IMG/VR virus record: IMGVR_UViG_3300029839_000128
DNA: 64,000 nucleotides
Source: a virus
Taxonomy: Duplodnaviria > Heunggongvirae > Uroviricota > Caudoviricetes
Reading direction: 5' to 3' (one strand)
The notes under the pieces were generated by a model. It was given only the letters and a program-made list of their open reading frames with translations. It was not told where the DNA came from and did not search any database. Numbering within the stretch: the stretch's first letter is position 1; every line of letters begins with the position of its first letter. Positions 1 to 64,000 of this stretch are shown piece after piece. The position numbers were made by a program, and so were the translations under genes.

Positions 1-547
1 CCATGGCGCAAATTGTTCTTGATTTCACACCAACGATGCAGGTACTCAATCAAATGCTGATTTCCTTTGGGCATCATAGTAGAAACAACAGGATGAATGG
101 TGACTGCGTGTAGACCGCATTCCTTGACCAGTTGATCCAGTCGGTTCTCGGTAAATTCCAGCACAACGGGGTTCCAGGTAGGCTCACCCATACGGGCATA
201 ATGGACATTGAAGCGGTTGGTAAAGCGCACATCCTCGTGCTCAATAATATAACGGATCTGATATTCCAAATCAGGCAGCGAGGCATTTCCGAAAAATCCA
301 TATTTATGAACATCGCAGAAAGTGCAGCTCATAGGACAACCCTTTTGTGTGCTGATCGTGGCGACCCATTTATCACGCAAATCAACCTCGCGATGGGTAA
401 CACCATCGATTTCTTTGGTCAGGCCGAGAAAATTCGCTTTAATGTTGTTCTCTTTGCCGTAGTCTCCGACGGTAAGAAACTCCAAACCGCGCATAGGGTT
501 AAAGTAGATCTTGCCGGTATGAGTCAAAACCATTTGTGTGTCTGACA
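1..547 (-). CDS. radical SAM domain protein, N-terminal part only (gene continues beyond window start)
   Basis: Hand translation of minus strand from ATG 547-545. It is absent from the ORF track because there is no stop inside the window. Sequence MSDTQMVLTHTGKIYF...KGCPMSCTFCDV...ARMGEPTWNP. CxxxCxxC cluster typical of the radical-SAM 4Fe-4S site plus a Gly-rich GEP motif. Open to position 1. Confidence 0.6.
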
Positions 548-558
548 TAATAATCCTC

Positions 559-884
559 CTATTTGCCGAACGCCTCTTCATAGGTGAGTTCGGTAACTTC
601 AAGAATGGCATTTACTTTAGCGTTGTTAATTCTGCCGCTGCTCAGGGCGGAACGCAGACGGAGGCCAGTTTTTGTCTCCAAATCTTTAATGAAGACGTGG
701 TTTTCACACATCCATTTGCGAAGTCCCGGAAACACAACAGACTGAGGTTTAACATGAATACTTCGGTTTTTGCGACCTTGGATTGCCTCATGGACGGCTT
801 GTTTGCTGATACCATACAGATCGGCAATCGCCTGATAGGTCATACCGCGTCTGCGGCATTCGATATATGCTTCAACTTTTGTCA
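559..884 (-). CDS. HTH DNA-binding protein (resolvase/sigma-region-4-like helix-turn-helix)
   Basis: ORF track 559..894. True start probably GTG 884-882 or an internal ATG. Motif GMTYQAIADLYGISKQAVHEAIQ is a classic HTH. Confidence 0.5.
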
Positions 885-903
885 AATCAATCACCTGAAT
901 AAT

Positions 904-1335
904 TTAATGAGTTGCAATAGGGCAGATGGTCATTCCGCGATCTTTGAAATATTGAATAGCATCGTCGGCGTGTAAATGCTCGAAAATCCATTCGACAGAG
1001 ACATAACGACGCTCTTTATAGGTTGTTCGGTAGGAAATGGTCTTGAAGTCTTTGGGGAAGAGTTTGCAGACGGAATCTTCCGGCCATTCACGGTGCCATG
1101 CACGAATATAAGGACGCCTACGAAAGAAGGTATGCGCCATATACAAACCTTCGTAAATATCAGCGTTCTCTGACTCCAGGCGATCTCTCATCAGTTCCCA
1201 ATCAATCGCGTTAGCAATTACCAGAACTTCCGGGATTTTTGCGTCGTCGCCACTACACCAACCGCTATACCCACACCGCACCCATTCGCCATCATCGATC
1301 TTAAATTCGTGGGCTACATCATAGATTTTCAACAT
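904..1335 (-). CDS. hypothetical protein (143 aa)
   Basis: ORF track. Tightly packed with neighbours on the same strand. Confidence 0.5.
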   Translation of the reverse strand: MLKIYDVAHEFKIDDGEWVRCGYSGWCSGDDAKIPEVLVIANAIDWELMRDRLESENADIYEGLYMAHTFFRRRPYIRAWHREWPEDSVCKLFPKDFKTISYRTTYKERRYVSVEWIFEHLHADDAIQYFKDRGMTICPIATH

Positions 1336-1704
1336 TTAACGCTTCCTCCAAGTATAACGCTTAACGCGAACATCCAACTTATAGCGTTGAGCGGTTTCTA
1401 TCATGTGGTGAGTTCCTTTGCTCTGTCCGTCCCAAAAAGCTACAAGCGCATCGGCGTTCTTTGCCATTTCCTCATTGCGGATGTATCCAGCAGCGCGTCC
1501 GTGTTCATCCCAGTCAGCTTCAAAATACCGGATACTATAACCGCGCTCTTTGGCATAGCGCTCACCAAGTCGATCGGCCCCACGAGCCATACCACAAACA
1601 ATTTGGATCTCATCGGTCACATTTGCCAGCAGTCGATCCATAACTTGAGCAAGTCCCTCGTAGTTATTGAAGTCACGGCCACCAGCAATGATTACGCGAA
1701 ACAT
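1336..1704 (-). CDS. SLOG-family (DUF2493/YspA-like, DprA/LOG-related) protein
   Basis: IIAGGRDF...GMARGADRLGERYAKERGY...ADALVAFWDGQSKGT matches the Rossmann-like SLOG/DUF2493 phage protein pattern. Confidence 0.55.
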   Translation of the reverse strand: MFRVIIAGGRDFNNYEGLAQVMDRLLANVTDEIQIVCGMARGADRLGERYAKERGYSIRYFEADWDEHGRAAGYIRNEEMAKNADALVAFWDGQSKGTHHMIETAQRYKLDVRVKRYTWRKR

Positions 1705-1716
1705 GAGACCACCTCG

Positions 1717-2175
1717 TTACAGCTTATACAGCACCAGACTATTGTGCTCAAATACTTCAGCCAACATATCCAGCACTGCGCCCCAGTCGCCACCGGCAAG
1801 ACCGCAGCCAATTCGATAAGGCATAGCAATTTCTACGTCAGGCGGAATATAGCCGGCAACTGGAGAACAGGCAGTCCGAAGAGCGCTCAGATCAGTACAA
1901 GAGCGAAAACGACTGTAATCCAGTTGACCAAACAAATTGATAATCATTCGTCCATCTCTGACATGGACACCAAGGTTTTGCCCTAACAGTTCAGCAGGGT
2001 TACGGCGGTGTTCATTGCAGACGCGCTTATACTCCTCATACACTTCAGGGTACATTGCTTTGATCTGCTTGGCAATACCAGCGCCCATAACTCCCATACA
2101 ATTCACTTGATGGCAGATATACATAGCTCTGGAACGAAGAACATCACCTTTCTTAATGGTAATCATTACAGCCAC
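1717..2175 (-). CDS. macro-domain protein (ADP-ribose binding/processing, Appr-1''-pase family)
   Basis: ICHQVNCMGVMGAGIAKQIKAMYPEVYEEYK resembles the macro-domain N-terminal Gly-rich ADP-ribose pocket. Size 152 aa. Confidence 0.6.
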   Translation of the reverse strand: MAVMITIKKGDVLRSRAMYICHQVNCMGVMGAGIAKQIKAMYPEVYEEYKRVCNEHRRNPAELLGQNLGVHVRDGRMIINLFGQLDYSRFRSCTDLSALRTACSPVAGYIPPDVEIAMPYRIGCGLAGGDWGAVLDMLAEVFEHNSLVLYKL

Positions 2176-2999
2176 ACCTCTACATATTCACGCTCTTTGG
2201 AGAAAATAGGCGGACACTTATCGACAACCCACCGTCGGCGCTCGATAATACGGTCTTCCATGGGGATACCTACGATCTGCTTATAGCAGCAAGAACCATA
2301 TTTCATACAGTGAGGATAATCCTCCCAATCAATGCCACGCTCCAGCAACATTTCCAGAATGTTGGCTTGGTTTTTCTTATGCAGTTCCTTGGCACTGTAA
2401 AATGCTTGCCCCGCTGCTTCAATACTGTTGCGAATGGCATCCTGCTGTCGCCAGATCAAACAGTTGCAGACTTCTTCTTTGGGTAGGGTAAAAACACGAG
2501 AATCAAACAGGGCATCTTTAGTAATCGCTTTTGAATATCGCCGGCACCGCTCTTTATCTTCCTCTGAATTAAAATCAACACGATGCTCCTTTTGATTGAT
2601 AGCGGAGTTCCGCATAAAGAAGTGACGCATCTGTTCTTTGAATGCGCGATTAAAAGCCAAGGTTGCCATGCTTGCAGAAACGCTTGCCATCTTCTGAATA
2701 TTGTAACCAAACCAACTGTCTGTGGTGAGGGTAGCGTAATCGGTAAGCACCAAGGTAATCTCATCGGACTGGGTATATCCGAAAACACAACCCTGAATAT
2801 TCTCACAGAGATATTTCATCGTATCCTGCATAGCGGCGGTCAACACTTCATCAAAAGGTTTTTTGAAGCCTTTGGTAAAGGTATGAAAAGCTTTACCATC
2901 CAATCGAATGATGACAGGAACACGACGGGTTAGATAATTCCGAGAGACGCCCTCGTACTTCTTCATACGATCGCCTAAGCTATCTTTCTTGTTTGCCAT
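2166..2999 (-). CDS. tRNA-His guanylyltransferase (Thg1)-like protein (TLP), 3'-5' nucleotide addition / tRNA 5'-end repair enzyme
   Basis: N-terminus RRVPVIIRLDGKAFHTFTKGF and GYTQSDEITLVL match the two Thg1-family catalytic motifs (hhhR.DG+.F.+F and SDE carboxylates). Length 277 aa fits. Confidence 0.7.
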   Translation of the reverse strand: MANKKDSLGDRMKKYEGVSRNYLTRRVPVIIRLDGKAFHTFTKGFKKPFDEVLTAAMQDTMKYLCENIQGCVFGYTQSDEITLVLTDYATLTTDSWFGYNIQKMASVSASMATLAFNRAFKEQMRHFFMRNSAINQKEHRVDFNSEEDKERCRRYSKAITKDALFDSRVFTLPKEEVCNCLIWRQQDAIRNSIEAAGQAFYSAKELHKKNQANILEMLLERGIDWEDYPHCMKYGSCCYKQIVGIPMEDRIIERRRWVVDKCPPIFSKEREYVEVWL

Positions 3000-3024
3000 A
3001 TCATTTTACCTCCTGATTGGCAGT

Positions 3025-3813
3025 TTAGTTGTTGATGGGGGGGGTAAGACAAGCGGCTTCAACTTTATCGTACTCTTCCCAAGGAATACGAACGGCGTGC
3101 TTGTGATCTTCCAGATAGGCAGTTCGACCATTAGCAATCAGCCAGTTATCAAAAAAGGTCTGCATTTCCGCAATAGCAGCATCTCCAATGTCGCTGAAAG
3201 CGTCTTCATACAAATCTTCGCAGGCAGAATCAACGATACTACGAGCGTCCAGGCTCATATGAATCTCCGAAGTACCCCATACATACTGCGGACGCTGGGT
3301 GGGATCTGTCCAGTCGTCATTATTCCAGCTATCAAAGAACTCATCCCAGTCTGTAAAGTAGCCATCGTTATATGGGAAGTAATCGCTATGACACATGGTA
3401 AATTTGGTGCCAAGAGCATTTGGCTCATACTTTGTGGCGCGGTCAAAAGCTTCCTGCAATTTCTTCTGCTCTTTTGCCCACTTGCGCTGCTGAGCCGCGC
3501 TACAGTCACATTGCAAAGTTGTTCTGGGAAGCTGTTTGCCACAGTCGGGGCAATAACGGACAATCCCGTTATAGCAGTTAGGGCAAAAAGAAATAGACTG
3601 ATGTTGATACGGAAACATACCGAATTTCTTATCAGGATCGTCAGATAAGCCATAGCGATTAGGTACAATACTTACACCGGTACCTTTGCAGACTGGACAA
3701 ATACCTTCATTGTCATGCAGATCTTTAACCAACTCTTGCTCTAACAAATGGGCAAACGCATCTTTTACACTCACTGTTTCACGAACTGGTTTAACAAAAT
3801 CAGACATAGGCAC
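3025..3813 (-). CDS. Cys-rich zinc-ribbon protein, unknown function
   Basis: Several CxxC pairs (CPVCKGTG, CPNCYNG, CPDCGKQ, CDCSAAQ). ORF track. Confidence 0.5.
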   Translation of the reverse strand: MPMSDFVKPVRETVSVKDAFAHLLEQELVKDLHDNEGICPVCKGTGVSIVPNRYGLSDDPDKKFGMFPYQHQSISFCPNCYNGIVRYCPDCGKQLPRTTLQCDCSAAQQRKWAKEQKKLQEAFDRATKYEPNALGTKFTMCHSDYFPYNDGYFTDWDEFFDSWNNDDWTDPTQRPQYVWGTSEIHMSLDARSIVDSACEDLYEDAFSDIGDAAIAEMQTFFDNWLIANGRTAYLEDHKHAVRIPWEEYDKVEAACLTPPINN

Positions 3814-3816
3814 ACC

Positions 3817-3999
3817 TCAAAACTCATTTTCCATGGAATGATATCTTTGAGGACACCCTTTGCACAACTCCTCCGCATAGGCGTCTCCATCAGGGCATTG
3901 CATACCATATCCATACTCACAGCTCAAATCCTGGGTATCTCCATACCATCTTTCTGTGATGGTGCCACCACAAGCACCAGTATAGCAAACATCGTTCAT
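3817..3999 (-). CDS. small Cys-rich protein (60 aa)
   Basis: ORF track. RBS GGAGG 7 nt upstream. Preceded by the conserved leader motif (4013-4033) and a sigma70-like promoter (4039-4066). Confidence 0.5.
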   Translation of the reverse strand: MNDVCYTGACGGTITERWYGDTQDLSCEYGYGMQCPDGDAYAEELCKGCPQRYHSMENEF

Positions 4000-4012
4000 G
4001 CACTAACCTCCA

Positions 4013-4066
4013 AATGATTTTATGAGTTGCTAAAAATAGTATATCACGGATCTCCAATTTGTCAAG
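4013..4066 (-). promoter_or_regulatory. sigma70-like promoter (TTGACA-N17-TATACT, 4039-4066) followed by the conserved 21-nt leader motif TTAGCAACTCATAAAATCATT (4013-4033) abutting the RBS
   Basis: Read on the minus strand: CTCTTGACAAATTGGAGATCCGTGATATACTATTTTTAGCAACTCATAAAATCATTTGGAGGTTAGTGCATG. Confidence 0.55.
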
Positions 4067-4117
4067 AGGAAATCCGTGATTTTATGAGTTGCTATTTGAA
4101 GTTTTTGCGAAGACGGC

Positions 4118-4705
4118 TCAGAGTGGAGCAAGATGGAAAATTACTGCCGTGGGATCGGCATTTTCCTTCAGCGTCTTCTTATACCGCTTTTTCCACCACT
4201 GGTAGATATGTTCATGGTTTTTAATAGATAAAAAACCCTCAATGAGCATTTGCGGCTCATTATAGTATAAACCAAACTCCTTTAAGTCTTCATCAGAAAA
4301 AGCACTTAAAGGCTTCTCTTGGACACCGGAGATAACTGCAGAGTGCCGAATAGCATAATCAGGAAGCTGATTAGCAGAAGACCACCGAGAAGCCTCCTCA
4401 ATTTCTGAGAAGTAGGTTTCATTGTTAGGTGGTACTATGCCACATTCTAAAACTACTTTACCGTCAAGGCGATAGAGAATGCCAGGAATATCATCTTCCG
4501 GTTTAATCTCGCCATTTTCCCGACGATAAACATGACAAATAACTTTTTTGAACGATTCTTTAATTTGCAGGGTATCGCCAATGTGGTACTCGCCTTTGCC
4601 AGCAGGAATAGCAAAAATCGAAAGTTTTTTGGCTATGAAGAGTTCCATATCAGCTGCATTCAGCGCCAGGTACATAGTCAATTCCCTCCAATCGCAACTG
4701 GGCAA
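4118..4705 (-). CDS. hypothetical protein (about 185-195 aa; start TTG 4705 or ATG 4675)
   Basis: ORF track. Its 5' end overlaps the 3' end of the frameshifted methyltransferase reading frame. Confidence 0.45.
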   Translation of the reverse strand: MPSCDWRELTMYLALNAADMELFIAKKLSIFAIPAGKGEYHIGDTLQIKESFKKVICHVYRRENGEIKPEDDIPGILYRLDGKVVLECGIVPPNNETYFSEIEEASRWSSANQLPDYAIRHSAVISGVQEKPLSAFSDEDLKEFGLYYNEPQMLIEGFLSIKNHEHIYQWWKKRYKKTLKENADPTAVIFHLAPL

Positions 4706-5455
4706 CCTCCGCCCAAGGAAGCCCGAAATAAGGGCTTTTCTTTTTGTCGCAGGTACCGTTATCGATACCTATGTACTGCCGCCCTTCCATTTTGGCAGCA
4801 ATCAAAGTGGAGCCGGTGCCGCAGCAGTTGTCCAGGACTACCCCCCCGCATTAGTGAAGGTACGGATAGCATATCGCAAAAGCTCGATAGGTTTTTCGGT
4901 AGAATGCAGCGCCACGGAAGGGTGAGGCTTGGGAAACCGCCAAATGGAAGCCGGATACTTCAAATCACTATCGGAAGACTGAACAAGAGTGTAGTCGCCA
5001 TAGCTCCGGTTAGAATGAATGTCTTTGGCCTGTTTTCCTACAGCAGAACCCTTGCTATGATTTTTCGCGCCCTTTACCATCTGCGGATGATAGACAGGCA
5101 AAAATTTATAAAAGACCATAATATCTTCGTGCTCACGCAGCGGCATTTTCTTGGCATTTAGGAAGCCGCTTTTGAGAACCTTATCCCAAATAATGTTGTA
5201 TCGGTGGAGTTTGGGATTGGAAAGCATCATGGTTGCGGTGAATTTATCCTGACCAAAAAGGAGAATGACTCCATGGGGTTTAATAATCCGCTCGTACTGC
5301 TCCCAGAGTTTATCAGGTGGGATGATCACATCCCACTGATTTTGAGTCGTTCCGTAAGGGAGATCCGCAAAGATCATATCAATGCTTTCGCTATCGATCT
5401 CCTTCATTACTTCCAGACAATCGCCGTTGATTACCGTATTGGGAGTAATGCTCAT
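4650..5455 (-). pseudogene. beta-class N6-adenine/N4-cytosine DNA methyltransferase interrupted by a frameshift in a C7/G7 homopolymer (4841-4847); possibly phase-variable
   Basis: Track ORF 4838..5455 has FADLPYG (DPPY-type motif IV) and ends NAGG* at the G7 run. Reading one nucleotide later continues VVLDNCCGTGSTLIAAKMEGRQYIGID... (motif I FxGxG) to a TGA at 4652-4650. A one-nucleotide insertion (G8) restores one 268-aa ORF. Confidence 0.7.
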
Positions 5456-5479
5456 AGTATCAACCTTTCGTTTGTTCCG

Positions 5480-5812
5480 TCATTCTTTTTTTTGAGCGCC
5501 TACAAGAGATTGATTGATACAATCGCAAACCTCACAGTAGCTCTTCATAGCTTCTTTAAGCTGAATCTGTTTTTCCTGGGGGAGCTTCTGGATCTCACGT
5601 CCCAGAATAGCAAGCGCTTCTGTTTCAGCGGCATCCATAAACAGGCTTGGGTCAATGGACTTGCCGGCATTAAAAGTTTTTTCATAAGAAGAGTTCATCC
5701 ATTCATGGAATTGGGCTTCCTGAATAGGGTTGAATGGAATACCCATCAACCCCATCAGGGTGGCCTCAAACAAACTTTGGGGAAGTTGCTGCAGATATTC
5801 AAATACGGTCAT
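5480..5812 (-). CDS. hypothetical protein (110 aa)
   Basis: ATG 5812 preceded by GGTAAGGAGG RBS. Longer track ORF 5480..5863 trimmed. Confidence 0.5.
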   Translation of the reverse strand: MTVFEYLQQLPQSLFEATLMGLMGIPFNPIQEAQFHEWMNSSYEKTFNAGKSIDPSLFMDAAETEALAILGREIQKLPQEKQIQLKEAMKSYCEVCDCINQSLVGAQKKE

Positions 5813-5822
5813 AATATCCTCC

Positions 5823-6122
5823 TTACCAGCAATCACCAAATGCCTGATAGCCAAGCTGGACACTGGATTTCCATTCGGCTTTCAGACGGGCTTTTAACTC
5901 GTTAGAGAGACCGCTGCACATGGCCTTGGTAAACTGGACGGTTTCATACTGACAAAGATAAGTGTCGTCATCAGAAGTGCCAAAGGCGACATACATACCG
6001 ACTTTATCTGCCCATTCGCAAATACCGTCGATTGTGGCTTTGTGCTTTGCGTAGTAGGCGTCCAGATCGGTAATGTTCTTGTCCAGTGTGAAAGATCCGC
6101 GCACAAACTTCTTCTTTGCCAT
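5823..6122 (-). CDS. hypothetical protein (99 aa)
   Basis: ORF track. Operon packing. Confidence 0.45.
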   Translation of the reverse strand: MAKKKFVRGSFTLDKNITDLDAYYAKHKATIDGICEWADKVGMYVAFGTSDDDTYLCQYETVQFTKAMCSGLSNELKARLKAEWKSSVQLGYQAFGDCW

Positions 6123-6127
6123 AGCGC

Positions 6128-6571
6128 TTACCTCTTTCCGGTAGAGCCGATCCCACCACGATCCTCGTTACCCAGGGTCTCCACGGCCTCGAAAATCAGC
6201 TGCGGCTGGTGCTCAATAATGCGGAACTGACAGATGCGATCGCCGGCATGAATAACGGTATCGCGTTTCGCCTCAGCAGGGAAAAACCACTGGTCATTAT
6301 CGCCACAGTAGGTTTCGTCAATGATACCAATACTATTGGTCTGGGTAATGCCGAAGTTCTTGAGGGTAGAGCTGCGAGGAGCCACAAGAGCCTCATAACC
6401 TGCGGGCAACTGCATGGCAACACCCAGGGGAATGAGTTTGCATTCGCCCTGCTTCAATTCCACATCTTCGGCAGCGCGGAGGTCAATCCAGTTTGACTTG
6501 CTTCCACCTACATAGGTAAGCGGTTCGATCTTGTCGCTAAGATAGCGAATTTTAATAGTTTGCTGGTTCAT
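6128..6571 (-). CDS. dut: dUTP diphosphatase (dUTPase)
   Basis: [11 protein letters not shown] (motif III) and C-terminal [10 protein letters not shown] (motif V) are typical of trimeric dUTPases. Confidence 0.85.
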
Positions 6572-6585
6572 ACGATATATCTCCT

Positions 6586-7101
6586 TTAACCCAGATATTT
6601 TTTGAACAATTCAGAAAGCTTCATATTATTCTGCTTTGCCAGCTCAATGGTGCAAGCACAGATATTCTTTTCGGTAGACGCGCCAATCTCATCACAAAGA
6701 TAGGTAAGAATATCACTATATTTGCGAGAGTTATAACACGCCTTTTTATCATAATCAGTGCCAAGACAACTGCCGCTTTCGAGATCTTCGCAATCATCGC
6801 ACAGGTGAATGCGCGTATAGCCATCCCACGCCTGCAGCTTTTCGCGGTGAATAGTAAACTCGGCATTGACAGCTCCAAGATTTGCGCCCTGAGCGTGCCG
6901 CCACCAACCCCAACCATTTTCCCAATCCTCCTCGTTGATAGAACAGAGATTGGAAAAATCTTCATCTGACAGCTCCCAGACCTGATATTCCTCACGGGGG
7001 CTGTCCTTGGGTGGTACATAATGGTAGGCACAAACAGCAGTGGTTAGATCGAGAGCTTGGACAGCCCGTTCAAAATGACCACCAGCAAGAATTTCAACCA
7101 T
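6586..7101 (-). CDS. hypothetical protein (171 aa, Cys/Trp-rich)
   Basis: ORF track. Confidence 0.45.
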
Positions 7102-7113
7102 TGGGAAACCTCC

Positions 7114-7377
7114 TTACAGCTCGATCTTTCGGTTCTCAAACTTCTTATAGGCGTCCAGATAAACTTCTCCCTTATCGCCATTGTAGGTAACTTCGTAATA
7201 CATCCCATCAAACAGAGTGGTAGAGAGCAATGCTTTGAAGTTTTGGAGAGTCTTGCAATACCAGACCACGAAGACCTTGTATTCTACCGGGCCGTCAGAT
7301 TTGTCCAGGTGCTCGTCGGTGTATTCTGCAACAAGGTCGATAGCTTTGCTCAAAAATTCACTATCGGTTTTAATCAT
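7114..7377 (-). CDS. hypothetical protein (87 aa)
   Basis: ORF track. Confidence 0.45.
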   Translation of the reverse strand: MIKTDSEFLSKAIDLVAEYTDEHLDKSDGPVEYKVFVVWYCKTLQNFKALLSTTLFDGMYYEVTYNGDKGEVYLDAYKKFENRKIEL

Positions 7378-7585
7378 TGAAATTCTCTCCTTTCAATACT
7401 TCATCAGATGTTTTGATATATAAGCCACAGTGACACATACCACTTTCCATTTCACGGAACTCTTTACACATACATTTAGTGTCTGGACTTCTGATAAGGA
7501 CACATGGGCAATATCCATCATTTTCTTTCAACTTCGCCCTAATTTCTTCTGCGTACTTTTTGTCGGGATTTACTTTAATCCTCAT
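7370..7585 (-). CDS. ferredoxin-thioredoxin reductase catalytic-subunit-like protein
   Basis: CPC...CMC...CHC spacing (GYCPCVLIRSPDTKCMCKEFREMESGMCHCGLY) matches the FTR catalytic-chain Cys pattern. Adjacent to nrdG/nrdD/glutaredoxin. Confidence 0.55.
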   Translation of the reverse strand: MRIKVNPDKKYAEEIRAKLKENDGYCPCVLIRSPDTKCMCKEFREMESGMCHCGLYIKTSDEVLKGENFND

Positions 7586-7597
7586 GCTATCCTCCTA

Positions 7598-8080
7598 TTA
7601 TGAAAGCTGCATAGCAAACTGGTTATCTGAAGAAAGAGTAATGCCGAGAACATCATCATATCTGTTCGCCTTATCGGGAATAAACCTGCCAAACTTAATA
7701 ATGATATTTTTATATTTCTTCAGACGATCAAGCTTAGGCTGTATTTCGTTTGGATAGTAGCCCGTGTAAATAACGATAGGGGAGATATCTCCATTTGAAC
7801 GAAATAACTTGATCAAAGTCTCGACCTCATCAATTTGCAAGAACGGCTCCATACCGCCAATTACAACCGCTTTAGTGATTGGATTATTTGCAAAATGCTG
7901 ATAAATCACTGAGTCGGGGATGTCTTTTGATGGAGCCTGGGCAAGAGGTGCGTTTTGACACACCTCAATACCCAGGTTCGATTCAGTACAGCATTTGAAA
8001 TCACAAAAACAGGTGTTAATGAACATGGAGGGGAGTTTGAAATTGGTAAAATCTTCTTCAATAATCCCCTTTACACGCAT
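7598..8080 (-). CDS. nrdG: anaerobic ribonucleoside-triphosphate reductase activating protein (radical SAM, short form)
   Basis: 160 aa. Cys cluster NTCFCDFKCC near the N-terminus. Start overlaps the nrdD stop (8080). Confidence 0.7.
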   Translation of the reverse strand: MRVKGIIEEDFTNFKLPSMFINTCFCDFKCCTESNLGIEVCQNAPLAQAPSKDIPDSVIYQHFANNPITKAVVIGGMEPFLQIDEVETLIKLFRSNGDISPIVIYTGYYPNEIQPKLDRLKKYKNIIIKFGRFIPDKANRYDDVLGITLSSDNQFAMQLS

Positions 8081-10002
8081 TACATGACCTCTTTCTTTGT
8101 CAAAACGTCATACCACTTTCTCTCATTAAACTCCTGCTTGCGAATTTTTTGGTAACTGCTTACGGGAGTATAGAAGCCAACAACGCGAGCATATGTATCT
8201 GCTACCGGTTTGCCGCAGCTGGGACAAGTGCTCGTTCCCATAAAAGCGTGTTTGTCAGCACACACAGAGATTTTCGTCGTGAACGCGAAGTAAATCACAC
8301 CCTGGCTTGCCACATAATTAAGCATATCCCAAGCAGCATCCTCATTCGGGAAGCGGCTTTCAATATCGATATGGGCGATGCAGCCACCGCCACATTTCTT
8401 ATCGAACAGATTTCCAAGCCGGCACTTTTCCTGGATCGTGCATTTCTCCATGAGCGGAATCCACTGATTGCTGTAGATAAAATACTTGTTCTGCTCGAAC
8501 AAAAGATTGTCTGCTGCACAAATGACACCGGCACAATTTTCAGCAGGAATCATCTCCAGATTGAATGTGAAATCACACTCAAAGTTGTCCTTTACATCAT
8601 TGATCGTGTCCAAAATTTCAGTGGCGAACTCCACGGCCTCATCGGAATACGACTTGTTACCCATTTCGTCCTCATTGATCAGACCGAACAGATCCATAAC
8701 CTCATACATACCGATGCCACCAATCGTACAGAACTGCTTATCCAGTTCCACAGCTCCATCCTGATAGTTCGGCAGAAGCCCTTTTTCAATGTTGCGCTTG
8801 ATTACATGACGCATAGAGAACAAAGCCTTACAATCAAGCAGCACGCGGTCTTTGAGGATATCGATATATTTCTTCTTGTTGAGCTTGCTTTCATAAGCAA
8901 TTCGTACCAGGTTAATGGTGCTCACGCGGCAAGAACCTACGCTCAGAGCAGTACCGCCGATAGAATTGATAAAGGCATCCAGCTTTTTTGTATCGCTAAG
9001 CAGTCGGCAACAGTTGCTCAAAATACCAATATTGTCACTGACAAAGAAGTTGGAATCAGACCACTTGATGTTATGATTGCTGCACCAACGAGCAAACTTT
9101 TCGTCCTGGAACTTTCCGTCTTTATAGTAGAGAGAGTATGTCAATACCGGGTAGGTGAACATATTTTCCTCGCGGATTTCACTCACAACCTCCATAAAGA
9201 CCTTCTGGAACTCAACCAAGTCTTCAATATGGTCAATAGCAAGCTGTCCATCTGGGAACTCAACGCCACCAAACAAAGACTCCAGATACGGACGATCAAA
9301 AATTGATACGTTGGTGAAAGCGCTCTGATCGATACGAAGGAAGGGCTGGTTCAAGCGATAGATAAACTTCTGGAACTGTTGACGAGCATAGTAGTTTGGA
9401 TCTTTCATGTAATATCCGCCATCTACATCTTTCTTCCAGAAATACCAAGCCCAAATCAAAACATTGGGGAGTCCAACCGCGCCAGACTGACGATTAGAAA
9501 GGAAGGAAACAAACTCAATCACATCATCAAAGTAGGTAGTAAGGTGCTTCGGTGCCTGATGGTTATAATGATCGAGAAAGAAAAGTCCTTCTGTTGCCAG
9601 CCTTGTCAAATCATTTGCCCAACAATAGGGGAAATAGCTCGCGGTTGTGCTGTCATTCAAATAGAATCCCTTACTGAACTCCTGCTCCAGCCACTGTTTT
9701 GCTGTGCGCAAACCCCACTGCTTCTTAATGGTGAGAAAAATTTTGTTCAGCGCAAACAGCTTGTCTTCGCTCTTTCCTTTTTCTGTCATAAAGCTTCTGA
9801 TATCTTTATGGTTTGCATTTGCATTAGGATCAATCGAGGCATCAGCCAGAGTGTCTTTATCAACGAAATTGTCGATAAATTCGGAAAAATCAAGCTGACT
9901 GGGATGCAGCCCGTTAATATACTCAAAGTCCTCGCCGTACCGCTTCTTCAAATCTTCAAAACAACGCTCGAAGTCTTTTGACAGTTTTAGAGTAATCTCC
10001 AT
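8080..10002 (-). CDS. nrdD: anaerobic ribonucleoside-triphosphate reductase (class III RNR)
   Basis: 640 aa. C-terminal Zn ribbon CPSCGKP plus glycyl-radical motif RVVGFYTP (C-terminal Zn ribbon plus glycyl-radical motif, typical of class III RNR). Confidence 0.85.
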   Translation of the reverse strand: MEITLKLSKDFERCFEDLKKRYGEDFEYINGLHPSQLDFSEFIDNFVDKDTLADASIDPNANANHKDIRSFMTEKGKSEDKLFALNKIFLTIKKQWGLRTAKQWLEQEFSKGFYLNDSTTASYFPYCWANDLTRLATEGLFFLDHYNHQAPKHLTTYFDDVIEFVSFLSNRQSGAVGLPNVLIWAWYFWKKDVDGGYYMKDPNYYARQQFQKFIYRLNQPFLRIDQSAFTNVSIFDRPYLESLFGGVEFPDGQLAIDHIEDLVEFQKVFMEVVSEIREENMFTYPVLTYSLYYKDGKFQDEKFARWCSNHNIKWSDSNFFVSDNIGILSNCCRLLSDTKKLDAFINSIGGTALSVGSCRVSTINLVRIAYESKLNKKKYIDILKDRVLLDCKALFSMRHVIKRNIEKGLLPNYQDGAVELDKQFCTIGGIGMYEVMDLFGLINEDEMGNKSYSDEAVEFATEILDTINDVKDNFECDFTFNLEMIPAENCAGVICAADNLLFEQNKYFIYSNQWIPLMEKCTIQEKCRLGNLFDKKCGGGCIAHIDIESRFPNEDAAWDMLNYVASQGVIYFAFTTKISVCADKHAFMGTSTCPSCGKPVADTYARVVGFYTPVSSYQKIRKQEFNERKWYDVLTKKEVM

Positions 10003-10003
10003 C

Positions 10004-10225
10004 TTACCGCTCCTTTTGTTCGTTAATCCATTTCACCGCTTCGGGAAACTCCATCAACACATTGTTACAGCCAAGAACGGGAACTTGTGTAATCCCCATG
10101 GACAGCATGGTGTCAACCGAAGTTTCTTCCGTGTAGGGAATGTTCTTTTCCGTGAGTTTTTTCTTCAAAATACCGCACTTAGGACACCCCGTAGAATAAA
10201 GAATGACCGACAAATCTTTACCCAT
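10004..10225 (-). CDS. glutaredoxin/NrdH-like redoxin
   Basis: 73 aa. CPKC active-site motif near the N-terminus. Located beside nrdD. Confidence 0.65.
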   Translation of the reverse strand: MGKDLSVILYSTGCPKCGILKKKLTEKNIPYTEETSVDTMLSMGITQVPVLGCNNVLMEFPEAVKWINEQKER

Positions 10226-10787
10226 GATTACCCTCCTTTTCTTGTTTGATCTTCTGAATTACATTAAAGATCTCATCCCAAGAGTTCACTCTTACCGCTC
10301 CAATCGCCTGTTCGTTAAACGAGCGATTATGTGGACGGTCAAACAAAATTTTGAAATAGTCTCCTCCTACAAGATTGTGCGGGCCATCGTCGATCAGAAT
10401 GTCGCCTTTTACCAACTGTTTGTTACTGGTGATGATAATATGATGGGCGTCCAGGAAGGGGAACAGCGCCAAGATACGATCAAATTTTGCCTTACAGGTG
10501 CGATAATCGGTGGCAGTAACCATGTAAAGCTGGTGCCCCTCGTCATAGAGTTGCTGAAGAATACGCTGACTGCCGGGGAGCGGATCAAGCCGCTCCCACA
10601 AGGCATCCATCTGAAGAACCCCGTAAACCTGTTCTTTTGTCAATTCGGGGAAAGCCATAGAAACATCCCACTGCTTTACGTCATCGATAGTAACGGTGGT
10701 ACCGTAACGCTCGTTCAGCATATCTACCCAGCAATTCAGCAGGTTCTCAGCAGTGTCGTCGGCGTCAAACAGAATTGTCAACGGCAT
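10218..10787 (-). CDS. HAD-family 5'(3')-deoxyribonucleotidase
   Basis: ILFDADDT (DxDxT motif I), YMVTAT (motif II), LIDDGPHN (motif IV). Likely start MPLTILF at 10787 (track ORF extends to 10835). Confidence 0.65.
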   Translation of the reverse strand: MPLTILFDADDTAENLLNCWVDMLNERYGTTVTIDDVKQWDVSMAFPELTKEQVYGVLQMDALWERLDPLPGSQRILQQLYDEGHQLYMVTATDYRTCKAKFDRILALFPFLDAHHIIITSNKQLVKGDILIDDGPHNLVGGDYFKILFDRPHNRSFNEQAIGAVRVNSWDEIFNVIQKIKQEKEGNHG

Positions 10788-11334
10788 TGTGCTTTTCCTC
10801 CATTTTCTTGTCCAAAACTTCGAGTACCATATCAATACCCAGCAAGAGATCCATCAGATCACCGTTATTGACAATGGTAAAGTCGTAGGGATAATTGTCC
10901 AGAGCCGTTTCGGAGCGGTGCGCCTGCTGCTCCGGGGTCAGAGGAGAAATAAATCCGGGGCGCTCCACTCGTACCAGCACAGCGTCAAAACCGTAGTGGA
11001 GGAAGATTTCGTACTCGTTGGGAAAACGACAGTCTGGAATCAGCACATAATCCCATTCATCCTTGAAGATAGTAAGGATATTAACGATGAAGTCCACCCA
11101 GTAGTCCGGGGAAACAGCGCGGATCTTATCAGTACCTACATACTGCAGAAGTGTTCTGCCGCGCTCATCCTTCTGACCATCCCATCCAAAAAAAGTCTTG
11201 CAGATGTACTTAACCAGATCACCAAAATGAGCAATCAAAACGCGCTGCCCCTTATCCTCCAGGGCTTGCTTCATAAAGCTGGCAGTTGTGTCTTTGCCAT
11301 TCTGAGCTTTACCTGAGATACAGATTACTTTCAT
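10765..11334 (-). CDS. deoxynucleoside monophosphate kinase (T4 gp1-like)
   Basis: P-loop ISGKAQNGKDT at the N-terminus. 189 aa. Nucleotide-metabolism neighbourhood. Confidence 0.6.
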   Translation of the reverse strand: MKVICISGKAQNGKDTTASFMKQALEDKGQRVLIAHFGDLVKYICKTFFGWDGQKDERGRTLLQYVGTDKIRAVSPDYWVDFIVNILTIFKDEWDYVLIPDCRFPNEYEIFLHYGFDAVLVRVERPGFISPLTPEQQAHRSETALDNYPYDFTIVNNGDLMDLLLGIDMVLEVLDKKMEEKHNAVDNSV

Positions 11335-11996
11335 ACCGTCACCTCAATATCATCAAAGAAAACGGGAATTTTTGCTTTGAACTCAGCCAGCAGCGGATTG
11401 GCAATCTCGCGCATCTGAGGATGTGCTGCAACAGGTGTACGCAGCTTAAAGAAGTGACGCCATTCACGCATATTCATGGTGATGCAGATCTCGGTTTTGG
11501 TAGAATTATTCAGAACAGAGCGAGCAATCTGAGGAGACGCGCCCAACTCAATCATCTTGTTATAGTGCAGCTCAGCATCCTCACAAGCCAACAACCACTC
11601 GTTGTAGATTGCCATAAAGGTTTCGGCGTCCAGGTTCTTGGTTTTGGGATCAATCTCCATACCACCGCGAAGGTCGATGTAGGTGATTTCGCTACCAAAT
11701 TTCTCGTTGGAGTAGTTGCAATAGCGGGTACTCTCCTGGGCGTAGCTGGCGATGCGATGGCGGACTTCTTCATGGGAAACACCGCGATCATTGATCAGAC
11801 GAACGGTAATGTTGTAGTGCTCAATAACAGCCTCGTGTCCGCGTTTGATGATGCCGGCGACAAAACTGCGGCAAGAGTCTTCAGTGATTTTGTCTTCGCT
11901 TTTGTAGCAGGTACGACCGACTGCTTCAATAGTCTTCAAGATCTGTTCAGGGTCAATGGGCGTGATGATCTGGAAGCTTGGTTTGATAATTTTCAT
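11331..11996 (-). CDS. thyX: FAD-dependent thymidylate synthase
   Basis: ThyX signature RHRIASYAQESTRY (RHRxxSxxxxSxR). Start preceded by AAGGAGTG RBS and the leader motif. Confidence 0.85.
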   Translation of the reverse strand: MKIIKPSFQIITPIDPEQILKTIEAVGRTCYKSEDKITEDSCRSFVAGIIKRGHEAVIEHYNITVRLINDRGVSHEEVRHRIASYAQESTRYCNYSNEKFGSEITYIDLRGGMEIDPKTKNLDAETFMAIYNEWLLACEDAELHYNKMIELGASPQIARSVLNNSTKTEICITMNMREWRHFFKLRTPVAAHPQMREIANPLLAEFKAKIPVFFDDIEVTV

Positions 11997-12035
11997 GTAA
12001 CCACTCCTTGCAATAATTTAATGAGTTGCTATGAA

Positions 12036-12647
12036 TTAGTGATAAGTCCTGAAGACATGACCACCAATCGTACAGTAATAAGTGCCGTAGGTCAAACTAC
12101 CAGTAGAAAAATACACTACGTCGGTATTTAGATCCAAAGCAGGATATCCGGCCAGGGCTTCTTCGACAGCATCCATTTGTTCTTCGGTATAGATGTTTCC
12201 TACGGCAAATTGAGAGGGAGCGAGAAGAATTTCAGAAAGAGTACCGGAGTATGCCTCGTGCATATAGCGGTTCAAAGCAACCTGAATTACGGCGACCTGC
12301 CCCTCGAAAGATTCTCCTCGCGCCTCGCTGTATGCCATACAAGCAAGCAGCTCTTTTTCCTCAAAGGTCAAATTTAGGGCAGCATACGGATGATCGGGAG
12401 CAACATCCTCTTCTGGTAGTGTTTCTGTTGTAACAGCACCAGTTTCCTCCGGTTCAGCTTCAACTCCATCAGGATTTGGGCTGTAATACACCAGAGCGCT
12501 TTCCAGCACAGCGGTGGAGTTCTGCTCGTCAGGGGTGCTCTCATTTGCAGAAATGGCGGGGATAACTCCAAGTGTTAAGCAAACAAGAATAATCATAAGT
12601 GCAGCGACAACCATTGCGGCAAGTCTCTGCCGTTTTCTTCTTCTCAT
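12036..12647 (-). CDS. cell-wall hydrolase, SleB/Hydrolase_2 family, with N-terminal transmembrane anchor
   Basis: ACMAYSEARGESFEGQVAVIQVALNRY matches the SleB-type hydrolase core. N-terminal hydrophobic segment. Confidence 0.6.
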   Translation of the reverse strand: MRRRKRQRLAAMVVAALMIILVCLTLGVIPAISANESTPDEQNSTAVLESALVYYSPNPDGVEAEPEETGAVTTETLPEEDVAPDHPYAALNLTFEEKELLACMAYSEARGESFEGQVAVIQVALNRYMHEAYSGTLSEILLAPSQFAVGNIYTEEQMDAVEEALAGYPALDLNTDVVYFSTGSLTYGTYYCTIGGHVFRTYH

Positions 12648-12661
12648 TTCGGGTGTTCCTC

Positions 12662-15600
12662 CTAAATCACATAGTCATATCCAACCAAATACCAATAGCC
12701 AGAACGCTCTTTCTGCACATCCGACGCAAAAATTACATCAAAGCGTTTGATCGGCTTTTTGTCGTAAATCCGGCTGCGTAAAGTCAGCCTGGAAGTTTTA
12801 CCGCTACCGATAGAACGTGTCTGAATGGCATATCCCCAAATAGAATTGTCTTTTTTACTTTTCAGCGGAAATACATCCATGACAATCAGCTTTCGCCGAT
12901 CTTCTGGTTTGTTGGTAGTAAGATCGATATAGCCCAAATTTTCAAGCTGTGTCTGCATTTTGATTTTTAGATCAAAATCCGGGATATTCATTTCCCGCAC
13001 CAGCTGCTCACAATGATGAAGCAGTCCCGGCATATCGGTAAAGGTATAACTCTTAGCCTGAGCGCCACCCTTTGCGACATCGGTGGCGTGTTGGGCAACG
13101 ATAGCCTCCAATTCGGGATTGAGCTTATCCTTTGCGATCTTCTTCATGGTTCCATTTTTGAAAAAGGTAAAAAACTCTACCATCCGCAACAGCTCTTTTG
13201 AGTTGCCGTATTCAGCAAAGTAGTCGATCTTAATAAGGATATCGCGCTGACGAGTATCCAGATGGGTTTTTTCACTCATTGCCATCAACAGATCCATAAA
13301 GGTTTCCGGTTTTCCAGCTTCAGCAAGGGCATACAGTTCATTGGCAACATCCCGGTTCAAAAACTTGACAGAGCTGATGCCTTTTGCGATAACTTGCTCG
13401 GCCTTGTTAAACAGATATTTGTCCTTGGAGATCCCGAAACGAGGAGGGACAATCTGAATACCGTAAAGCGTTGCCAGTTCGTTACCGCTTTTCACATCAT
13501 CTTCACCATTGGCGTTGTTTAGATAAGCGGTAATAAATTCATATGGGTGGTAGTATCGCAGATAAGCACAGAGATAGCCAATCATGCAATAGCCAATAGA
13601 ATGGTTGTATCCAAACATATAGCTGGAGGCATCCTGAATAATTTGTAGGAACTCTTTTGCCTCCTGCTCCGCAACATCACGGGGCTGAGGAGATTTAGAA
13701 CAGTAGCCCTCCAGAATATCAGGCAGTGCTTTTTTCAAACGCTCTTCATCTTTTCGACCGATAGCACGACGAGTATTGTCGGCGTCGGAACCAGTAAAGC
13801 CACAAATTTGCTGCAAGAACTTGATAACATCTTCCTGATAAATCAGGTATCCATTGTTGTCTTTCAGTAGATCATCGATAATAGGCGACGGATTTTTATG
13901 CGGTTTGTGCTGCATCAAATCGTCACGATAGGAAGCACCAGAAGGACGAAGAGCAGCAGTAATCAGACTCATATCAAAAATACTGTGCGGCTCATACTGT
14001 CGGAGCATAGAGAAAGCAAACTCACCTTCAAACTGGAAAATACCTACTGGGGAACGAAGCATATCTTTCCAGACTGCCTCATCTGTCCAGTTAATTTCGT
14101 GAGATTTAGGATAAGGCTTACCGATCAGGGCGTAAGCATCCTTGACGATCTCGATATTTTTGAGACCAAGAATGTCATACTTGACTAAGCTGACTTCGTG
14201 GACGCACTCCATATCAATCTGAAGGATTACTTTACCATCAGAATAAAATGTGCCATAGTTATCAGCTAAAGTAATCGGGCTTGCTACAATGCCTGCGGGG
14301 TGCATAGACTGAGAAATTGCCACATCCAACAGACCATCGTAGTAATAAAATACTTCGGGATACTTCTCACGAGCCTTAGCTTCGTTTGCCTCAAACTCTT
14401 TTTTGATCTGAGCGCTCACTTTGCCGGCCCAGGGGTTCTTGGCAAAAATCTTTTCATTTTCCTCTTTGAGTTTTGTGTACTCTTTGGTAAACTGGCGAAT
14501 CAGCTCAGCACGAGGAATATCCTTCATGTGGTCGGAGAAAATAAGATTGCCGTATTCGTCAAAGAAGTATAAGCCAAACCCGTCTCGCACATCTCCAAAG
14601 ACAATTTCTACATTCTCATCCTTCAGCTGCGCCATAACACGACGAAACTCTTTTTCGTCCCGCTGATGCTCACGGTTCCAGCGTAGCGCCAGAGCGCGGC
14701 AAATCTCGTCGATACAACCTTTAGATTTGATAGTGCCGATCGCCAGGATAAAAGCGGTATTCTTTTGACCAAAACGGTTGATAATGTACTCGTAGACTTT
14801 ATCTCGATCCGAAGGAGAAACATCAATATCAATGTCTCCGATTTCTTTTCTATCCTCGTTACAGAAACGAGAAAAAACCGTATGCCAGGTCTCAGGATTC
14901 AGATCGGTAATGTTAGTGACATAAGCCACACGAGATCCGCCACAGGAACCACGATTAAAACCAATAGGAATACCGTTCTCTTTGCACCAAGTCACCAGCT
15001 CAGACATGAAAAGCATAAAACCCGACATTTCAATCTTGTCGAAAACGCGCAACTCTTCTTTTATGGAAGAGTGGAAGTTTTCAATCTGGTCGGGAGTAAT
15101 AGCGCCCTCCGAAATTTTGCTATCCAAATTCCGGGCGATCGTTTTGCGCAGCATTTCCGGGTCTTTATCGCCATACAGAAGCGGATATTTGAAAGACAAA
15201 TCCAGGTCGAACGGCTCCACAGATGCCGCCATACGGTTGGTATTCTCAATAGCCTCCAGATAAAGAGCCTCCGGGAGAGCATTCTGTATGGCAAACATTT
15301 CTACAAGCTCTCCATAGGATTTATAGGAAAGATCGAAGCTATCCTCATCCTCAAATTCAATGTGCTTTGCCAACTGCATAATGCTTCGGCACTCGGCTTT
15401 ATAAGGATTGAGACTATGGGTATCAGTGCCGGCAATCAACGGAATGTGATAGCGTTTGGACATATCAGCCAAGTGTTGGTTGAATGCTACCTGCTGGGGA
15501 TGGTCGTGGGGCTGAATCTCCAGATAGTCATAGTGTTTAATCAGTCGCTCATACATGGGATGCGTAATCTCCATACGGTTAAGTGGAGAGGCCAAACAAG

Positions 15601-16027
15601 CGCTAATTTTGATTACATTTCCAGAAAGGCCCAAGAACTCATCAAAAGAAATGCGGGGTTTGTAGTAGAAGTGATCGTCCCGGCTGGAAAGACTAATCAG
15701 TTCGTTCATCTCCATCAGGCCGGCATAGTTCTTAGCGATCAAAATGGTATGGTAGTTGTCTCTGATCTTGGTTTGCTCTCCAGTCTGTCTGTCAGTATGG
15801 AGAAGTTTTTCGGTTAGATAGACTTCGCAACCGTGAAGATATTTCAAACCGGCTTTATCGCAAGCTATCTTTTTTTCTACCCATTGAAAAATGTTGCCAT
15901 GTTCGGTGAAAGCGATTGCGGTCTGTCCTAACTCTACAGCACGAGCGATATAATCGCCAAACTTAGTCGCACTGTCCAGTAAGGACAACTCAGTGTGGAC
16001 ATGATATGCAGTGTAGTTCCTATCCAC
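12662..16027 (-). CDS. DNA polymerase III alpha subunit (DnaE/PolC-type replicative polymerase with PHP domain)
   Basis: 1121 aa. N-terminal PHP motif YHVHTELSLLDS...AFTEHGN. Overall DnaE-like architecture. Confidence 0.85.
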   Translation of the reverse strand: MDRNYTAYHVHTELSLLDSATKFGDYIARAVELGQTAIAFTEHGNIFQWVEKKIACDKAGLKYLHGCEVYLTEKLLHTDRQTGEQTKIRDNYHTILIAKNYAGLMEMNELISLSSRDDHFYYKPRISFDEFLGLSGNVIKISACLASPLNRMEITHPMYERLIKHYDYLEIQPHDHPQQVAFNQHLADMSKRYHIPLIAGTDTHSLNPYKAECRSIMQLAKHIEFEDEDSFDLSYKSYGELVEMFAIQNALPEALYLEAIENTNRMAASVEPFDLDLSFKYPLLYGDKDPEMLRKTIARNLDSKISEGAITPDQIENFHSSIKEELRVFDKIEMSGFMLFMSELVTWCKENGIPIGFNRGSCGGSRVAYVTNITDLNPETWHTVFSRFCNEDRKEIGDIDIDVSPSDRDKVYEYIINRFGQKNTAFILAIGTIKSKGCIDEICRALALRWNREHQRDEKEFRRVMAQLKDENVEIVFGDVRDGFGLYFFDEYGNLIFSDHMKDIPRAELIRQFTKEYTKLKEENEKIFAKNPWAGKVSAQIKKEFEANEAKAREKYPEVFYYYDGLLDVAISQSMHPAGIVASPITLADNYGTFYSDGKVILQIDMECVHEVSLVKYDILGLKNIEIVKDAYALIGKPYPKSHEINWTDEAVWKDMLRSPVGIFQFEGEFAFSMLRQYEPHSIFDMSLITAALRPSGASYRDDLMQHKPHKNPSPIIDDLLKDNNGYLIYQEDVIKFLQQICGFTGSDADNTRRAIGRKDEERLKKALPDILEGYCSKSPQPRDVAEQEAKEFLQIIQDASSYMFGYNHSIGYCMIGYLCAYLRYYHPYEFITAYLNNANGEDDVKSGNELATLYGIQIVPPRFGISKDKYLFNKAEQVIAKGISSVKFLNRDVANELYALAEAGKPETFMDLLMAMSEKTHLDTRQRDILIKIDYFAEYGNSKELLRMVEFFTFFKNGTMKKIAKDKLNPELEAIVAQHATDVAKGGAQAKSYTFTDMPGLLHHCEQLVREMNIPDFDLKIKMQTQLENLGYIDLTTNKPEDRRKLIVMDVFPLKSKKDNSIWGYAIQTRSIGSGKTSRLTLRSRIYDKKPIKRFDVIFASDVQKERSGYWYLVGYDYVI

Positions 16028-16040
16028 TTTGCTTCACTCC

Positions 16041-17999
16041 TTATTGATTGATTGTTCCAAAGACCTCATCATCTTCTTCGGCTTCAAGAAGTTGCTGCGG
16101 TGGAAACGGCAACGGCGTCTTATAGGGGGTCTTATCCCATTTGTAGCGGTAGTCAAGCTCCGCCTCAGTGGTAAAGAAGCGCTTGGAGGGACGATCATAA
16201 AAGACTTCTATACTACGGCTTTCGTAACCGGTGAGACGGTCTTTTAGGATATCGATAATCACATCCGCCTTGATGGGTTTAACACGCCACCCACTACCAT
16301 TGAGTTTTGGTTCACCCTGTTTGTCTTTTTCCTGAACACGGTAAAGACTAATAATGCGGTGCGCAAGATCAATAATTGCGGAAATGCCCTGCACATCCAT
16401 TTTGTTCAGCCGACGCATCATGTCGATCTTATGAGGATGAACTACCAAAATCACAACCACATTGAACTTGACAGCAAAGGCGATCAATTCCATGATCAGC
16501 TCAGCCTGCTTATCATATTTGTTGTTGTCATTACCCTCCAAGTCCATAGCAGTCATATTGTCCAAGATCAACAGCTTTGTGCCGTATTTCCGAACGGAGT
16601 CTTCCATAGACTTGATAATGTCGGTTTTCTTATTAGATTCACCATCCTTACGGATATAGAGTCGGCCACGATAGAACTCGCTGATAGCTTTCTTGGCCTC
16701 CGGCGTCACCTTATAGAAAACGGAATCGTTGAAAGAGCACTCTTTCACATTGCGTTGACCGGCAAAAATGAAGTTCAGCCAGTTCTTAGCCTGGAAATTG
16801 GGAAGCTCACCGGAGAACAGATAGGCGTTCTCACCACGATCCAGGCATTGACAGATTACTTGGTTTAGAAAAGATGATTTACCGCTGCCGTTGATACCGG
16901 TTACGATATTCAGCGTGCCGTAAAAAAGCTTCATCAGATAGCGATCAAGGTTAGGCAGACCGGTGGGAATACCGTCCAGAGCATCAAGGTCAATATCTTC
17001 AATGTCGGAGAAGTCCACGACACCGGGCACCGGAGATTCCTTAGCGTCCAAAATCAGCTCCAGAACTTTTTCCTTTCCGAAGTAGAAAAGCACCTCGTTC
17101 AGATCGTTGATCGCCCGTTTGGTCTGCGTCTTCTCATCGATGTAGAAGTGTGGAACCTCAACAACCTTGGTGCGCCAGCTGCCCAGACGGTAAATACATT
17201 CCTTTTGCATCTTGAGACCGGCCTCATCGTTATCGGAACAGATGATGATAGAGTCAAACTGTTCCAACCACTCCCAATTTTCTTCAATCCAGCCAAAGTT
17301 GGTGCTGCCCAAGGGGACAGATACTGCATTGGTAAAGCCAGCTTCAATCGCTGACAGACAATCTGGTTCGCCCTCGCAGATCAGCAAAGGAACGGTGGCA
17401 TTTACACGATTCATATTGAATAGCAGCGGCGTCGTATCAGCACCTTTCTGACACCAACATTTGTTTTCTCCTTTGTTGACCTTACGGGAAGGACGATACT
17501 TAACCATAGTCAAAACATCATTAGTATCGTAGTAGTTGAAAACAGTATTACCTTCGTCGTCTTGCCGGACATCAGCATAATCGATGGTAGAACGGCTGAT
17601 TTTTCGCCGCTTAAAATAATCGTACACTTTGGTTTTGTCGTCACACACAACCTCTTTGGGATAGTGGTATTGGCGGCGGGTCTTAACGCCCAACTCGCCA
17701 AAAGAGTACGGCATTCCTGCCAGCTCAAAGAGCTTGCGACAAGCCTGGTTATAAGTCATGCCCTTCAGCATAAAAACATCCAGAATATCATAGCTGCGAG
17801 AACAGGCACCAAAACACCGAAAATTGTATGCCTTTTTGTTATAAATAAAAGAGGCGTGGTTTTCTGCATGAAATGGGCAACAACACTTCATGTCGCGCTC
17901 GTCATAATCTGTGATCCCCAGTTCCTCAACAATGATACGGGCGTTTTCATCGCCAAGCTTTTCTTTTGCCCGCATAATCACATCGCGTTCAATCTGCAA
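16041..17999 (-). CDS. bifunctional DNA primase/helicase (zinc-binding CHC2 + TOPRIM + DnaB-like helicase; T7 gp4-like)
   Basis: CPFHAENHASF...CFGAC zinc finger. TOPRIM LLICEGEPD / IIICSDNDEAG. Walker A GINGSGKSSF and Walker B LILDN. Confidence 0.85.
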   Translation of the reverse strand: MQIERDVIMRAKEKLGDENARIIVEELGITDYDERDMKCCCPFHAENHASFIYNKKAYNFRCFGACSRSYDILDVFMLKGMTYNQACRKLFELAGMPYSFGELGVKTRRQYHYPKEVVCDDKTKVYDYFKRRKISRSTIDYADVRQDDEGNTVFNYYDTNDVLTMVKYRPSRKVNKGENKCWCQKGADTTPLLFNMNRVNATVPLLICEGEPDCLSAIEAGFTNAVSVPLGSTNFGWIEENWEWLEQFDSIIICSDNDEAGLKMQKECIYRLGSWRTKVVEVPHFYIDEKTQTKRAINDLNEVLFYFGKEKVLELILDAKESPVPGVVDFSDIEDIDLDALDGIPTGLPNLDRYLMKLFYGTLNIVTGINGSGKSSFLNQVICQCLDRGENAYLFSGELPNFQAKNWLNFIFAGQRNVKECSFNDSVFYKVTPEAKKAISEFYRGRLYIRKDGESNKKTDIIKSMEDSVRKYGTKLLILDNMTAMDLEGNDNNKYDKQAELIMELIAFAVKFNVVVILVVHPHKIDMMRRLNKMDVQGISAIIDLAHRIISLYRVQEKDKQGEPKLNGSGWRVKPIKADVIIDILKDRLTGYESRSIEVFYDRPSKRFFTTEAELDYRYKWDKTPYKTPLPFPPQQLLEAEEDDEVFGTINQ

Positions 18000-18017
18000 T
18001 GATTAAACACCCCTCTC

Positions 18018-18788
18018 TTAAAGTAGATCTTCGTATTCGCAATCCTCAGCTACATCACATAGGTACTTGCAAAACCAAAACTCAAGGTTGGCCGGCCACT
18101 TGCCTTCGGACGTAATCTGCTCAATTAAATTACGCGCCCAATTTTCAACCTCTTGCATCCGCTCCATAGAAAACGGTTCGCAAATCCATGTGTTTGTACG
18201 GAAGCAGTTAAATTCCAGATAGTCTGGATAGCGCCCGTATAAAACGAAAACAGCGTGGGCGTAAATGTAAAGCTGTCTCAAATATTTGTCCAGCTCTATA
18301 TCCGATTGAGTAGGTTTTGAACGGTTCGAGCGGGGTTTTAGCGCTCTTGATTTATGATCGGTAATATAGAGCTTTCCATCTTCATCTTCCGACATCAGAT
18401 CTAAAAAACCAATAAATGGATAACCAGCAAACTCGAAGTGTAATTCACTTTCCACTTCGAGAATTTTCCGAGCAGGGAACGACAGCGTTTTCAAATACTG
18501 CCGCCCCTGCTCCAGATAGCTCGTGTAGATCTTATAGGAAGGAGCTTTCCCTGTAATTTGGTTTTGAAATTGTGTGAGATAATAGGGTACAAGCTCATCT
18601 TTTGCAAGCACTCCAGTCAGATACTTTTGAAGAATAGAGTGCATCAAGCTTCCATACTGCGCGAAAAATTTTGATTGTCCGCGAATACGAAAGATATATC
18701 GTTGCAGCCAAAGGTATGGACAGTCTTCATACGCCGTCAATCGTGAATAGCTCCATTCCATTGACCCGATCATCAAATCGTATCGCAT
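18018..18788 (-). CDS. PD-(D/E)xK nuclease, Cas4/RecB-like with C-terminal Fe-S Cys cluster
   Basis: LYITDHKS (D..DxK) plus Cys at CPYLW and FWFCKYLCDVAEDC. Adjacent to SSB and ERF genes. Confidence 0.65.
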   Translation of the reverse strand: MRYDLMIGSMEWSYSRLTAYEDCPYLWLQRYIFRIRGQSKFFAQYGSLMHSILQKYLTGVLAKDELVPYYLTQFQNQITGKAPSYKIYTSYLEQGRQYLKTLSFPARKILEVESELHFEFAGYPFIGFLDLMSEDEDGKLYITDHKSRALKPRSNRSKPTQSDIELDKYLRQLYIYAHAVFVLYGRYPDYLEFNCFRTNTWICEPFSMERMQEVENWARNLIEQITSEGKWPANLEFWFCKYLCDVAEDCEYEDLL

Positions 18789-18797
18789 AAAGACTCC

Positions 18798-19247
18798 TTA
18801 AAAGGGCAGATCGCCGTCGTCGTCACTTCCGTCATCATCGCCCAAGGCGGTAGGAGGCGGAGTATCCTTCTTGGTGGTCTTCTTGTTGCCTGAAGCGGAC
18901 TTCTTGGCAGCAGGAGCTTCGTCACTGCCACCGCCGTCAGACTTGTTACCGCAGAACTCCACACGGTCAGCCTTGACCTCCCAAGCGATACGGTTGTTGC
19001 CCTCCTTATCTTCGTACTTGCGACTTTGCATTTCGCCCTGCACCAGCATCTCGCGCCCCTTGGTAAAATACTGAGCGACGAACTCTGCGGCCTGACGCCA
19101 GAAAACAACGGTAAAGAAATCAGTCTCTTTTTCCTTAGAATAAGGGCGATCGACGGCCAGATCCACAGTACAAACAGAGGTACCATTTCCGGTCTGGCGC
19201 AGCTCAGGATCGCGCACAAGGCGTCCTTTAATCACAATAAGATTCAT
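18798..19247 (-). CDS. ssb: single-stranded DNA-binding protein
   Basis: OB-fold N-terminus MNLIVIKGRLVRDPELRQT and acidic tail DDDGDLPF. Confidence 0.85.
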   Translation of the reverse strand: MNLIVIKGRLVRDPELRQTGNGTSVCTVDLAVDRPYSKEKETDFFTVVFWRQAAEFVAQYFTKGREMLVQGEMQSRKYEDKEGNNRIAWEVKADRVEFCGNKSDGGGSDEAPAAKKSASGNKKTTKKDTPPPTALGDDDGSDDDGDLPF

Positions 19248-19996
19248 TCAGCGTTTCCTCCCACAAATTTGGTGATTGCGTCCATCAAATCAGTTGCAGT
19301 CTTGACATTATTGATGAGACGGTAGTTTCCAGAAGGTTTGCCCTTCTCATCTCTGACATATTTTTTGACCAAAGCGGTCAGCTTGGTTCTGGCGTCCTTC
19401 AGCTTGTCTTCGTCAGTAATGGCGGTAAGATAGTTGGACACCACACCATCGATTTCCTCAACCAACCCCTCTACGATCTGCCGCTCCTCAGCAACAACAG
19501 CTTCCATCTTCTTGGAGCGCCAGTTATCGGGATCATCATCAGGAGTCGCGATCTGGAAAAACTTCAGCATAAAATAGCGATGCAAATAACTCAGACCGCT
19601 GCCAACTGCTTGGCTGGCATCTCCTTGTTGCCCAACGATTACCCAGGGAACCACCAGCTGATCACTGGGATTATCCAGATTGACCCAGGTGAAGGTCATA
19701 TCGGCATTAACCAGAACCTCGTTGACGCTCTCTTCCAGCTTGTCGCCGTTCTTGGTGGACTTAATCTTGGTGTAGTTGTACGGCGTAATGACTGCGGTAG
19801 CAGGAACAATTCCGGGGTACAACAGTACATGGTATTTATCCATGCCAGCGGTTACACGCGCCAAAATCTCGTCCTCGGAGACATATTTGTAGTTGTAACC
19901 AGACTTGTTTTTACGGATGACCTCAACCATCTTGCGGATACCAGCCAGCTTCTGGTAAATTGTCATCTCTTCGATTGGTCTCTCAGTAGCAGACAT
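19244..19996 (-). CDS. ERF-family single-strand annealing protein (recombinase)
   Basis: GYNYKYVSEDEI and overall ERF-like N-terminal domain. Start overlaps the ssb stop. Confidence 0.7.
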   Translation of the reverse strand: MSATERPIEEMTIYQKLAGIRKMVEVIRKNKSGYNYKYVSEDEILARVTAGMDKYHVLLYPGIVPATAVITPYNYTKIKSTKNGDKLEESVNEVLVNADMTFTWVNLDNPSDQLVVPWVIVGQQGDASQAVGSGLSYLHRYFMLKFFQIATPDDDPDNWRSKKMEAVVAEERQIVEGLVEEIDGVVSNYLTAITDEDKLKDARTKLTALVKKYVRDEKGKPSGNYRLINNVKTATDLMDAITKFVGGNAE

Positions 19997-20014
19997 TTTA
20001 ACCTCCTAAATGAT

Positions 20015-20647
20015 TTAATCAGTTGCTTTCTCGGTTAAAAAGGTTGCCTCCATATCAGCTAAATGCGCCATAGCAGCCAGCGGGCACATTTCATATGCCT
20101 TATTCATACTGCTGTCACCGCCCTTGACTGCTGCATCAAAAGCTCCCATATGGAACCGGATCGCAAAAATTTCGTCTCGCTTGAGTTTGATAAAACTCTG
20201 AAGAATAATAACGGATTTTTCGCCATGGCCGAGAGGGAGCCGATCCTCAACCTTATAGTAAGGTTCTGCCACCCAATCAAAATAGCCACGCTCATCTTTC
20301 TTCGATCCACTATCGCTATATACCTTGACATTTTTGTAGTCAACAGCATAGTAGTTGGCTTTGGTCAGATCGTGAAACAAGGCAACAACAATAACCGATT
20401 CGGGATCAATACTCAAATCGGGATACCTGCCGACCATACCAACCAGGGCATCATAGACATTCAGACTGTGCTCAAGCAGCCCACCACGATAGCAGCCGTG
20501 AAAGCGAGAACTCGCAGGAGCAGTATAGAAATCAGACTTTTCAAGCCACTCCATCAAGGCATTCATGCCATCACGCTTAACAGTGCTACACAAGCTGATG
20601 AAGCGAGATTTCAATGCCTCCAGCTTCTCACCATCTTCCATAGACAT
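20015..20647 (-). CDS. HD-domain phosphohydrolase
   Basis: H...LFHDLTK HD motif. Start MSMEDGEK at 20647 with AGGAGTG RBS (track ORF extends to 20728). Confidence 0.6.
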   Translation of the reverse strand: MSMEDGEKLEALKSRFISLCSTVKRDGMNALMEWLEKSDFYTAPASSRFHGCYRGGLLEHSLNVYDALVGMVGRYPDLSIDPESVIVVALFHDLTKANYYAVDYKNVKVYSDSGSKKDERGYFDWVAEPYYKVEDRLPLGHGEKSVIILQSFIKLKRDEIFAIRFHMGAFDAAVKGGDSSMNKAYEMCPLAAMAHLADMEATFLTEKATD

Positions 20648-20756
20648 TCCATCACTCCTATTTGGTTTTTCTTTTACGGAAATTGTGTGAAAATCTGTTG
20701 CAGCTTTAGGGAGAAATAAGTGTCCCAAGGTAAGTTGTAACTCAGGATGAAGTAGA

Positions 20757-21008
20757 TCAATCTCCCAAAGATTTCAACAGAAAACAGGCGTCACAATAAC
20801 ATTTACCCTCTGCCTCAACTCTGGCATAATCACCAGTGATTGCTTCACCACAACCATCACAGTAGATTGCAGGAACATAGGAGCCACCACATACAGGACA
20901 GCCGCTAAATTCTTCATAAGGCGGGGTATCTAACCCATGACGCTCGATATAGCGTTTGGGTTCGTCAAAAATAGTGAGACAATCCAAGCAGATATACTTG
21001 TTTAACAA
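20757..21008 (-). CDS. zinc-ribbon protein (83 aa)
   Basis: CLDC...CPVCGG...CDGCGE...CYCDAC. Confidence 0.5.
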   Translation of the reverse strand: MLNKYICLDCLTIFDEPKRYIERHGLDTPPYEEFSGCPVCGGSYVPAIYCDGCGEAITGDYARVEAEGKCYCDACFLLKSLGD

Positions 21009-21298
21009 GGAACCACCTTCCAGACAGCAGTGTTGCGTCCGGTAATCGCACTGGGACGCCGGCCAATCACCTGAACCATCCCACTTTCTTTCAGCTCCGT
21101 GAGTCTGGGACGAACAAAATTCATATCCATATGAGAGATCTTGCCGTTATCCACAAGAGCTTGAACAACTTCTTCGGCAGTCATTCCGTCAGGATGCTCT
21201 TTCAGCACAGACAAAATCAAACCCTTACGATTATTACGCTTAGGGATGATTTTATCGTATGCCTCACGACGATTCTTCCTCGTGATATTCAAAACCAT
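21002..21298 (-). CDS. winged-helix DNA-binding protein
   Basis: Sequence resembles a winged-helix DNA-binding fold. Confidence 0.45.
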   Translation of the reverse strand: MVLNITRKNRREAYDKIIPKRNNRKGLILSVLKEHPDGMTAEEVVQALVDNGKISHMDMNFVRPRLTELKESGMVQVIGRRPSAITGRNTAVWKVVPC

Positions 21299-21335
21299 CG
21301 CTCCTTTGCTTTATTTTAGGGATTGCTAAATTGAC

Positions 21336-22178
21336 TTAGAATGAACAGTCACAAGGCAAAACATCTTCTTCCTGAATAAGTTTTCTTGCTACTGCCCAAA
21401 ATTTTTGTGGCGTTGTCTTTTCTGTCGGGGGCAATGCCTTTTGCTTGAGACGGGCGAACTCCGGTTCCAGCTCAAACAGAAATGCCTGCCGTAAAATGCT
21501 GAAGCCAATCTCTTTTTCTGCTTGCTTTGCTTTTTCCCAGATCTCAGGGTATAAACAGTACACGATAAACCAGTGTTGCTTACCGGCTTTCAGACAGCCA
21601 ATGCAGTTTGCGTGATTGAAAATACTGTAAGATTTCGGACGTTTAATCCCAATCTCCTCAATTTGATAAATAGAGCGATCATTCCAGATCAGCGGATATT
21701 CTGTGCGATACCCCATCACTGCCATAACACCGATGCGACGCCTAATTCTGGTCTGCTCGCTTGCATCAAATCCGTACACCAAAGACACATCTTCTCGGAT
21801 ATGAGGAGGATCGGCAGGGTAGTGCTCAGCCAGCCATTTATGAAATGGCTTAGTCTTTAACTCTTGTGTACAAAGCGCAGAGGATTGAATACCATATTTG
21901 AATGCTTTCAACTCCATACATACATCGAACTGGTCTTTATTTTCCCATCCAGGCATATTAGCGTAGGTAATAGGAACACCTAAATAATCCGAAACCTCTT
22001 GCTTGAAACGCTTAATATCAGGATCTTCGGTGCGAGAACATAAATCATGGTTAAGTAAGATTGTGTTTTCCGCTCCGTATTTCCGAACAATTTCTACGGC
22101 AGCAATCGCTGAGGAATGCCCGCCGGAATAACAGACGATATGCTTCATACCGACCACAACCATCTCGGTTGAGGTCAA
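21336..22178 (-). CDS. PAPS-reductase/PP-loop ATP pyrophosphatase family protein
   Basis: PP-loop variant VCYSGGHSSA near the N-terminus. C-terminal Cys pairs (CIGC, CDC). Confidence 0.55.
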   Translation of the reverse strand: MTSTEMVVVGMKHIVCYSGGHSSAIAAVEIVRKYGAENTILLNHDLCSRTEDPDIKRFKQEVSDYLGVPITYANMPGWENKDQFDVCMELKAFKYGIQSSALCTQELKTKPFHKWLAEHYPADPPHIREDVSLVYGFDASEQTRIRRRIGVMAVMGYRTEYPLIWNDRSIYQIEEIGIKRPKSYSIFNHANCIGCLKAGKQHWFIVYCLYPEIWEKAKQAEKEIGFSILRQAFLFELEPEFARLKQKALPPTEKTTPQKFWAVARKLIQEEDVLPCDCSF

Positions 22179-22284
22179 CTGCCCAATCCTCCAATGCTAC
22201 TTACCATATGGCGTTCACGCTGCAACGGACAGTTTTACTCTGCACTTATCAATTTTACAGAAACCCGGACTACCGGGATTAGTA

Positions 22285-22569
22285 TTAGCTCCTTCCTGTT
22301 TTAATAGTATTGATAGCGCTCTGTGCAGCGCCAAATCCATTGTCGCGGTCATACAGCCGCTCATCAAACTCTTCATCTGAGCTGAGATCTACTTTCATTA
22401 CGCGCCCACGCACATAATCAAAGTAATTAGTCTGCTGCAGCAAAAGTTCTGCTTGCTCCTTGGTCATATCTTCAGGTGTGTAATGGATGAATCCCATACC
22501 CTGGGGACGGGCACGGTTGTAAAGAGCAGCAAGAACATCGGGCTTACTCAAACCCTTGATTGAAACCAT
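22285..22569 (-). CDS. hypothetical protein (94 aa)
   Basis: ORF track. Confidence 0.45.
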   Translation of the reverse strand: MVSIKGLSKPDVLAALYNRARPQGMGFIHYTPEDMTKEQAELLLQQTNYFDYVRGRVMKVDLSSDEEFDERLYDRDNGFGAAQSAINTIKTGRS

Positions 22570-22715
22570 GTTAGTTACTCCTCTCGTGTGTTATGTGGAG
22601 AGGAGACGCCTCATGCGAAGCGTCCACCTCCTCCATTATTTCTGTTGTTCCAGAAGTCCCATAAGAGCGCAAATACCAACAGCAACAATGCGCCCGCTTG
22701 CAAGACTTCCATTTT

Positions 22716-23141
22716 TTACTCAGTTGCCGCCGGAAGCTGAGGCACCAGCTCATCCAACCAGTAGTTAAGCACCTTATTGTAGGTGTTGTCATTGCCCATG
22801 TAACGCTTGAGCATTGCGGCCATCAGACCAGTCTCAGCGTTAAAGGTATCACCAGGCTGACACTTTACGACAGTCTTGGTACCATCGTTCCAGTAGATAA
22901 TGGTAGCGGGGCCGTTGATAATCACACGATCAGGATGAGGCAAAGACCGGAGAGCGGGGGGGGTCTGACGGAAGTGGTCGGCGGCTGCGTTCCATCCCTT
23001 GATGAACTCATCAGTCAGGCAACCTCTCGGCGCAGACTTTGCGGGGATACCAAAGCGTACATACGGGGCGACGGGCAGCAAACTCTTTGCTGCTGCGATA
23101 TCGTCAACTGAAAGAGACCATACGGGCTTAATAGGATACAT
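22716..23141 (-). CDS. hypothetical protein (141 aa)
   Basis: ORF track. Preceded by a phage promoter motif (23157-23185) and AGGAGG RBS. Confidence 0.5.
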   Translation of the reverse strand: MYPIKPVWSLSVDDIAAAKSLLPVAPYVRFGIPAKSAPRGCLTDEFIKGWNAAADHFRQTPPALRSLPHPDRVIINGPATIIYWNDGTKTVVKCQPGDTFNAETGLMAAMLKRYMGNDNTYNKVLNYWLDELVPQLPAATE

Positions 23142-23156
23142 ATTAGTTCCTCCTCT

Positions 23157-23185
23157 ATTACAAATAGATTTTTAGGTTTGCTAAC
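23157..23185 (-). promoter_or_regulatory. phage promoter motif (TTAGCAAA-N16-TGTAAT family)
   Basis: Minus strand reads AGTTAGCAAACCTAAAAATCTATTTGTAATAGAGGAGG, then ATG. Confidence 0.5.
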
Positions 23186-23431
23186 TTATTTTTCTTTAGA
23201 GCTGCTTGAACTGTGGCTAAACAGTAGGTAACACAAGAAGTACAGCGCGTAAGCCTGCCAGTATGTAATAGCAGGGAGGCTAAACACAGCCGGCACTACC
23301 GCATTCCAAAGCAGCATGACCGGAAGTGCAGCCACCAAACCAATCACGGCCACCAGAACAGCAGCAAGGAACACCACACCAATACCATAAATCAGGGTTT
23401 TCACTACATTTCCTCCTCTCTTAATGGGCAT
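23186..23431 (-). CDS. small membrane protein (2 TM segments)
   Basis: Hydrophobic segments. Start overlaps the stop of the kinase-HD gene (operon end). Confidence 0.5.
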   Translation of the reverse strand: MPIKRGGNVVKTLIYGIGVVFLAAVLVAVIGLVAALPVMLLWNAVVPAVFSLPAITYWQAYALYFLCYLLFSHSSSSSKEK

Positions 23432-24332
23432 GAAGATCGCATTCGTTCAAGATCAGAAGACGGTTCCACTCCGCCTCGCCAATCAAATTAACGAGCTTTT
23501 TCATAGTCTTCTGGGGATTATCAGACTTGGAAACCACATAAGGGTACATATGCCAGCGGATCAGGAGCGCGACGGCCAGACGCTCTTTGGTGCTGAGATC
23601 TCCGGTATAGGCGAAGCTATCGTAAGCACCAACGCGCTCATGGTGATAGTAATGAGCAACCTCAGTGGGTTCGCCATGGGAATCATGGAAAACCTTGGTG
23701 TGCTCTTTACCAATATCATGGAGAATAACCGCACGCTTGAGAGCAATATCGGCATCGGGATAGTGGTCGAGCAGATAAGCCCAAGCCACCAAACAATGCT
23801 GACCAATGGTGAACTCGTGGTGGGGATTGTCATGTTCAATGGCGCAAAGGCGTCTGAGAGCATCGTCCAAAATCTCGTATCCGTAGTCGTTCTCGATCCA
23901 GATATCGTCCCAGCCCTCAGACATCATAGGAATGTCGAAGCTCTCATACATTCGCTTAATGACACTTTCAGGAATGGTGCGCTCTCTGGCGGCGTTGTTT
24001 TCCAAGCATTTGTAATAAGGCGCTGCCGTAAAAACACAGGCGGCATTGAGATTGGGAATGCGAAGCGCCCGTACACGGCTCAAAAACTGCTGGCGGCGGC
24101 GGAAGTTGATATTAGTGGCGTCGTAGACCACATTCTTGCCGGTGCGGAGGTCTTCAAGCACCCGGTCATGGAGCGTCTGGAAAACCAACTCCTGATTGCT
24201 CTGGTCGGAGATATTGCCCAGCAGCTCCTCGCGGATCGCGTCGCTGGAATGGATTACGGCGTCGGGCAGCTTTTGGGCATAATAGCTTTTGCCGCTTCCA
24301 GGGAGACCGACCATCATATAGAAATATTGCAT
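23421..24332 (-). CDS. P-loop polynucleotide kinase domain fused to HD phosphohydrolase domain (putative RNA 5'-kinase / 2',3'-phosphoesterase end-healing enzyme)
   Basis: N-terminus MMVGLPGSGKSYYA (Walker A, T4 Pnk-like). C-terminal HD motifs ...H...ILHDIGKEH...H. Translationally coupled to the upstream NTase. Confidence 0.65.
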   Translation of the reverse strand: MQYFYMMVGLPGSGKSYYAQKLPDAVIHSSDAIREELLGNISDQSNQELVFQTLHDRVLEDLRTGKNVVYDATNINFRRRQQFLSRVRALRIPNLNAACVFTAAPYYKCLENNAARERTIPESVIKRMYESFDIPMMSEGWDDIWIENDYGYEILDDALRRLCAIEHDNPHHEFTIGQHCLVAWAYLLDHYPDADIALKRAVILHDIGKEHTKVFHDSHGEPTEVAHYYHHERVGAYDSFAYTGDLSTKERLAVALLIRWHMYPYVVSKSDNPQKTMKKLVNLIGEAEWNRLLILNECDLHAH

Positions 24333-25144
24333 CAGTTCATACCTCCAATCTCAGAAAGAAAACAACGCTTGAGAATTTCTACCGTTGCGGTTTGAAGAAC
24401 TTCCTCCGCGTGCTTGTTGATAATGGGAGGGTAGGTATCCATATAATTCTTCTTGTCGGCAATCATGGTCTCAATGGTCTTGGACATAAGCTCCCGTGCT
24501 TGTTCCAAAGTGCAGCACCCACGTTTGACATCCATCAGGTAATCATGCTGGGCGCTGATCAGGCAATCCTCATAAGGAACGCCGGCAAGGTATCGGGTCA
24601 TAAACTCCCGCATACGCAAGGCGTGATGGAGTTGCTTGGGATCGTAGCCAAAGCGCTCGATCTTATCCATGGTGGCGGGATAGGGATGTTCCATTGCCTT
24701 TTGCTTTTCCAGAGCCATACCGACCAAACAGTTGACCCCGGCATAGTTGTTGTAGCGAGCAATATCCTCTCTGGCATCCAACACAGATTGGAAAAGATCT
24801 TCGTATTTGGGATTGAGGATCATATAGCGCGTAAACAAAATTTCGACAAAATTGACATTTTGCTTCTTGATACAATCGAACATCAAACGAATGTCTTTGA
24901 AGTCTAAGTGCTCATTATTCTCCATGATATGGGTAGTGCTAACTGGCTTACGGTTAAGTACAAAATCAGTGAAACTGGGAAGCACGATCACTTTGGTATC
25001 AATGTCGCTGCCCTCGTAATCCAGATCGTAGTTTTGAGATCCCTGCAAAAACAGCCCGACCCACTCCATACCAGATTTCATAACGGGCACCAGATGTTCT
25101 GCCATCCGTGCATAGATTTTCTTAGCTTTTTCAAAATCAGTCAT
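24332..25144 (-). CDS. pol-beta superfamily nucleotidyltransferase (possibly tRNA nucleotidyltransferase-like)
   Basis: GSQNYDLDYEGSDIDTKV equals the GS..(x)..DxD NTase signature. 270 aa with a helical C-terminal domain. In the operon with the RNA ligase and kinase-HD. Confidence 0.55.
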   Translation of the reverse strand: MTDFEKAKKIYARMAEHLVPVMKSGMEWVGLFLQGSQNYDLDYEGSDIDTKVIVLPSFTDFVLNRKPVSTTHIMENNEHLDFKDIRLMFDCIKKQNVNFVEILFTRYMILNPKYEDLFQSVLDAREDIARYNNYAGVNCLVGMALEKQKAMEHPYPATMDKIERFGYDPKQLHHALRMREFMTRYLAGVPYEDCLISAQHDYLMDVKRGCCTLEQARELMSKTIETMIADKKNYMDTYPPIINKHAEEVLQTATVEILKRCFLSEIGGMN

Positions 25145-25448
25145 CGTATGGCTCCTTTCTGATACAGTCTCGAACGAGTCGCTGATACAACAGTGGGTCG
25201 TATTGTTCCATATCCGACCAGAACATCAGATACTCGCTGTTCTTATATGTGTCTGTCACATCGCCAGAAGCGTCATAGAATCGGCCTCCAATCTCCTGAA
25301 CGAAATGGTTTTTGACTGGCTCATACATCATAGTTCCGCCAAAACGCTCTTGGAGGATAAAGGCAAACCAATAGCAACATCCACATAAAAAAGTTTCCTC
25401 AGCACCTTTGAAATGACGAATGAAATCAAGAACGATTTCTTTATCCAT
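25137..25448 (-). CDS. hypothetical protein (about 103 aa)
   Basis: Start MDKEIVLDF at 25448, overlapping the ligase stop by 8 nt (track ORF is longer). Confidence 0.4.
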   Translation of the reverse strand: MDKEIVLDFIRHFKGAEETFLCGCCYWFAFILQERFGGTMMYEPVKNHFVQEIGGRFYDASGDVTDTYKNSEYLMFWSDMEQYDPLLYQRLVRDCIRKEPYDD

Positions 25449-26940
25449 TGACTTCCTCGGAAACCTCCTGCTGCTCTTCCATATCAGGAGCGGCAGCGGA
25501 TTCTTTGATAATGCCCTCCAGCACCTTGAACGCAAAATTCTTATGCTTGTAGGCAGTAAACTTGGGACGGTTGACAATGCGAACAACCACACCCTCGCGA
25601 ACATGAGACTTTCCTACGGGATCAGGGCCGTCATAGAACTTCTCAGCCTGTTCCTTAACATAAGCACCAGCGTCGATATCGATAATGCTGCCCACATCAT
25701 CGGCGAGCGTAGAATAATGAGGAATATATTCCTTGCAGAAAACAGGAACACACTTGACACCCATCTGCTCACAACGGTAACGCATGAAGTCGGGGGTATA
25801 TTCCACCACATCGCCGTCCTCGTTAGTCATAGTCATACGATAGACATACATATCAGACTTAGGAGCATCCTCATACATCGCCTTGGTATTGACGCTGGTA
25901 GCAGAGAGATCCCCAATATCTGAGGTGGGGGTTGCAACCGGCTGATCACTGATGAACTTACGGCCATTGGGTTCACATCCATAGCTGAAAACAGTGGTTT
26001 TCCCGTACTGTTTGGTAAACTCCTTATCTCCAACCTTTGAATTGCTACCAGGAGACATAATTGGCGTTCCGTCATCAGTAAAGCCTACCACTTCATAGTA
26101 GACAGTTTCGCCTTTGTGGAGCTTTCCCTCAAAGGCTTTCGCGTGCTTCTCACGAAACGCATTGCTGCCATAAAATCCGCCGTCATAGCCATCCAAAACC
26201 ACACGACGAGTGCCAGTCACATAACCCCAATCGTAGATAGGAGTACGTTTGATGCGACGAGCAAGCCATCCAGGAATCTTCTCACTCTCATACAATGCCT
26301 TTGTCAAACGATTGCGGTAAGAGTATCCTTGAAGGATAGGAAGGAAGCCGGTACGCTGAGAAGTTCCGTGCATTTTCAGAGTAATCTCAATGAGATCACC
26401 AGGGCGAAATGCGCTCAGATTATAGGCCAGCTGCTCAGTATCGGAATGCTCGGTAAACAGAGGGGAAATAGGATCGTGCTTTTTACGAACGCGATTTCCG
26501 CCAATACCTCCACTATGAGATCGGCTTGCCTTGGGAATGTATTTCTCACAAATGGTAACACCATTCAAAATGGAGATGGTATCTCCCTCTTTGAGCTTGG
26601 AGATGTCTGTAAAATCTTTCAGACTGGACAGGGGAAGAAACAAACCGTCACTCTTCTCTCCTCTCAGCTTCAGCGCCTTGATATTGCGTTTTTCGGGATC
26701 AAGATATCCGCCGGCAGGATTCCCGTTCTGATCTTTACGACGCAGCAGATCATTCTTCTGAGCAAACTCAATACCCAGCTTACCGTCTGTAGGGAAGTAA
26801 ATGCCCAGCTGGTCAGGTTCCGTACCAAGATCCACAATAACGGTGTTGCCAAAACATTCGCCGCAGAGCAGACGATCTGCATTGGTATGCTTTCGCAGAT
26901 TGCGAATCCTGGTCACATACGCGCAGTACAAATTGATCAC
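25441..26940 (-). CDS. ATP-dependent RNA ligase, Rnl2-like nucleotidyltransferase domain with N-terminal extension
   Basis: Motif I EITLKMHGTSQR (KxHGT, as in T4 Rnl2 KIHGTN). Motif IV-like YYEVVGF. Motif V-like KHKNFAFK. 499 aa. Preceded by the leader motif and AAGGAG RBS. Confidence 0.7.
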   Translation of the reverse strand: MINLYCAYVTRIRNLRKHTNADRLLCGECFGNTVIVDLGTEPDQLGIYFPTDGKLGIEFAQKNDLLRRKDQNGNPAGGYLDPEKRNIKALKLRGEKSDGLFLPLSSLKDFTDISKLKEGDTISILNGVTICEKYIPKASRSHSGGIGGNRVRKKHDPISPLFTEHSDTEQLAYNLSAFRPGDLIEITLKMHGTSQRTGFLPILQGYSYRNRLTKALYESEKIPGWLARRIKRTPIYDWGYVTGTRRVVLDGYDGGFYGSNAFREKHAKAFEGKLHKGETVYYEVVGFTDDGTPIMSPGSNSKVGDKEFTKQYGKTTVFSYGCEPNGRKFISDQPVATPTSDIGDLSATSVNTKAMYEDAPKSDMYVYRMTMTNEDGDVVEYTPDFMRYRCEQMGVKCVPVFCKEYIPHYSTLADDVGSIIDIDAGAYVKEQAEKFYDGPDPVGKSHVREGVVVRIVNRPKFTAYKHKNFAFKVLEGIIKESAAAPDMEEQQEVSEEVNG

Positions 26941-26946
26941 TCCTTT

Positions 26947-26968
26947 AATGATTTTATGAGTTGCTATT
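26947..26968 (-). promoter_or_regulatory. conserved leader motif (TAGCAACTCATAAAATCATTA) immediately upstream of RBS
   Basis: Minus-strand read AATAGCAACTCATAAAATCATTAAAGGAGTG. Confidence 0.5.
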
Positions 26969-26989
26969 GAAAAGTATATACTCCTCCCG

Positions 26990-28144
26990 TTAAAGAGAGG
27001 TGGTATTCATGGATTTGAGGCTTTTTGCAGCCGCAGCGATTGCTTTGGCAGCAGTTCTCATTTCATCAGCCGTAGTGTCTGTACCCATGGAAATACGAAT
27101 AGTAGACGCAGCCAACTCTTCGGGAATACCAGCTCCCATAAGAACATGAGAAGGGTTAGGACTTCCAGCGCTACAGGCAGATCCGGCGGAAACACAAATA
27201 TCATCCTGATCCAATCGAAGCACCATTGCCTCACTATTTACACCAGGTACGGTCAAGCTGATAATGTTTAGCGCGGTATTATTCCCACCATTGATGGAAT
27301 ACTCATCGGGTTCCATATGAATAGCAAGACTATCAAAGAAGACCTTGCGAAGCGACTGCCATTTATCTTTCCATACGTTCAAATTTTTAACAACAAGCTC
27401 AGCAGCAACTCCCAGAGCGATGATACCAGGAACATTTTCAGTACCTCCACGAATACCGCACTCCTGACCTCCGCCGTAAATAAAAGGTTTTTTAGGGATA
27501 TCACTGCGGATATATAGAATACCAGTCCCCATAGGAGCGCCAAACTTATGGCCGGAAAGGGAAAGCATATCTATATGACAAGCTTTTACATCCATAGGCA
27601 CATGACCTGCGGCCTGAATTGCATCCACATGGAAAGGAACATTATAGGTTTTACAAAGAGTTCCAATATCTTTGATGGGATTGATAGTTCCCAACTCATT
27701 ATTGACCCACATAACGGACACAGCACCAACAATGCCATGGTATTGATCCAGTTTTGCTTTCAAGTCTTCCAAGTCTACTGCGCCAGCAATGTCTACTTTT
27801 GCGAAGATTGGACGGGCATAAGCAGCAGAGATAACGCATTTTTCTACCGGTTCTAAAATGGAGTGGTGCTCTACTTTAGTGGTAATAATAATATGACGGT
27901 TAAGATTTTTGATCCAAGCATTGTTCGATTCGGTGCCTCCGCTGGTAAAATAGATCTCAGACGGATCGGCATTGATCATCCGGGCAACCTGCCGGCGTGC
28001 CTTTTCGATTGCTTGATGTGCCCGCACACCCTGAGAATGAATGCTGCTTGGATTGCCTACATGATCAGGCTGAAGCCATTGAAGCATCTGTTTAAGCACT
28101 TCGGGGTGTACGGGAGTGGTTGCTGCGTGATCAAGGTAAATCAT
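26990..28144 (-). CDS. cysteine desulfurase (class V aminotransferase, IscS/NifS-like)
   Basis: MIYLDHAATTP start. SLSGHKFGAPMGTGILYIRS PLP-lysine motif. GSACSAG C-terminal catalytic Cys loop. 384 aa. Confidence 0.85.
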   Translation of the reverse strand: MIYLDHAATTPVHPEVLKQMLQWLQPDHVGNPSSIHSQGVRAHQAIEKARRQVARMINADPSEIYFTSGGTESNNAWIKNLNRHIIITTKVEHHSILEPVEKCVISAAYARPIFAKVDIAGAVDLEDLKAKLDQYHGIVGAVSVMWVNNELGTINPIKDIGTLCKTYNVPFHVDAIQAAGHVPMDVKACHIDMLSLSGHKFGAPMGTGILYIRSDIPKKPFIYGGGQECGIRGGTENVPGIIALGVAAELVVKNLNVWKDKWQSLRKVFFDSLAIHMEPDEYSINGGNNTALNIISLTVPGVNSEAMVLRLDQDDICVSAGSACSAGSPNPSHVLMGAGIPEELAASTIRISMGTDTTADEMRTAAKAIAAAAKSLKSMNTTSL

Positions 28145-28218
28145 TCAATACACTCCCCGTAAATAAAGGAGACTCAGAAACGATTAACATTAGGTGTTTC
28201 TTTCGTTCTGAGCCTCCC

Positions 28219-28239
28219 TTAATTTAATGAGTTGCTAAC
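28219..28239 (-). promoter_or_regulatory. conserved leader motif (GTTAGCAACTCATTAAATTAA)
   Basis: Upstream of the cysteine desulfurase. Followed by AAGGGAGG and a hairpin (CTCAGAACG...CGTTTCTGAG). Confidence 0.45.
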
Positions 28240-29775
28240 TTATGCTAAAGAGCGCATAGCATCCTCTACGGGCTGATAGCGCTCAGTATTGAGGGTTTCC
28301 AGCAGGCACTCATAAGGATCGAGCTTCCCACTCATTACCATTTTGGCAATGTTGGGAGAGAAACCGCTAACCAAAGCCACACCCAGATCGTTCTCCTTAA
28401 CAGGAATGGTGCCGGTGCGCGAATTGACATTCCAGAAGACCATCCGGGGCAACTGGTAGCCAGCATCCTGATATCGCTGAGCGATAGTGTCAAAGAGAGT
28501 GACGCTGGGGCGATTACGGGTATAGCTGTACCGAGATCTGACACCGCAAGTAGCACACCCATCGAACTCCATATCTGAGATGATGAGGATGTTCTGAGGA
28601 AGATCTTCCTGACACATATTGTTCTGGATGGCGGTATCCAGAATGAGATTGAAAACCGCCTCAATATTGGTATTGGCGACCTCATTATGGCGGCGGGCGA
28701 TACTCAACTTCTCGCGCAAGCTTTTACCCTTGCTGAGATCCACCAGCCTGGGAGTCTCGGAGAAGGTGATGTAGTTATCCTTAAACTGACCGGAGGAACG
28801 CTCAGCGAAATAAATTGCCAGAGCATTGGCAACTTCCAGAGCGGACACATCAGTGCCACCGACGCGGACGCTCATGCTTCCACTGCCGTCCGCCACAACA
28901 ATGGTATTGCCACATTCCTGAACAGTATCAGGCAAAGACTGCCACAGCGCCTCCAAAGTGGCGTCAGTACCAGACTTGCGACCATACTGATGTACGATGT
29001 CGTGAGGGAAAAGGGTTCCAGCGTTAATCTTTGCCTCGCCACGCTCGACGCTGGCAAGGAACTCACGACGACGATCCTCGTCGTGACGGAGGAACGCACT
29101 ATTGTAACGCAGATTTGCACGAGAAGGAACGCGCTGATAATCAATCTTATCCCAATCACGGGAAGACATCTGGCGCTCTACAACCTTCAGATACTCGGAC
29201 AGATTAGACAGGGTATGCTGATACTCTCGTTCGGTCATGTTCAGTGCCTTGCACAGCATGGATGCGTAACGACGTGACAGCTGAGAAGAGGATTTACGGC
29301 GAGGCATCCACTTGGCAAGCAGAGAAATACTCTTGTTCTCTTTGGCATCGGCCACATCCTGATAAAGCTGTTGAGCAACCAGAGTAAACACCTCGTCAGC
29401 AACGGCAGTATCCAACAGACACCAGAGGTCGTCCCAGCGGCCATATTCAGGCACCAGCGACACAACCGCCTGAATATATTCGGGATGCTCCTTTGCCATA
29501 GCCTCAATTACGGAGCGGAACAGACGACGCTCGCCCAGACCACCACGAATATCACGGGCAAAGAACAGCCACTTCATAGCGACAATCTTATCCTCAAAGA
29601 AAGCCGTAATGAAACGATCGGCGATATCTTGTTCAGAAGCAGAACGCAGAGAAGCGACCGCGAAGTTGAGATCCAGCAGCTTCCTTCCGGTAGTACGATA
29701 GCCCACAGCACCATTTTCGGTAATAGCGGGCGCACCATCAAGAGTAGTCTTGACAGCAGACATAAAATTGCTCAT
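28240..29775 (-). CDS. DUF2828-like protein with vWA/MIDAS motif (possibly Ro60/TROVE-like RNA-binding module)
   Basis: 511 aa. Helical N-terminal half followed by VVADGSGSM (DxSxS MIDAS). Immediately downstream of the tRNA-like cluster. Confidence 0.45.
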   Translation of the reverse strand: MSNFMSAVKTTLDGAPAITENGAVGYRTTGRKLLDLNFAVASLRSASEQDIADRFITAFFEDKIVAMKWLFFARDIRGGLGERRLFRSVIEAMAKEHPEYIQAVVSLVPEYGRWDDLWCLLDTAVADEVFTLVAQQLYQDVADAKENKSISLLAKWMPRRKSSSQLSRRYASMLCKALNMTEREYQHTLSNLSEYLKVVERQMSSRDWDKIDYQRVPSRANLRYNSAFLRHDEDRRREFLASVERGEAKINAGTLFPHDIVHQYGRKSGTDATLEALWQSLPDTVQECGNTIVVADGSGSMSVRVGGTDVSALEVANALAIYFAERSSGQFKDNYITFSETPRLVDLSKGKSLREKLSIARRHNEVANTNIEAVFNLILDTAIQNNMCQEDLPQNILIISDMEFDGCATCGVRSRYSYTRNRPSVTLFDTIAQRYQDAGYQLPRMVFWNVNSRTGTIPVKENDLGVALVSGFSPNIAKMVMSGKLDPYECLLETLNTERYQPVEDAMRSLA

Positions 29776-29852
29776 TTTCTCTTACCTCCTAAAAAATTGA
29801 GATACCCGGAACACGATTTTCATTTGTTTGCTGTTTGTGTTCAGAGAAGTGA

Positions 29853-29965
29853 AACGGCAGGCAGGATTTGAACCTGCGAATGGCGGCTTGGCATTTTTAC
29901 CTTGCTGTTAGCGAAACTTGTTCGCATTTTTATGGCCGCTGTCTTAACCACTTGACTACTGCCGC
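29853..29965 (-). tRNA. tRNA-like gene t1 (113 nt) with ~40-nt insertion replacing the anticodon loop
   Basis: Minus-strand read: acceptor GCGGCAG/CTGCCGT, D arm GTC-AAGTGGTTAA-GAC, 5-bp stem GCGGC/GCCGC enclosing a 47-nt loop (hairpin GCGAA-CAAGT-TTCGC then TAACAGCAA), variable loop CATTC, T arm GCAGG-TTCAAAT-CCTGC. No CCA encoded. Confidence 0.55.
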
Positions 29966-30049
29966 GTATATGTCTGTCTTTCCAGACCGTCACCATTTCT
30001 GCCCATTTATGAGGTTGGTTTAGAATGGTTTAAGCAGCTCTTCCTCCGG

Positions 30050-30162
30050 TGCCGGGAGCAGGACTCGAACCTGCGACCACGGGATTAACAGTCCTAATTC
30101 ATTGCTGATGGCGTACACCCGGTACGCACAATTACGCGCTCTATCCGCTGAGCTATCCCGGC
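30050..30162 (-). tRNA. tRNA-Asn(GUU)-like gene t2 (113 nt) with ~40-nt insertion between D arm and anticodon arm
   Basis: Acceptor GCCGGGA/TCCCGGC, D arm GCTC-AGCGGATA-GAGC. Insertion GCGTAATTGT[GCGTAC-CGGGT-GTACGC]CATCAGCAATGAAT. Anticodon arm TAGGA-CTGTTAA-TCCCG (E. coli tRNA-Asn-type loop CUGUUAA). T arm GCAGG-TTCGAGT-CCTGC. Discriminator A. Confidence 0.6.
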
Positions 30163-30372
30163 ATATATAATGAGCTATGAGCGCTTCCCTCATAGAAATG
30201 ATGCCCTCCGCAGTTGCGCACCCGCTTCGGTAAGGCGCACGGTACTCTAACTACCCCGTTACGTTATTCACACGCTACACCATTTTGCATCAACCTTGAA
30301 TGCCGTTGTTTACACCGAGTAGCTATCTCGATGCGCGTAGTTAGCTAAACCACGACGCCTGTTCTGTTTGTT

Positions 30373-30449
30373 CGCTCCAGCCTGGGACTCGAACCCCGGC
30401 CCTCCGGCCATACTTCGGCCAGCGTGCTTTCCGCCTACACCACTGGAAC
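30373..30449 (-). tRNA. tRNA-like element t3 (77 nt), non-canonical (A33, mismatched T stem), possible pseudo-tRNA
   Basis: Acceptor GTTCCAG/CTGGAGC pairs 7 bp. T loop TTCGAGT present but T stem has a G-A mismatch. Anticodon-like loop GAAGTAT lacks U33. Confidence 0.35.
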
Positions 30450-30616
30450 TAAGGCACGACAAACTTAGTCAATGGGCTTTATCTTTGCCCACTCATTATT
30501 AACTTTTGGATGTCGGACTCACCAGAATTGCACTGGAGCGGCTGCAACCGTGACCCTTATCCGACAAAGATCATATATACTTTTCAGAAAGGAGGTCAAC
30601 GCCAAATGTACGCTGA

Positions 30617-30728
30617 TGCAGAAGGTGGGACTCGAACCCACGACACATCATTCCCTTTTTTAGATTGCTGTTGGTGTCACATCAATAACACACTTTTATG
30701 ATTACTCTACCAGCTGAGCTACTTCTGC
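30617..30728 (-). tRNA. tRNA-like gene t4 (112 nt) with ~39-nt insertion replacing the anticodon loop
   Basis: Acceptor GCAGAAG/CTTCTGC, canonical D arm GCTC-AGCTGGTA-GAGT. Stem ATCAT/ATGAT encloses a 46-nt loop (hairpin GTGT-N12-ACAC then CAACAGCAA). Variable loop GTGTC. T arm GTGGG-TTCGAGT-CCCAC. Discriminator A. Confidence 0.6.
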
Positions 30729-30811
30729 ATATTGCCGTCTGTCCGGCTGTCAAGCGTCAATCCGCTTTGTTTGAGAGAGAGGGGGAGAAATGAGAGTTAG
30801 CGGCTTGAGGG

Positions 30812-30923
30812 GAGGGAGCTACGGAATCGAACCGTAAACAAAAGATTTCAAGTCTTTTTTGTTTAAGTTTGCTGTAAGTGTCCGCCGCCAATTACACTGA
30901 AAATGTTGCCACCAGACGCTCCC
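30812..30923 (-). tRNA. tRNA-like gene t5 (112 nt) with insertion; anticodon arm with UGA anticodon (Ser-type loop CUUGAAA) but short variable loop
   Basis: Acceptor GGGAGCG/AGCTCCC (one mismatch). Hairpin GTGT-AATTGGCGGCGG-ACAC then TTACAGCAAACTT. Anticodon arm AAAGA-CTTGAAA-TCTTT. T arm TACGG-TTCGATT-CCGTA. D region atypical. Confidence 0.45.
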
Positions 30924-31018
30924 ATATAGATGCCGCACTTACACGGCAGTAGTGGTCTTTCCCACCGTCATTTGAAAGGGGGTCAATACGGATTTACTAT
31001 CGCCGGCCACCACACCAG

Positions 31019-31112
<94 letters not shown>

Positions 31113-31116
31113 ATAT

Positions 31117-31145
31117 AACGGGCCGGGGTTCGACCCGTTTTTGAC
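31117..31145 (+). terminator. hairpin plus T-run (ACGGGCCGGGGTTCGACCCGTTTTT), candidate intrinsic terminator / boundary element upstream of the tRNA cluster
   Basis: Stem ACGGG/CCCGT followed by TTTTT on the plus strand. Superficially T-arm-like but no tRNA fold around it. Confidence 0.35.
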
Positions 31146-31255
31146 TATGTTCCGTATTACCGCATCAGGGAAAACATCGGATGATTCAAGTGACGCACTT
31201 ACATTTATGTACCCAAAACATATGTATAAAGTTGCTGTGGGCGTCACAAACTCCC

Positions 31256-31537
31256 TTATTGCTCTTCTGTGATCAGAAGCTTAGAAAAGTTGGAAATAAT
31301 CGCAGAGTTATGAGAACGCTGCTTATTCATGTTCTCACGGGTTTTTGCCAGACTTTCGGCATATTCGTCGATCTCCCGCACAGCATCATCAAGTTGCTGA
31401 TTGATCAACTCCAAACTGGAGATAGTACGAGTCACCAAATCCACAGCCTCATTTGCCTGCTGCGTCAGCAGTGCAACCTCACTGGTTTTTTCCTGAAGGA
31501 TATCAGTAGAAACGCTCTGTTTCTTTACAAAAGCCAT
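31256..31537 (-). CDS. small coiled-coil protein (93 aa)
   Basis: ORF track. Heptad-like composition. Confidence 0.45.
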   Translation of the reverse strand: MAFVKKQSVSTDILQEKTSEVALLTQQANEAVDLVTRTISSLELINQQLDDAVREIDEYAESLAKTRENMNKQRSHNSAIISNFSKLLITEEQ

Positions 31538-31546
31538 ATACCCTCC

Positions 31547-32446
31547 TTAATTCATACCGTCAATACTAACAATAGCATTTGAACCGGACACGGTGGGCAG
31601 CTCACCATCCCACTGCTCATACTTAATCTTCTCAATCAGGGTGTCGGTCAAAGAGGCAGCAATTACGCGATTAGCTTCGGCCTCGGCCTCAGCAGCAATA
31701 CGAATTACATCAGCCTCGGCATTTGCCTCAATAATGGCCTTTTCTGCGGCGATCTGAGCGACTTCCTTATCCTTCTCGGCGTTGATCTTGGCAGTCTCCG
31801 CCTCAATATTCGCCAACTCAAGTTCTTGCTGAGCGGTAACTTTCTTTTGGATAGCTGCGGCAGTTTCAGCGTCTACAGAAATATCGGTGAAATTTACGGT
31901 GTCAATAATAATTCCGTACTTATCAAACTTTTCACGCAAGTAGGTATCCAGCTCGGCATTGATCTGGGTGCGCTTATCTCCAAAAATATCCGTTACGGGA
32001 TAATTTGCGGAAACTTCCTGCGTCCAGGCCACAATCTTGGGCTTGATAAAGGTATCCTTGATGCTCTCTCCAGACTTGCCCTTAAACATTGTGAATGTCT
32101 GGGCTACACGATCTTCATCGAAACGATAGGAAAACTCCAGGTTGACGCGAACTGTTTTACCATCAGAAGTGGGGATGCTAAAACTCTCGTCCTTGGGAGA
32201 GTCGCCTTTATCCTCAGCGGTCAGGTAGGACTGTTCAATTCCAATGGAATAGGTTGTGACCTTCTTGGTGGGAGCGACGATGTGCCAGCCCTGAGTCAAC
32301 ACCTCACCGTCCACGCCACCGTTCATATTGTATACGACACCTACATAACCTGCAGGAATACGCTCAGTACAGGTCAGTGTCAAAATTAGGCCACCAAAGA
32401 TGATGATTGCCAGGACGATGGCTCCAATAAAGCCTTTCTTTCTCAA
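31547..32446 (-). CDS. SPFH/band-7 (prohibitin/HflKC-like) membrane protein
   Basis: N-terminal TM helix then a band-7 core (VVYNMNGGVDGEVLTQGWHIV..) and a long Ala/Glu-rich coiled-coil tail. 299 aa. Confidence 0.65.
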   Translation of the reverse strand: MRKKGFIGAIVLAIIIFGGLILTLTCTERIPAGYVGVVYNMNGGVDGEVLTQGWHIVAPTKKVTTYSIGIEQSYLTAEDKGDSPKDESFSIPTSDGKTVRVNLEFSYRFDEDRVAQTFTMFKGKSGESIKDTFIKPKIVAWTQEVSANYPVTDIFGDKRTQINAELDTYLREKFDKYGIIIDTVNFTDISVDAETAAAIQKKVTAQQELELANIEAETAKINAEKDKEVAQIAAEKAIIEANAEADVIRIAAEAEAEANRVIAASLTDTLIEKIKYEQWDGELPTVSGSNAIVSIDGMN

Positions 32447-32452
32447 CTTACA

Positions 32453-32653
32453 TTACCTCGATTCGTCATTATTTGTTTTGATCTCTGCTGTGTTTTCCGG
32501 TGTGTCTTCCGGTTGCGGATCTTCATGCTGCATTGCGTCTTTCGCATCGCCTAACACTCGACTTATCAGCCTGCCGATCGGGATGAATGCGAACGATAGC
32601 AAAAGCCACAACACAGCCGCTATCAGGAAGACAAGAAAGATGAATACAGGCAA
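32453..32653 (-). CDS. small membrane protein (NfeD-like partner of SPFH protein)
   Basis: 66 aa, one TM segment, acidic tail. 6-nt gap to the SPFH gene. Leader motif 32678-32699 upstream. Confidence 0.5.
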   Translation of the reverse strand: MPVFIFLVFLIAAVLWLLLSFAFIPIGRLISRVLGDAKDAMQHEDPQPEDTPENTAEIKTNNDESR

Positions 32654-32723
32654 CGATACCCCCCCCTATGTTAAAATAGATGATTTAATGAGTTGCTATT
32701 CTAAACCTAAATGGCCGAAGCCA

Positions 32724-33641
32724 TTAGGTAAAGAGCTGCTTATAAAGCTTGTAGTCACGCACTCGCGCAACACGTTTGGCTTTGTTATTCAGATCCTCGC
32801 AAAATACCTTGGAAGCAAATTCCGGGTCATCCAAATCAAAAGAAGAGCTTTCGCACTCCAATCGGTATGCGCGGTAGAAAATACCAGAGATATATACCAC
32901 ATCATACCGAAGAGAATAAACGCGACCAGCGATGGCGTTCAGACGATAAAGCATTCCGCGCATATTGTCCAAGTCAATCTGAGGATTCCGCTCGGTACGA
33001 ATCAAATACTCGGAATACATATATTTGTGAAAGATCAAGCCTCTGGCTTGCTGATAATATCCTTCGGCATCCCGCAAGCGTTCAAATAGCCGGCAAATTT
33101 CGTAGGGCATTTCGATCTTCTCATCGCCCTTCATCACACCATCCTCAAGAACTGCATCTTTTCGGAAGTTGATAATTTCATCCTCGGTGAATCCATACCA
33201 GGCAAGGTAAAGTATTGCGGAAGGAAGATCGTAAAGTGTATCGTCATAGCTATCTGCGGATCTTACAGAATCGTTAATAGCCGCCTGCAATGTTGCAAGA
33301 TTTTTGTGGTAATGAATGTGCTTACTGTTCTTGATACTCAGGTCATCAACGGTGACAGATGCTAAAATTTGTTCCTGTTCCGCAGGAAGAATCCCGTGAG
33401 CAATCAAATATCGGATATAGAACATTACTACTGCCTTGTGGTTGGGGAGAGTTCTGGTGTGCCGGATACGCATGGAATTAAACATGGCAACAAACTCTTC
33501 TTTGGTAAATCCGCTATCCAGAGATTTTCCAATCTCCTGCTCATAAGCTTCGACCTTTTTCCAGACCTGATCGAATACTTTCAGATTTGCGAAAGAGGAG
33601 TATCCGTTTTCGGAGTCCTCGAAAAACTTCTTGCGGATCAT
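32724..33641 (-). CDS. hypothetical protein (305 aa)
   Basis: Start MIRKKFF at 33641 with GGATAGGAGAGGGG RBS (track ORF extends to 33716). Confidence 0.5.
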   Translation of the reverse strand: MIRKKFFEDSENGYSSFANLKVFDQVWKKVEAYEQEIGKSLDSGFTKEEFVAMFNSMRIRHTRTLPNHKAVVMFYIRYLIAHGILPAEQEQILASVTVDDLSIKNSKHIHYHKNLATLQAAINDSVRSADSYDDTLYDLPSAILYLAWYGFTEDEIINFRKDAVLEDGVMKGDEKIEMPYEICRLFERLRDAEGYYQQARGLIFHKYMYSEYLIRTERNPQIDLDNMRGMLYRLNAIAGRVYSLRYDVVYISGIFYRAYRLECESSSFDLDDPEFASKVFCEDLNNKAKRVARVRDYKLYKQLFT

Positions 33642-33751
33642 ATTCCCCTCTCCTATCCGTCGAATATTTTTCTGTGTTACTATAATAGCACTTGCGCTGA
33701 ACTTTGTCAATAGCAAATCAGAAAATTATTCAAAGAACTTATCGAGGAGTT

Positions 33752-34207
33752 TTACTTGCATTTGCGAGAAAGATATTCCAGTAAGTATGCTCGATCCTGG
33801 TCGGAGATATTATCCAGAAAATCAGTCAGGCGGTCAGGTTGTGCGGTAAGCTGCCGCCAAGTGATGTAGTTGGCCTGCCAAACGCCAAGCCAATATGCAG
33901 AAAGCCCGGAGTTTTCTTTTTGATCAAAGAAGCGATCTAACAGAGACTTGATTTCTTCTGTGGCAGCCTCCAGAGTATATCGTCTCTTATTTCTTCCGTT
34001 ACCGAGGATCACCAACACCACTTTGATTGGCTGGGAAACCTGAATATTCAGATAGATTTGAGCGCCGGACGCCTCTGAAAGCTGCGCAGGCAGCGAGCCA
34101 TGATAGGGAAGCATGATATTGTCTTTACTCGCACTGCACAAATCAATGGCATTGGCATCCAGCGCGAAACCACCGAAATCTTCGACCAGGCTATTCAAAA
34201 CTTTCAT
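33752..34207 (-). CDS. hypothetical protein (151 aa)
   Basis: ORF track. Divergent from the XRE gene. Confidence 0.45.
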   Translation of the reverse strand: MKVLNSLVEDFGGFALDANAIDLCSASKDNIMLPYHGSLPAQLSEASGAQIYLNIQVSQPIKVVLVILGNGRNKRRYTLEAATEEIKSLLDRFFDQKENSGLSAYWLGVWQANYITWRQLTAQPDRLTDFLDNISDQDRAYLLEYLSRKCK

Positions 34208-34245
34208 TTAGCATCTCCTCCAAACCTTTAACTCATTGACTCACA

Positions 34246-34274
34246 CGAACTGATGTGATATAATCAGGCTGAAG
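34246..34274 (+). promoter_or_regulatory. sigma70-type promoter TTGACT-N17-TATAAT for the XRE/ImmA pair
   Basis: TTGACTCACACGAACTGATGTGATATAAT located 90 nt upstream of ATG 34364. Confidence 0.6.
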
Positions 34275-34363
34275 ACACGATTATATTCGTTCTGGGTGTT
34301 ATAATACCAGAATAAAAGCGTGTTGTCAATACCCTTTCACGAAAACTTTCGGGAGGTTGTATA

Positions 34364-34738
34364 ATGGATTCCATAATTTATACCAGAATAAAAGAATTGT
34401 GCTCTGAAAATGGGATCACAATCAATAAATTGGAAGCTGAACTGGGAATGAGCCAATACTCCATTGGAAAATGGAAAAATACTACCACGCCGACTATTGA
34501 TAAAATTTCCAGAATTTCAAAATACTTTAATGTATCCATTGATTATCTTGTGGGTGCTTCCGAAATCCGATCCACCGTAGATGATTTGATGAAAGATCGG
34601 GACTTTGTTTCTCTGCAGCGAGCCAGAGAACGACTGTCCGAAAAAGATAAGAGTCGCATGATGGCAATGCTTAGGATTGGCTTTGACCATGCCTTTGCCG
34701 ACGAAGATACCGATACGTCCAATTTATCGGACACCTGA
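34364..34738 (+). CDS. XRE-family HTH transcriptional regulator (Cro/CI-type)
   Basis: LEAELGMSQYSIGKWKNTTTPTIDKISRISKYFNVSIDYLVG is an XRE-type HTH. Confidence 0.75.
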   Translation: MDSIIYTRIKELCSENGITINKLEAELGMSQYSIGKWKNTTTPTIDKISRISKYFNVSIDYLVGASEIRSTVDDLMKDRDFVSLQRARERLSEKDKSRMMAMLRIGFDHAFADEDTDTSNLSDT

Positions 34739-34779
34739 TATGGTTTAATATAAATTGCCATAAAAGGAGGGAGGTCAAA

Positions 34780-35382
34780 ATGGTTAGAAGAGTTTTTGTA
34801 CAGCGTAAGGTTTTGGAGCTGTATCAAAAGATGGACGCTATTCAATTTCCTATTCAGACTAACAAGCTGTTGACATATATTCCGTATCGCTGCCGTATTC
34901 TGACCTACCAAGAGATGGCTGCGGTGGCGAACTGTTCTAAAGAAGATGTAGCTATAATGTGCAAGAGTAGCTCCGGCGCAACCCACTATGATATTGAAAA
35001 CGATCGCTATCTAATTTTGTATAATGAGTCGATGAACCAAGGTAGAATTTTATGGACGCTATGCCATGAAACCGGGCATATCTGTTTAGGACATTTGCAA
35101 ACAATCGACTGCGCGGAAATTGCCAATAACGACGGGCAGGAACCCTACAATCAGTACGAGAGCGAGGCAGATTACTTTGCATGGAATCTCATTGCGCCGT
35201 TACCAATTATGCGGGAGATGAGTATTCGATCTGCTTCCGAGATTAAGGCAAAGTTTGGTTTATCTACTCAAGCTGCCGCCCTACAATACGATCGATATGT
35301 TAAGTGGTGCCAAGGGCACATTAAAACATCGTGGGAAAACAACATACTCCGAGAATTTCATGGGAAATTCATTCGACAGTAA
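34780..35382 (+). CDS. ImmA/IrrE-family metallopeptidase (HEXXH)
   Basis: LCHETGHICLGH (HExxH) with a downstream E. Paired with an upstream XRE regulator as in ImmR/ImmA modules. Confidence 0.7.
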   Translation: MVRRVFVQRKVLELYQKMDAIQFPIQTNKLLTYIPYRCRILTYQEMAAVANCSKEDVAIMCKSSSGATHYDIENDRYLILYNESMNQGRILWTLCHETGHICLGHLQTIDCAEIANNDGQEPYNQYESEADYFAWNLIAPLPIMREMSIRSASEIKAKFGLSTQAAALQYDRYVKWCQGHIKTSWENNILREFHGKFIRQ

Positions 35383-35401
35383 CTTAGATGTCTATTTGCA
35401 G

Positions 35402-35432
35402 AAAACCGCCCTCAAATGAGGGCGGTTTTTTT
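35402..35432. terminator. bidirectional intrinsic terminator
   Basis: AAAACCGCCCTCAAATGAGGGCGGTTTTTTT lies between convergent genes. Confidence 0.7.
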
Positions 35433-38400
35433 AACTGATTTTTTGTTGACCCCAGGTAATCTGAAACTTTCCGTTTTCATCCTCTTCACGGCTCATTAAC
35501 AAAGACATAAGATCGTAATCCACGCCAAAACGATCATAAATTTCATCCAGATCTACATCTTGTCCCTTCATAAAGAGATTGAGACGTTCTTTAGATAGAA
35601 CCATCTGCATTTGGTTGGACTCAATACTTCCGCCATAAGTGACAAAATAAATGTCTTTCCAATCCACGGAGGTAAAGCGGATAAAGCGGTGATAAAACTG
35701 GCTCATGCGAGCGTTATTGAAATGCAGTTCTGGGATAATGATCTTGTTTACAAACTCGAAGTTGACACTGGATGGGAGACTTTGCTGGGTACAGAGCAAA
35801 ATACCATTGCCACTTGCTCGCAAAGTTTTTCGCAAAGCACGGCGCTTTGTAAGAGTGGTTGTAGACCCAGTAACGACGAAAAGAGAACGGTTAGGAAAAC
35901 GAGCGCGAATTTCTTCAGCGTATGACTCTACTACATTCTTGTGGCGGACGCCAATGACAACAATCTCCTCAGAGTTTTCCTCCAACATATCCATGACTTT
36001 GGCAATCTTTACTGGAGTGTCATTAGAATGATACTCTTCTACCGTATTAGGGGCGGCAGAAATACGGAGCAATAAGGTAATCTGCTGAATTAACGCCATC
36101 ATGCTATCCTTACGACTGTTTCCAGTTGAAGCAAAATAGCGACTACGCATGGTATAGAACTCCTCAATCGCCTGATTATAAACAGCATATTCAGCAGGGG
36201 AGAATTTAACGGGAACCTGATGAATGCGGCGAATATCTTTACCGGTAATCTCCTCAAAAGTGCGGGTGATCACAGAATAAGACAGGATTTTGCTAAGTAC
36301 ATCCGCATTATAAATATCCTGGGAGCGCTTGCCTACACCAAAGACAGTGATCTTCTCCGGCAGATGAGACTGCGAAAACAAAGTATAACCAGGCTTGTAA
36401 GCCGGGATAGGACTTCCATAATAAGGGTTGTTTGTAACTTCCAGATATCGCTCGCCCTCACTATCCTTATCATAGTGATACAGAGTTTCCGCCCAAGAGA
36501 TCATATTGTAAGAGTTATTATAAAGTAACTCAAGTTGGGGTGCAGCTTCCGAAATATTGTTGCGAGTAACCGTACCGGTCATCGCCAATTTGAATTTAAC
36601 GCGACGAAAACAGTCCAAAATAGCTTTGGTGCGTTTACTGTTGGGATTTGTCATCTCATCGCTTTCATCCAAAACCAAACATACATTTTGGTTACGGGAC
36701 TTAATATGACGCTTGATGTGCTTGCGATACTTTGTGAGCATATTCATAGTGATAATTACATACTCACCATCCTGTACCTGTTCCAGATCTTTCAGCCTCG
36801 TAACCATCCGGTAGGGCAGGGAGTAGTTACTAAGCACTTCATCCCAGTTGTTATTGATAGAAATAGCAGTAGACACCACCCAAGTGTTTCTGGCGTGCTG
36901 GTACCGCATACGGTACATACCAACGGCGATGCCGGCCAAAGTTTTGCCGCTGCCTTGTTCCCATTGGAGGAGATGATACTGCTTCTGAAGAATAAGATTG
37001 ATGTCGGATTTTTGCCTGTCGTTAAGATGAATTTCTTCCTCGTTCTCAAGATCGTACACCATGAACGCATCCAAAAACTGTGCAATTTTAGGGTCGGGAG
37101 ACATCTCTTCAAAAGGCATAGTCTCGATATGGTACTGCCGCTGTTTACGACGAATGACGCGAGCAAATTCACCAAGATTCTCAGGAATTTCACCCTCAGT
37201 GACAAGGCGGTGAATAGGGCCAGGATTCTCCAGCTTTTGAAGGACGGGTAACACCTTCCGGCTATACGCCTTAAAGACGATTTCGTGATCTCGCTTTACC
37301 ATTTTTACCACATCTGCGGTAGGTTTGGTATGCTGAGAGCGAACTGTGCGACGAAGATAAGCCAAGACCTTAGCTTCCGTAATGCGGATCTTCGCCCATT
37401 CTTTGTACTTCATATTCTCCGGCATGACCTGGTGCTCAAATCTGTAAAGATATTCCTGACACTTGGCATACTTATCCCGGATTTTCGGATTGCTCTTAAT
37501 CTGATAGAGCATCTTTTGGACTTGATAGTGAAAATCGCTGTCGTTCCCAGAATGAAGCGCAAGTTTTGCACGACTACGATCCCGTTGCATACGCTCTTTT
37601 GCGGGAGCCACTACGTTCTGACGAACAGTATTCAGGAGACTACCTGTGTTTTCCAGAGCAACCATAGAGAAGCAGTTGGCTTCCGTTAGATCGTAACGAT
37701 TTCCCTGATCTTCTGGATTTAGCTTTTTCTGCCAAAACATCAAGCTGGTAGGAAAATTTGAAACGCCCAGATATTTGAAGGCACCGGCAGGAATAGATAC
37801 CTGTCCCAAAAAAGAAAAATCTTTTTCCAGTTCAGAGATTTTTGCGTGATCCAAAAACTCATCCGCAAGGAATGAAGAAGGAACAACGATTGCCATAATC
37901 CCCAAGGGTTTAAGCAACTGCGCAGCTTTGACACAATAATACATCTGGGAAAGATATTCACCCTGGTCGGTGTCCCACTTCAGATTGAAAGGGGGATTGC
38001 CAACCACATAATCAAAGCGCATATTGGGATTATAATAGCGAATGTCACGATGTTCCAGATTGGCGGCTGGATAGAGATAGTGGGCAACTTTATGTGATTT
38101 GATGTCCAGTTCACATCCATAAAAGTTGGCCTCTATGGGCATGAAATTACAAAAGTTAGCAATGCCGCTTGTCAGATCGGCCACGGTCTCGTCCATACCA
38201 GGCTGCAACGCCTCCATGACAAACCGGCAAAGCGCAGGGGGTGTGAAGAACTGCCCATTTTCAATCTCTTTCTTGGCTTCTGAAAATTCGTGGTAGTTGT
38301 CAAAGTCAGAGCGGTTAAGTCCGTGTAAACCACCATCGCCAGTATAGGCATTGAAAATATCCTCGCAAGAGATCCCGGACTGAGCAGCCAAATCCTGATC

Positions 38401-38481
38401 CACCAAATAAAGAATCTTTTCGTTCAGCTCTTTGCGGGCTTCCTGGGGGATAGGCTGATTATGATATTGATACTTCATCAT
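35431..38481 (-). CDS. fused gamma-class N6-adenine DNA methyltransferase and SNF2/DEAD-box (SF2) helicase (1016 aa), DarB-like
   Basis: N-terminus GQFFTPP (motif X), DLTSGIANF (motif I), DYVVGNPPFN (motif IV NPPF). C-terminal helicase motifs QWEQGSGKTLAGI (I), LVLDESDEM (II), AMTGTV (III) plus a helicase-C region. Preceded by the phage promoter motif 38502-38531. Confidence 0.75.
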   Translation of the reverse strand: MMKYQYHNQPIPQEARKELNEKILYLVDQDLAAQSGISCEDIFNAYTGDGGLHGLNRSDFDNYHEFSEAKKEIENGQFFTPPALCRFVMEALQPGMDETVADLTSGIANFCNFMPIEANFYGCELDIKSHKVAHYLYPAANLEHRDIRYYNPNMRFDYVVGNPPFNLKWDTDQGEYLSQMYYCVKAAQLLKPLGIMAIVVPSSFLADEFLDHAKISELEKDFSFLGQVSIPAGAFKYLGVSNFPTSLMFWQKKLNPEDQGNRYDLTEANCFSMVALENTGSLLNTVRQNVVAPAKERMQRDRSRAKLALHSGNDSDFHYQVQKMLYQIKSNPKIRDKYAKCQEYLYRFEHQVMPENMKYKEWAKIRITEAKVLAYLRRTVRSQHTKPTADVVKMVKRDHEIVFKAYSRKVLPVLQKLENPGPIHRLVTEGEIPENLGEFARVIRRKQRQYHIETMPFEEMSPDPKIAQFLDAFMVYDLENEEEIHLNDRQKSDINLILQKQYHLLQWEQGSGKTLAGIAVGMYRMRYQHARNTWVVSTAISINNNWDEVLSNYSLPYRMVTRLKDLEQVQDGEYVIITMNMLTKYRKHIKRHIKSRNQNVCLVLDESDEMTNPNSKRTKAILDCFRRVKFKLAMTGTVTRNNISEAAPQLELLYNNSYNMISWAETLYHYDKDSEGERYLEVTNNPYYGSPIPAYKPGYTLFSQSHLPEKITVFGVGKRSQDIYNADVLSKILSYSVITRTFEEITGKDIRRIHQVPVKFSPAEYAVYNQAIEEFYTMRSRYFASTGNSRKDSMMALIQQITLLLRISAAPNTVEEYHSNDTPVKIAKVMDMLEENSEEIVVIGVRHKNVVESYAEEIRARFPNRSLFVVTGSTTTLTKRRALRKTLRASGNGILLCTQQSLPSSVNFEFVNKIIIPELHFNNARMSQFYHRFIRFTSVDWKDIYFVTYGGSIESNQMQMVLSKERLNLFMKGQDVDLDEIYDRFGVDYDLMSLLMSREEDENGKFQITWGQQKIS

Positions 38482-38501
38482 GTCACCTACTTTCTACTCC
38501 T

Positions 38502-38531
38502 ATTACAGACGATTATGACATACTGCTAACC
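38502..38531 (-). promoter_or_regulatory. phage promoter motif (variant CTGCTAACC) upstream of the MTase-helicase gene
   Basis: Plus strand tattacagacgattatgacatactgctaacc. Confidence 0.45.
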
Positions 38532-38580
38532 GTTCCAAAAAAAAATAGAGGGAGATTTTATCAGAGATCTCCCATAACTC

Positions 38581-38979
38581 TTAGTAGTCTTCCTTGCTGA
38601 GATTGCAATAATTGACACGCGCCGCCCATTCCGCATTTATAAACATGACCACAGCTTTGCCACTGTCATCCCGAATGAATGCGCACCGCGTTTTCAACTC
38701 AGGATTTTGCGGCGAAGTATAAATTAAACGATCCCCAAAAGAAAATCTATTAGTGGCAACGAGATCTGAGGAAGCCTCCGCTTCGGAATCGTCCGTGCAG
38801 AGCGCCAGAAAGTCGGGTTTAGATTTCTGCTTAATTTCATCCATAATAGGCTTCATCGCCAGCTCATGCGTCCAAACCGGACGCCCCATGATTTTCTCAA
38901 TGTACTCGTGCATATCTCCAAAGTTACACATGAGGAAACCAGTGTAAGCAGAAACAATTACTCGCTCTTGCTTAGTCAT
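38581..38979 (-). CDS. hypothetical protein (about 132 aa)
   Basis: Start MTKQERVIV at 38979 (track ORF is longer and low-complexity at its N-terminus). Confidence 0.45.
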   Translation of the reverse strand: MTKQERVIVSAYTGFLMCNFGDMHEYIEKIMGRPVWTHELAMKPIMDEIKQKSKPDFLALCTDDSEAEASSDLVATNRFSFGDRLIYTSPQNPELKTRCAFIRDDSGKAVVMFINAEWAARVNYCNLSKEDY

Positions 38980-38993
38980 CCTAACACCTCCGC

Positions 38994-39320
38994 TCAACAG
39001 TAAACAGGATCTTTTCCGCGCTCTTCGATTTCGCCACAGAAGCAATGTCCGCGATACTCCCAAATACTGTTCGGCCATTCGCCGCCGATCTTGGTAAAGG
39101 TGGCAAAAGTGGGACGAAGCTTCCCGGTGTCGGGATCTTCTCGGTGAGAATAAGGTTCTCCCATCTGAGAGCAGCGGGAGCAATAGCAGGCAGGCGGTAA
39201 GCAATCCATTGCGTTGTCCACAACCTCTTGATTTACATAGTCGCCGATCTTAGCGGTAGAGTAATCGAACTCTTCCGGGGTAAGTACGGGCTTATTATTG
39301 AACATCATTGGGAAATACAT
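38994..39320 (-). CDS. hypothetical Cys-rich protein (108 aa)
   Basis: ORF track. Confidence 0.45.
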   Translation of the reverse strand: MYFPMMFNNKPVLTPEEFDYSTAKIGDYVNQEVVDNAMDCLPPACYCSRCSQMGEPYSHREDPDTGKLRPTFATFTKIGGEWPNSIWEYRGHCFCGEIEERGKDPVYC

Positions 39321-39681
39321 CTCCTTCCTTAATACAAAGCGAGTGCTCCAGATCCAAATAAACTCCAGCTTTATCGCTGTATATTATGTAGGTTTCGTCC
39401 TTAGAAATCAGTTCGTCTTCGGAATGGCAAATATGGAGACGAGTTCCAGGTAAGGCGTCACTAATACTGGAATGATAGTATCCAGTAATCCGGGCGATAG
39501 CCTGCAGAAACTCACTGAGCGAGTGGACTTCGTTCAGATCATCCAAAATCTCCTGCCAAGTTTTTTCGCAGGTATCTTGCATACCCCAGAACTCCATCTC
39601 CCGTTTGTCTCCGTTGAACTCTTCGGAAACATAGTAGGTATTATTCTTCCGGTTATGAAAAATGATTTGTCGTCTGGTCAT
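39295..39681 (-). CDS. hypothetical protein (128 aa)
   Basis: ORF track. Overlapping stop/start with neighbours. Confidence 0.45.
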   Translation of the reverse strand: MTRRQIIFHNRKNNTYYVSEEFNGDKREMEFWGMQDTCEKTWQEILDDLNEVHSLSEFLQAIARITGYYHSSISDALPGTRLHICHSEDELISKDETYIIYSDKAGVYLDLEHSLCIKEGDVFPNDVQ

Positions 39682-40214
39682 TTGTGCCTCCTAAGCGGTA
39701 AGACAAGTGCAAAAGAGCAGCTGTCAGGATTATCCATCCAATTCTTGGGATAGATCAGTAGCGTGGAATTACGGGCATTGGGAATACGACCCAGATATGC
39801 CAGAGCACCAGTGCCAATGGCCTCCATAGCATCTACCACCAGGCGAGGATTAAAGTCTGTATCTTGTGCCGGCCCAATAGTAACGCGAGCAGTAGTGCCG
39901 TTCCGTTCTGCTTGACGCGCCAGCTTCTTCCAATCATCCAGCGGGAACTTTTCCTCAATCAAGGTATGATTCCCGTTATTGCGCTCGTTCATAATAACCC
40001 TACCCAAGCTATCAGCTTGGCTTGCATCTGCGAATCCCTCCGGCTTCTGATGGTAGTAAACAGCAACATAACCATCGGTTATGACATATCCATCTTCGAC
40101 CGGATGGACGCCTCCGAGAACAAAATTTCCATGATCCTTCACACCATTCTCGTTGTTGCGGGAAGTCTCACGGTTAATAATCCGCTGCAATGCCGCCTGC
40201 TGTTTCTTAGTCAT
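39678..40214 (-). CDS. hypothetical protein (178 aa)
   Basis: ORF track. Confidence 0.45.
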   Translation of the reverse strand: MTKKQQAALQRIINRETSRNNENGVKDHGNFVLGGVHPVEDGYVITDGYVAVYYHQKPEGFADASQADSLGRVIMNERNNGNHTLIEEKFPLDDWKKLARQAERNGTTARVTIGPAQDTDFNPRLVVDAMEAIGTGALAYLGRIPNARNSTLLIYPKNWMDNPDSCSFALVLPLRRHK

Positions 40215-41200
40215 GCTGCACTTCCTTTCAAATAACCATTGACGAACTCGTTGACTGCCGCTGCGCTGGCGAACTTAATATCCACACGCCCGTTTTTGAA
40301 GAGCTTTACGCTGCGCACCTTGTCCATCCAGGGAAACTCAAAGTAATTGGTTTCAATCTGCCAATTAAACATGGAAGGAAACGCCTTACATCCATATCCA
40401 AACTCACCACGATCGAAATGAGCAATGGCATCCAAAATGTGTCTGGTGCTTTCGGGAATCGACCATCTGGGTGTGCTCCATCCCGGATCAAAGTGACAGG
40501 CATATCGGGACAACTGCAGGACATCCTTCTTTACCTCAAAATCCTCAGCGTCCTTATCGCAACGCCAGTCGCGATGATGAGCGGCGTTGTAACACTTCTC
40601 TTTTAACTCTTTAAGAGCCTGTTCTGTAAAGGAAAACCCTCCCAGCTGGACGAAAATTTCGTCTATGATATCTTCATATCGAAGCGTGAGATTATAAATG
40701 GTGTCATGGTAGGATTTCAGTTCCGCTTCATAGGTCTCCTGGTAAATACGGTTAGCCTCTATCTGCTCCTTAGTCAGAGAATCCCAGCCCCAACGACTAT
40801 ACGGGGGCTTGTGTTCCGGTTGGCTGGGGATTAAGTGCTTCTGAATGTCGCTGCATTCCAGCTCCACATTGTAGGTGTGGGAGAAATAGGACACAATACG
40901 CTGAATTAAGGTCTTGTGGCGATCTACCAAGGCATTCGTCACATTGCGGACAGTCAGGTGATCGTGATCCATATAGGACTCATAAAACTCGGACTCTTTC
41001 TTACAAAGGAGCTGACGCTGTTCCTCAAGTGCTGCTTCCAACTCAACCATCACCTTGCGGAGAAACTCGCCGGCTTTTTCATAAGCTGTCTGGTTTTGTG
41101 TACAGAAGAGACGATCTGCCTCAGAGATGCGATTGTCTGCCTTAATCTCAACGGTAGCGAATTTATCAAGCAGGTTCATCCAAAATTCCCTCACTTTCAC
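40211..41200 (-). CDS. hypothetical protein (329 aa)
   Basis: ORF track. Confidence 0.5.
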   Translation of the reverse strand: MKVREFWMNLLDKFATVEIKADNRISEADRLFCTQNQTAYEKAGEFLRKVMVELEAALEEQRQLLCKKESEFYESYMDHDHLTVRNVTNALVDRHKTLIQRIVSYFSHTYNVELECSDIQKHLIPSQPEHKPPYSRWGWDSLTKEQIEANRIYQETYEAELKSYHDTIYNLTLRYEDIIDEIFVQLGGFSFTEQALKELKEKCYNAAHHRDWRCDKDAEDFEVKKDVLQLSRYACHFDPGWSTPRWSIPESTRHILDAIAHFDRGEFGYGCKAFPSMFNWQIETNYFEFPWMDKVRSVKLFKNGRVDIKFASAAAVNEFVNGYLKGSAA

Positions 41201-41885
41201 TTAACTCCAAAAGCTTTCCTACAGTCTCATCCATGGTTTTATCCAGATTGGCAGAGGAAACGGTCTGGAAAAGTTCATCCAAAATGCGAGGTGTATACTT
41301 GCGATTTTCCAAACCGTTCTCAAATCTGGCGAAGCTATCTTTCAAATTATTCAAACTGGAAATCACACCAGACTGGTTGATCAAGTTGAGCATAGTACAG
41401 ATGTCCTTGTATTGTCTTCGGCGCAAACGCATACTCTGTACGGCCTTGTACAGCTTATAGCCATCCACTACACCCACATTGGTAAATTCAATCTTATGCA
41501 ATAGGTCTTCCAGCGCTAAATCTGCGCTTCGCACTTGATTTGAGTAGTAGCATAATAGCACCCGCATGACGCGCCCGGTCTCGTAAAGGTTATTAACTAA
41601 ACCGGGCAGCGTTTCCAGATAGTTACTTGCCTGTTCCTCAGTAATCGTGGCTTCTGGGGATACCATAGGTTCAATCCCGCCTCCTACTGTGCAAGGTAAA
41701 ATTTCTACTTGGTCAATAGGAACAGAGGGTTTTACAGAATGAGCAAAATTGTTTGCCATATAGTTTTTCACGGCCTCTTCGTTATTGAACTTGCAGGCTC
41801 TTTTTAGCGTACCCCAAGTCCCAGTGCCGCTGCTTAGTTTTAAGAACTCCCCAGTGTCCTTACGCCGGACACAATACTTCATCAT
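41166..41885 (-). CDS. hypothetical protein (239 aa)
   Basis: ORF track. Confidence 0.45.
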   Translation of the reverse strand: MMKYCVRRKDTGEFLKLSSGTGTWGTLKRACKFNNEEAVKNYMANNFAHSVKPSVPIDQVEILPCTVGGGIEPMVSPEATITEEQASNYLETLPGLVNNLYETGRVMRVLLCYYSNQVRSADLALEDLLHKIEFTNVGVVDGYKLYKAVQSMRLRRRQYKDICTMLNLINQSGVISSLNNLKDSFARFENGLENRKYTPRILDELFQTVSSANLDKTMDETVGKLLELSESEGILDEPA

Positions 41886-42006
41886 GTACTACCCTCCTTA
41901 TAACGCTTGCGAACTACCATCTCAGCGTATTGATCAGCCTTGCGTCTTGCGCGTGCATCAATACACAGCTTGACTGCTATCAAGATAACACTGATGAATA
42001 TATCCA

Positions 42007-42846
42007 TCAGTTGATCACCTCCTGATGCGCCTCAATATACATTGCAAAATCAAACTCTGTTTTGCTAACTACATAGAAAAGTTCTCCGTCCGTCATACGG
42101 TGTTCAGTTTTAGGCTTGTTTCGCTCGCCAGTGCGTTTGTTCCATGAAACCACATTTTCTCGAAGCTGCGGAGTGTAACCCTTCTTTAAGAGAGCAATGA
42201 TAAACTCGCGCTTTGGCATTACCTTACCATCCACACGCACCAGGCTTTCCATACGCGCTTTAACCTTGCCAAATTTCATAGGTGTCATATCATCAGCCCA
42301 ACCCAGGTACTTGTCTTTCTCAGCCTGAAACTCAGCTTCCTGCTCAGCTTTCTTACGGGCTTCCTCAGCTTCATATTCTTGCTGGCGAACCGCTTCCTGC
42401 TCAGCTCTCCGGTGTAAATAATCCTCGCGATAAGTAGCACAGCGGTCGGCCAGGACAGGATTCCACTGGCGAACAAAACGGATCATGGCGTTGCCAACAA
42501 AATGCCCCTCATCCATAGCCTTTTCCAGATATTGCTCGAAGTTTTCCGGTGTATCCATTTTGAAGCGAACAATCTCTTCCAGCATCTTCTCTGGGGTATA
42601 CCGAGAAAGATTACGCATTTTGTACTGCCAAAGAAAGCCATCCTTTACATTGGGGAAGAATAGGAACAGACTGCTTTCATCTTCGCCCCATTCATTTTTA
42701 ACTTCACGCTCTTTGTAAAGCGGGCCAACGATATGCTGGACATCATAGAAATTGCGGACAGCGGTGCAGCCGTCTGCCTTGCTGTAAGAAATGGCGGAAC
42801 GACGCTCATACTCAGTAGTGAAATCAGCCAGCGTCATATTGATCAT
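42007..42846 (-). CDS. hypothetical protein (279 aa) with Glu/Ala-rich coiled-coil segment
   Basis: ORF track. Confidence 0.5.
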   Translation of the reverse strand: MINMTLADFTTEYERRSAISYSKADGCTAVRNFYDVQHIVGPLYKEREVKNEWGEDESSLFLFFPNVKDGFLWQYKMRNLSRYTPEKMLEEIVRFKMDTPENFEQYLEKAMDEGHFVGNAMIRFVRQWNPVLADRCATYREDYLHRRAEQEAVRQQEYEAEEARKKAEQEAEFQAEKDKYLGWADDMTPMKFGKVKARMESLVRVDGKVMPKREFIIALLKKGYTPQLRENVVSWNKRTGERNKPKTEHRMTDGELFYVVSKTEFDFAMYIEAHQEVIN

Positions 42847-42848
42847 GC

Positions 42849-43004
42849 TTAAACGCTCCTTTCTACCGTATAATCAATGTGGTGATCTGCCAGCCCAAGA
42901 AGAGCTTCGGCCAAAACATTATTCAGGCGAGAAGCGGTCTGTGCCTCGGTTTCTCCTTCGCGTGCAAGGATAGAAAGATTGATAGTAAAATTTAATATAT
43001 CCAT
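42849..43004 (-). CDS. small hypothetical protein (51 aa)
   Basis: ATG 43004 with AAGAGGAGGG RBS. Promoter motif 43035-43065 upstream. Track ORF 42849..43178 trimmed. Confidence 0.4.
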   Translation of the reverse strand: MDILNFTINLSILAREGETEAQTASRLNNVLAEALLGLADHHIDYTVERSV

Positions 43005-43034
43005 GATTCGCCCTCCTCTTAAACTCGTCATTAT

Positions 43035-43065
43035 ATTTACAGAAGAAATATCATTCTTGCTAACC
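43035..43065 (-). promoter_or_regulatory. phage promoter motif (TTAGCAAG...TGTAAAT)
   Basis: Plus strand atttacagaagaaatatcattcttgctaacc. Confidence 0.45.
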
Positions 43066-43074
43066 ATAAAAATA

Positions 43075-43101
43075 AAAAGCGCCCACATTGTGGGCGCTTT
43101 A
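43075..43101. terminator. intrinsic terminator hairpin
   Basis: AAAAAGCGCCCACATTGTGGGCGCTTT. Confidence 0.6.
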
Positions 43102-43125
43102 CATTTCGGGTCTGCCTGGTCTTCC

Positions 43126-43413
43126 TCAATCTTCCTCATCGATCTCATCCGAGTATCCAAGCTCAGTTCCGGTTTCAATGCGGTACAGAGTCTCCACAGC
43201 CTGCAACTGCTTCATATGATGGGGGAGCTGATCCTGAAGCATATTACGAACGTACTCTGCTTCATTCTGCTGACCAGCCAACTCTAACTTCTTTGTCAAA
43301 TCAGCGGCCTCTTTGCGCAACTTGATAATTTCAGACTGGATATGCTGTCCAGCCATTGCCAGGATCGCAGCATGAGTAATAATGGGTTCCAAATTTTTAA
43401 CTTTTGCCATCAT
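43126..43413 (-). CDS. hypothetical protein (95 aa)
   Basis: ORF track. Promoter motif 43452-43480 upstream. Confidence 0.45.
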   Translation of the reverse strand: MMAKVKNLEPIITHAAILAMAGQHIQSEIIKLRKEAADLTKKLELAGQQNEAEYVRNMLQDQLPHHMKQLQAVETLYRIETGTELGYSDEIDEED

Positions 43414-43492
43414 TGATTCCTCCTACCGTATAAATCATTTATCCTGTTTGTATTACAGGAAAACGCCAGCATCTGCTAACTTGAAAGAAAAA

Positions 43493-43870
43493 TTATCTCA
43501 AATCGGATTCGCTTTGTTTAATCAGCACATCAGTAAACCCGTTCATATACTGATAAACCCCATTTGATTTTTTCTTTACCTGAGTAAGCTGAAACATGGT
43601 ACAAATACGCTCAGAAAGTGTAGGATTATGAGTAGGATACTGATAAAAAAGCTGCCGCAATTCATATCCGGGACGAGTCGCCGTATTCATAAAATCATAT
43701 AGAGCTTCCAGAAGAATACTTTCAATCATCCGTTCGGAATACTTCTCCCACGGATAATCGCACTCCTTGCCAAGATAAATTTTTACGGCGTCCACCAGGG
43801 TATCAGCCATCGCCGCATAGCCGCAGTTCCCCTTGCAGGTCATTATGATATTACAGGTTCTTTGCTCCAT
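43493..43870 (-). CDS. hypothetical protein (125 aa)
   Basis: ORF track. GAAGGAGTG RBS. Confidence 0.45.
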   Translation of the reverse strand: MEQRTCNIIMTCKGNCGYAAMADTLVDAVKIYLGKECDYPWEKYSERMIESILLEALYDFMNTATRPGYELRQLFYQYPTHNPTLSERICTMFQLTQVKKKSNGVYQYMNGFTDVLIKQSESDLR

Positions 43871-43892
43871 ATAATCACTCCTTCAAAAAGAG

Positions 43893-43916
43893 TAGGGGCG
43901 GGAATGATCCCGCCCC
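43893..43916. terminator. intrinsic terminator hairpin (GGGGCGGGAATGATCCCGCCCC)
   Basis: Located after the stop of the DUF932 gene. Confidence 0.55.
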
Positions 43917-43923
43917 GTTCTGT

Positions 43924-44847
43924 TCAGCGCACCAGCAAGGAAGCCATCTTATCCATCATGGCGTGACCGTCCATGATACGCCCCCAGTTATTCTCCCGAT
44001 AGTTGGCCGTCTGCCGGCGAGGAGCATTGTGGGAAACCATATCACTCATAGCATTCAGAGCGCCCCAAGCGGTGCCTTTGAACTTGAGAATGTCGGGAGC
44101 GAAGTAGCAGATCATATACTCATCACGAACTGCCTTGACATTCCGCTTTTCGCGGTCGCTGGCATCCTCAGCAATAGGGAACATCTCTTCCAGAATGGCC
44201 TTGATCTTATCGTCGGTGACGGTAGTGTTTGCCATCTGGTCGGCGTAGACCGCCAGATGATCCATGTACTTGTTCGCCATATCCAGACACATCCGCGCCT
44301 CATGGAGCTTGGCCTGAATATCACCGGTGTGACGCACAGACCACGCACGCTTGGCAGTACCCAGCGCAAAATTCAGGGTGTTGTTACAGACCACACGGAT
44401 GGGGGTCATACAAACACGGATCGCCCCGCTGCCATCGTGGGTATTAGAGAAGCACAGGTAGGGTTCCGTCTTATCGCCGACAATCTCGGTATCCGGGAGT
44501 TTGGCAAGCAACCAGATCTTTTTGCCTCCGTTAAGACTTCCGGCGGTCTCGTAGTGAACCTCACCATCGATCAACGAATCAGTGAACGCGAACGCCTCCG
44601 CATTCTGGACGATCTTATAGCGGTCAGAAACGACGCCCAGCACAGCGCCGTCACTACTACGGACATTGGCCTTGAAATTCTGAATTTTTGCGCCGCCGCA
44701 GACCTGGATGTTTTTCTTATCCACCGTCCAGTCCAGACCAGCCAACCGCAAAGCATCAGCGCTGGTGGGAGCTTCCTCAACCATAGTGCCCAGCCCATGC
44801 CAGGGCTTCTCGCGCACATACATCATAGTTTCAACATTAGCTGCCAT
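43924..44847 (-). CDS. DUF932-like phage/plasmid-related protein
   Basis: 307 aa. Conserved block CFSNTHDGSGAIRV resembles the DUF932 (phage/plasmid-like) core. Promoter motif 44896-44926 upstream. Confidence 0.5.
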   Translation of the reverse strand: MAANVETMMYVREKPWHGLGTMVEEAPTSADALRLAGLDWTVDKKNIQVCGGAKIQNFKANVRSSDGAVLGVVSDRYKIVQNAEAFAFTDSLIDGEVHYETAGSLNGGKKIWLLAKLPDTEIVGDKTEPYLCFSNTHDGSGAIRVCMTPIRVVCNNTLNFALGTAKRAWSVRHTGDIQAKLHEARMCLDMANKYMDHLAVYADQMANTTVTDDKIKAILEEMFPIAEDASDREKRNVKAVRDEYMICYFAPDILKFKGTAWGALNAMSDMVSHNAPRRQTANYRENNWGRIMDGHAMMDKMASLLVR

Positions 44848-44895
44848 TGTATTGACCTCCTCAAAATTGTGTGGCAGGTGGTGCTGCCTATTCTT

Positions 44896-44926
44896 ATTTC
44901 AGAATAATTTAGTTATTTGCTAACTT
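44896..44926 (-). promoter_or_regulatory. phage promoter motif
   Basis: Plus strand atttcagaataatttagttatttgctaac. Confidence 0.45.
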
Positions 44927-44937
44927 GGATTTTGCTA

Positions 44938-45135
44938 TCAATCATAGATGAAATTATCACGACCGATATACTCACCACACTCGTAATCCTCATCGCAATA
45001 TCCAGAATACCAAGTGAGCGATCCATGCTTTTCCTCCAAGTCAACAAGTTTTCCCATACAGTCTTCTTCGCTGTTTCCACATACGATAACCTCTTCGCCA
45101 TCAGAAAACTGACCGACCATTTTCCAAGGACTCAT
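44938..45135 (-). CDS. small Cys-rich protein (65 aa)
   Basis: ATG 45135 with AGGAGGTG RBS. Promoter motif 45157-45187. Confidence 0.45.
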   Translation of the reverse strand: MSPWKMVGQFSDGEEVIVCGNSEEDCMGKLVDLEEKHGSLTWYSGYCDEDYECGEYIGRDNFIYD

Positions 45136-45192
45136 TTTCTCGCACCTCCTATTGCTCTCACAGATCAAAATGCAGTTTTGCTAACCGTTACT

Positions 45193-45540
45193 TTATTCTG
45201 TCCAGATTTTTTCCGTTGCGAACGAAACGCGGATATGATCGGCATCAGCAGAAATCACAACGCTATCCGCCATACCCATAATTTGTGCCAGCATTTCTGC
45301 CGATACCTTATCCAACGCGGCGGGACGACGAAGATCAACAAAAACCAACGAGTTCTGTTCGCACTTGTTGGGTTTAATCTCCTCAACGCTACGGACGCAA
45401 TCGCACACGCCCATGAAATCAATCAGCCCCTCTTTGATCTCCCGGTGTTGCTGGATTTTGACAAAGTTGGCGGTGCGGCCAACAAAGCTTTCATTATAGT
45501 CGTGCATCTCTGCAATCTGCTCAGGGGTATAATCTTTCAC
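45193..45540 (-). CDS. hypothetical protein (115 aa)
   Basis: ORF track. 4-nt overlap with the upstream gene. Confidence 0.45.
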   Translation of the reverse strand: MKDYTPEQIAEMHDYNESFVGRTANFVKIQQHREIKEGLIDFMGVCDCVRSVEEIKPNKCEQNSLVFVDLRRPAALDKVSAEMLAQIMGMADSVVISADADHIRVSFATEKIWTE

Positions 45541-45722
45541 TGATCTTTCCTCCTCAAATCCATGTAGTCTTTATAGCTCAACCCCATGCACTCAGCTGCA
45601 ACATGGAGCGCATCTTTCTTACTGCCCATAGAACCAGGTACAGGAATTTTGGGCGTTTCAACCTTGTGTGCATAATAGCGATTACTGCCCCTCTGCTTAG
45701 AGACATCATAAGTAATAGTCAT
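45537..45722 (-). CDS. small protein (61 aa)
   Basis: ATG 45722 with GAGGAGG RBS (track ORF is longer). Confidence 0.4.
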   Translation of the reverse strand: MTITYDVSKQRGSNRYYAHKVETPKIPVPGSMGSKKDALHVAAECMGLSYKDYMDLRRKDQ

Positions 45723-45729
45723 AAGGCTA

Positions 45730-45975
45730 TCATACCTCCTCACATTCAATTCCGAGTTCTGCATGGCACAGGACTTCATAAAACGCAATAGCCTGATCGA
45801 GATCGTCGAACCCCCAAACGAATGTAGGTGTCTTTTCTTCGGTAACAGGCACAACCCACACTCTATTTCCGTCACAATCGATCCACCTGTATTTCACCGC
45901 TTCTTCAGCAGAGAAAATAGACACAAGCTCTCGCTCTTGATACAAACGCTGCAAAACAACGTAAAACGCTTTCAC
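45730..45975 (-). CDS. hypothetical protein (81 aa)
   Basis: ORF track. Confidence 0.45.
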   Translation of the reverse strand: MKAFYVVLQRLYQERELVSIFSAEEAVKYRWIDCDGNRVWVVPVTEEKTPTFVWGFDDLDQAIAFYEVLCHAELGIECEEV

Positions 45976-45987
45976 GGAATTTACCTC

Positions 45988-46368
45988 CTAATAAACCGTA
46001 TGCCATTCCGGGTTCGACACAAGCTTTTTAAGATCAAGCTCTCGCAGATCGGCGGCTTCTTGCTCACCAACATCTGGAAAATCAGAAACATCCAAATCGT
46101 AAACATCGACGGAGATATCACCATTAGCATACGCGGCCTGAACAAGTCCGCCCTTAACCTCTACGGCAACACTCAAACGCTCCACAGGCGACTCCATCTG
46201 CGACCGGAGATTTTCAATCACAGCATCGATCATGTCAATCGCGCTGGCATTTGCCTCCAGAATATCGTCAGCGTCGGTATAACGATTTTCGCTTTCACGA
46301 TCTTCGAGCGCGGCATTCAAAGCATCCATAATGATGCTTAGCTCGATGTCGGTCAAATTGATATTCAT
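45988..46368 (-). CDS. acidic hypothetical protein (126 aa)
   Basis: ORF track. Promoter motif 46399-46430. Confidence 0.45.
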   Translation of the reverse strand: MNINLTDIELSIIMDALNAALEDRESENRYTDADDILEANASAIDMIDAVIENLRSQMESPVERLSVAVEVKGGLVQAAYANGDISVDVYDLDVSDFPDVGEQEAADLRELDLKKLVSNPEWHTVY

Positions 46369-46398
46369 AAAAAACCTCCTATTTTTTAATTGGTATTA

Positions 46399-46430
46399 TA
46401 TTTACAGACAAAGCGTGCAGTTTGCTAACC
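46399..46430 (-). promoter_or_regulatory. phage promoter motif
   Basis: Plus strand tatttacagacaaagcgtgcagtttgctaacc. Confidence 0.45.
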
Positions 46431-46437
46431 ATTAAAT

Positions 46438-46466
46438 AAAAAAAGCCCGCCTGGTGGCGGGCTTTT
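46438..46466. terminator. intrinsic terminator hairpin
   Basis: AAAAAAGCCCGCCTGGTGGCGGGCTTTT. Confidence 0.6.
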
Positions 46467-46474
46467 ACCTCCTA

Positions 46475-47011
46475 TCAAGATACAGCAGCATACAGTCTGG
46501 TACGGGGAGTGGCAATAGAGAATCGGGTTTCACCATTGGAAAACCATCCCGTGCAGACCAACTCATCAAATCCATACCGTTTGGCAAGATTACTTAACTT
46601 GCGATTGATCTTGTTGATCTCGGATTGATATTTCCGGTAGGCCACGCTACGGCAGCAGTCGAAATAATAATGACACTCATCATTGTCATAATCGTATCCG
46701 TGAAGGTCATGCTCTACTTCAACATAGAGCTGGATACCGGAATAGTATCCGCTCTCCAGCGTGATCTTGTGGAACATATACTCACTGTTCAGATCGTCCA
46801 ACTCAGAACGGATAATATCGCAGACATCCTCGCATTCCACATCATCAAAATAGCAGCAATCTTCCAGCTCTTCATTGGTATCGCAAAACTCACATCGCTC
46901 ATTTTGAGCATCCTGAATAGCACCACAAGCAGGGCATTGTTTGGCTTCCACATAGAACTCTTTGGCAAAGAGGGGAAAGTCCCTCATTATTCTAAAATTG
47001 GGAGCACTCAT
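46475..47011 (-). CDS. Cys-rich zinc-ribbon protein (178 aa)
   Basis: CPACGA...CEFCD motifs. ORF track. Confidence 0.45.
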   Translation of the reverse strand: MSAPNFRIMRDFPLFAKEFYVEAKQCPACGAIQDAQNERCEFCDTNEELEDCCYFDDVECEDVCDIIRSELDDLNSEYMFHKITLESGYYSGIQLYVEVEHDLHGYDYDNDECHYYFDCCRSVAYRKYQSEINKINRKLSNLAKRYGFDELVCTGWFSNGETRFSIATPRTRLYAAVS

Positions 47012-47013
47012 CT

Positions 47014-47226
47014 TTACACCTCCATCAGTTTGGAAAGTACCGCATAAAGGGTGCGGTAGTAATCGGAATTATACTTGTTCTGTGCGATTGCTTTGAGCTG
47101 ATACAACGCTTCGGTACAATCATTGATTTCAGCTTCGCTGGTGACGCCCACAATCTTGCATAACGCCTGGGCAATATCGTCGGGGTAGTATTGATCATGT
47201 GCAGGTTTCATAACTTGCCTCCTCAT
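47014..47226 (-). CDS. small protein (70 aa)
   Basis: ORF track. Promoter motif 47231-47260. Confidence 0.4.
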   Translation of the reverse strand: MRRQVMKPAHDQYYPDDIAQALCKIVGVTSEAEINDCTEALYQLKAIAQNKYNSDYYRTLYAVLSKLMEV

Positions 47227-47231
47227 TTTTA

Positions 47232-47483
47232 TTACAGACCGATATGGGCATTTGCTAACCCGGTAGAAAGATTTTTCCCGTCATAATAATCCAGAACAGA
47301 TTGAATACAGTCCAGCGCGGAAGGAGTAAAATGATCGCGCAAATCATCAATAATAGCCGGTACATCCAGCCGACATCCAATATACGGCTCGATTGCCTGC
47401 TCTATATACAGTTTTGCAGCAGGAGAATCAGCAACGCCAGCCTCAACAATTTCATCGTATAGGTCGCTAAAAATAATACTCAT
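47232..47483 (-). CDS. small protein (83 aa)
   Basis: ORF track. Its 3' end overlaps the next promoter motif. Confidence 0.4.
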   Translation of the reverse strand: MSIIFSDLYDEIVEAGVADSPAAKLYIEQAIEPYIGCRLDVPAIIDDLRDHFTPSALDCIQSVLDYYDGKNLSTGLANAHIGL

Positions 47484-47716
47484 ATTAAGTCCTCCACTTC
47501 ATGCCCCAGCGCAAAGACTTCATAGGCAGCAGACTCCAACCGCTTGATGGAAACTGTAGCATAGGGTTCATTTTCTTTGATTGCATCAGCCTCAGCACAC
47601 AAGAGATCGTGAACAAAGTTCAGAGCCTCAATAGGATCGGCTTCCAGAATCAACAGGGTAGAGTAGCGACTCTTGATCTCGTCAAACTTTTCTTTGGAAA
47701 TACTCACATTTTCCAC
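47480..47716 (-). CDS. small protein (78 aa)
   Basis: ORF track. Promoter motif 47727-47757. Confidence 0.4.
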   Translation of the reverse strand: MENVSISKEKFDEIKSRYSTLLILEADPIEALNFVHDLLCAEADAIKENEPYATVSIKRLESAAYEVFALGHEVEDLI

Positions 47717-47823
47717 CTCCTATTATATTTACAGACTCCTATCACTTTTTGCTAACCAAAAAGTAAAAAAAGATAAAAGGGGAGACCGACCACCACGACG
47801 ATCTCCCCAGGGGTTCCTACTAT

Positions 47824-48078
47824 TCAGAAGGTTAAAACATATCGATTATCCGGGACAACATCCATCCGAGAAATATGTAATACCAAAGAATCCAGAAAAT
47901 CGTGAATTACCTCACGCCCCTGCTCATTATCAGTGATATAGACGGTCTTCTCCCAGACTGGTGGACGCTCAATAGACTGGCCGGGAGTAAAGCATTGAAC
48001 ATTCACATAAAAAGTCTTTCCGTCTATCCAGGGGAAAACACGCACCTTAAAACTGCCTATCCATTTTTCAAAGTCCAT
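47824..48078 (-). CDS. small protein (84 aa)
   Basis: ORF track. Terminator hairpin downstream (47768-47812). Confidence 0.4.
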   Translation of the reverse strand: MDFEKWIGSFKVRVFPWIDGKTFYVNVQCFTPGQSIERPPVWEKTVYITDNEQGREVIHDFLDSLVLHISRMDVVPDNRYVLTF

Positions 48079-48089
48079 TCTTGACCTCC

Positions 48090-48293
48090 TTAATAAATGT
48101 CAATGCGTTTCGTAATTAGCAGATGAATACCCATTGGAGCCAGCAGAAAGACGGCACCAGCGTCTTGATCCTCTACTGTTTTTCCAGTGGAACATACCCA
48201 CAGGATCACACCACACAGTATCAGTAAAACCAATCCCATCAAACGCTGTTCTCTTCTTTTGCGACGATACATCTCTCTTGTCATTCGTGCCAT
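48090..48293 (-). CDS. small membrane protein (67 aa)
   Basis: One TM segment. Promoter motif 48317-48346. Confidence 0.4.
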   Translation of the reverse strand: MARMTREMYRRKRREQRLMGLVLLILCGVILWVCSTGKTVEDQDAGAVFLLAPMGIHLLITKRIDIY

Positions 48294-48352
48294 TATTTAT
48301 CACTCTCCTCATTCATATTCCAGAGTGATTTTCTGTTTTGCTAACTGAAAAA

Positions 48353-48384
48353 TAAAAAAAAGCGGGGAGGAAACCTCCCCGCTT
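48353..48384. terminator. intrinsic terminator hairpin
   Basis: AAAAAAAAGCGGGGAGGAAACCTCCCCGCTTG. Confidence 0.6.
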
Positions 48385-48388
48385 GATG

Positions 48389-48802
48389 TTATGCCACGAT
48401 GTAAGGGTTGTTCAGAGCCTTGGCATATTTCTTAGCCTCAGCCATGATCCGCTCGTCGTTCCACTCTACGGTGAACTTTGCCAGCTCGTTCCAAACTTTC
48501 CGGGGAAAGCCGGTCTCGCTCAGTTTGAAAGCCGCTCCCATGCCGCTACTGGTCATCATGCCGTTGTCGGTAGGCGTCCAGATCGACAGGTGCATCTCAG
48601 GCTGTACCAGACCGGTATAGCGGAAGCCGTCACGAACTTCTACCCAGCTGATCGACGCTTGAAGAACTTTGCCATCGGGCAGTTTGATGTTTCGCACAGC
48701 ACTCTTTTCATTCCACATCAGCAGCCGGTTCAGATCAAGCTGAAAACCGTTGGACAACTTTTTGTTCCAGCGGGAAATCTGATCTCTCGTATAACTCGCC
48801 AT
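48389..48802 (-). CDS. hypothetical protein (137 aa)
   Basis: ORF track. Confidence 0.45.
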   Translation of the reverse strand: MASYTRDQISRWNKKLSNGFQLDLNRLLMWNEKSAVRNIKLPDGKVLQASISWVEVRDGFRYTGLVQPEMHLSIWTPTDNGMMTSSGMGAAFKLSETGFPRKVWNELAKFTVEWNDERIMAEAKKYAKALNNPYIVA

Positions 48803-48814
48803 TGTATTTCCTCC

Positions 48815-49024
48815 TCAATACTCAATCTTAATCCGTTTATCGCCGTCTTTAATAGCATCACCCAGGCGGTCAGCAATCCCGGATAGCTGCTCGGAGCGCA
48901 GCCGCAGCAGCCCAGTCTCAATCTTCCCGACATCTGGATTTTCTGCCGCCTGAAGATATTGGGAAGACAACTTTCCCAACGTGCCAATTATCCAGGTCAG
49001 CTCATGCTTGGTGAAAGTCTGCAT
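48815..49024 (-). CDS. small protein (69 aa)
   Basis: ORF track. AGGAGG RBS. Promoter motif 49044-49072. Confidence 0.45.
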   Translation of the reverse strand: MQTFTKHELTWIIGTLGKLSSQYLQAAENPDVGKIETGLLRLRSEQLSGIADRLGDAIKDGDKRIKIEY

Positions 49025-49043
49025 ATCTACACCTCCTATTACT

Positions 49044-49072
49044 ATTACAGAAAGAAAAAGTTATTTGCTAAC
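49044..49072 (-). promoter_or_regulatory. phage promoter motif (reference example)
   Basis: Minus strand GGTTAGCAAATAACTTTTTCTTTCTGTAATAGTAATAGGAGG, then ATG. Confidence 0.5.
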
Positions 49073-49079
49073 CAATAGG

Positions 49080-49487
49080 TTAAATTTCTTCAATCTTGTA
49101 ATCGTAATCCGCATTCATCGGCCAACAGGGTTCCCCGAATAAGTCGTTTCCGGTAGAGGTGTAGAGAATATCATGGCAAAGGCGGGGCTGGTCTCCAGGC
49201 TCGCTATACTTCCAGAGCTTGCCATCCTCGTCCTCATAAGTCTCTCTGCCCCACTGGTCAATCCCGTGAAAATGCAAGGTCTTGGTCTTGATCGGTGCCG
49301 GCGTTAGCTCATAGTTTCTGACGGTATCGGGATCAAGAGGTTCTGCATACTCCACATAACCCCAGGCTTCGCGTCCGATTTCTTCACGAAACACTTTTTG
49401 ATCAAAATTCACCAGATTGACAGGATGATGTAGGTGGTTTGGAAAAGCGCCTGGTGTCAGAGGCCGCTGAGTGCTGAAATATTTCAT
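49080..49487 (-). CDS. hypothetical protein (135 aa)
   Basis: ATG 49487 with TAAGGAGGG RBS (track ORF extends to 49526). Confidence 0.45.
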   Translation of the reverse strand: MKYFSTQRPLTPGAFPNHLHHPVNLVNFDQKVFREEIGREAWGYVEYAEPLDPDTVRNYELTPAPIKTKTLHFHGIDQWGRETYEDEDGKLWKYSEPGDQPRLCHDILYTSTGNDLFGEPCWPMNADYDYKIEEI

Positions 49488-49497
49488 AAAACCCTCC

Positions 49498-49794
49498 TTA
49501 TCTCCGATTGAAAAGAGCTTGGTCAATTACACAAGTGATAGCGCTCATAGCGTCCATCAATTCCATAGCCTTTTTGGAATCATTCTCCATTGCAGCGTCT
49601 GTCCAGTTGCCATACAGTATTACGGTCATATCCCGAACATTTTGCAACTCAATGGTTGTACGGGTATCGATTTCTAACACGCCTTGGATTAACTTAATCT
49701 CAGCCTCGCTGACTATTCCTCGCTGTGCAGGATGGTAACGCTCACTCAAATCTCGGATAGAATGGAAATCGGTTTTGGTAGTCAAGTGTATCAC
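49498..49794 (-). CDS. hypothetical protein (98 aa)
   Basis: ORF track. Promoter motif 49824-49852. Confidence 0.45.
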   Translation of the reverse strand: MIHLTTKTDFHSIRDLSERYHPAQRGIVSEAEIKLIQGVLEIDTRTTIELQNVRDMTVILYGNWTDAAMENDSKKAMELMDAMSAITCVIDQALFNRR

Positions 49795-49860
49795 CTCTCA
49801 AAGTATTTGGGCTTTCTATTTTAATTACAGATAAAAAGTATGATTTGCTAACCATAAAAT

Positions 49861-49888
49861 AAAAAAGCGGGGAGAAATCCCCGCTTTT
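49861..49888. terminator. intrinsic terminator hairpin
   Basis: AAAAAAGCGGGGAGAAATCCCCGCTTTT. Confidence 0.65.
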
Positions 49889-49899
49889 GATCATATTGC

Positions 49900-50289
49900 T
49901 TATACTGCATAAACCAGCTCCACCCCATCGCGATCCGCAAAGAACTTCTCAGCCACAGGACAGTTGGAACAAAGCATAGTGTTACACTCGCCGGGATGTC
50001 GGCAGGCTCTCCCTTCAATGCCGCAGATCTCAGGAACTTTCCGCTTCTGGTGAAGAATGATCCGCTTCCCGGTCAGCTTCTCTGCCACAAGTCGCTTTAA
50101 GTAATCCAAGGCATACCCGTCCTTGCCGAATACCTGGCCGCCGATCCTCCACTCCCAGGTCTGACCGTTGTACTCAGGCTCTTTCTCCACGGCAATGGTT
50201 TTTCCGTTGCTCAGATGGATGATCCAGCGCTTTTCGTCTAATGCTTCGGCATTCAGAAATAGACTATCAGAAACATACATTTCAGTCAT
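49900..50289 (-). CDS. hypothetical Cys-containing protein (129 aa)
   Basis: ORF track. Promoter motif 50328-50358. Confidence 0.45.
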   Translation of the reverse strand: MTEMYVSDSLFLNAEALDEKRWIIHLSNGKTIAVEKEPEYNGQTWEWRIGGQVFGKDGYALDYLKRLVAEKLTGKRIILHQKRKVPEICGIEGRACRHPGECNTMLCSNCPVAEKFFADRDGVELVYAV

Positions 50290-50375
50290 GGTCTCGCCTC
50301 CAAAGTTTATTCTGTTATTGCTATTTCTATTACAGAACCGAAGAGCATTTTGCTAACCGGAAAAATAAAAAAAAT

Positions 50376-50530
50376 GGGAGGCTTGATCCCGGCTCAAGTC
50401 CTCCCAGAAAGCCGACCATTTCATCGGGGAAACGGCCTCAAAAACCCCGCTGCTGGCTATTCAATCAATTTTGTCAAGAAACAAAGGTTAATAGGGAGGG
50501 GAGCGTGCGTGCGTCATATGATCAACTCCT
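50376..50530 (-). ncRNA. candidate small RNA: promoter-to-terminator unit without convincing ORF
   Basis: Promoter motif at 50541-50569. Only a 9-codon ORF (MTHARSPPY). Internal hairpin CGGGG-N-CCCCG. Terminator GGGAGGCTTGATCCCGGCTCAAGTCCTCCC plus U-run at 50376-50406. Confidence 0.35.
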
Positions 50531-50575
50531 TCTATTTATGTTTCAGAAACTACTCTGGTTTTGCTAACCATAAAA

Positions 50576-50962
50576 TTATCCGTAAATTATTTCTCCAAAG
50601 GCGGCATATTGAATAACAGCATCGCCGTCATTGGCGTCCCAATCATCCATATCGGTACTTGCGCCGTTTTCAAGGTGAAGTTTGACGCCTTTCTTCAAAT
50701 CCTCAATAGTCATAGGATGATCCTTATCCTCTTCACGATCCCAGATATTCAGCTTTCCGCCTCTCTCCAAAATCTCGGCCATAACATCCTCATAACACGG
50801 ATCGTTCTTTTTGGCATCCACCAAACGCTTCCGCGCCGCCTCATAATCCTCTTGTTCAAAGCAAAGCTCTGCCCAGTAGTCAAAGCCGCCGGCTTCCATG
50901 GAGAGAATGTTTACTATGCTGTCAGTGGTCAGAGTAAATTCTACATTGATCTTGTGTTCCAT
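50576..50962 (-). CDS. acidic hypothetical protein (128 aa)
   Basis: ORF track. Promoter motif 50983-51012. Confidence 0.45.
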   Translation of the reverse strand: MEHKINVEFTLTTDSIVNILSMEAGGFDYWAELCFEQEDYEAARKRLVDAKKNDPCYEDVMAEILERGGKLNIWDREEDKDHPMTIEDLKKGVKLHLENGASTDMDDWDANDGDAVIQYAAFGEIIYG

Positions 50963-51006
50963 TGTATCAGCCTCCTATTTTTATTACAGAAGGGAAGCGG
51001 TGTTTG

Positions 51007-51264
51007 CTAACCGCCTCCACAATTTATTCCCTTGTAAATATCGCCTCGTGACGCAACACGGTGAACAATTACATCCCCATTGCTTTTGTCGTAGGCAAAA
51101 ATGATCCGATATTTTCCAACGCGCAGCCGATAGGTTCCCTCATAGTACATAGGAATAATATCGCCCTCCGGCAGTAATCCCAAAGCTCTCTCCACCCGTT
51201 CCCTGTTACGGTGATCCATTGCTTTAACACTACGCTTCGCTGTATTCAGATATTTGATCTTCAT
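51007..51264 (-). CDS. RelE/ParE-family toxin-like protein (type II TA toxin fold)
   Basis: 85 aa. LPEGDIIPMYYEGTYRLRVGKYRIIFAYDKSNGDVIVHRVASRGDIY matches the RelE/ParE core (YRlRvGdYRiiy...R). GGAGG RBS. Co-transcribed with the upstream 150-aa gene. Confidence 0.6.
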   Translation of the reverse strand: MKIKYLNTAKRSVKAMDHRNRERVERALGLLPEGDIIPMYYEGTYRLRVGKYRIIFAYDKSNGDVIVHRVASRGDIYKGINCGGG

Positions 51265-51277
51265 GGCAGCGCCTCCA

Positions 51278-51730
51278 TTATAAGTCGATCCACCATTGCG
51301 GTGCCAAATAGTAGCCCTCTTCAGCCTCCATCAAATCTATTGCGCCATCCAGGTCTTTTTCAAAACCGGGATAAAGATAGAGAAAGCTACCATTGTCCAG
51401 CTGACAGCGAATTTCCCCGCTTCCGATATGATCCACAGCAGTCAATAAGCGGGTAACAGTTCCGTTTGTGACATAAACCGGACGAAGAGAGAAAAGCGCC
51501 TTAACTATGCGGTCAAATAATGTGGGTGTGGTTTCCGGCTGATCCTGGGCTGAAATCTTAACGTAGGTGCTCACGGTGCCATCCATAAACCGCACAGTAG
51601 TGGTGCCGTCTACGGTTTCGATGTGATCCACCCCAAAACCACGACTTTCCAGACTCAAAACCATCCGAATCTCTTCTTCGGATAATCTCAGCTGCTTACC
51701 AGTGGTAGTCTTAAACTTATGCTGCTTCAT
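51278..51730 (-). CDS. hypothetical protein (150 aa), upstream partner of RelE-like gene
   Basis: ORF track. Promoter motif 51764-51792. Confidence 0.45.
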   Translation of the reverse strand: MKQHKFKTTTGKQLRLSEEEIRMVLSLESRGFGVDHIETVDGTTTVRFMDGTVSTYVKISAQDQPETTPTLFDRIVKALFSLRPVYVTNGTVTRLLTAVDHIGSGEIRCQLDNGSFLYLYPGFEKDLDGAIDLMEAEEGYYLAPQWWIDL

Positions 51731-51807
51731 GGTGTTGCCTCCTTTGTTTCTGTTCTCATTTTTATTACAGATAGTTTTTGATATCTGCTAACCAAAAAAA
51801 ATAAAAA

Positions 51808-51830
51808 AACGGGAGCCATAAGACTCCCGT
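51808..51830. terminator. intrinsic terminator hairpin (ACGGGAGCCATAAGACTCCCGT)
   Basis: A-run / hairpin / T-rich flank. Confidence 0.55.
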
Positions 51831-51837
51831 TCTGTTA

Positions 51838-52242
51838 TCAGATTTCAAAAGTTGACAGGTTCCAGGCATTTCCCAGCTCATAGCTCAGGCCGTATTTCAT
51901 CAAGATACCTCGGAACTCGGCCTCCACGCTGTTATAGTAGCTTATTGGAACATACATATTCAGCAGCTCGTACATCGGCCCTTCAAAACTCATACAAAGG
52001 ATATTTTCGCCGGTGTAATCGAAATATCGCCGTGGGTCAACGTCTTCTATCACATAATCCACAGCGGGATCATTGTAGGCATAGTGGCCTTTTCCATCAT
52101 CGGTGCTCAGCGCTTTCCCGTTGAAATAAATGCGGGTATCCATCCAAAGTCCATGGCGAATCATAAAATCTTTGATCTCGTAGGCCAGTTTTTCTCTCCG
52201 TGCGGCTTCGGTTTGCTCATCAGATTTCGCCCTCCTTTTCAA
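51838..52242 (-). CDS. hypothetical protein (134 aa)
   Basis: ORF track. Promoter motif 52256-52286. Confidence 0.45.
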   Translation of the reverse strand: MKRRAKSDEQTEAARREKLAYEIKDFMIRHGLWMDTRIYFNGKALSTDDGKGHYAYNDPAVDYVIEDVDPRRYFDYTGENILCMSFEGPMYELLNMYVPISYYNSVEAEFRGILMKYGLSYELGNAWNLSTFEI

Positions 52243-52305
52243 TCGTTCCTATTCTTATTACAGAATACTTTTTGATTTTGCTAACCAGTCAATAAAAAAA
52301 GATAA

Positions 52306-52327
52306 GCGGGCTGGTACTCCAGCCCGC
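52306..52327. terminator. intrinsic terminator hairpin (GCGGGCTGGTACTCCAGCCCGC)
   Basis: Flanked by an A-run. Confidence 0.55.
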
Positions 52328-52334
52328 TCAGATG

Positions 52335-52841
52335 TTACGCGATTGCGACGCGCTTACTTCCCGCCTGTTCCATATCGATCCGCTCGCTCCCGTAAAAACC
52401 ACGGATATCGTCAAGGCTCATATGTTTGTTGCTACGCTTGCGGTATCCGTCCCGATGGAAATACCATGCGCTCTTGTTGCTGCTCCACCGGAAGGAAAGC
52501 GCCTTCAGCTCTTCTTTATGCTCCTTGGTGTTTCCCGTAACCCATACCCAGGAACCGCAAACCTCAATGATAATCCCGTCCATATGGATCAGCTTCTCAA
52601 TGATATCCATAAACTCGGCGGCGGTTTCGGTGCTGGCGGTCTTTGCGGTGTAGGTCTCGCCCTCGGCGGTCTTATGAATGTCTTTTAGTCTGGAAAATAG
52701 CGTCTCATACTCGGCGTTGATTTGCTGCATAGCCTCCGTGGAACCACCACGATCCGGGTGATGCTTCATTGCTAATCTCTTGTACTGCTTCTTCAGGTCT
52801 TCCAAAGTCTCAGGATGATCAAACCACTTCATAATATGCAA
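52335..52841 (-). CDS. J-domain (DnaJ-like) co-chaperone protein
   Basis: LEDLKKQYKRLAMKHHPDRGGS contains the HPD tripeptide in J-domain helix II/III context. 168 aa. Confidence 0.7.
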   Translation of the reverse strand: MHIMKWFDHPETLEDLKKQYKRLAMKHHPDRGGSTEAMQQINAEYETLFSRLKDIHKTAEGETYTAKTASTETAAEFMDIIEKLIHMDGIIIEVCGSWVWVTGNTKEHKEELKALSFRWSSNKSAWYFHRDGYRKRSNKHMSLDDIRGFYGSERIDMEQAGSKRVAIA

Positions 52842-52858
52842 CCTCCGTCTGTGATATC

Positions 52859-52887
52859 TTGACTTGATTTCAAGTTCCTATTATAAT
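52859..52887 (+). promoter_or_regulatory. sigma70-type promoter TTGACT-N17-TATAAT on the plus strand (antisense to the early region)
   Basis: TTGACTTGATTTCAAGTTCCTATTATAAT. Overlaps the minus-strand phage promoter motif 52885-52915. Confidence 0.5.
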
Positions 52888-52951
52888 TACAGACAGAAAA
52901 GCGGTCTTGCTAACCGTTCCAAAAAATTATTTTTCGGGTGATTTCGTGGAG

Positions 52952-53152
52952 CTTGCGCTTGTAATCGTCGTGATCTGGCTAATAGCCGATGCAATCAAAG
53001 GATATAAGGCAGAGCGGTACGCGCAGAAAACCGTATTCGATCGTAAGCTTTCGTTCCCGGATTATATGTGTTCAAAACACCCGATCATGTCCACTTGCAT
53101 GATAATTTTGCTCTTGCTAACCGTAATTGCAATTTTTCTTAAAATTTTCTAA
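52952..53152 (+). CDS. small hydrophobic protein (about 66 aa, two predicted TM helices) encoded antisense within the early region
   Basis: GTG 52952 with GGGTGA RBS (track ORF 52907..53152). Own sigma70 promoter upstream. Plus-strand terminator CCCGCTGGAAGATGATCCAGCGGG plus T7 at 53164-53195. Confidence 0.45.
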   Translation, partial: LALVIVVIWLIADAIKGYKAERYAQKTVFDRKLSFPDYMCSKHPIMSTCMIILLLLTVIAIFLKIF

Positions 53153-53163
53153 AGTAAAATAGC

Positions 53164-53195
53164 CCGCTGGAAGATGATCCAGCGGGCATTTTTTT
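53164..53195 (+). terminator. intrinsic terminator (hairpin + TTTTTTT)
   Basis: AGCCCGCTGGAAGATGATCCAGCGGGCATTTTTTT. Confidence 0.6.
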
Positions 53196-53700
53196 ATAGC
53201 ATAGCCTCCATGATCTTGACTTTTTCCAGAGCTTCGGCCAGCAGTTCCCGATCCCGTGGCAAGCATTTTTCCATCTCCGGGTCTGCTTGGTCTTCCTCAA
53301 TCTCTTCCTCCCAATATTTCACCGTATTCCGCGCATCTTCAAGCTGCTTTAGGAAGCGATCTGGGCATCTTTCTCGGAGCCGCCGCAAACTTCTCAACTC
53401 TCTTTCCGTTCTTTCAACCTCTCGGCGCTTAGCAAGGTCTGCCCGCTCCTGCTCTGTCGATCCAAAAGAAATTGTCCCGCAGCCGTTCAACTTTGAATAG
53501 TTCAGGGTAACTATGCGGCCTCTCCATTCTCTGGTGTAGTAATGGTGTCGTGTCCGGTCTCCCTGGAACTGGTCAACCATGACCGTGTGCCGTTCCATGT
53601 ATCGCGTGCATATAGCCGTCTGTTTGCGTGTCAGCCAGTGTGTCTCCCGTCCAAACCGCTCAAAAAGAGACGGAAGAAAAGTATCGTCAAACCAGCTCAT
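53194..53700 (-). CDS. hypothetical protein (about 168 aa, Arg/Glu-rich C-terminus)
   Basis: Start MSWFDDTF at 53700 (track ORF is longer). Promoter motif 53732-53761. Confidence 0.45.
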   Translation of the reverse strand: MSWFDDTFLPSLFERFGRETHWLTRKQTAICTRYMERHTVMVDQFQGDRTRHHYYTREWRGRIVTLNYSKLNGCGTISFGSTEQERADLAKRREVERTERELRSLRRLRERCPDRFLKQLEDARNTVKYWEEEIEEDQADPEMEKCLPRDRELLAEALEKVKIMEAML

Positions 53701-53805
53701 TGTTACGCCTCCATTCGTTCTATCTATTATTATTACAAACACAAAAGAGGATTTGCTAACCTGTTTTCAAATAAAAAAACGGCAGGCCGTAGCCTGCCGC
53801 CCTGG

Positions 53806-54063
53806 TCAACTCAATTCAAATTCCAGCGCTTCAATAATCTCGGCCCGCATAGTTGACGGGCGATCCGATATAGCACCCAGCGCCGGCGCTTTCAGACACT
53901 CAAAAGCCATATAGGTAACACGTCCGACCGTCGCCGTCTTGACCTGACAGCTTTCACAGTGGAGACATTCACCATTGCAAGCCTTTACTGCTCGGAGCTG
54001 GCGCTTTAAGTCGGCAATCTCTTTTTTGGTCTTGACTATTCCGTTCCAATTATACGCACTCAT
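53806..54063 (-). CDS. small Cys-rich protein (85 aa)
   Basis: ORF track. Promoter motif 54096-54127. Terminator 53781-53798. Confidence 0.45.
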   Translation of the reverse strand: MSAYNWNGIVKTKKEIADLKRQLRAVKACNGECLHCESCQVKTATVGRVTYMAFECLKAPALGAISDRPSTMRAEIIEALEFELS

Positions 54064-54141
54064 TTTACACCCTCCATTTTTCGTTGTTCTATTTATATTA
54101 CAGAACGAAAGAGGATTTTGCTAACCAGTTCCATAAAAAAA

Positions 54142-54162
54142 GCGGCGGGAAACCCCGCCGCC
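54142..54162. terminator. terminator hairpin GCGGCGGGAAACCCCGCCGC (copy 1)
   Basis: Identical 20-nt hairpin recurs at 54644-54664. Confidence 0.6.
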
Positions 54163-54165
54163 GTC

Positions 54166-54576
54166 TTAGAATGGACATACGACATCACGCGGTCTATACC
54201 CATAGACATCCTTGTGATAATCGGAATAGTAGGAATAGAGATCATCCCATTCGTCTCTGTCTATTCCGCCTTGTTCCAGCCGCTTCTTAATATCCAACAA
54301 CTTCTTTTTGTCATCTTCAGCCTCTTCGAGCATCTTTTTATATCCATTCAGCTGCTCCGCGATCTTCTCCAGGGTGTCTCCACCCAGCCACGGAAGGGAA
54401 GGAGAGAACACCAGATAATACTCCACCTGATCAAAAGACTTAGGCTCCACGACGCCGCCGCAGGGCTTAATCGTCACCTCATCACCATTGCACGCCATTG
54501 TTACGGATATTTCCTGAAACTGCGCAGCGATGATCCGCCTCCGTAACTCCTGAGCTGTTCTTTCTATTGTCATCAT
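54166..54576 (-). CDS. hypothetical protein (136 aa)
   Basis: ORF track. Promoter motif 54597-54628. Confidence 0.45.
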   Translation of the reverse strand: MMTIERTAQELRRRIIAAQFQEISVTMACNGDEVTIKPCGGVVEPKSFDQVEYYLVFSPSLPWLGGDTLEKIAEQLNGYKKMLEEAEDDKKKLLDIKKRLEQGGIDRDEWDDLYSYYSDYHKDVYGYRPRDVVCPF

Positions 54577-54643
54577 CTTTTATCGCCTCCTATTATTATT
54601 ACAGACTCCGATCCGAATTTGCTAACCATCTAAATAAAAAAAA

Positions 54644-54664
54644 GCGGCGGGAAACCCCGCCGCC
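54644..54664. terminator. terminator hairpin GCGGCGGGAAACCCCGCCGC (copy 2)
   Basis: Exact duplicate of the hairpin at 54142-54162. Confidence 0.6.
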
Positions 54665-54667
54665 AGT

Positions 54668-54976
54668 TTATAATGAATGTGCCTCTTCATACTGGGAGAC
54701 CGTTTCCTGCAGGCGCTCGCGCTCCCTGTCCAGCTCTGCCAGTCTCTGCTTTGCGTCGTCGTACCGCTCCCGTGCGGCCAGCATATCATCGGCACGCCGC
54801 AGCCTGTCATAATGTCCGCGTTTTGCGGTCAGCTTCTCCACGCCGATCAAGTCCACGATCTTGCAAAAGTCGTCCTTGTCCAAGTCCAGAAGCAGATACA
54901 AAGAGTTGAGCGCCCACAGCTGCCCCTCGTTGATCTGCACGGTCTTCAACCGTTCATTAGCTTCACATAGCATCAT
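54668..54976 (-). CDS. coiled-coil protein (102 aa)
   Basis: ORF track. Promoter motif 55015-55046. Confidence 0.45.
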   Translation of the reverse strand: MMLCEANERLKTVQINEGQLWALNSLYLLLDLDKDDFCKIVDLIGVEKLTAKRGHYDRLRRADDMLAARERYDDAKQRLAELDRERERLQETVSQYEEAHSL

Positions 54977-55088
54977 AATTCACAGCCTCCATTCTGTGTT
55001 CTTGTTCCTATTATCATTACAGACGCTGAATCTGATTTGCTAACCAGAAACAAAAAAAAAGAACGGTGGGAGATCCCCGCCGCTTCTT

Positions 55089-55310
55089 TTACAGCCAGCC
55101 GTCCATCATCTGCTTCAAAATGTGCGCTGCATCCTCTTCGCCGCTGCACGTCCCCAGCAGCCGGAGCGCCCGATCCATCCGCCGCCGTAGCTCCGCCACA
55201 ATTAGAGCTTGCGTCTGCTTGCGGTCTTCCTGGTTGATCCGGTTCTGCTCAAACCCGTAGGCGCGAAAGAGCTGTTCCATGGTTCGCGCTTCGTAAATCA
55301 GTTTATCCAT
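55089..55310 (-). CDS. small protein (73 aa)
   Basis: ORF track. Promoter motif 55352-55381. Confidence 0.4.
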   Translation of the reverse strand: MDKLIYEARTMEQLFRAYGFEQNRINQEDRKQTQALIVAELRRRMDRALRLLGTCSGEEDAAHILKQMMDGWL

Positions 55311-55455
55311 CTCCGTCCTCCTGTTCCGTTGTGCGTTACTCTTCTGTTATTATTACAGACGCAGCCCACGATCTGCTAACCGATACGGAAAATTTTCTTG
55401 TGCGGATGGAAAAGAAAACGGGCGGGAGCCTCAGCCCTCGCCCGTCGTCCTTCGT

Positions 55456-55737
55456 TTACCACCTGACAATAATCATCTTATCGTTGCCGCTATGCTCAAT
55501 AGCGAATCCGTTGCTCTCCAGGATGTCACAAACGGCGCTGCACAGCTTCTCGGACTCAATGCGCATGGAATAGGAAGAGCGCCCCATGTTTGCCTCCTGC
55601 ATGATGCTCTGCTCCACGCTGGAGACCTTCTTTTCTGCGGCCTCAATCAATGCGGCCTGCCGCATGGCTTCACAGTTCTTGACCGCCGCTTTTGCGGCCT
55701 CGGCGTTGAAATTCATAATCATCATATGTCCCTCCAT
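55456..55737 (-). CDS. small protein (93 aa)
   Basis: ORF track. Promoter motif 55774-55802. Confidence 0.4.
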   Translation of the reverse strand: MEGHMMIMNFNAEAAKAAVKNCEAMRQAALIEAAEKKVSSVEQSIMQEANMGRSSYSMRIESEKLCSAVCDILESNGFAIEHSGNDKMIIVRW

Positions 55738-55820
55738 GATTTATCTGTTCGTGTTCTGGATTTCTCTATTCTTATTACAGAAACTTTCCCGGCTCTGCTA
55801 ACCATTCCAGCAAAAAAAAC

Positions 55821-55845
55821 AGGCCGGAGTTTTGCCCCGGCCTGC
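55821..55845. terminator. intrinsic terminator hairpin (AGGCCGGAGTTTTGCCCCGGCCT)
   Basis: A-run before, T-rich after. Confidence 0.5.
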
Positions 55846-55853
55846 CGTTCCAT

Positions 55854-56003
55854 TCAGTCTTCCATGTTGTCAGCCAGTCGATTGATCCAGCGATCCAGCG
55901 GCGGGATCAGCGGGAAAACATAGTCCGCAATCAGACCGCCCACGGCCAGGATCAGGAGAAACGCGGCCAGGATGCCCAGCCAGATAATAGCGTCTGCGAT
56001 CAT
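55854..56003 (-). CDS. small membrane protein (49 aa), GC-rich codon usage
   Basis: ATG 56003 with GGGAGG RBS (track ORF is longer). Confidence 0.4.
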   Translation of the reverse strand: MIADAIIWLGILAAFLLILAVGGLIADYVFPLIPPLDRWINRLADNMED

Positions 56004-56016
56004 GTTCCCGCCTCCC

Positions 56017-56376
56017 TCAGATGAAGTACATCTCGCCATTGATTTCCAGGGCAACGGCTTCCTGCTCCATCTCGTTCTTCAGTTCTTCGCACAGGGAGAC
56101 GACTTCCTCAATGTGCTGCTGCAGGTCGGCGTCGCTGGCATAGGCGAAAACTACGGTGGTGTTCTCAGCTACCAGACCAGCCACAGGGGAAAGCCAGTAG
56201 CCCAGCGCCGGGGTGCTGGTGGCACCGCCGAAATACTCAGAGAGGGCAGAGGCAACGCGCTTGACCTGCGCGGTGTTGTCGGTGGCCGTGTCCACGCCGT
56301 TGGTGGCGGGCACATAGACGGTGATCTTGCTGGAGAGCTTCAGGCAGTTCTTGAGCTTGGCGTTGACGATGTTCAT
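56017..56376 (-). CDS. hypothetical protein (119 aa), GC-rich codon usage
   Basis: ORF track. Hybrid promoter/leader motif 56446-56475. Confidence 0.45.
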   Translation of the reverse strand: MNIVNAKLKNCLKLSSKITVYVPATNGVDTATDNTAQVKRVASALSEYFGGATSTPALGYWLSPVAGLVAENTTVVFAYASDADLQQHIEEVVSLCEELKNEMEQEAVALEINGEMYFI

Positions 56377-56445
56377 AATTCAAACCCCTTTTCTATTCAT
56401 GGCCGGCGGCCTGGTGTTGACCGCCGGCTCGGTGTTCCTGTTCTT

Positions 56446-56475
56446 ATTTCAGAATGGTTTTATGAGTTGCTAACC
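56446..56475 (-). promoter_or_regulatory. hybrid motif containing both the TTATGAGTTGCTAACC leader-type and the ATTTCAGAA promoter-type elements
   Basis: Plus strand atttcagaatggttttatgagttgctaacc. Confidence 0.45.
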
Positions 56476-56491
56476 AAAGGAAAAGATTTTT

Positions 56492-57307
56492 TCAGCAGGC
56501 CACGGACTGGAGAGCCGCCCGCATTTTCACGATCCGCTTGTGTACAGCCACATTGGAGATCTTGACCTCGGCGGCAATCTCCCGCTCGGTCATCCCAGCG
56601 GCCACGCGCTCCAGAATGGCCTGATCCATCGCGTCCCGCCCGCTCTTGAAGCGTTCCAGGTCAGCCCGGATGATGGCGCTGGTCTCGGTGTTCGTGGTCA
56701 GGTCGGCAACTCTGGTCTCGGTGTAGCTCTCGGCCTCGCCGTTGTCGTTGGTAATCTCGAAGTCGGTCGCGGCGGCGTGCTTGCTGTCCTGGTAGAAGAT
56801 GGCCGCGATGCTGGCGCGGGCGGCGTTGTAAACGATGGAGATCAAGGTGATAGGGCGCTTGCCCTGAGCGGCGCGGCGCTCATTGGTGGCGGTCAGCTTG
56901 TCAGGATCAAGGGCAGCGGCCACGCGCAGCCAGGTTTCAGAAACAAACTCGTCGAGATCATGCGGCCCGTACAGGCCAAAGGCGGGAACCTCGGAGAACT
57001 GCAGGTAATGGTCTTCGGTGCTGTAGCCGATGGCGTTGCGGGCGGCGCGGTGAATGCAACGCTTCATCATGTTGACCTGCTCGGCCTCGGTCATGTTGCC
57101 CCAGCTGGCGACGCGCTCCGCAGCGTTGCGGGCGGCGTGCTGTCCCTCGGCCTCCGCCCACGCTATGCGCAGGCACTCGCCCATGATGACCTCGGAGACC
57201 TTGCAGCCGATTTCCTCGGCGGCGTTGCGGCGGATGTCCCAGGCGCGCCCCATGATGGCGGTGAGGTCGTAGGTCTTGCGGGTGGTGGTGTTGGTGGTGG
57301 TAGTCAT
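56492..57307 (-). CDS. sigma-70-family-like transcription factor (region-4 HTH), GC-rich
   Basis: C-terminus GMTEREIAAEVKISNVAVHKRIVKMRAAL resembles sigma70 region 4.2 / ECF-type HTH. 271 aa. GC about 65 percent with strong third-position GC bias, unlike the rest of the window. Two tandem leader motifs upstream. Confidence 0.5.
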   Translation of the reverse strand: MTTTTNTTTRKTYDLTAIMGRAWDIRRNAAEEIGCKVSEVIMGECLRIAWAEAEGQHAARNAAERVASWGNMTEAEQVNMMKRCIHRAARNAIGYSTEDHYLQFSEVPAFGLYGPHDLDEFVSETWLRVAAALDPDKLTATNERRAAQGKRPITLISIVYNAARASIAAIFYQDSKHAAATDFEITNDNGEAESYTETRVADLTTNTETSAIIRADLERFKSGRDAMDQAILERVAAGMTEREIAAEVKISNVAVHKRIVKMRAALQSVAC

Positions 57308-57323
57308 AGTATTGAACCCCTTT

Positions 57324-57465
57324 CAATCATTTTATGAGTTGCTATCGGAAGCGATCCGGGAATCCGATCCATCCGCCACGGCGGAGGCCGTTTCCCGCTC
57401 CCTTTATCTATACCTATTTTACCACCGTCAAGGGTATTTGTCAATCATTTTATGAGTTGCTAACC
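57324..57465 (-). promoter_or_regulatory. two tandem copies of the conserved leader motif (57324-57345 and 57443-57465) upstream of the sigma-like gene
   Basis: caatcattttatgagttgctat and caatcattttatgagttgctaac. Confidence 0.45.
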
Positions 57466-57479
57466 TGACAGAGAGGGGT

Positions 57480-58300
57480 GAAAAGTGACGAAATACAAGG
57501 CACAAAATTGTGCAGTATAACGAACGGCAACCGCCTGCCCCCAGCCCACCAGCCCAGCGGGATCATGCCAGCCCAGCGCCCAGCCTGCCCACCTGAGACG
57601 GCAGCGCCACGCCGCAGGCCAGCAGGAGCAAGGCCAGACGGCAGCGCGGAGCAGCCCGCGCCCGTACAGGCAGAGAGGCAGGCCAGCGGGAGAGCAGTAA
57701 CGACGGAGCAGGAGCGGAGCAGGCAAGCCGCCGCCAGAGCCGCACCAGCCCCACCCAGCCACACCACCAGCCGCCAGCCCCGACCAGCAGACCAACCACG
57801 CCCAGCCGGAGACCGTGCAGCCGATCCAATCCAACCCAGCCCCAGCGCCCGGAGCGATCCCGTGAGAGAGTCCAGAGGAGGGGAGGAGGGGAGGGAGGGA
57901 GAGAGGAGCGGCGCGGCCATCGGTGCAAATTTCCCGCCCAGGTCATAATATGCCGAACACGCCGCCCAACCGCCCAGGGCAGACCGTCCCGGAGCGATCC
58001 AGCCCCAGCGCCACCAGAGAGCAACCGGAACCGCCCGCCGTGCTGCGCTGCAGTTCTGCTTTTGGAGAGAATGCAGAACCAGCGACCCCGCAACCCCCGA
58101 AGAGCGACGGAAGACAGCCCCACCCGGCAGCAGTAGCCCCACCAGACCGGGGGAGCCTCGACATTTCCGCGACGCCCGCTCATCTACGATAAGCGTTCAG
58201 TACCTTCACCTCCACACCATTTCCCCAAAAACCAACTCAACCCCCAACCGCCATCGTATGTTATACCCTTACAACTCCTCGTCGGAGCCTCACTCAAGCT
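57480..58300. repeat. GC-rich (above 65 percent), strongly T-depleted low-complexity region with CCAGCC/CAGC-type short repeats and a purine tract
   Basis: Direct reading finds very few T on the plus strand. Track ORFs here encode Pro/Ala/Gln/Arg-rich low-complexity peptides on both strands. No RBS or promoter found. Confidence 0.5.
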
Positions 58301-58450
58301 AACCCACGTTTGTCAAGGTATTTTTGCTGTTTTCATGCACTTTTGAAACTGCTGTCCTTTCAGGGCTTTCCGTCATTTTGACGAAACCGTAACCTACGAA
58401 GATCTCCGTTGGTTCAATCCGAAAAGCAACAAATTAAATTAAAGATACTA

Positions 58451-58479
58451 TTGACTTTGACGGTACTTTTGTGTATAAT
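58451..58479 (+). promoter_or_regulatory. sigma70 consensus promoter TTGACT-N17-TATAAT
   Basis: ttgactttgacggtacttttgtgtataat. Followed by leader hairpin GTGGAAATCCAC and leader motif 58512-58528. Confidence 0.65.
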
Positions 58480-58511
58480 AGTGATGTGGAAATCCACGAC
58501 TTTAATCGTAG

Positions 58512-58528
58512 ATAGCAACTCATAAAAT
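58512..58528 (+). promoter_or_regulatory. conserved leader motif ATAGCAACTCATAAAAT (plus-strand copy) immediately upstream of RBS GAGGTGA
   Basis: Same motif as the minus-strand copies. Shows the motif follows gene orientation. Confidence 0.5.
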
Positions 58529-58540
58529 GAGGTGATTTGA

Positions 58541-59338
58541 ATGGAAATTCAGATGTCCTTGTTCGATACGGTACCTCAGATCACTGAGACGCCGGCAAGA
58601 GAACCTGGAAAAGTGATCCTTTTCCCTGGCATTCAGGAGACTCAGCCGCCCAAGCCTACTAACTACCGTAAGGGTGGAGAGCAAACCGTATTCCCCATCA
58701 AGAAGCAGGAAGAACTTGAGGCTATGGCGAACTGGCTGCACAAGAATGCAGATCGAAAGTATCTCCTCGGATTTATCCTTGGTATCAATCTGGGTCTGAG
58801 AGCAAACGAGCTGCTTACCCTGAAGCCGGCAGATCTCTTCCATGAGGATCATACTGTAAGGTACTCCCTGGATTTCTCTGATACTTCTGATCAGTATTCC
58901 CTCTACCAGAAGAAGGTTAATAAGCGCAGGCGGTTCTTCCTGAACGAAGCCTGTGTGTCTGCCCTTACATGGTACTATCACGGAGACTTCTCTAAGGCTT
59001 ATAAACATGAATACATTTTTTACTCTCGTGAGGGTGGTCACATCGAGGTAGACACCTTCCGTAAGAAGCTGAAGGATGCAGCTACGGCCTGCGGCATCCG
59101 GCAGAACATCGGAACCCATACACTCCGCAAGACCTTTGGTTATATGCACTACATGAGAAATAAAGATATTGTGTTTCTCCAGAGGCTCTTTGGACATTCA
59201 AGTGCTCTGATCACCATGCGCTATATTGGTATCGCTGAGGAAGAGGAGAAGAGAGCGTATCACTCGGTATCTATCAATTTGCTTGACTCTCTTCCTGTTG
59301 AGGCTGACAGCGACATTGAAAGCACCACCGGCCAGTAG
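58541..59338 (+). CDS. tyrosine recombinase/integrase-family protein (catalytic domain only, 265 aa)
   Basis: LRANELLTLK (box I Arg), HTLRKTF (HxxR), GHSSALITMRYI (box II with Tyr nucleophile). Confidence 0.7.
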   Translation: MEIQMSLFDTVPQITETPAREPGKVILFPGIQETQPPKPTNYRKGGEQTVFPIKKQEELEAMANWLHKNADRKYLLGFILGINLGLRANELLTLKPADLFHEDHTVRYSLDFSDTSDQYSLYQKKVNKRRRFFLNEACVSALTWYYHGDFSKAYKHEYIFYSREGGHIEVDTFRKKLKDAATACGIRQNIGTHTLRKTFGYMHYMRNKDIVFLQRLFGHSSALITMRYIGIAEEEEKRAYHSVSINLLDSLPVEADSDIESTTGQ

Positions 59339-59616
59339 GGGAGGAGGCTTCTTCCTGCAATGACCTTGCTACGGTCTGCCGAGCGAAGCGAGGCAGGAAG
59401 AAGGCAACCCCCTCAGAATTAAAAATTGCGTTTTTCATAACTTTTTAGCCTATTTTGAATGAAGTGAAAAAGAACCTTTTTCCTTTAAGGGCTTGATTTC
59501 ACAAACCCCGATGAATCAAGGGGTTGCGAGGGGTCAAAATCCGAATTTATAACCTCGAAAGTTATAAGCCCATTTTTCGATATCAGAACTTTTGAACATT
59601 TTTGGCTTTTTAGGAG

Positions 59617-60039
59617 GTGTCTATTTTGAGTCGTATAAGCAAGGATGACTACTACCTGAACATTGCTGCGGCGGTGTCAAAGAGATCTACCTGTATCCGC
59701 CGCCAGTACGGAGCGATCATCGTTAAGAATGACCGCATTATTTCCACCGGGTATAATGGCTCTGCTCGCGGAGAGGTAAACTGCTGTGACTCCGGGCGCT
59801 GCTGGAGAGAGGAGAACGGTATTCCTCATGGTGAACGGTATGAGGCTTGTGTAGCCGTACACGCTGAGGACAACGCAATTTCTCAAGCCGGCAGAGAGAC
59901 GATCGGCGCTACGCTTTACTTGGCAGGATTTGAAAACGGAAAGTCTATTCAGGCAGAGCCGTGTATGATGTGCGCCAGAAAGATCAAGAACGCAGGGATT
60001 GTTAAGGTCATTGCTTCGCAACCGGAGGGAGAGGTTTAA
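59617..60039 (+). CDS. deoxycytidylate (dCMP) deaminase
   Basis: HAEDNAI (HAE zinc ligand motif) and PCMMCARKI (PCxxC). Confidence 0.85.
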   Translation: MSILSRISKDDYYLNIAAAVSKRSTCIRRQYGAIIVKNDRIISTGYNGSARGEVNCCDSGRCWREENGIPHGERYEACVAVHAEDNAISQAGRETIGATLYLAGFENGKSIQAEPCMMCARKIKNAGIVKVIASQPEGEV

Positions 60040-60042
60040 TAA

Positions 60043-60627
60043 GTGGGAAGAAATTTATACATCGCCGATACCCATTTCGGCCACAAGAATATTATCCGAT
60101 TTGACAGCCGGCCATTTGCTACGGTTGATGAAATGGAGGAAGAGATGGTCAAACGGTGGAACGTGGCCGTCGAACCATCTGACACCGTATATATCTTAGG
60201 AGATTTCTGCTGGGGAAAGGAAGATGAATGGCTGCGCATCCTGAATATGCTGAAAGGTAGTAAAGTGCTGATTTTAGGCAATCACGATTTGAAGAATATG
60301 AGCAGCCAGCTTCGCAATAAGTTCCAAGATGTCAAAGATAAGAAGGAGATCACGGACGGCGGGCGTCATGTGATCATGTCTCATTATCCAGAGCTGCTTT
60401 ACAAGGGTTCTTATAATCCCTACTGCTATATGCTTTGCGGTCATGTCCATGTTACCCGCGAGAATGATTTCTTGGAGCGCTGGACAGAGGAGCTGCGGCA
60501 GAGTCGGCGAGAACCCAGTCATAGCTTCGGCAACATTATCAATGTAGGCTGCATGATGCCATGGATGGACTTTACTCCCCGCACGCTGGAAGATATTATT
60601 TCCCGAAGGTGGCTGAAATGTATTTAA
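60043..60627 (+). CDS. calcineurin-like metallophosphoesterase
   Basis: DTHFGH, GDFCWG and GNHD motifs. Confidence 0.75.
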   Translation: MGRNLYIADTHFGHKNIIRFDSRPFATVDEMEEEMVKRWNVAVEPSDTVYILGDFCWGKEDEWLRILNMLKGSKVLILGNHDLKNMSSQLRNKFQDVKDKKEITDGGRHVIMSHYPELLYKGSYNPYCYMLCGHVHVTRENDFLERWTEELRQSRREPSHSFGNIINVGCMMPWMDFTPRTLEDIISRRWLKCI

Positions 60628-60824
60628 GCGAAAAGCAGACTCATGCTTTAGAGATGGCTCTTGACGCTATGGACTATCGAAACAGCGGGGCAAAGGACGA
60701 AGAGCAAGAAGAGGCTTACGATACAATTTGTGAAATGCTGAAATCTGCTGCGGAAACAAAGGTTAGGCAAAAGAAAAGACGGGATGAAAAATCCCGGCGT
60801 AATTCTTACAATAGCAACTCATAA
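60618..60824 (+). CDS. small acidic protein (68 aa)
   Basis: Start MYLSEKQ overlaps the upstream stop (track ORF 60561..60824). Confidence 0.4.
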   Translation: MYLSEKQTHALEMALDAMDYRNSGAKDEEQEEAYDTICEMLKSAAETKVRQKKRRDEKSRRNSYNSNS

Positions 60825-60827
60825 AAT
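60811..60827 (+). promoter_or_regulatory. conserved leader motif ATAGCAACTCATAAAAT (plus-strand copy)
   Basis: Followed by hairpin CAGGAGTATCCCATATATCTCCTG and RBS AGGAGGAG before ATG 60892. Confidence 0.45.
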
Positions 60828-60891
60828 TATACAGCAAAAAGTAATGCAGGAGTATCCCATATATCTCCTGTCAGAATAGGAGGAGATATAT

Positions 60892-62592
60892 ATGGGGCTG
60901 TTTGTAGATAACTTTGCCGGTGGTGGCGGTGCGAGTACCGGAATTGAGCTGGCGATTGGACGCAATGTTGATATTGCCATCAACCACGACCCGGATGCTA
61001 TAGCAATGCACCGAGCAAACCATCCCAACACCAAGCACTACTGTGAAGATGTGTGGGAAGTTGATCCGGTGGAGGCGTGTGACGGTAGGCCGGTAACGCT
61101 TGCGTGGTTCAGCCCGGATTGCAAACATTTCTCCCGTGCTAAGGGCGGTAAGCCCGCCGATAAAAATATTCGTGGTTTGGCATGGGTAGCTGTCAAGTGG
61201 GCATATCTGGTACGCCCCAGCGTGATCATGTTGGAGAATGTACCTGAGATCCAGACTTGGGGGCCGCTTGGGAAAGACAACCGCCCTATCAAAGAGCGGG
61301 CTGGAGAGACATTCGACGGCTTTATTAAGGCGCTGTCTACTGGTATTTCGACAGATCATCCGGCATTCCCGGAGATGTGTGAAGCGCTGAGTATTTCGTG
61401 GGAGTCAGAAATGGCGATTGCGCTGGTAAAGGGGTTGGGGTACGATATCCAGTTTCGTACACTGCGCTCCTGTGATTATGGAGCACCCACAACACGGCAG
61501 CGTTTTTATATGATCGCTCGTTGTGATGGAAGGAAGATTGTGTGGCCGAAACCCACTCATGGACAGAAAAACAGCGCTGATGTGAAGTCGGGCAAAAAGA
61601 AGCCGTATCACACTGCTGCGGAGTGTATTGATTGGAGTATTCCGGCGCAGAGCATTTTTGAGCGAGATCGACCGCTTGCAGAAAATACGCTGCGCAGAAT
61701 CGCAAGAGGTATTCGGCGCTTCGTGATCGATAACCCGGAGCCTTTCATTGTGACGGTCAATCATGGCGGAGATAATTTTAGAGGTCAAAGTATCAATGAG
61801 CCGCTACAGACCGTGACTGCAAAGCACGGATACGGTATTGTGACTCCTACCATTATGTGCAACAACGAAAACAACGTGGGCGCAAGGGTAGACTCTCCGC
61901 TGCCTACCGTAACTACTGGAAACCGGAATTTCCTGGTGGCACCTACATTGATCCAGTATCACAGCGAAACTTCAAAAGAAGAGGTGCGTGGGCAAGAGGT
62001 GGATCAGCCGATTATGACTATTGACACCGCTCCTCGGTATGCACTTTCTTGTGCGCACATTATGAAAAATTATGGCGGCGGATATACGGGAGCCGGTAGT
62101 AAGGCGGACGCCCCATTGGATACAGTGACTGCAACCGATCACAATAGTTTGGTAACGGCTCACATTATGACTATGCGGAACCATATGGATGGTCAGCCTG
62201 TAGATGAACCTCTTGGAACCATTACGGCGGGCACAACCCATCATCTGGAAGTGCAGGCGTTCCTTCTGAAATACTACGGAAATGGGACGGCCAACTCTGT
62301 AAGTGAGCCGCTGGACACGGTAACGGCGAGGGATCGTTTTGCTTTGGTAACAATCCATGGTGAGGAGTACATTATTACCGACATTCGTATGCGTATGCTG
62401 CAGCCTCGCGAGTTGTTTAATGCCCAGGGATTCCCGGAAGATTACATCATCGACCATGACGCGGATGGCAAGGTATACCCCAAGGTAAAGCAGGTGGCGA
62501 GATGTGGAAACGCGGTGACGCCGCCGGTACCTGCGGCACTGGTAAGAGCCAATTTGCCGGAGTGCTGTGTGGCCGAGGTCAATGTAGCATGA
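60892..62592 (+). CDS. DNA (cytosine-5)-methyltransferase
   Basis: Motif I FAGGGGAS, motif IV SPDCKHFS, motif VI IMLENVPE. 566 aa with a large variable/TRD region. Confidence 0.85.
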   Translation: MGLFVDNFAGGGGASTGIELAIGRNVDIAINHDPDAIAMHRANHPNTKHYCEDVWEVDPVEACDGRPVTLAWFSPDCKHFSRAKGGKPADKNIRGLAWVAVKWAYLVRPSVIMLENVPEIQTWGPLGKDNRPIKERAGETFDGFIKALSTGISTDHPAFPEMCEALSISWESEMAIALVKGLGYDIQFRTLRSCDYGAPTTRQRFYMIARCDGRKIVWPKPTHGQKNSADVKSGKKKPYHTAAECIDWSIPAQSIFERDRPLAENTLRRIARGIRRFVIDNPEPFIVTVNHGGDNFRGQSINEPLQTVTAKHGYGIVTPTIMCNNENNVGARVDSPLPTVTTGNRNFLVAPTLIQYHSETSKEEVRGQEVDQPIMTIDTAPRYALSCAHIMKNYGGGYTGAGSKADAPLDTVTATDHNSLVTAHIMTMRNHMDGQPVDEPLGTITAGTTHHLEVQAFLLKYYGNGTANSVSEPLDTVTARDRFALVTIHGEEYIITDIRMRMLQPRELFNAQGFPEDYIIDHDADGKVYPKVKQVARCGNAVTPPVPAALVRANLPECCVAEVNVA

Positions 62593-62673
62593 GAAAGCAA
62601 TGCTATGGACGATGTGATCGGTGTGTATGGAAGTATAATGGCGGCTGTTCAGAGTGGCCGTTGATATGGAGGT

Positions 62674-62979
62674 TTGAAAATGACGAGCATTTTAGAGTTG
62701 ATCGCGGTTTTAGAGTGGATCGCCCTGGGTGTATTTGTACTCTTCCGGTTCCGAAAACTCGATAAGAAACTGAATGGGGTGCTGGATGATATTAAGCGGC
62801 AGGAAGAGGAGAGCGAAAAGAATGTTTGCTATCAGGAATGCAACTTGAGCTGTGATAGCTGCGCTAATCAAAAGGAAGATGGCTGTATGTTTAGGAGCGT
62901 CTGCGTAGCAGCTGTCTTCCAAGGGAAACAAGTGTCAAAACCCTCGTTTTATGTGCCAAAGGAGGCCGGCAATGAGTGA
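62674..62979 (+). CDS. membrane-anchored Cys-rich protein (101 aa)
   Basis: N-terminal TM helix, CxxC...C cluster. Confidence 0.45.
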   Translation: MKMTSILELIAVLEWIALGVFVLFRFRKLDKKLNGVLDDIKRQEEESEKNVCYQECNLSCDSCANQKEDGCMFRSVCVAAVFQGKQVSKPSFYVPKEAGNE

Positions 62980-63331
62980 GGGAAAAGTCGGGTTTATCAG
63001 TCCGTTTCAGAACGATCCTTTTGCGATTGTTTGTCAGGCGTACAAAAATCTATTCGACAAGCCTTTTGTAGCCTACTATGATCAGCACACGGAGAAAGAG
63101 CATAAGGAAGAGTACGGTTTTACTCACTTTGTCGATGGTGAGATTCCTGTTGTCATTATCTTTGCTGAACATCCCATCAATATCCAGGTAGAGACCTTTG
63201 CACATGAATTGGCTCATGTGGCAGTGGGAGTAGACCACGAGCATGATGAAGTGTGGAAGAAAGCTTTTGATGATATCTTTCGAGAGTACAACCGTCTTGG
63301 AGATGAGCTTTTTGAAGAAAGGGATGAATGA
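62972..63331 (+). CDS. putative Zn-metallopeptidase-like protein (HExxH), about 119 aa
   Basis: Start MSEGKV. FAHELAHVAVGVDHEHDE contains HExxH plus a downstream His/Glu. Confidence 0.45.
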   Translation: MSEGKVGFISPFQNDPFAIVCQAYKNLFDKPFVAYYDQHTEKEHKEEYGFTHFVDGEIPVVIIFAEHPINIQVETFAHELAHVAVGVDHEHDEVWKKAFDDIFREYNRLGDELFEERDE

Positions 63332-63576
63332 TTATGGCATGGTATTGGATTGTACTTCTCACGTTGCTTGGTGTGTGGACGGTTTCGGTTGTTCTGGCAC
63401 AGTTTGATGAAGACTATACGCTCTGGTGGGCGTGTGGTCTGTTGTATCCGGTGCTGTATCTTATCTTCTATCCCATTCGGGCAGTAAAACGCTACAATAG
63501 CGGGAAGCAGTATTATGAACGGCATGGAATTTCAAAGGTGCAGTACATATTTGGAAAACGTCCGAAAGAGAGATGA
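63328..63576 (+). CDS. small membrane protein (82 aa)
   Basis: Two hydrophobic segments. ORF track. Confidence 0.45.
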   Translation: MIMAWYWIVLLTLLGVWTVSVVLAQFDEDYTLWWACGLLYPVLYLIFYPIRAVKRYNSGKQYYERHGISKVQYIFGKRPKER

Positions 63577-63764
63577 CCCCTATGAGTAAAGGAAACGCTT
63601 TTCACAAGCTCTTTCAGATAGATGAATTTGCGCGGAGGTTTTATTGTGAACACGCACGGTTGAATCAGCTGCGTAGCGATAAATTCAGGTCAAAACGAAA
63701 GGTGCGCCGTCAGATGAAAGAAGAAACAAAAAGGAGTGCTGATGAGTATGATGACCGAGATTGA
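63573..63764 (+). CDS. small basic protein (63 aa)
   Basis: ORF track. Confidence 0.35.
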   Translation: MTPMSKGNAFHKLFQIDEFARRFYCEHARLNQLRSDKFRSKRKVRRQMKEETKRSADEYDDRD

Positions 63765-64000
63765 TAAGGCGATTCAGGAGTTTGAAGATGAAGCATATCA
63801 CCATAGTCTTCATCCTGAGATTAGTGATAAAGCTAAAACAACAGCTCTGGCTGCTTTGTACCGGGTCAAGGCGTTGGAGTCAGAATTGCAAGATTACCAA
63901 GAGATCAAGAAAGAGGTTTTAGAGTATCGAAATGCAGCAAGGTTGTATGGTGTGGATGCCCATACCATGCTGATGTTGGCAAAAAGTAAGATCGTGACCT
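63745..64000 (+). CDS. hypothetical protein, N-terminal part (continues beyond window end)
   Basis: ATG 63745 (MSMMTEIDKAIQEFEDE...) open to the end of the window. Confidence 0.4.

What the first reader, a model, noticed from the sequence alone, without database searches (positions are those of the whole stretch)
23421..26940. Operon encoding RNA ligase (Rnl2-like), pol-beta nucleotidyltransferase and a P-loop kinase-HD phosphoesterase fusion: a complete RNA end-healing and sealing set
Gene order on the minus strand is ligase (motif I KMHGTS as in T4 Rnl2 KIHGTN, motif V KHKNFAFK), a small ORF, NTase (GS...SDID), kinase-HD (Walker A MMVGLPGSGKS + HD ILHDIGKEH) and a small membrane protein. 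Stops and starts overlap, consistent with translational coupling. Kinase plus 2',3'-phosphoesterase plus ligase is the functional equivalent of T4 Pnkp/Rnl1, which repairs tRNAs cut by host anticodon nucleases, and of yeast Trl1, which performs tRNA splicing. The kinase-HD domain combination and its placement next to insertion-bearing tRNA-like genes is, to my knowledge, not a described arrangement. The system may heal and seal phage tRNAs after excision of the inserts, or counter a host tRNA-cleaving defence such as PrrC/RloC/Retron-Eco7-like or VapC toxins.
Basis: partly seen in the sequence, partly recalled or inferred. Interest (0 to 1): 0.85.

Follow-up and report, generated by a model that had tools for sequence, protein, structure and literature searches.

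The report
Phage RNA end-healing and sealing cassette
A large uncultured phage carries a tightly packed set of genes for mending broken RNA (a ligase, a nucleotide-adding enzyme and a kinase fused to a phosphate-removing domain); this kind of tool-kit is already known from other phages, but here it sits next to unusual tRNA genes that are interrupted by a conserved 40-base insert, which is the part worth following up.

Summary
Five minus-strand genes with overlapping stops and starts (23186-26940) encode a ligase, a YunG-like protein, a nucleotidyltransferase, a kinase-HD fusion and a small membrane protein. All quoted motifs are present and conserved.

The reading as RNA end-healing and sealing is supported by homology only.
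- The ligase has the Rnl5 architecture (N-terminal OB domain, no C-terminal domain), not Rnl2.
- The transferase is a divergent RlaP-like "RNA-ligase-associated" enzyme.
- The kinase matches polynucleotide 5'-kinases.
- The HD domain matches that of CCA-adding enzymes.

The novelty claim fails. HD plus kinase end-healing enzymes next to ligases are characterised (Runella HD-Pnk) or, by my recollection only, phage RM378. Isolated Bacillus phages (Kirov, Tsamsa group) carry the same ligase family beside the same kinase-then-HD protein. 62 of 67 related viral loci keep the triad. So this is a new member of a known kind.

The open lead is the neighbouring tRNAs. Three, plus a degenerate fourth, carry a conserved insert with a covarying hairpin. 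Deleting 40 nt from the anticodon stem of one restores a perfect tRNA-Asn, which would leave a nicked duplex, the Rnl5 substrate. Excision and resealing are untested. Relatives without the ligase argue both ways.

The parts
25441..26940 (-). ATP-dependent RNA ligase with Rnl5-like architecture: N-terminal OB-type domain, adenylyltransferase domain, no C-terminal domain. The likely true start is the TTG at 26931 (496 aa).
   Evidence: phrog_968 'RNA ligase' E 2.5e-63. The N-terminus matches the DRB0094/Rnl5 model TIGR02306 at 1.3e-9, far below its cut-off. Motifs I, III, IV and V are invariant in 32 relatives. Foldseek against the PDB: Naegleria Rnl5 at 3e-12, then T4 Rnl2 at 5e-5; the N-domain also resembles Trbp111/EMAPII-type OB folds. 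The model has pLDDT of only 66. Ribosome-binding site and start.
25137..25448 (-). YunG-like small protein (103 aa), function unknown. It overlaps the ligase stop by 8 nt and the transferase start by 8 nt.
   Evidence: Pfam PF24591 Phage_YunG-like, E 6.4e-8, above the cut-off. Conserved between ligase and transferase in the closest clade, truncated or partial in many relatives and absent from most distant ones.
24332..25144 (-). Pol-beta superfamily nucleotidyltransferase, a divergent RlaP-like ('RNA ligase-associating Pol-beta') enzyme.
   Evidence: phrog_388 at 6e-13. This is the family that holds T4 NrdC.11 (2e-135), itself a Pfam RlaP member. The window protein itself has no Pfam hit. 6 of 30 close relatives hit PF10127 RlaP; the best scores 25.9 bits against a cut-off of 23. 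Invariant G35, S36, D47, D49. The AlphaFold model has pLDDT 92.7. It matches phage nucleotidyltransferases at TM 0.74-0.82 and the kanamycin nucleotidyltransferase fold in the PDB.
23883..24332 (-). Kinase-HD protein, N-terminal P-loop polynucleotide 5'-kinase domain (about aa 1-150).
   Evidence: Pfam AAA_33 at 4e-19. The family profile against the PDB gives C. thermocellum Pnkp kinase domain 1.8e-21, PSTK 1e-16, Pnkp1 1e-7 and T4 Pnk 4e-6. Invariant K15, D31, R34, D71, R116, R118.
23421..23840 (-). Kinase-HD protein, C-terminal HD metal-dependent phosphohydrolase domain (about aa 165-303, plus the stop codon).
   Evidence: Pfam HD at 1.1e-4, 22.9 bits against a cut-off of 22. The profile matches the HD region of class II tRNA nucleotidyltransferase-type proteins 3WFP-3WFS at 1.4e-10 and TIGR02692 CCA enzyme positions 248-366. 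Invariant H179, H205-D206, H231, H261, D299.
23186..23431 (-). Small membrane protein (81 aa), the last gene of the overlapping block. Role unknown.
   Evidence: ORF; its start overlaps the kinase-HD stop by 11 nt. phrog_705 and phrog_2169 'membrane protein'. Detected downstream of the kinase-HD gene in the two closest relatives (L008, L009) and in L077.
26990..28144 (-). Context: NifS/IscS-type cysteine desulfurase, 49 nt upstream of the ligase.
   Evidence: Pfam Aminotran_5 at 2e-72 and NifS TIGR03402 at 7e-113. It lies directly next to the kinase-HD gene in relatives that lack the ligase, YunG-like gene and transferase (L003-L007).
28240..29775 (-). Context: DUF2828/DUF7788 protein with a C-terminal vWA domain (PHROG label 'RNA-binding protein'). 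It may be Ro/TROVE-like.
   Evidence: Pfam DUF7788 at 2e-45 and DUF2828 at 9e-38; vWA_Ro60 only at 0.063. phrog_850 at 2.5e-148. No PDB sequence match. It is preceded by tRNA or tRNA-like genes wherever its upstream flank is in view and it closely resembles the window protein; two of the distant lineages show none upstream.
29853..29965 (-). Context: tRNA gene class A. The body is Gly-like (anticodon GCC) and carries a ~40-nt insert at the 5' side of the anticodon loop.
   Evidence: Rfam tRNA 50.4 bits over the full model, with 46 nt in place of the loop. aragorn -i. Orthologues keep NCC anticodons.
30048..30162 (-). Context: tRNA gene class B. It is a canonical tRNA-Asn(GUU) interrupted by 40 nt between nt 28 and 29 of the anticodon stem.
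   Evidence: aragorn -i. One deletion gives a 5-bp stem, U33 and R37 in the window and is shared by every orthologue (one orthologue also allows two others). The in-silico spliced arm equals that of ordinary tRNAs.
30617..30728 (-). Context: tRNA gene class C (GGG-type loop) with a ~40-nt insert of the same module.
   Evidence: Rfam tRNA 49.4 bits. Alignment and covarying insert hairpin.
21336..22178 (-). Context: PP-loop ATPase, PAPS-reductase-like. It is a candidate sulfur-transfer partner of the desulfurase, possibly for tRNA thiolation.
   Evidence: phrog_424 at 4e-32. Weak MnmA/TrmU hit at 0.003. Conserved downstream in most relatives.

Best explanation
This is a phage-encoded RNA break-repair module. 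It most likely keeps tRNAs usable during infection.

Inferred steps:
1. A ribonuclease, typically a host anticodon nuclease or toxin, cuts a tRNA and leaves 2',3'-cyclic-phosphate (or 3'-phosphate) and 5'-OH ends.
2. The HD domain of the kinase-HD protein removes the cyclic or 3' phosphate to give a 3'-OH.
3. Its P-loop domain transfers a phosphate from an NTP to the 5'-OH.
4. If nucleotides were trimmed from the 3' end, the RlaP-like transferase adds one or two back.
5. The ligase adenylylates itself on K189, activates the 5'-phosphate and joins it to the 3'-OH. Its N-terminal OB domain holds the RNA.

The five genes are probably made from one transcript by translational coupling. What is shown: the gene layout, the conserved catalytic residues, the family and fold relationships, and the conservation of the triad across phage lineages. 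What is inferred: every enzymatic activity and the identity of the substrate.
For: Layout: overlaps of 8, 8, 1 and 11 nt. The scan shows only two weak terminator-like hairpins inside the ligase gene.

Ligase: phrog_968 at 2.5e-63; invariant motifs I, III, IV and V; best fold match is the Rnl5 nick-sealing RNA ligase, then T4 Rnl2; no DNA ligase or capping enzyme among the significant matches.

Kinase: the family profile hits bona fide polynucleotide kinases (CthPnkp 1.8e-21, T4 Pnk 4e-6, mammalian PNKP 1e-4). The catalytic Asp and Arg residues are conserved.

HD domain: the nearest relatives are the HD domains of CCA-adding-type enzymes. The E. coli version has 2',3'-cyclic phosphodiesterase and phosphatase activity (Yakunin 2004, listed as reference 29 of PMC1920235). 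Runella HD-Pnk heals RNA and DNA ends (PMC6097658).

Transferase: it shares a PHROG family with T4 NrdC.11. Close relatives reach the Pfam RlaP threshold. RlaP adds 1-2 NMP to damaged RNA 3' ends (preprint PMC12776372).

Conservation: 68 of 80 IMG/VR loci with a ligase homologue carry both partners, and 62 of 67 with at least 6 kb of flank on both sides. The median distance from ligase to kinase-HD is 1.2 kb. This holds across several gene orders and down to 57% ligase and 29% kinase-HD identity. The set is also in the isolated Bacillus phage Kirov, and the ligase/kinase-HD pair is in several of its relatives.

Setting: a tRNA-centred island with tRNA genes, a cysteine desulfurase, a PP-loop ATPase and a vWA 'RNA-binding' protein.
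Against: No activity has been measured for any of these proteins or for any close relative.

The host and its nucleases are unknown.

Characterised Rnl5 ligases prefer nicks in duplexes, not breaks in single-stranded anticodon loops (PMC4408790, PMC7261155). The classic anticodon-loop repair scenario therefore fits this ligase less well than it fits Rnl1.

Syntenic relatives L003 and L005-L007 keep the kinase-HD gene next to the desulfurase but have no ligase or transferase within 8 kb. The kinase-HD protein must therefore have a ligase-independent role, or a ligase encoded elsewhere.

The window transferase itself does not reach the Pfam RlaP threshold. Profile comparison with T4 NrdC.11 aligns only the catalytic motif, at probability 12%.

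The ligase model has modest confidence (pLDDT 66).
Confidence: 0.55

Rival explanations
1. The cassette is the joining half of a protein-dependent tRNA splicing or maturation pathway for the phage's own interrupted tRNAs. An unidentified endonuclease would excise the ~40-nt insert. The two exons would stay paired as a nicked anticodon stem. The kinase-HD protein would heal the ends if needed, and the nick-sealing Rnl5-type ligase would join them.
For: Three tRNA genes and a degenerate fourth, 3-7 kb upstream on the same strand, carry a conserved insert module. The module is TG, then a hairpin with compensatory changes in 4 of 6 pairs, then C(U/A)ACAGCAA.

For class B, deletion between nt 28 and 29 gives a perfect tRNA-Asn in the window, every orthologue admits the same deletion, and three separate lineages do too. 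L097 has the analogous case at 29|30. The product matches ordinary tRNA arms. A break there is a nick in a duplex, which is the Rnl5 substrate (PMC4408790).

Class A orthologues vary only at the wobble position of a Gly anticodon (GCC, UCC, ACC). This suggests decoding constraint.

Other triad-bearing lineages hold tRNAs with 47-115-nt inserts in the anticodon loop. Rfam confirms four of them as full-length tRNA matches above threshold.
Against: No candidate endonuclease was found in the island, and no known ribozyme.

For classes A and C, no deletion restores U33 consistently.

L027 lost the ligase, and L021 and L025 have frameshifted ligases, yet all keep the three insert-bearing tRNAs.

Bacillus phage Kirov shows no tRNA gene in the 19-kb stretch around its triad. 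Lineages L081-L111 show no insert of this type in view, apart from L097, which does carry them.

L003 lacks the ligase but has several unusual T-arm-bearing elements upstream of DUF2828.

The inserts go with the DUF2828 gene more closely than with the ligase. aragorn -i has no control set here.
Confidence: 0.2
2. The module serves DNA transactions rather than RNA repair. It would heal 5'-OH and 3'-phosphate DNA ends and seal nicks whose 3' strand ends in ribonucleotides, as part of phage replication, recombination or break repair.
For: The cassette lies 3-10 kb from the replication and recombination block: ERF, SSB, PD-(D/E)XK nuclease, primase-helicase and Pol III alpha.

Runella HD-Pnk acts on DNA as well as RNA ends (title of Munir and Shuman 2017, cited in PMC6097658).

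Rnl5 ligases seal RNA-OH/pDNA nicks, and deletion of DraRnl sensitises Deinococcus to radiation (PMC4408790, PMC5397189).
Against: The immediate neighbours are tRNA genes and tRNA-related enzymes, not replication genes.

The transferase belongs with RNA-specific RlaP enzymes (PMC12776372).

Bacillus phages with the same pair also encode a separate ATP-dependent DNA ligase nearby.
Confidence: 0.1
3. The kinase domain is a PSTK/KTI12-type tRNA-dependent kinase that works with the adjacent PLP enzyme on a tRNA-bound substrate or a tRNA modification. On this reading the ligase and transferase are an unrelated insertion.
For: The single-sequence PDB search puts L-seryl-tRNA(Sec) kinase first, at 3e-8. 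Pfam KTI12 scores 1e-9.

The desulfurase/kinase-HD adjacency is the conserved core in relatives that lack the ligase. The desulfurase also gives weak SepCysS-type hits.
Against: With the family profile, polynucleotide kinases outrank PSTK (1.8e-21 against 1e-16).

The polynucleotide-kinase Asp and Arg residues are invariant.

Fusion to an HD phosphoesterase, and linkage to a ligase in 73 of 80 loci, fit end-healing.

The PLP enzyme is a clear NifS/IscS (7e-113).
Confidence: 0.05

Closest known systems
RNA ligase / 'polynucleotide kinase' / nucleotidyltransferase genes of isolated Bacillus phages (Kirov, vB_BcoS-136, Thrax1/3, PBC2; Tsamsa group)
   Same: The ligase family is the same (46-48% identity over 96-99% of the length). 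It lies immediately upstream of a protein with the same kinase-then-HD order (27-31% identity, full length). In Kirov, a phrog_388-type transferase gene lies two genes upstream of the ligase; in Thrax4, whose adjacent ligase is Rnl1-type, it lies four genes upstream.
   Different: The Bacillus phage versions have no YunG-like gene between the ligase and the transferase. No desulfurase, DUF2828 gene or tRNA gene is nearby. Some members (Thrax4) pair the kinase-HD protein with an Rnl1-type ligase instead. None has been studied biochemically, as far as the searched literature shows.
Runella slithyformis HD-Pnk with its upstream ligase gene (Munir and Shuman 2017; PMC6097658), and the phage RM378 HD plus kinase gene
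   Same: One polypeptide combines a P-loop 5'-kinase with an HD 2',3'-phosphoesterase. In Runella the ligase ORF overlaps the healing-enzyme ORF. The kinase domains are homologous (hhalign probability 98.9% to RM378 p110).
   Different: The domain order is reversed. Those enzymes have HD at the N-terminus and kinase at the C-terminus. Here the kinase is N-terminal. The Runella cluster adds Tpt1 and a methyltransferase-HIT protein, and its ligase sealed none of the substrates tested. That the RM378 protein is a characterised kinase/phosphatase is from my memory, not from a paper read here.
Rnl5 nick-sealing RNA ligases (Deinococcus DraRnl, Naegleria NgrRnl)
   Same: The domain plan is the same: an N-terminal domain, an adenylyltransferase domain, and no C-terminal appendage. 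NgrRnl is the best structural match, at 3e-12. The N-terminus matches the DRB0094 family model. Phage homologues of this family are already recorded (PMC4408790).
   Different: The window protein is about 150 residues longer, with variable insertions. It scores far below the family cut-off (37 bits against 151). Sequence similarity to NgrRnl is marginal (E 0.04). Substrate preference is untested.
RlaP nucleotidyltransferases (Pfam PF10127; P. fluorescens and P. aeruginosa RlaP, T4 NrdC.11)
   Same: It has a pol-beta fold with GS...SDxD, is encoded beside RNA ligases, and shares a PHROG family with NrdC.11.
   Different: The window protein misses the Pfam threshold. Only the N-terminal catalytic half aligns. 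The characterised RlaPs sit in RtcB/RtcA operons (PMC12776372).
T4 Pnkp with Rnl1/Rnl2, and bacterial Pnkp/Hen1
   Same: The logic is the same: 5' kinase plus 3' phosphoesterase plus ATP-dependent ligase. The kinase domains are homologous.
   Different: The phosphoesterase here is an HD domain. T4 uses a DxDxT acid phosphatase and CthPnkp a calcineurin-type one. The ligase is Rnl5-like, not Rnl1 or Rnl4. No Hen1 methyltransferase was seen.
Fungal and plant tRNA ligase Trl1 (tRNA splicing)
   Same: It would supply kinase, cyclic-phosphate processing and ligase activities to join tRNA exons.
   Different: Trl1 is one polypeptide with a 2H cyclic phosphodiesterase. It leaves a 2'-phosphate that needs Tpt1. 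Here there are separate proteins with an HD domain, and no Tpt1 was noticed. The whole window was not scanned for one.

Membership tests
Covalent nucleotidyltransferase superfamily, ATP-dependent RNA ligases | Motif I KxxG lysine nucleophile, plus motifs III, IV and V | tested here: met
   K189 (KMHGTS), E283, E449-G450 and K465/K467 are invariant or at least 90% conserved in 32 relatives. phrog_968 at 2.5e-63. Pfam RNA_ligase scores only 20.4 bits against a cut-off of 27.
Rnl5 (DraRnl/NgrRnl) | Signature N-terminal domain preceding the nucleotidyltransferase domain, with no C-terminal appendage | tested here: met
   Motif V lies 32 residues from the C-terminus. The N-terminal ~130 aa is predicted as a beta-rich OB-like domain. 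The whole-length Foldseek top hits are all NgrRnl, at 3e-12. Model confidence is moderate (pLDDT 66).
Rnl5 (DraRnl/NgrRnl) | Reaches the curated family model (TIGR02306 RNA_lig_DRB0094) | tested here: not met
   37.4 bits against a cut-off of 151. Only residues 14-196 align. It is therefore a distant relative or sister family, not an equivalog.
Rnl5 (DraRnl/NgrRnl) | Seals 3'-OH/5'-PO4 nicks in duplexes whose 3'-OH strand is RNA | not testable with these tools
   This needs purified protein and nicked duplex substrates.
Rnl2 (T4 Rnl2, REL1) | C-terminal domain appended to the nucleotidyltransferase domain | tested here: not met
   The protein ends shortly after motif V. Rnl2 matches cover only the nucleotidyltransferase domain (Foldseek 5e-5; profile E 0.035).
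RlaP (PF10127) | Reaches the Pfam gathering score | tested here: inconclusive
   The window protein has no hit. 6 of 30 relatives at 54-84% identity to the window protein hit at E below 0.1; the best scores 25.9 bits against a cut-off of 23.
RlaP (PF10127) | Pol-beta catalytic signature GS...(S)DxD and a third carboxylate, in a KNTase-like two-domain fold | tested here: met
   G35, S36, D47, D49, D81 and D84 are invariant. The model has pLDDT 92.7. It matches KNTase at 1.5e-6 and phage nucleotidyltransferases at TM 0.74-0.82. It shares PHROG 388 with T4 NrdC.11.
RlaP (PF10127) | Gene neighbourhood with RNA ligases, the feature the family is named after | tested here: met
   73 of 80 ligase loci hold a homologue within the fetched flanks (at most 10 kb each side).
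Polynucleotide 5'-hydroxyl kinases (T4 Pnk / CthPnkp clade) | P-loop GxxGxGKS, a catalytic Asp that activates the 5'-OH, and Arg contacts | tested here: met
   K15/S16, D31, R34, D71 and R116/R118 are invariant. Profile E-values are 1.8e-21 to CthPnkp kinase, 4e-6 to T4 Pnk and 1e-4 to mammalian PNKP.
HD-domain phosphohydrolases acting on RNA 2',3' ends (CCA-enzyme HD, HD-Pnk) | H...HD...H...H...D metal-binding residues | tested here: met
   H179, H205-D206, H231, H261 and D299 are invariant. Pfam HD is just above its cut-off. The nearest solved relatives are class II tRNA nucleotidyltransferase-type proteins, at 1.4e-10.
HD-Pnk (Runella / RM378 type) | N-terminal HD domain followed by a C-terminal kinase domain | tested here: not met
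   Here the kinase is residues 1-150 and HD is residues 165-303. In RM378 p110 the kinase is residues 187-335. The components are the same in the opposite order.
T4 Pnkp | C-terminal DxDxT (HAD-type) 3'-phosphatase | tested here: not met
   The C-terminal domain is an HD domain, and there is no HAD match.
Trl1-type tRNA splicing ligase | Ligase, kinase and 2H cyclic phosphodiesterase in one polypeptide, with a Tpt1 partner | tested here: not met
   The proteins are separate, and an HD domain stands in place of a 2H domain. A Tpt1/KptA gene was not looked for across the whole window.

The most novel reading that the evidence does not exclude
A bacteriophage lineage splices its own tRNAs by a protein-based cut-heal-seal route. 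Canonical tRNA genes are interrupted, at positions 26/27 to 32/33 on the 5' side of the anticodon arm, by a conserved ~40-nt module (a covarying hairpin plus ACAGCAA). An unknown endonuclease would remove the module. The exons would remain base-paired as a nicked anticodon stem. That nick would be the long-sought natural substrate of an Rnl5-type nick-sealing ligase, with the kinase-HD protein and the RlaP-like transferase preparing the ends. More broadly, phages with this triad may tolerate or exploit tRNA genes that carry inserts, including tRNAs nested inside tRNAs.
Probability: 0.2. Interest if true: 0.85.

Novelty: new member of a known kind. Interest (0 to 1): 0.42.

Why it matters
As an RNA repair cassette it adds little. 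Ligase plus kinase plus phosphoesterase plus RlaP sets are catalogued in phages and bacteria, and close homologues sit annotated in isolated Bacillus phages.

Two points are useful.
- The kinase-then-HD protein is a very common family: 1,167 proteins at E of 1e-5 or better. No paper I found or could open describes its biochemistry, and it has the reverse domain order of the studied HD-Pnk.
- The physiological substrates of Rnl5 ligases are explicitly unknown (PMC4408790, PMC5397189). Here an Rnl5-like ligase is linked to tRNA genes, one of which is interrupted inside a stem. If that insert were cut out, a nicked duplex would remain.

That gives a concrete, testable candidate substrate. If it holds, it would be the first protein-dependent tRNA splicing in a bacterial virus.

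Tried and rejected
Searches and comparisons that gave nothing.
- Nucleotide search of the cassette against GenBank phages found no match. Only protein-level relatives exist.
- Single-sequence and profile searches of the transferase against the PDB gave nothing meaningful.
- hhalign of the transferase family against T4 NrdC.11 aligned only 32 columns, at probability 12%. I relied on PHROG, Pfam in relatives, and fold instead.
- The PfRlaP crystal structure did not appear among the PDB matches.
- DUF2828 gave no Ro60 match in the PDB and only 0.063 to vWA_Ro60. The Ro/TROVE label stays a lead, not a test.
- Rfam, at both gathering and E-value thresholds, found no ribozyme or Y RNA in the tRNA region.
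- Pfam and PHROG scans of 20 neighbouring ORFs looked for a nuclease that could cut out the inserts. They found a Band 7/SPFH protein, an HTH plus M78 peptidase pair and a second HD protein, but no endonuclease.
- Literature searches for short protein-spliced tRNA introns in phages, and for DUF2828, found nothing relevant.
- The Burroughs and Aravind 2016 and Munir and Shuman 2017 papers are not held. They are cited only through papers that describe them.

Ideas considered and rejected.
- I tried to find one deletion that restores a canonical anticodon arm in all three tRNA classes. It works cleanly only for class B and for two L097 genes. Classes A and C stay ambiguous.
- I considered that the inserts are simply partners of the DUF2828 protein, like YrlA/Y RNA. 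The topology differs from YrlA because the acceptor ends are free. The idea is not excluded.
- The initial impression that the ligase and transferase are a lineage-specific insertion was revised once 80 ligase loci showed that the triad is the conserved unit.

Full report
**What is in the window**

Between 23186 and 26940, five minus-strand ORFs follow one another with overlapping stops and starts.
- Ligase, 25441-26940.
- A 103-aa ORF, 25137-25448.
- A 270-aa nucleotidyltransferase, 24332-25144.
- A 303-aa kinase-HD protein, 23421-24332.
- An 81-aa membrane protein, 23186-23431.

The overlaps are 8, 8, 1 and 11 nt. The ligase most likely starts at the TTG at 26931. That codon lies 7 nt after an AAAGGAG ribosome-binding site, and relatives begin MYCAYV. 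The consensus scan gives two weak terminator-like hairpins inside the ligase gene. The first clearly G+C-rich one on this strand lies further downstream at 22277-22264.

**The ligase**

It belongs to a very large family. All 8,000 candidates that were scored passed E of 0.001. PHROGs labels the family RNA ligase (phrog_968, 2.5e-63). Motifs I (K189), III (E283), IV (E449) and V (K465, K467) are invariant or nearly so.

The protein ends about 30 residues after motif V, so it has no C-terminal domain. Its N-terminal ~130 residues match the N-terminus of the DRB0094/Rnl5 model, at 1.3e-9 but far below the cut-off. They also match NgrRnl weakly.

An AlphaFold model has moderate quality (pLDDT 66). 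All its top PDB matches, over the whole length, are Naegleria Rnl5 (3e-12). T4 Rnl2 follows, over the nucleotidyltransferase domain only (5e-5). The N-domain also resembles Trbp111/EMAPII-type tRNA-binding OB folds.

So the ligase has the Rnl5 architecture, not the Rnl2 one. It is a distant relative, not an equivalog. Rnl5 enzymes seal nicks in duplexes whose 3'-OH strand is RNA. Their natural substrates are unknown (PMC4408790, PMC7261155, PMC5397189).

**The nucleotidyltransferase**

The window protein has no Pfam hit. It does match phrog_388 (6e-13). That family contains T4 NrdC.11 (2e-135), which is itself a Pfam RlaP member (4.6e-12). Of 30 close relatives, 6 hit RlaP, and the best is above the gathering score.

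The catalytic GS...SDxD residues are invariant. A confident model (pLDDT 92.7) has the kanamycin-nucleotidyltransferase two-domain fold. It superposes on phage nucleotidyltransferases at TM 0.74-0.82.

RlaP means 'RNA ligase-associating Pol-beta'. A 2025 preprint shows that two Pseudomonas RlaPs add one or two NMPs to damaged RNA 3' ends. It proposes that they restore nucleotides removed by nucleases such as RloC (PMC12776372; also PMC7824862). I file this protein as RlaP-like, with membership not fully met.

**The kinase-HD protein**

Residues 1-150 form a P-loop kinase (AAA_33, 4e-19). With a family profile, the best solved relatives are:
- the C. thermocellum Pnkp kinase domain (1.8e-21);
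- PSTK (1e-16);
- Pnkp1 (1e-7);
- T4 Pnk (4e-6);
- mammalian PNKP (1e-4).

The polynucleotide-kinase residues K15, D31, R34, D71 and R116/R118 are invariant.

Residues 165-303 form an HD domain, with H179, H205-D206, H231, H261 and D299 invariant. Its nearest relatives are the HD regions of class II tRNA nucleotidyltransferase-type proteins (1.4e-10; TIGR02692). The E. coli CCA-enzyme HD domain is a 2',3'-cyclic phosphodiesterase and phosphatase (Yakunin 2004, cited in PMC1920235). Nothing points to a dNTPase.

**Is the arrangement new? No.**

- Runella slithyformis HD-Pnk is a characterised bifunctional end-healing enzyme. Its gene is overlapped by an upstream ligase gene (PMC6097658).
- Phage RM378 has an HD plus kinase gene. 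I recall that its product is a characterised kinase/phosphatase, but I did not read that paper here. Both of these have HD first and kinase second.
- The order seen here, kinase first, is found full-length in 37 GenBank phage records, mostly large Bacillus siphoviruses. There it is annotated 'polynucleotide kinase' and usually abuts an RNA ligase.
- Kirov, vB_BcoS-136, Thrax1/3 and PBC2 carry the same ligase family (46-48% identity) directly upstream of it. In Kirov, a phrog_388-type transferase gene lies two genes further up.
- In IMG/VR, 68 of 80 loci with a ligase homologue carry both partners. The figure is 62 of 67 where flanks allow. The median distance from ligase to kinase-HD is 1.2 kb. 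This holds in several gene orders and down to about 30% kinase-HD identity.

The triad is thus a conserved functional unit, and this window is a new member of it. The nearest relative is IMG/VR UViG 3300045988_147693, a 123-kb contig with 97-100% protein identity across the 13 genes compared.

**How it most likely works**

The best-supported mechanism is the standard heal-and-seal pathway.
1. The HD domain converts 2',3'-cyclic or 3'-phosphate ends to 3'-OH.
2. The kinase phosphorylates the 5'-OH.
3. The RlaP-like enzyme replaces lost 3' nucleotides.
4. The ligase joins the ends.

The setting points to tRNA as the substrate. Upstream on the same strand lie a NifS-type cysteine desulfurase, a DUF2828/vWA 'RNA-binding' protein and a run of tRNA genes. 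Downstream lies a PP-loop ATPase that may use the desulfurase's sulfur.

All enzymatic steps are inferred. I put 0.55 on repair of nuclease-damaged tRNA as the physiological role.

Two facts weaken it.
- Rnl5-type ligases prefer duplex nicks to loop breaks.
- More distant syntenic relatives (L003, L005-L007) keep the kinase-HD gene beside the desulfurase with no ligase or transferase within 8 kb.

**The neighbouring tRNAs**

Rfam finds full-length tRNA matches of 113 and 112 nt in which 46 nt replace the 7-nt anticodon loop. Intron-tolerant ARAGORN finds three such genes: 29853-29965, 30048-30162 and 30617-30728. A degenerate fourth lies near 30814-30923.

The inserts share one module: TG, a 5-7 bp hairpin, then C(U/A)ACAGCAA and an A-rich tail. 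Three orthologous classes recur in every close relative. RNAalifold recovers the hairpin, with compensatory changes in 4 of 6 pairs.

For class B, I enumerated all ways of joining the flanks. One solution, removal of 40 nt between positions 28 and 29 of the anticodon stem, gives a 5-bp stem with U33 and R37, and every orthologue shares it. It yields tRNA-Asn(GUU); some orthologues have Lys or Ser anticodons. It is the only solution in the window and in all but one orthologue. The same solution holds in three further lineages, and an analogous 29|30 solution holds in L097. The joined sequence matches the anticodon arm of ordinary uninterrupted tRNAs.

For classes A and C the stem is intact and the insert lies at the 5' edge of the loop. 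Class A keeps Gly anticodons that differ only at the wobble base. No deletion restores U33 consistently.

**Does the cassette process these tRNAs?**

In favour:
- proximity on the same strand;
- an excision at 28|29 would leave a nicked duplex, which is the Rnl5 substrate;
- other triad-bearing lineages hold tRNAs with 47-115-nt inserts in the anticodon loop, four of which Rfam confirms as full-length tRNA matches above threshold;
- in one related locus Rfam places a complete tRNA inside such an insert (L094 2517-2588).

Against:
- no endonuclease or ribozyme was found;
- L027 has lost the ligase, and L021 and L025 have frameshifted ligases, yet all keep the inserts;
- Kirov, within the 19 kb examined, and all but one of the distant lineages have the triad with no such tRNA in view;
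- L003 has odd T-arm-bearing elements but no ligase;
- the inserts go with the DUF2828 gene more closely than with the ligase;
- there is no control for how often intron-tolerant tRNA detection finds such genes in phages that lack the triad.

I rate this reading at about 0.2. It is the reading that would matter.

**Verdict**

- The functional interpretation is supported by homology.
- 'Rnl2-like' should read 'Rnl5-like'.
- The nucleotidyltransferase is RlaP-like.
- The claim of an undescribed arrangement is not supported.
- The cassette is a new member of a known kind, of moderate interest on its own.
- The interrupted tRNA genes beside it are the unusual feature and deserve their own follow-up.

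Noticed in passing
window 29853-29965, 30048-30162, 30617-30728 (minus strand); possible fourth copy about 30814-30923: These tRNA genes are interrupted on the 5' side of the anticodon arm by a conserved ~40-nt module: TG, a covarying hairpin, then C(U/A)ACAGCAA. Class B becomes a perfect tRNA-Asn(GUU) if 40 nt are removed between stem positions 28 and 29. No known ribozyme or intron family matches.
   Followed up: partly
L094 2480-2631; also L086 2714-2836, L090 248-438, L093 2450-2581, L097 18331-18463, L099 6231-6392: In other phage lineages with the same triad, tRNAs in arrays carry 47-115-nt inserts within or next to the anticodon. Rfam places a complete tRNA at L094 2517-2588, inside one such insert; read by eye, it has a CUA anticodon and the outer anticodon CCA could double as its 3' CCA. 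Others look like acceptor/T-arm minihelices that end in ...CACCA.
   Followed up: partly
window 28240-29775; loci L003, L059, L074-L076, L079, L082, L097, L106-L107, L110: The DUF2828/DUF7788-vWA gene (PHROG label 'RNA-binding protein') has a tRNA or tRNA-like gene just upstream in each of the loci listed here. In L101 and L111 no tRNA was detected upstream. This fits a Ro/Y-RNA-like protein-RNA pair, or simply one operon. Similarity to Ro60 could not be demonstrated here.
   Followed up: partly
window 26990-28144 and 21336-22178; L003-L007: A NifS/IscS-type cysteine desulfurase and a PAPS-reductase-like PP-loop ATPase flank the cassette. In relatives that lack the ligase and transferase, the desulfurase lies directly beside the kinase-HD gene. 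This suggests a phage sulfur-transfer (tRNA thiolation?) function. The DndA model also scores well (1e-93).
   Followed up: no
L027 8390-8880; L021 7658-9048; L025 7641-9010; L011/L052 about 9480-10000: The cassette varies naturally. The ligase is deleted in L027. It is split by apparent frameshifts in L021 and L025. The transferase is replaced in L011/L052. The interrupted tRNAs are retained in all of them.
   Followed up: partly
window 31547-32446 (minus strand): A Band 7/SPFH-domain protein (Pfam 2e-26) is encoded immediately upstream of the tRNA array.
   Followed up: no
window 30373-30449 (minus strand): A G+C-rich (67%) tRNA-like sequence is called tRNA-Thr(AGU) by ARAGORN. It does not reach the Rfam tRNA threshold, and its best Rfam match is a weak mascRNA-like hit at 21.6 bits.
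   Followed up: no
L003 3817-5184: The 1.4-kb non-coding stretch upstream of DUF2828 in a ligase-less relative holds several T-arm-like motifs. It also has repeated 'GGAAAGAC' hairpins followed by AACAUG. This looks like a different set of tRNA-like RNAs.
   Followed up: no
window 20015-20728 (minus strand): A second, stand-alone HD-domain protein (237 aa, Pfam HD 6e-5) lies between the island and the recombination genes. A 200-aa counterpart with a weak HD hit is called in L003 (11121-11723).
   Followed up: no
window 56001-58000 and 58000-64000: G+C jumps to 0.62 in one 2-kb bin, against about 0.45 elsewhere. GC skew changes sign after about 58 kb, so the strand bias or module changes there.
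   Followed up: no

What the first reader, a model, noticed from the sequence alone, without database searches (positions are those of the whole stretch)
28240..29775. DUF2828-like protein with vWA MIDAS motif next to tRNA-like RNAs and an RNA ligase: a possible Ro60/Rsr-Y RNA-ligase analogue
The 511-aa protein has a helical N-terminal half followed by VVADGSGSM (DxSxS MIDAS), the domain order of Ro60/TROVE proteins. Bacterial rsr loci classically contain Y RNAs with tRNA-like domains and the RtcB RNA ligase. Here a Ro-like protein, tRNA-like RNAs with extra structured modules and an RNA ligase are contiguous on one strand. The insertion-bearing tRNA-like RNAs could be the ligands.
Basis: inference. 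Interest (0 to 1): 0.7.

Follow-up and report, generated by a model that had tools for sequence, protein, structure and literature searches.

The report
Phage Ro-like protein with cognate RNAs
A phage gene of unknown function encodes a protein with the fold of the RNA-binding Ro60 autoantigen, and in very different phages it sits beside a previously undescribed family of small tRNA-derived RNAs marked by the invariant sequence ACAGCAA, which are probably its RNA partners.

Summary
Window 28240-29775 (-) encodes a 511-aa DUF2828+DUF7788 protein with an invariant MIDAS motif. It follows a 1.5-kb array of tRNA and tRNA-like genes and precedes a cysteine desulfurase, a DraRnl-like RNA ligase, a nucleotidyltransferase and a kinase-HD protein, all on one strand.

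The array RNAs share a module: a helix, 2 nt, then ACAGCAA. It occurs as standalone elements (7-bp stem, ACAGCAA, anticodon-arm-like hairpin) and as 39-40-nt insertions in the anticodon arm of tRNA-like genes. A covariance model finds it only on the gene strand next to DUF2828 genes:
- 198 of 198 hits in 80 viral loci.
- 4 of 5 unrelated cultured phages not used to build the model.
- No hits in the T4 or T5 tRNA regions, or beside a canonical TROVE Ro60, which has a YrlA-like RNA instead.

Rfam 15 has no such family, and I found no paper describing it. Protein-RNA binding and a role in RNA repair are inferred, not shown.

The parts
28240..29775 (-). Ro60-like protein (Pfam DUF2828 + DUF7788/vWA), 511 aa
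28873..28899 (-). VVADGSGSM: the DxSxS part of the MIDAS motif (residues 293-301)
   Evidence: Translation; D296, S298, S300, T369 and D401 invariant in A2; aligned with the MIDAS of Xenopus and human Ro60 and of Bxz1 Ro60
29785..29790 (-). Ribosome-binding site AGGAGG of the Ro-like gene
   Evidence: Sequence
29808..29843 (-). S2: minimal ACAGCAA element (GAACAC aa ACAGCAA 13 nt GUGUUC) in the 5' leader, ending 18 nt upstream of the RBS
   Evidence: Scanner; CM R1 19.2 bits, E 0.014; the same position is occupied in related loci
29853..29965 (-). tF: tRNA-like RNA (Gly-GCC-like) with a 40-nt module (hairpin, UA, ACAGCAA) on the 5' side of the anticodon loop
   Evidence: Rfam tRNA 50.4 bits with a 46-nt insert; ARAGORN; RNAalifold on 12 orthologues gives 9 of 26 pairs with compensatory changes, including the module hairpin
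29972..29987 (-). Leader hairpin GUCUG-GAAAGA-CAGAC (a second, clade-specific motif)
   Evidence: Sequence; enrichment 94 versus 6 by strand in the 80 related loci
30049..30162 (-). tE: tRNA-like RNA (Asn-GUU-like anticodon arm) with a 40-nt module (hairpin, CA, UCAGCAA) between positions 28 and 29 of the anticodon stem
   Evidence: ARAGORN with introns allowed; fold; my reading of the stem from orthologues
30373..30449 (-). tD: GC-rich tRNA-like sequence without the ACAGCAA module
   Evidence: ARAGORN tRNA-Thr(AGU); below the Rfam tRNA threshold; conserved in 5 loci
30617..30728 (-). tC: tRNA-like RNA with a 39-40-nt module (hairpin, CA, ACAGCAA) in the anticodon loop
   Evidence: Rfam tRNA 49.4 bits with a 46-nt insert; ARAGORN; CM R1 E 0.003 on the module
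30813..30923 (-). tB: tRNA-like RNA with acceptor stem, T arm and a UGA anticodon arm, in which a hairpin + UU + ACAGCAA takes the place of the D arm
   Evidence: Rfam tRNA 21.5 bits over part of it; fold; CM R1 E 5e-4
30952..30965 (-). Leader hairpin GUGG-GAAAGA-CCAC (second motif)
   Evidence: Sequence
31020..31112 (-). tA: canonical class II tRNA-Ser(GCU) with an encoded CCA
   Evidence: ARAGORN; Rfam tRNA 46.4 bits
31190..31247 (-). S1: standalone ACAGCAA element (GUGACGC cc ACAGCAA, an anticodon-arm-like hairpin with loop UUUGGGU, GCGUCAC)
   Evidence: CM R1 48.4 bits, E 1e-10, but it is a seed member of the model; scanner
31256..31537 (-). 93-aa predicted coiled-coil protein, conserved with the cluster
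   Evidence: ORF; present in 42 of 80 related loci
31547..32446 (-). SPFH/Band-7 protein
   Evidence: Pfam Band_7 E 2e-26; present in 40 of 80 related loci
26990..28144 (-). NifS/IscS-type cysteine desulfurase
   Evidence: Pfam Aminotran_5 E 2e-72; NCBIfam NifS E 7e-113; present in 45 of 80 loci
25441..26940 (-). ATP-dependent RNA ligase, DraRnl-like
   Evidence: PHROG 968 E 2.5e-63; TIGR02306 E 1.3e-9, below cut-off; weak Pfam RNA_ligase
25137..25604 (-). YunG-like small protein
   Evidence: Pfam PF24591 E 1.7e-7
24332..25144 (-). Nucleotidyltransferase (possibly RlaP-like)
   Evidence: PHROG 388 E 6e-13; no Pfam match
23421..24332 (-). P-loop polynucleotide-kinase-like domain fused to an HD phosphohydrolase domain
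   Evidence: Pfam AAA_33 and HD; NCBIfam bacterial Pnkp kinase E 2e-12 and the HD region of CCA enzyme E 7e-6
21336..22178 (-). PP-loop ATPase (PAPS-reductase-like; weak MnmA similarity)
   Evidence: PHROG 424 E 4e-32; TIGR00420 E 0.003

Best explanation
The gene encodes a phage member of a second branch of the Ro60 superfamily: a helical ring-type domain followed by a vWA domain with a complete MIDAS motif. I propose that it binds small tRNA-derived RNAs encoded beside it, recognising a shared module made of the end of a helix, two nucleotides and the single-stranded heptamer ACAGCAA. The module comes in three forms: (i) armless tRNA-like elements (a 7-bp acceptor-like stem, ACAGCAA where the D arm would be, an anticodon-arm-like hairpin); (ii) a minimal hairpin in the gene's own 5' leader; (iii) a 39-40-nt insertion in the anticodon arm of otherwise complete tRNA-like RNAs. 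The third form resembles bacterial YrlA, where the Ro60-binding helix replaces the anticodon stem of a tRNA-like body. In this window the ribonucleoprotein is part of an operon with a Band-7 protein, an ATP-dependent RNA ligase, a kinase-HD end-healing enzyme and a nucleotidyltransferase. Its most likely job is therefore as scaffold or cofactor in repair, quality control or protection of tRNAs during infection, with the tRNA-like bodies and anticodon-arm mimics as the handles that recruit tRNA-directed enzymes or nucleases. Shown: the fold, the RNA structures, and the two-way genomic linkage of gene and RNA. Inferred: direct binding, the role of ACAGCAA as the recognition element, autoregulation through the leader copy, and the link to RNA repair.
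Against: No binding data exist, and no co-fold could be computed. Pfam TROVE does not match even at E <= 10, so the N-terminal similarity rests on a predicted structure of moderate confidence (pLDDT about 50-60 in residues 200-290 and below 50 in residues 1-28). The outer stem of the standalone element was a selection criterion, so its near-perfect pairing is partly circular. The element also tracks phage tRNA arrays in many genomes, so a partner other than DUF2828 cannot be excluded. One DUF2828 phage (Vibrio D481) had no element within 6 kb either side of the gene, and 11 of 71 genome loci lack the motif within 400 nt. The RNA repair genes are absent next to DUF2828 in Felixounavirus, Tsamsavirus and Fletchervirus, so repair may be only one context. 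About 40% of standalone elements have a canonical anticodon-loop signature; the others do not.
Confidence: 0.6

Rival explanations
1. The ACAGCAA elements are purely cis-acting leader or trailer elements of the DUF2828 mRNA, controlling translation, stability or processing, possibly as autoregulatory operators. They are not trans-acting Y-like RNAs.
For: The most frequent position is 67-130 nt upstream of the start codon or directly after the stop. The window's S2 ends 18 nt before the RBS. ACAGCAA lies within 400 nt upstream in 55 of 71 genome loci.
Against: There are usually several copies per locus, up to 2 kb away and interleaved with tRNAs. The module is also embedded in complete tRNA-like RNAs with conserved D and T arms. 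A role as an autoregulatory operator would still require binding by the protein, so this rival overlaps with the main explanation.
Confidence: 0.15
2. The elements are processing or recognition signals of phage tRNA clusters, read by another factor such as a host or phage RNase, a tRNA-modifying enzyme or an anticodon nuclease for which they act as decoys. DUF2828 is linked only because it is a neighbour of tRNA arrays.
For: In Felixounavirus, Tsamsavirus, Pecentumvirus and the Klebsiella phage the gene abuts the tRNA array and the elements lie between tRNAs. Many elements contain anticodon-arm mimics. A cysteine desulfurase and a PP-loop ATPase are co-conserved.
Against: The tRNA arrays of T4 and T5, whose searched regions have no gene annotated as Ro-like, have no element. 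In phages where no tRNA array, or at most one tRNA, is annotated near the gene (Mycobacterium Acquire49, Campylobacter F365, Sinorhizobium phiN3) the elements still flank DUF2828. The distance distribution is anchored on the gene's start and stop.
Confidence: 0.15
3. The 39-40-nt modules in tC, tE and tF are introns or mobile insertions that are removed by cleavage and by the operon's ligase and kinase-HD enzymes, producing functional tRNAs. The Ro-like protein would be a splicing chaperone or unrelated.
For: Removing 40 nt from tF gives a perfect CUGCCAA anticodon loop, and from tE a perfect 5-bp anticodon stem (and my reading). The modules have nearly the same length and short direct repeats at their ends. 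An RNA ligase and an end-healing enzyme are adjacent.
Against: The insertion site differs between genes (28/29, 32/33, inside the loop). There is no bulge-helix-bulge motif and no group I core, and the Rfam scan of the array (E <= 1) matched no intron or ribozyme family. U33 is not conserved in tF orthologues (G or A in L002, L005, L016). The same module exists as standalone elements that cannot yield a tRNA. No splicing endonuclease was recognised among the proteins I scanned.
Confidence: 0.07
4. The protein is a generic vWA/MIDAS adaptor, for example a cochaperone or virion-assembly factor. The Ro60 similarity is an artefact of a helical domain placed next to a vWA domain in a predicted model.
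For: vWA proteins act as MoxR cochaperones in phage assembly (PMC7824862). Pfam TROVE does not match. The model has low-confidence segments.
Against: Full-length alignments to eight Ro60 entries outrank every vWA-only structure by a wide margin in two independent methods. The vWA domain is specifically closest to the Ro60 vWA. The gene lies in RNA-related, non-structural neighbourhoods. The conserved RNA linkage is unexplained by this view.
Confidence: 0.03

Closest known systems
Bacterial Ro60 (Rsr) with YrlA/YrlB Y RNAs, often in rsr-yrl-rtcBA operons
   Same: The domain order is the same (helical ring, then a vWA domain with MIDAS). The cognate small RNAs are encoded next to the gene on the same strand. 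The RNAs have a tRNA-like body joined to a separate protein-binding module placed where the anticodon arm would be. The system is linked with an RNA ligase and end-healing enzymes.
   Different: There is no Pfam TROVE match. No YrlA or Y RNA is present. The conserved RNA signature is ACAGCAA next to a helix, not the GNCGAA-type motif. The 5' and 3' ends are in the acceptor stem, not in the Ro-binding stem. The ligase is ATP-dependent and DraRnl-like, not RtcB. The gene is carried by phages.
Thermus phage phiLo Ro60 with Yrl1 and Yrl2 (PDB 9KOP, 9L5Y; PMC12135203), and mycobacteriophage Bxz1-type TROVE Ro60 with YrlA-like RNA
   Different: They are canonical TROVE proteins (Bxz1: TROVE E 9e-50, vWA_Ro60 E 4e-54) with Y RNA-like partners (YrlA-like hit, E 3e-4) and no ACAGCAA element. 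DUF2828 proteins are a separate sequence family with a different RNA.
Band-7-associated tRNA-like RNA (b7a-tRNA) in RNA repair operons, predicted by Burroughs and Aravind 2016
   Same: A Band-7/SPFH gene, a tRNA-like RNA and an RNA ligase lie in one operon. According to the secondary source, b7a-tRNA sometimes occurs next to Rsr (bioRxiv 10.1101/312249).
   Different: I could not read the primary paper, so I cannot say whether b7a-tRNA corresponds to any RNA here. It is described as strongly resembling an authentic tRNA. The ACAGCAA elements follow DUF2828, not Band-7: they are present in phages with no Band-7 gene annotated or detected in the fetched flanks.
Phage T4 Pnkp + Rnl1 tRNA repair
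   Same: It is a phage-encoded kinase/phosphatase and RNA ligase set, acting on tRNAs cut by host anticodon nucleases.
   Different: T4 has no Ro-like protein, and no ACAGCAA element was found in its tRNA region. The enzyme families differ: HD instead of a HAD/calcineurin-type phosphatase, and a DraRnl-like ligase instead of Rnl1.
Armless mitochondrial tRNAs (lacking D and/or T arms)
   Same: The standalone elements consist of an acceptor-like 7-bp stem and an anticodon-arm-like hairpin joined by short replacement loops.
   Different: There is no evidence of aminoacylation or decoding. The D-replacement segment is an invariant heptamer, which points to specific recognition. Only about 40% have a canonical anticodon loop.

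Membership tests
   DUF2828 130.6 bits (cut-off 29) and DUF7788 155 bits (cut-off 27.1)
Ro60 / TROVE superfamily | N-terminal alpha-helical (HEAT-like) ring domain followed by a C-terminal vWA domain, as in solved Ro60 structures | tested here: met
Ro60 / TROVE superfamily | Complete MIDAS motif (DxSxS...T...D) in the vWA domain | tested here: met
   D296, S298, S300, T369 and D401 are invariant in A2 and align with the Ro60 MIDAS
Ro60 / TROVE superfamily | Sequence match to Pfam TROVE (PF05731) | tested here: not met
   No TROVE hit even at E <= 10. The positive control, Bxz1 gp220, gives E 9e-50.
Ro60 / TROVE superfamily | vWA domain of the Ro60 subtype | tested here: inconclusive
   PF25045 vWA_Ro60 scores only E 0.063. 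hhalign to the Bxz1 Ro60 vWA gives probability 74.7%, E 2.6e-5, with a shared VSGF motif. The PDB profile search ranks Ro60 first at E 0.017.
Ro60-Y RNA ribonucleoprotein | A known Y RNA (Rfam Y_RNA or YrlA) encoded near the gene | tested here: not met
   No such hit in the window at gathering score or at E <= 1 in the array. YrlA-like RNA is detected beside Bxz1 Ro60.
Ro60-Y RNA ribonucleoprotein | A conserved structured small RNA encoded adjacent to the gene on the same strand | tested here: met
   The ACAGCAA elements. They form a different RNA family from Y RNAs.
Ro60-Y RNA ribonucleoprotein | Physical binding of the RNA by the protein | not testable with these tools
   Requires EMSA, RIP-seq or a structure
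Modular RNA repair operon (syntax of Burroughs and Aravind 2016, known to me through secondary sources) | An RNA ligase is present | tested here: met
   PHROG 968 E 2.5e-63; DraRnl-type TIGR02306 E 1.3e-9, partial
Modular RNA repair operon | End-modifying kinase and phosphoesterase | tested here: met
   AAA_33/Pnkp-like kinase and HD domain in one protein. Activities were not tested.
Modular RNA repair operon | Ligase-associated nucleotidyltransferase (RlaP, PF10127) | tested here: inconclusive
   PHROG 388 'nucleotidyltransferase' E 6e-13, but no Pfam match
Modular RNA repair operon | Scaffold protein (Ro/TROVE or SPFH/Band-7) with a tRNA-like RNA | tested here: met
   Band_7 E 2e-26, the Ro-like protein and the tRNA-like RNAs
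Canonical decoding tRNA (for tC, tE, tF) | Cloverleaf with a 7-nt anticodon loop containing U33 | tested here: not met
   Acceptor, D and T arms are present (Rfam 49-50 bits for tC and tF), but a 39-40-nt module interrupts the anticodon arm. U33 is not conserved in tF orthologues.
tRNA introns (group I, or archaeal/eukaryal bulge-helix-bulge type) | A group I core, or a BHB motif at both junctions with a canonical or consistent position | tested here: not met
   No Rfam intron family matched. The insertion positions differ, and by inspection no BHB pairing is possible between the A/U-rich junctions.

The most novel reading that the evidence does not exclude
DUF2828 proteins and ACAGCAA RNAs form a previously unrecognised, very widespread phage ribonucleoprotein: a second Ro/Y-RNA-like system that evolved its own tRNA-derived RNA partners. 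The protein family comprises about 7,100 clusters at 50% identity and occurs in 711 cultured phage records, including Felixounavirus, Pecentumvirus, Fletchervirus and cluster L mycobacteriophages. The invariant ACAGCAA next to a helix would be the protein's address tag. Phages graft it onto tRNA bodies and anticodon-arm mimics so that the particle can engage enzymes that act on tRNAs: repair ligases, modification enzymes, or host anticodon nucleases that it decoys or blocks.
Probability: 0.45. Interest if true: 0.85.

Novelty: new variant of a known kind. Interest (0 to 1): 0.72.

Why it matters
Ro60 and its Y RNAs are a long-studied but functionally elusive pair, in autoimmunity, RNA quality control and bacterial stress responses. 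Only one phage Ro60-RNA complex has been characterised, and it is a canonical TROVE protein.

This work gives DUF2828 proteins, one of the commonest phage families of unknown function, a structural identity. It also gives them a concrete, conserved candidate RNA ligand with a 7-nt invariant core. That ligand can be tested directly in tractable phage-host pairs: Felix O1 in Salmonella, LeBron in M. smegmatis, and A511 or P100 in Listeria.

The work also explains part of the unassigned spacer sequence in phage tRNA arrays, and it explains 'tRNA genes with odd insertions' that tRNA finders miss or miscall. If the particle works in tRNA repair or against anticodon nucleases, it adds a new component to the phage-host conflict over tRNAs.

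The covariance model (seed alignment A3) could be developed into an Rfam family and used to annotate thousands of phage genomes.

Tried and rejected
- **Direct sequence route to Ro60.** phmmer and a shallow profile against PDB sequences found nothing. Only a diverse profile reached Ro60, at sub-threshold E-values.
- **Known RNA families.** Rfam at gathering score and at E <= 1 gave only tRNA hits and chance-level matches, with no Y RNA, YrlA, GOLLD, ROOL, ribozyme or intron family.
- **Splicing reading of the insertions.** ARAGORN with introns allowed places the 'introns' at three different positions and assigns inconsistent identities. I rejected canonical splicing for this reason, and because U33 is not conserved and standalone copies exist.
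- **DNA-level readings (promoter, operator, terminator, MITE).** I rejected these because the stems covary while ACAGCAA stays fixed, the strand bias is absolute, and no U-tract follows.
- **ACAGCAA pairing with a complementary site in the array.** UUGCUGU is not enriched on the gene strand (63 copies of the reverse-complement motif against about 82 expected).
- **An alternative downstream partner for the tC module helix,** suggested by the CM. I judged it coincidental because the partner is the conserved variable-loop/T-stem sequence.
- **Literature.** Searches for DUF2828, Ro-like + phage + tRNA, b7a-tRNA and TROVE + bacteriophage + Y RNA found no description of the motif. A search for the bare heptamer returned only primers and was useless.
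- **Papers not held.** The key paper of Burroughs and Aravind (2016) and two Wolin-lab reviews are not in the library, so prior mention there cannot be excluded.
- **CM sensitivity.** The model misses a Lachnospiraceae-prophage variant (stem, ACAGCAA, T arm, no anticodon arm). A plain motif count was used for those loci instead.
Full report
**1. Observation**

The ORF at 28240-29775 (- strand) is real. It is 511 aa with an ATG start, preceded by AGGAGG at 29790-29785. Pfam assigns DUF2828 (aa 129-289, E 9e-38) and DUF7788 (aa 290-484, E 2e-45), with a weak generic vWA match. PHROG 850, labelled 'RNA-binding protein', matches end to end (E 2.5e-148). VVADGSGSM is residues 293-301. In 50 homologues of 40-58% identity, D296, S298, S300, T369 and D401 are invariant, which makes a complete MIDAS motif.

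The family is very large. There are 7,135 clusters at 50% identity with E <= 0.001, and 711 cultured phage records hold a homologue. Some of those records are already annotated 'Ro-like RNA binding protein' or 'RNA-binding protein'.

**2. Neighbourhood**

On the - strand, reading 5' to 3', the order is:
- an MrpR-like protein;
- a Band-7/SPFH protein (31547-32446);
- a 93-aa coiled-coil protein;
- a 1.48-kb non-coding array (31255-29776);
- the Ro-like gene;
- a NifS/IscS cysteine desulfurase;
- an RNA ligase (PHROG 968; the N-terminal part matches the DraRnl-type model TIGR02306);
- a YunG-like protein;
- a nucleotidyltransferase (PHROG 388);
- a P-loop kinase fused to an HD domain (Pnkp-like kinase, CCA-enzyme-like HD);
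- further on, a PP-loop ATPase.

The window is 99% identical, at the level of these proteins, to an IMG/VR viral contig of 123 kb (L001). The gene order is conserved in many related viral contigs. Of 80 loci, 45 have the desulfurase, 40 Band-7, 28 the ligase and 25 the kinase-HD. The closest genomic relatives are in gut Clostridia assemblies.

**3. Fold**

An AlphaFold2 model built from 38 homologues (mean pLDDT 77, pTM 0.73) is helical up to about residue 280 and then alpha/beta.
- Foldseek against the PDB gives eight hits with E <= 1.4e-5. All are Ro60/TROVE proteins aligned over more than 500 columns: Thermus phage phiLo, Xenopus, human and Deinococcus.
- By sequence the link is weak but consistent. 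A profile of diverse homologues ranks four Ro60/TROVE sequences first in the PDB, aligned on the MIDAS motif (E 0.017-0.17).
- hhalign against the canonical Ro60 of mycobacteriophage Bxz1 aligns the whole vWA domain, including MIDAS and a shared C-terminal VSGF motif (probability 75%, E 2.6e-5).
- Pfam TROVE does not match even at E <= 10, and vWA_Ro60 only at E 0.063.

I therefore call the protein Ro60-like in architecture and probably homologous, but not a member of the TROVE sequence family.

**4. The RNAs in the window**

The array contains eight elements:
- S1 (31247-31190), a standalone element.
- tA (31112-31020), a canonical tRNA-Ser(GCU).
- tB (30923-30813), with acceptor stem, T arm and an anticodon arm, but with the D arm replaced.
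- tC (30728-30617).
- tD (30449-30373), an odd GC-rich tRNA-like sequence.
- tE (30162-30049).
- tF (29965-29853).
- S2 (29843-29808), in the leader of the Ro-like gene.

Six of these share the heptamer ACAGCAA (UCAGCAA in tE), always 2 nt after the 3' end of a helix strand. These six copies lie within 1.4 kb on one strand; the whole 64-kb window has 31 matches on both strands.

In S1 and S2 the helix is closed by a downstream partner, for example GUGACGC cc ACAGCAA ... GCGUCAC. In tC, tE and tF the helix is a local hairpin, and the whole module is 39-40 nt: an A/U-rich stretch, the hairpin, NN, ACAGCAA, and another A/U-rich stretch. It is inserted in the anticodon arm at different places: between positions 28 and 29 in tE, on the 5' side of the loop in tF, and within the loop in tC.

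**5. The element is a conserved structured RNA**

In 1.35 Mb of related and distant loci, [A/U]CAGCAA occurs 757 times on the gene strand and 235 times on the other. For strict ACAGCAA, the 2.7 kb upstream of the gene holds 126 copies with a closing stem of at least 7 bp and 125 with a local hairpin of at least 5 bp. The rest of the loci on the gene strand holds 0 and 6. The opposite strand, over whole loci, holds 1 and 6.

In an alignment of 38 diverse standalone elements, the outer 7-bp stem has double changes at all seven pairs. This stem was a selection criterion, so its near-perfect pairing is partly circular. The inner 5-bp hairpin was not selected for. It is 73% paired, with double changes at all five pairs, against 33-53% of all cells paired in slid controls. 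On 89 distinct CM hits the inner helix is 81% paired.

The inner hairpin has a 7-nt loop. In roughly 40% of elements that loop has the anticodon-loop signature Y-U-NNN-R-A; examples are CUUGAAA, UUUGGGU, CUUUUAA and CUGUUAA. The standalone element therefore looks like an armless tRNA: an acceptor-like 7-bp stem, two nucleotides, ACAGCAA where the D arm would be, an anticodon arm, and sometimes a T arm.

For the tF type, RNAalifold on 12 orthologues recovers the acceptor, D, anticodon-like and T stems and the module hairpin. Nine of 26 pairs have compensatory changes, including five U-A to C-G exchanges in the module hairpin.

**6. Linkage to the gene, tested in both directions with controls**

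(a) A covariance model (R1) finds only four hits with E < 0.02 in the 64-kb window (filters off). All four lie in the array on the gene strand.

(b) In the 80 viral loci, all 198 hits with E <= 0.01 are on the gene strand. All but one lie within about 2.1 kb upstream of the start.

(c) The element lies beside DUF2828 genes of only 33-39% identity in Mycobacterium phage Acquire49, Escherichia phage VpaE1, Bacillus phage Tsamsa and Listeria phage LP-048.

(d) In five further phages not used for the model, four have hits directly flanking the gene on its strand:
- Campylobacter F365 (E 7e-9);
- Staphylococcus PG-2021_5 (three hits, best E 1e-8);
- Klebsiella KP13-16 (E 1.7e-6);
- Sinorhizobium phiN3 (E 0.005 and 0.002).

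Vibrio D481 has none.

(e) In genome loci found protein-first, ACAGCAA lies on the gene strand within 400 nt upstream in 55 of 71. It lies within 400 nt of either end of the gene in 60 of 71. Its reverse complement occurs within 400 nt upstream in 0 of 71, and chance would give about 2.4% per 400 nt.

(f) Starting from the RNA, one exact stem variant (AAGACAC NN ACAGCAA N25-50 GTGTCTT) occurs in at least 120 viral stretches.
- 77 of them hold a DUF2828 homologue of 33-66% identity in the DNA available.
- 80 of 81 motif-gene pairs are on the same strand.
- Distances peak 67-130 nt before the start codon or just after the stop.
- Of 34 loci with at least 2.5 kb on both sides, 26 have the gene.

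(g) Negative controls. The tRNA regions of T5 (49 kb) and T4 (35 kb) have no hit better than E 0.1. The canonical TROVE Ro60 of Bxz1 (TROVE E 9e-50) has a YrlA-like hit just upstream (E 3e-4) and no ACAGCAA element (best E 1.5).

There are thus two phage Ro-type families, each with its own RNA class.

**7. Mechanism**

*Shown:* the fold, the RNA structures, and the linkage between gene and RNA.

*Inferred:*
- The protein binds the helix-NN-ACAGCAA module.
- The tRNA-like bodies and anticodon-arm mimics are the functional handles.
- The leader copy (S2, ending 18 nt before the RBS) allows autoregulation.
- In this operon the particle acts with the Band-7 protein, the ligase, the kinase-HD enzyme and the nucleotidyltransferase in tRNA repair or protection.

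The parallel with YrlA is close, since there a tRNA-like body carries the Ro60-binding helix in place of the anticodon stem. A phage Ro60 that binds RNAs encoded just upstream of its gene has been shown experimentally (PMC12135203). Ro/Y RNA and Band-7/tRNA-like RNA have been proposed as cofactors of RNA repair operons (Burroughs and Aravind 2016, read only through bioRxiv 10.1101/312249 and PMC7824862). Overexpression of the LeBron homologue gp53 is toxic to M. smegmatis (PMC13148394), which fits an activity on host RNA but is not specific evidence.

Because many phages have the gene and the elements without repair enzymes nearby, repair may be one of several contexts.

**8. Rivals**

The rivals are set out in the rival-explanations section of this report:
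- a purely cis-regulatory role;
- recognition by another tRNA-directed factor;
- splicing of the 39-40-nt modules;
- a generic vWA adaptor.

The splicing idea is attractive, because removing 40 nt restores a perfect anticodon loop in tF and a perfect stem in tE. Four observations argue against it: the insertion sites vary, there is no known intron architecture, U33 is lost in orthologues, and standalone copies exist.

**9. Novelty**

The protein-level idea is already in database annotations. The RNA element is not in Rfam 15, and I found no paper on it, although I could not read the most relevant primary paper.

I rate the whole as a new variant of a known kind: a Ro/Y-RNA-type system with a distinct protein family and a distinct, tRNA-derived RNA family.

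Confidence by step:
- fold, about 0.9;
- gene-RNA linkage, about 0.95;
- direct binding, about 0.6;
- a role in tRNA repair or protection, about 0.5.

Noticed in passing
window 30965-30952 and 29987-29972 (- strand); arrays of L001-L080: A second small motif: a 4-5-bp hairpin with the fixed loop GAAAGA and variable, covarying stems, lying about 6-28 nt upstream of tB- and tF-type RNAs. It occurs 94 times on the gene strand and 6 on the other in the 80 related loci, concentrated in the 2 kb upstream of the gene. It is absent from the distant phages checked.
   Followed up: partly
window 26990-28144 and 21336-22178 (- strand): A NifS/IscS-type cysteine desulfurase (in 45 of 80 related loci) and a PP-loop ATPase (PAPS-reductase-like, weak MnmA match; in 17 of 80) travel with the cluster. 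Together they suggest thiolation of tRNA or of the tRNA-like RNAs. A DndA/DndC-like DNA modification pair is the alternative.
   Followed up: no
window 28240-29775, residues 19-23: T19-E20-N21-G22-A23 is invariant or nearly so across the family, yet lies in a segment the model leaves unstructured (pLDDT < 50). The Glu could be a ligand for the MIDAS metal, within the protein or in a partner.
   Followed up: no
window 30373-30449 (- strand): tD is called tRNA-Thr(AGU) by ARAGORN but is GC-rich (67%), has an atypical D arm and falls below the Rfam tRNA threshold. It is conserved in only 5 related loci and lacks the ACAGCAA module.
   Followed up: partly
window 30163-30372 and 30450-30616 (- strand): Two long spacers (210 and 167 nt) in the array have no assigned element. 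The first is conserved only in L001 and L002. The second contains a sigma-70-like promoter match (30599-30570) and a 22-nt stretch identical in at least ten other loci.
   Followed up: no
window 29966-30048 (- strand): The 83-nt spacer between tE and tF is conserved in 17 loci, in some of them (L059, L069) downstream of the Ro-like gene rather than upstream, as if it were a movable unit.
   Followed up: no
L243-L261 and similar (Lachnospiraceae genome loci), about 70-130 nt upstream of the gene: A variant element is common here: AAAGACUUUC ACAGCAA, a short linker, a T arm (GCAGGUUCGAAUCCUGC), then CCCGGUAAGGCUUU. It has a T arm but no anticodon arm, and the covariance model misses it.
   Followed up: partly
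L263 (Prevotella assembly) 3619-3848: The only two strong CM hits on the opposite strand lie just upstream of a partial DUF2828 match (residues 129-508). This suggests a local inversion or a disrupted gene.
   Followed up: no
L272 (contig binned as Methanobrevibacter) and L262/L264 (Akkermansia): DUF2828 genes with an ACAGCAA element occur on short contigs binned to an archaeon and to Akkermansia. This could be a mis-binned phage or a genuinely wider host range.
   Followed up: no
L205 (phage T5) and L206 (phage T4) tRNA regions: Both records annotate several 'stable RNAs with unknown functions', some called tRNA-like, between their tRNA genes (T5 RNA1, RNA2, RNA3, RNAX; T4 rnaC, rnaD). They do not match the ACAGCAA model.
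   Followed up: partly
window 32724-33716 (- strand): A 330-aa protein with a weak match to the MrpR N-terminal core-binding domain (E 1e-4) heads the conserved cluster (45 of 80 loci). It is preceded by a strong promoter-like site (33710-33682), which may drive the whole operon.
   Followed up: no
A5 columns 75-76 with 96-97 (tF type): RNAalifold pairs the GC of ACAGCAA with the GC of the conserved GCCAA at the 3' side of the expanded anticodon loop. Both are invariant, so the pairing can be neither supported nor refuted by covariation.
   Followed up: no
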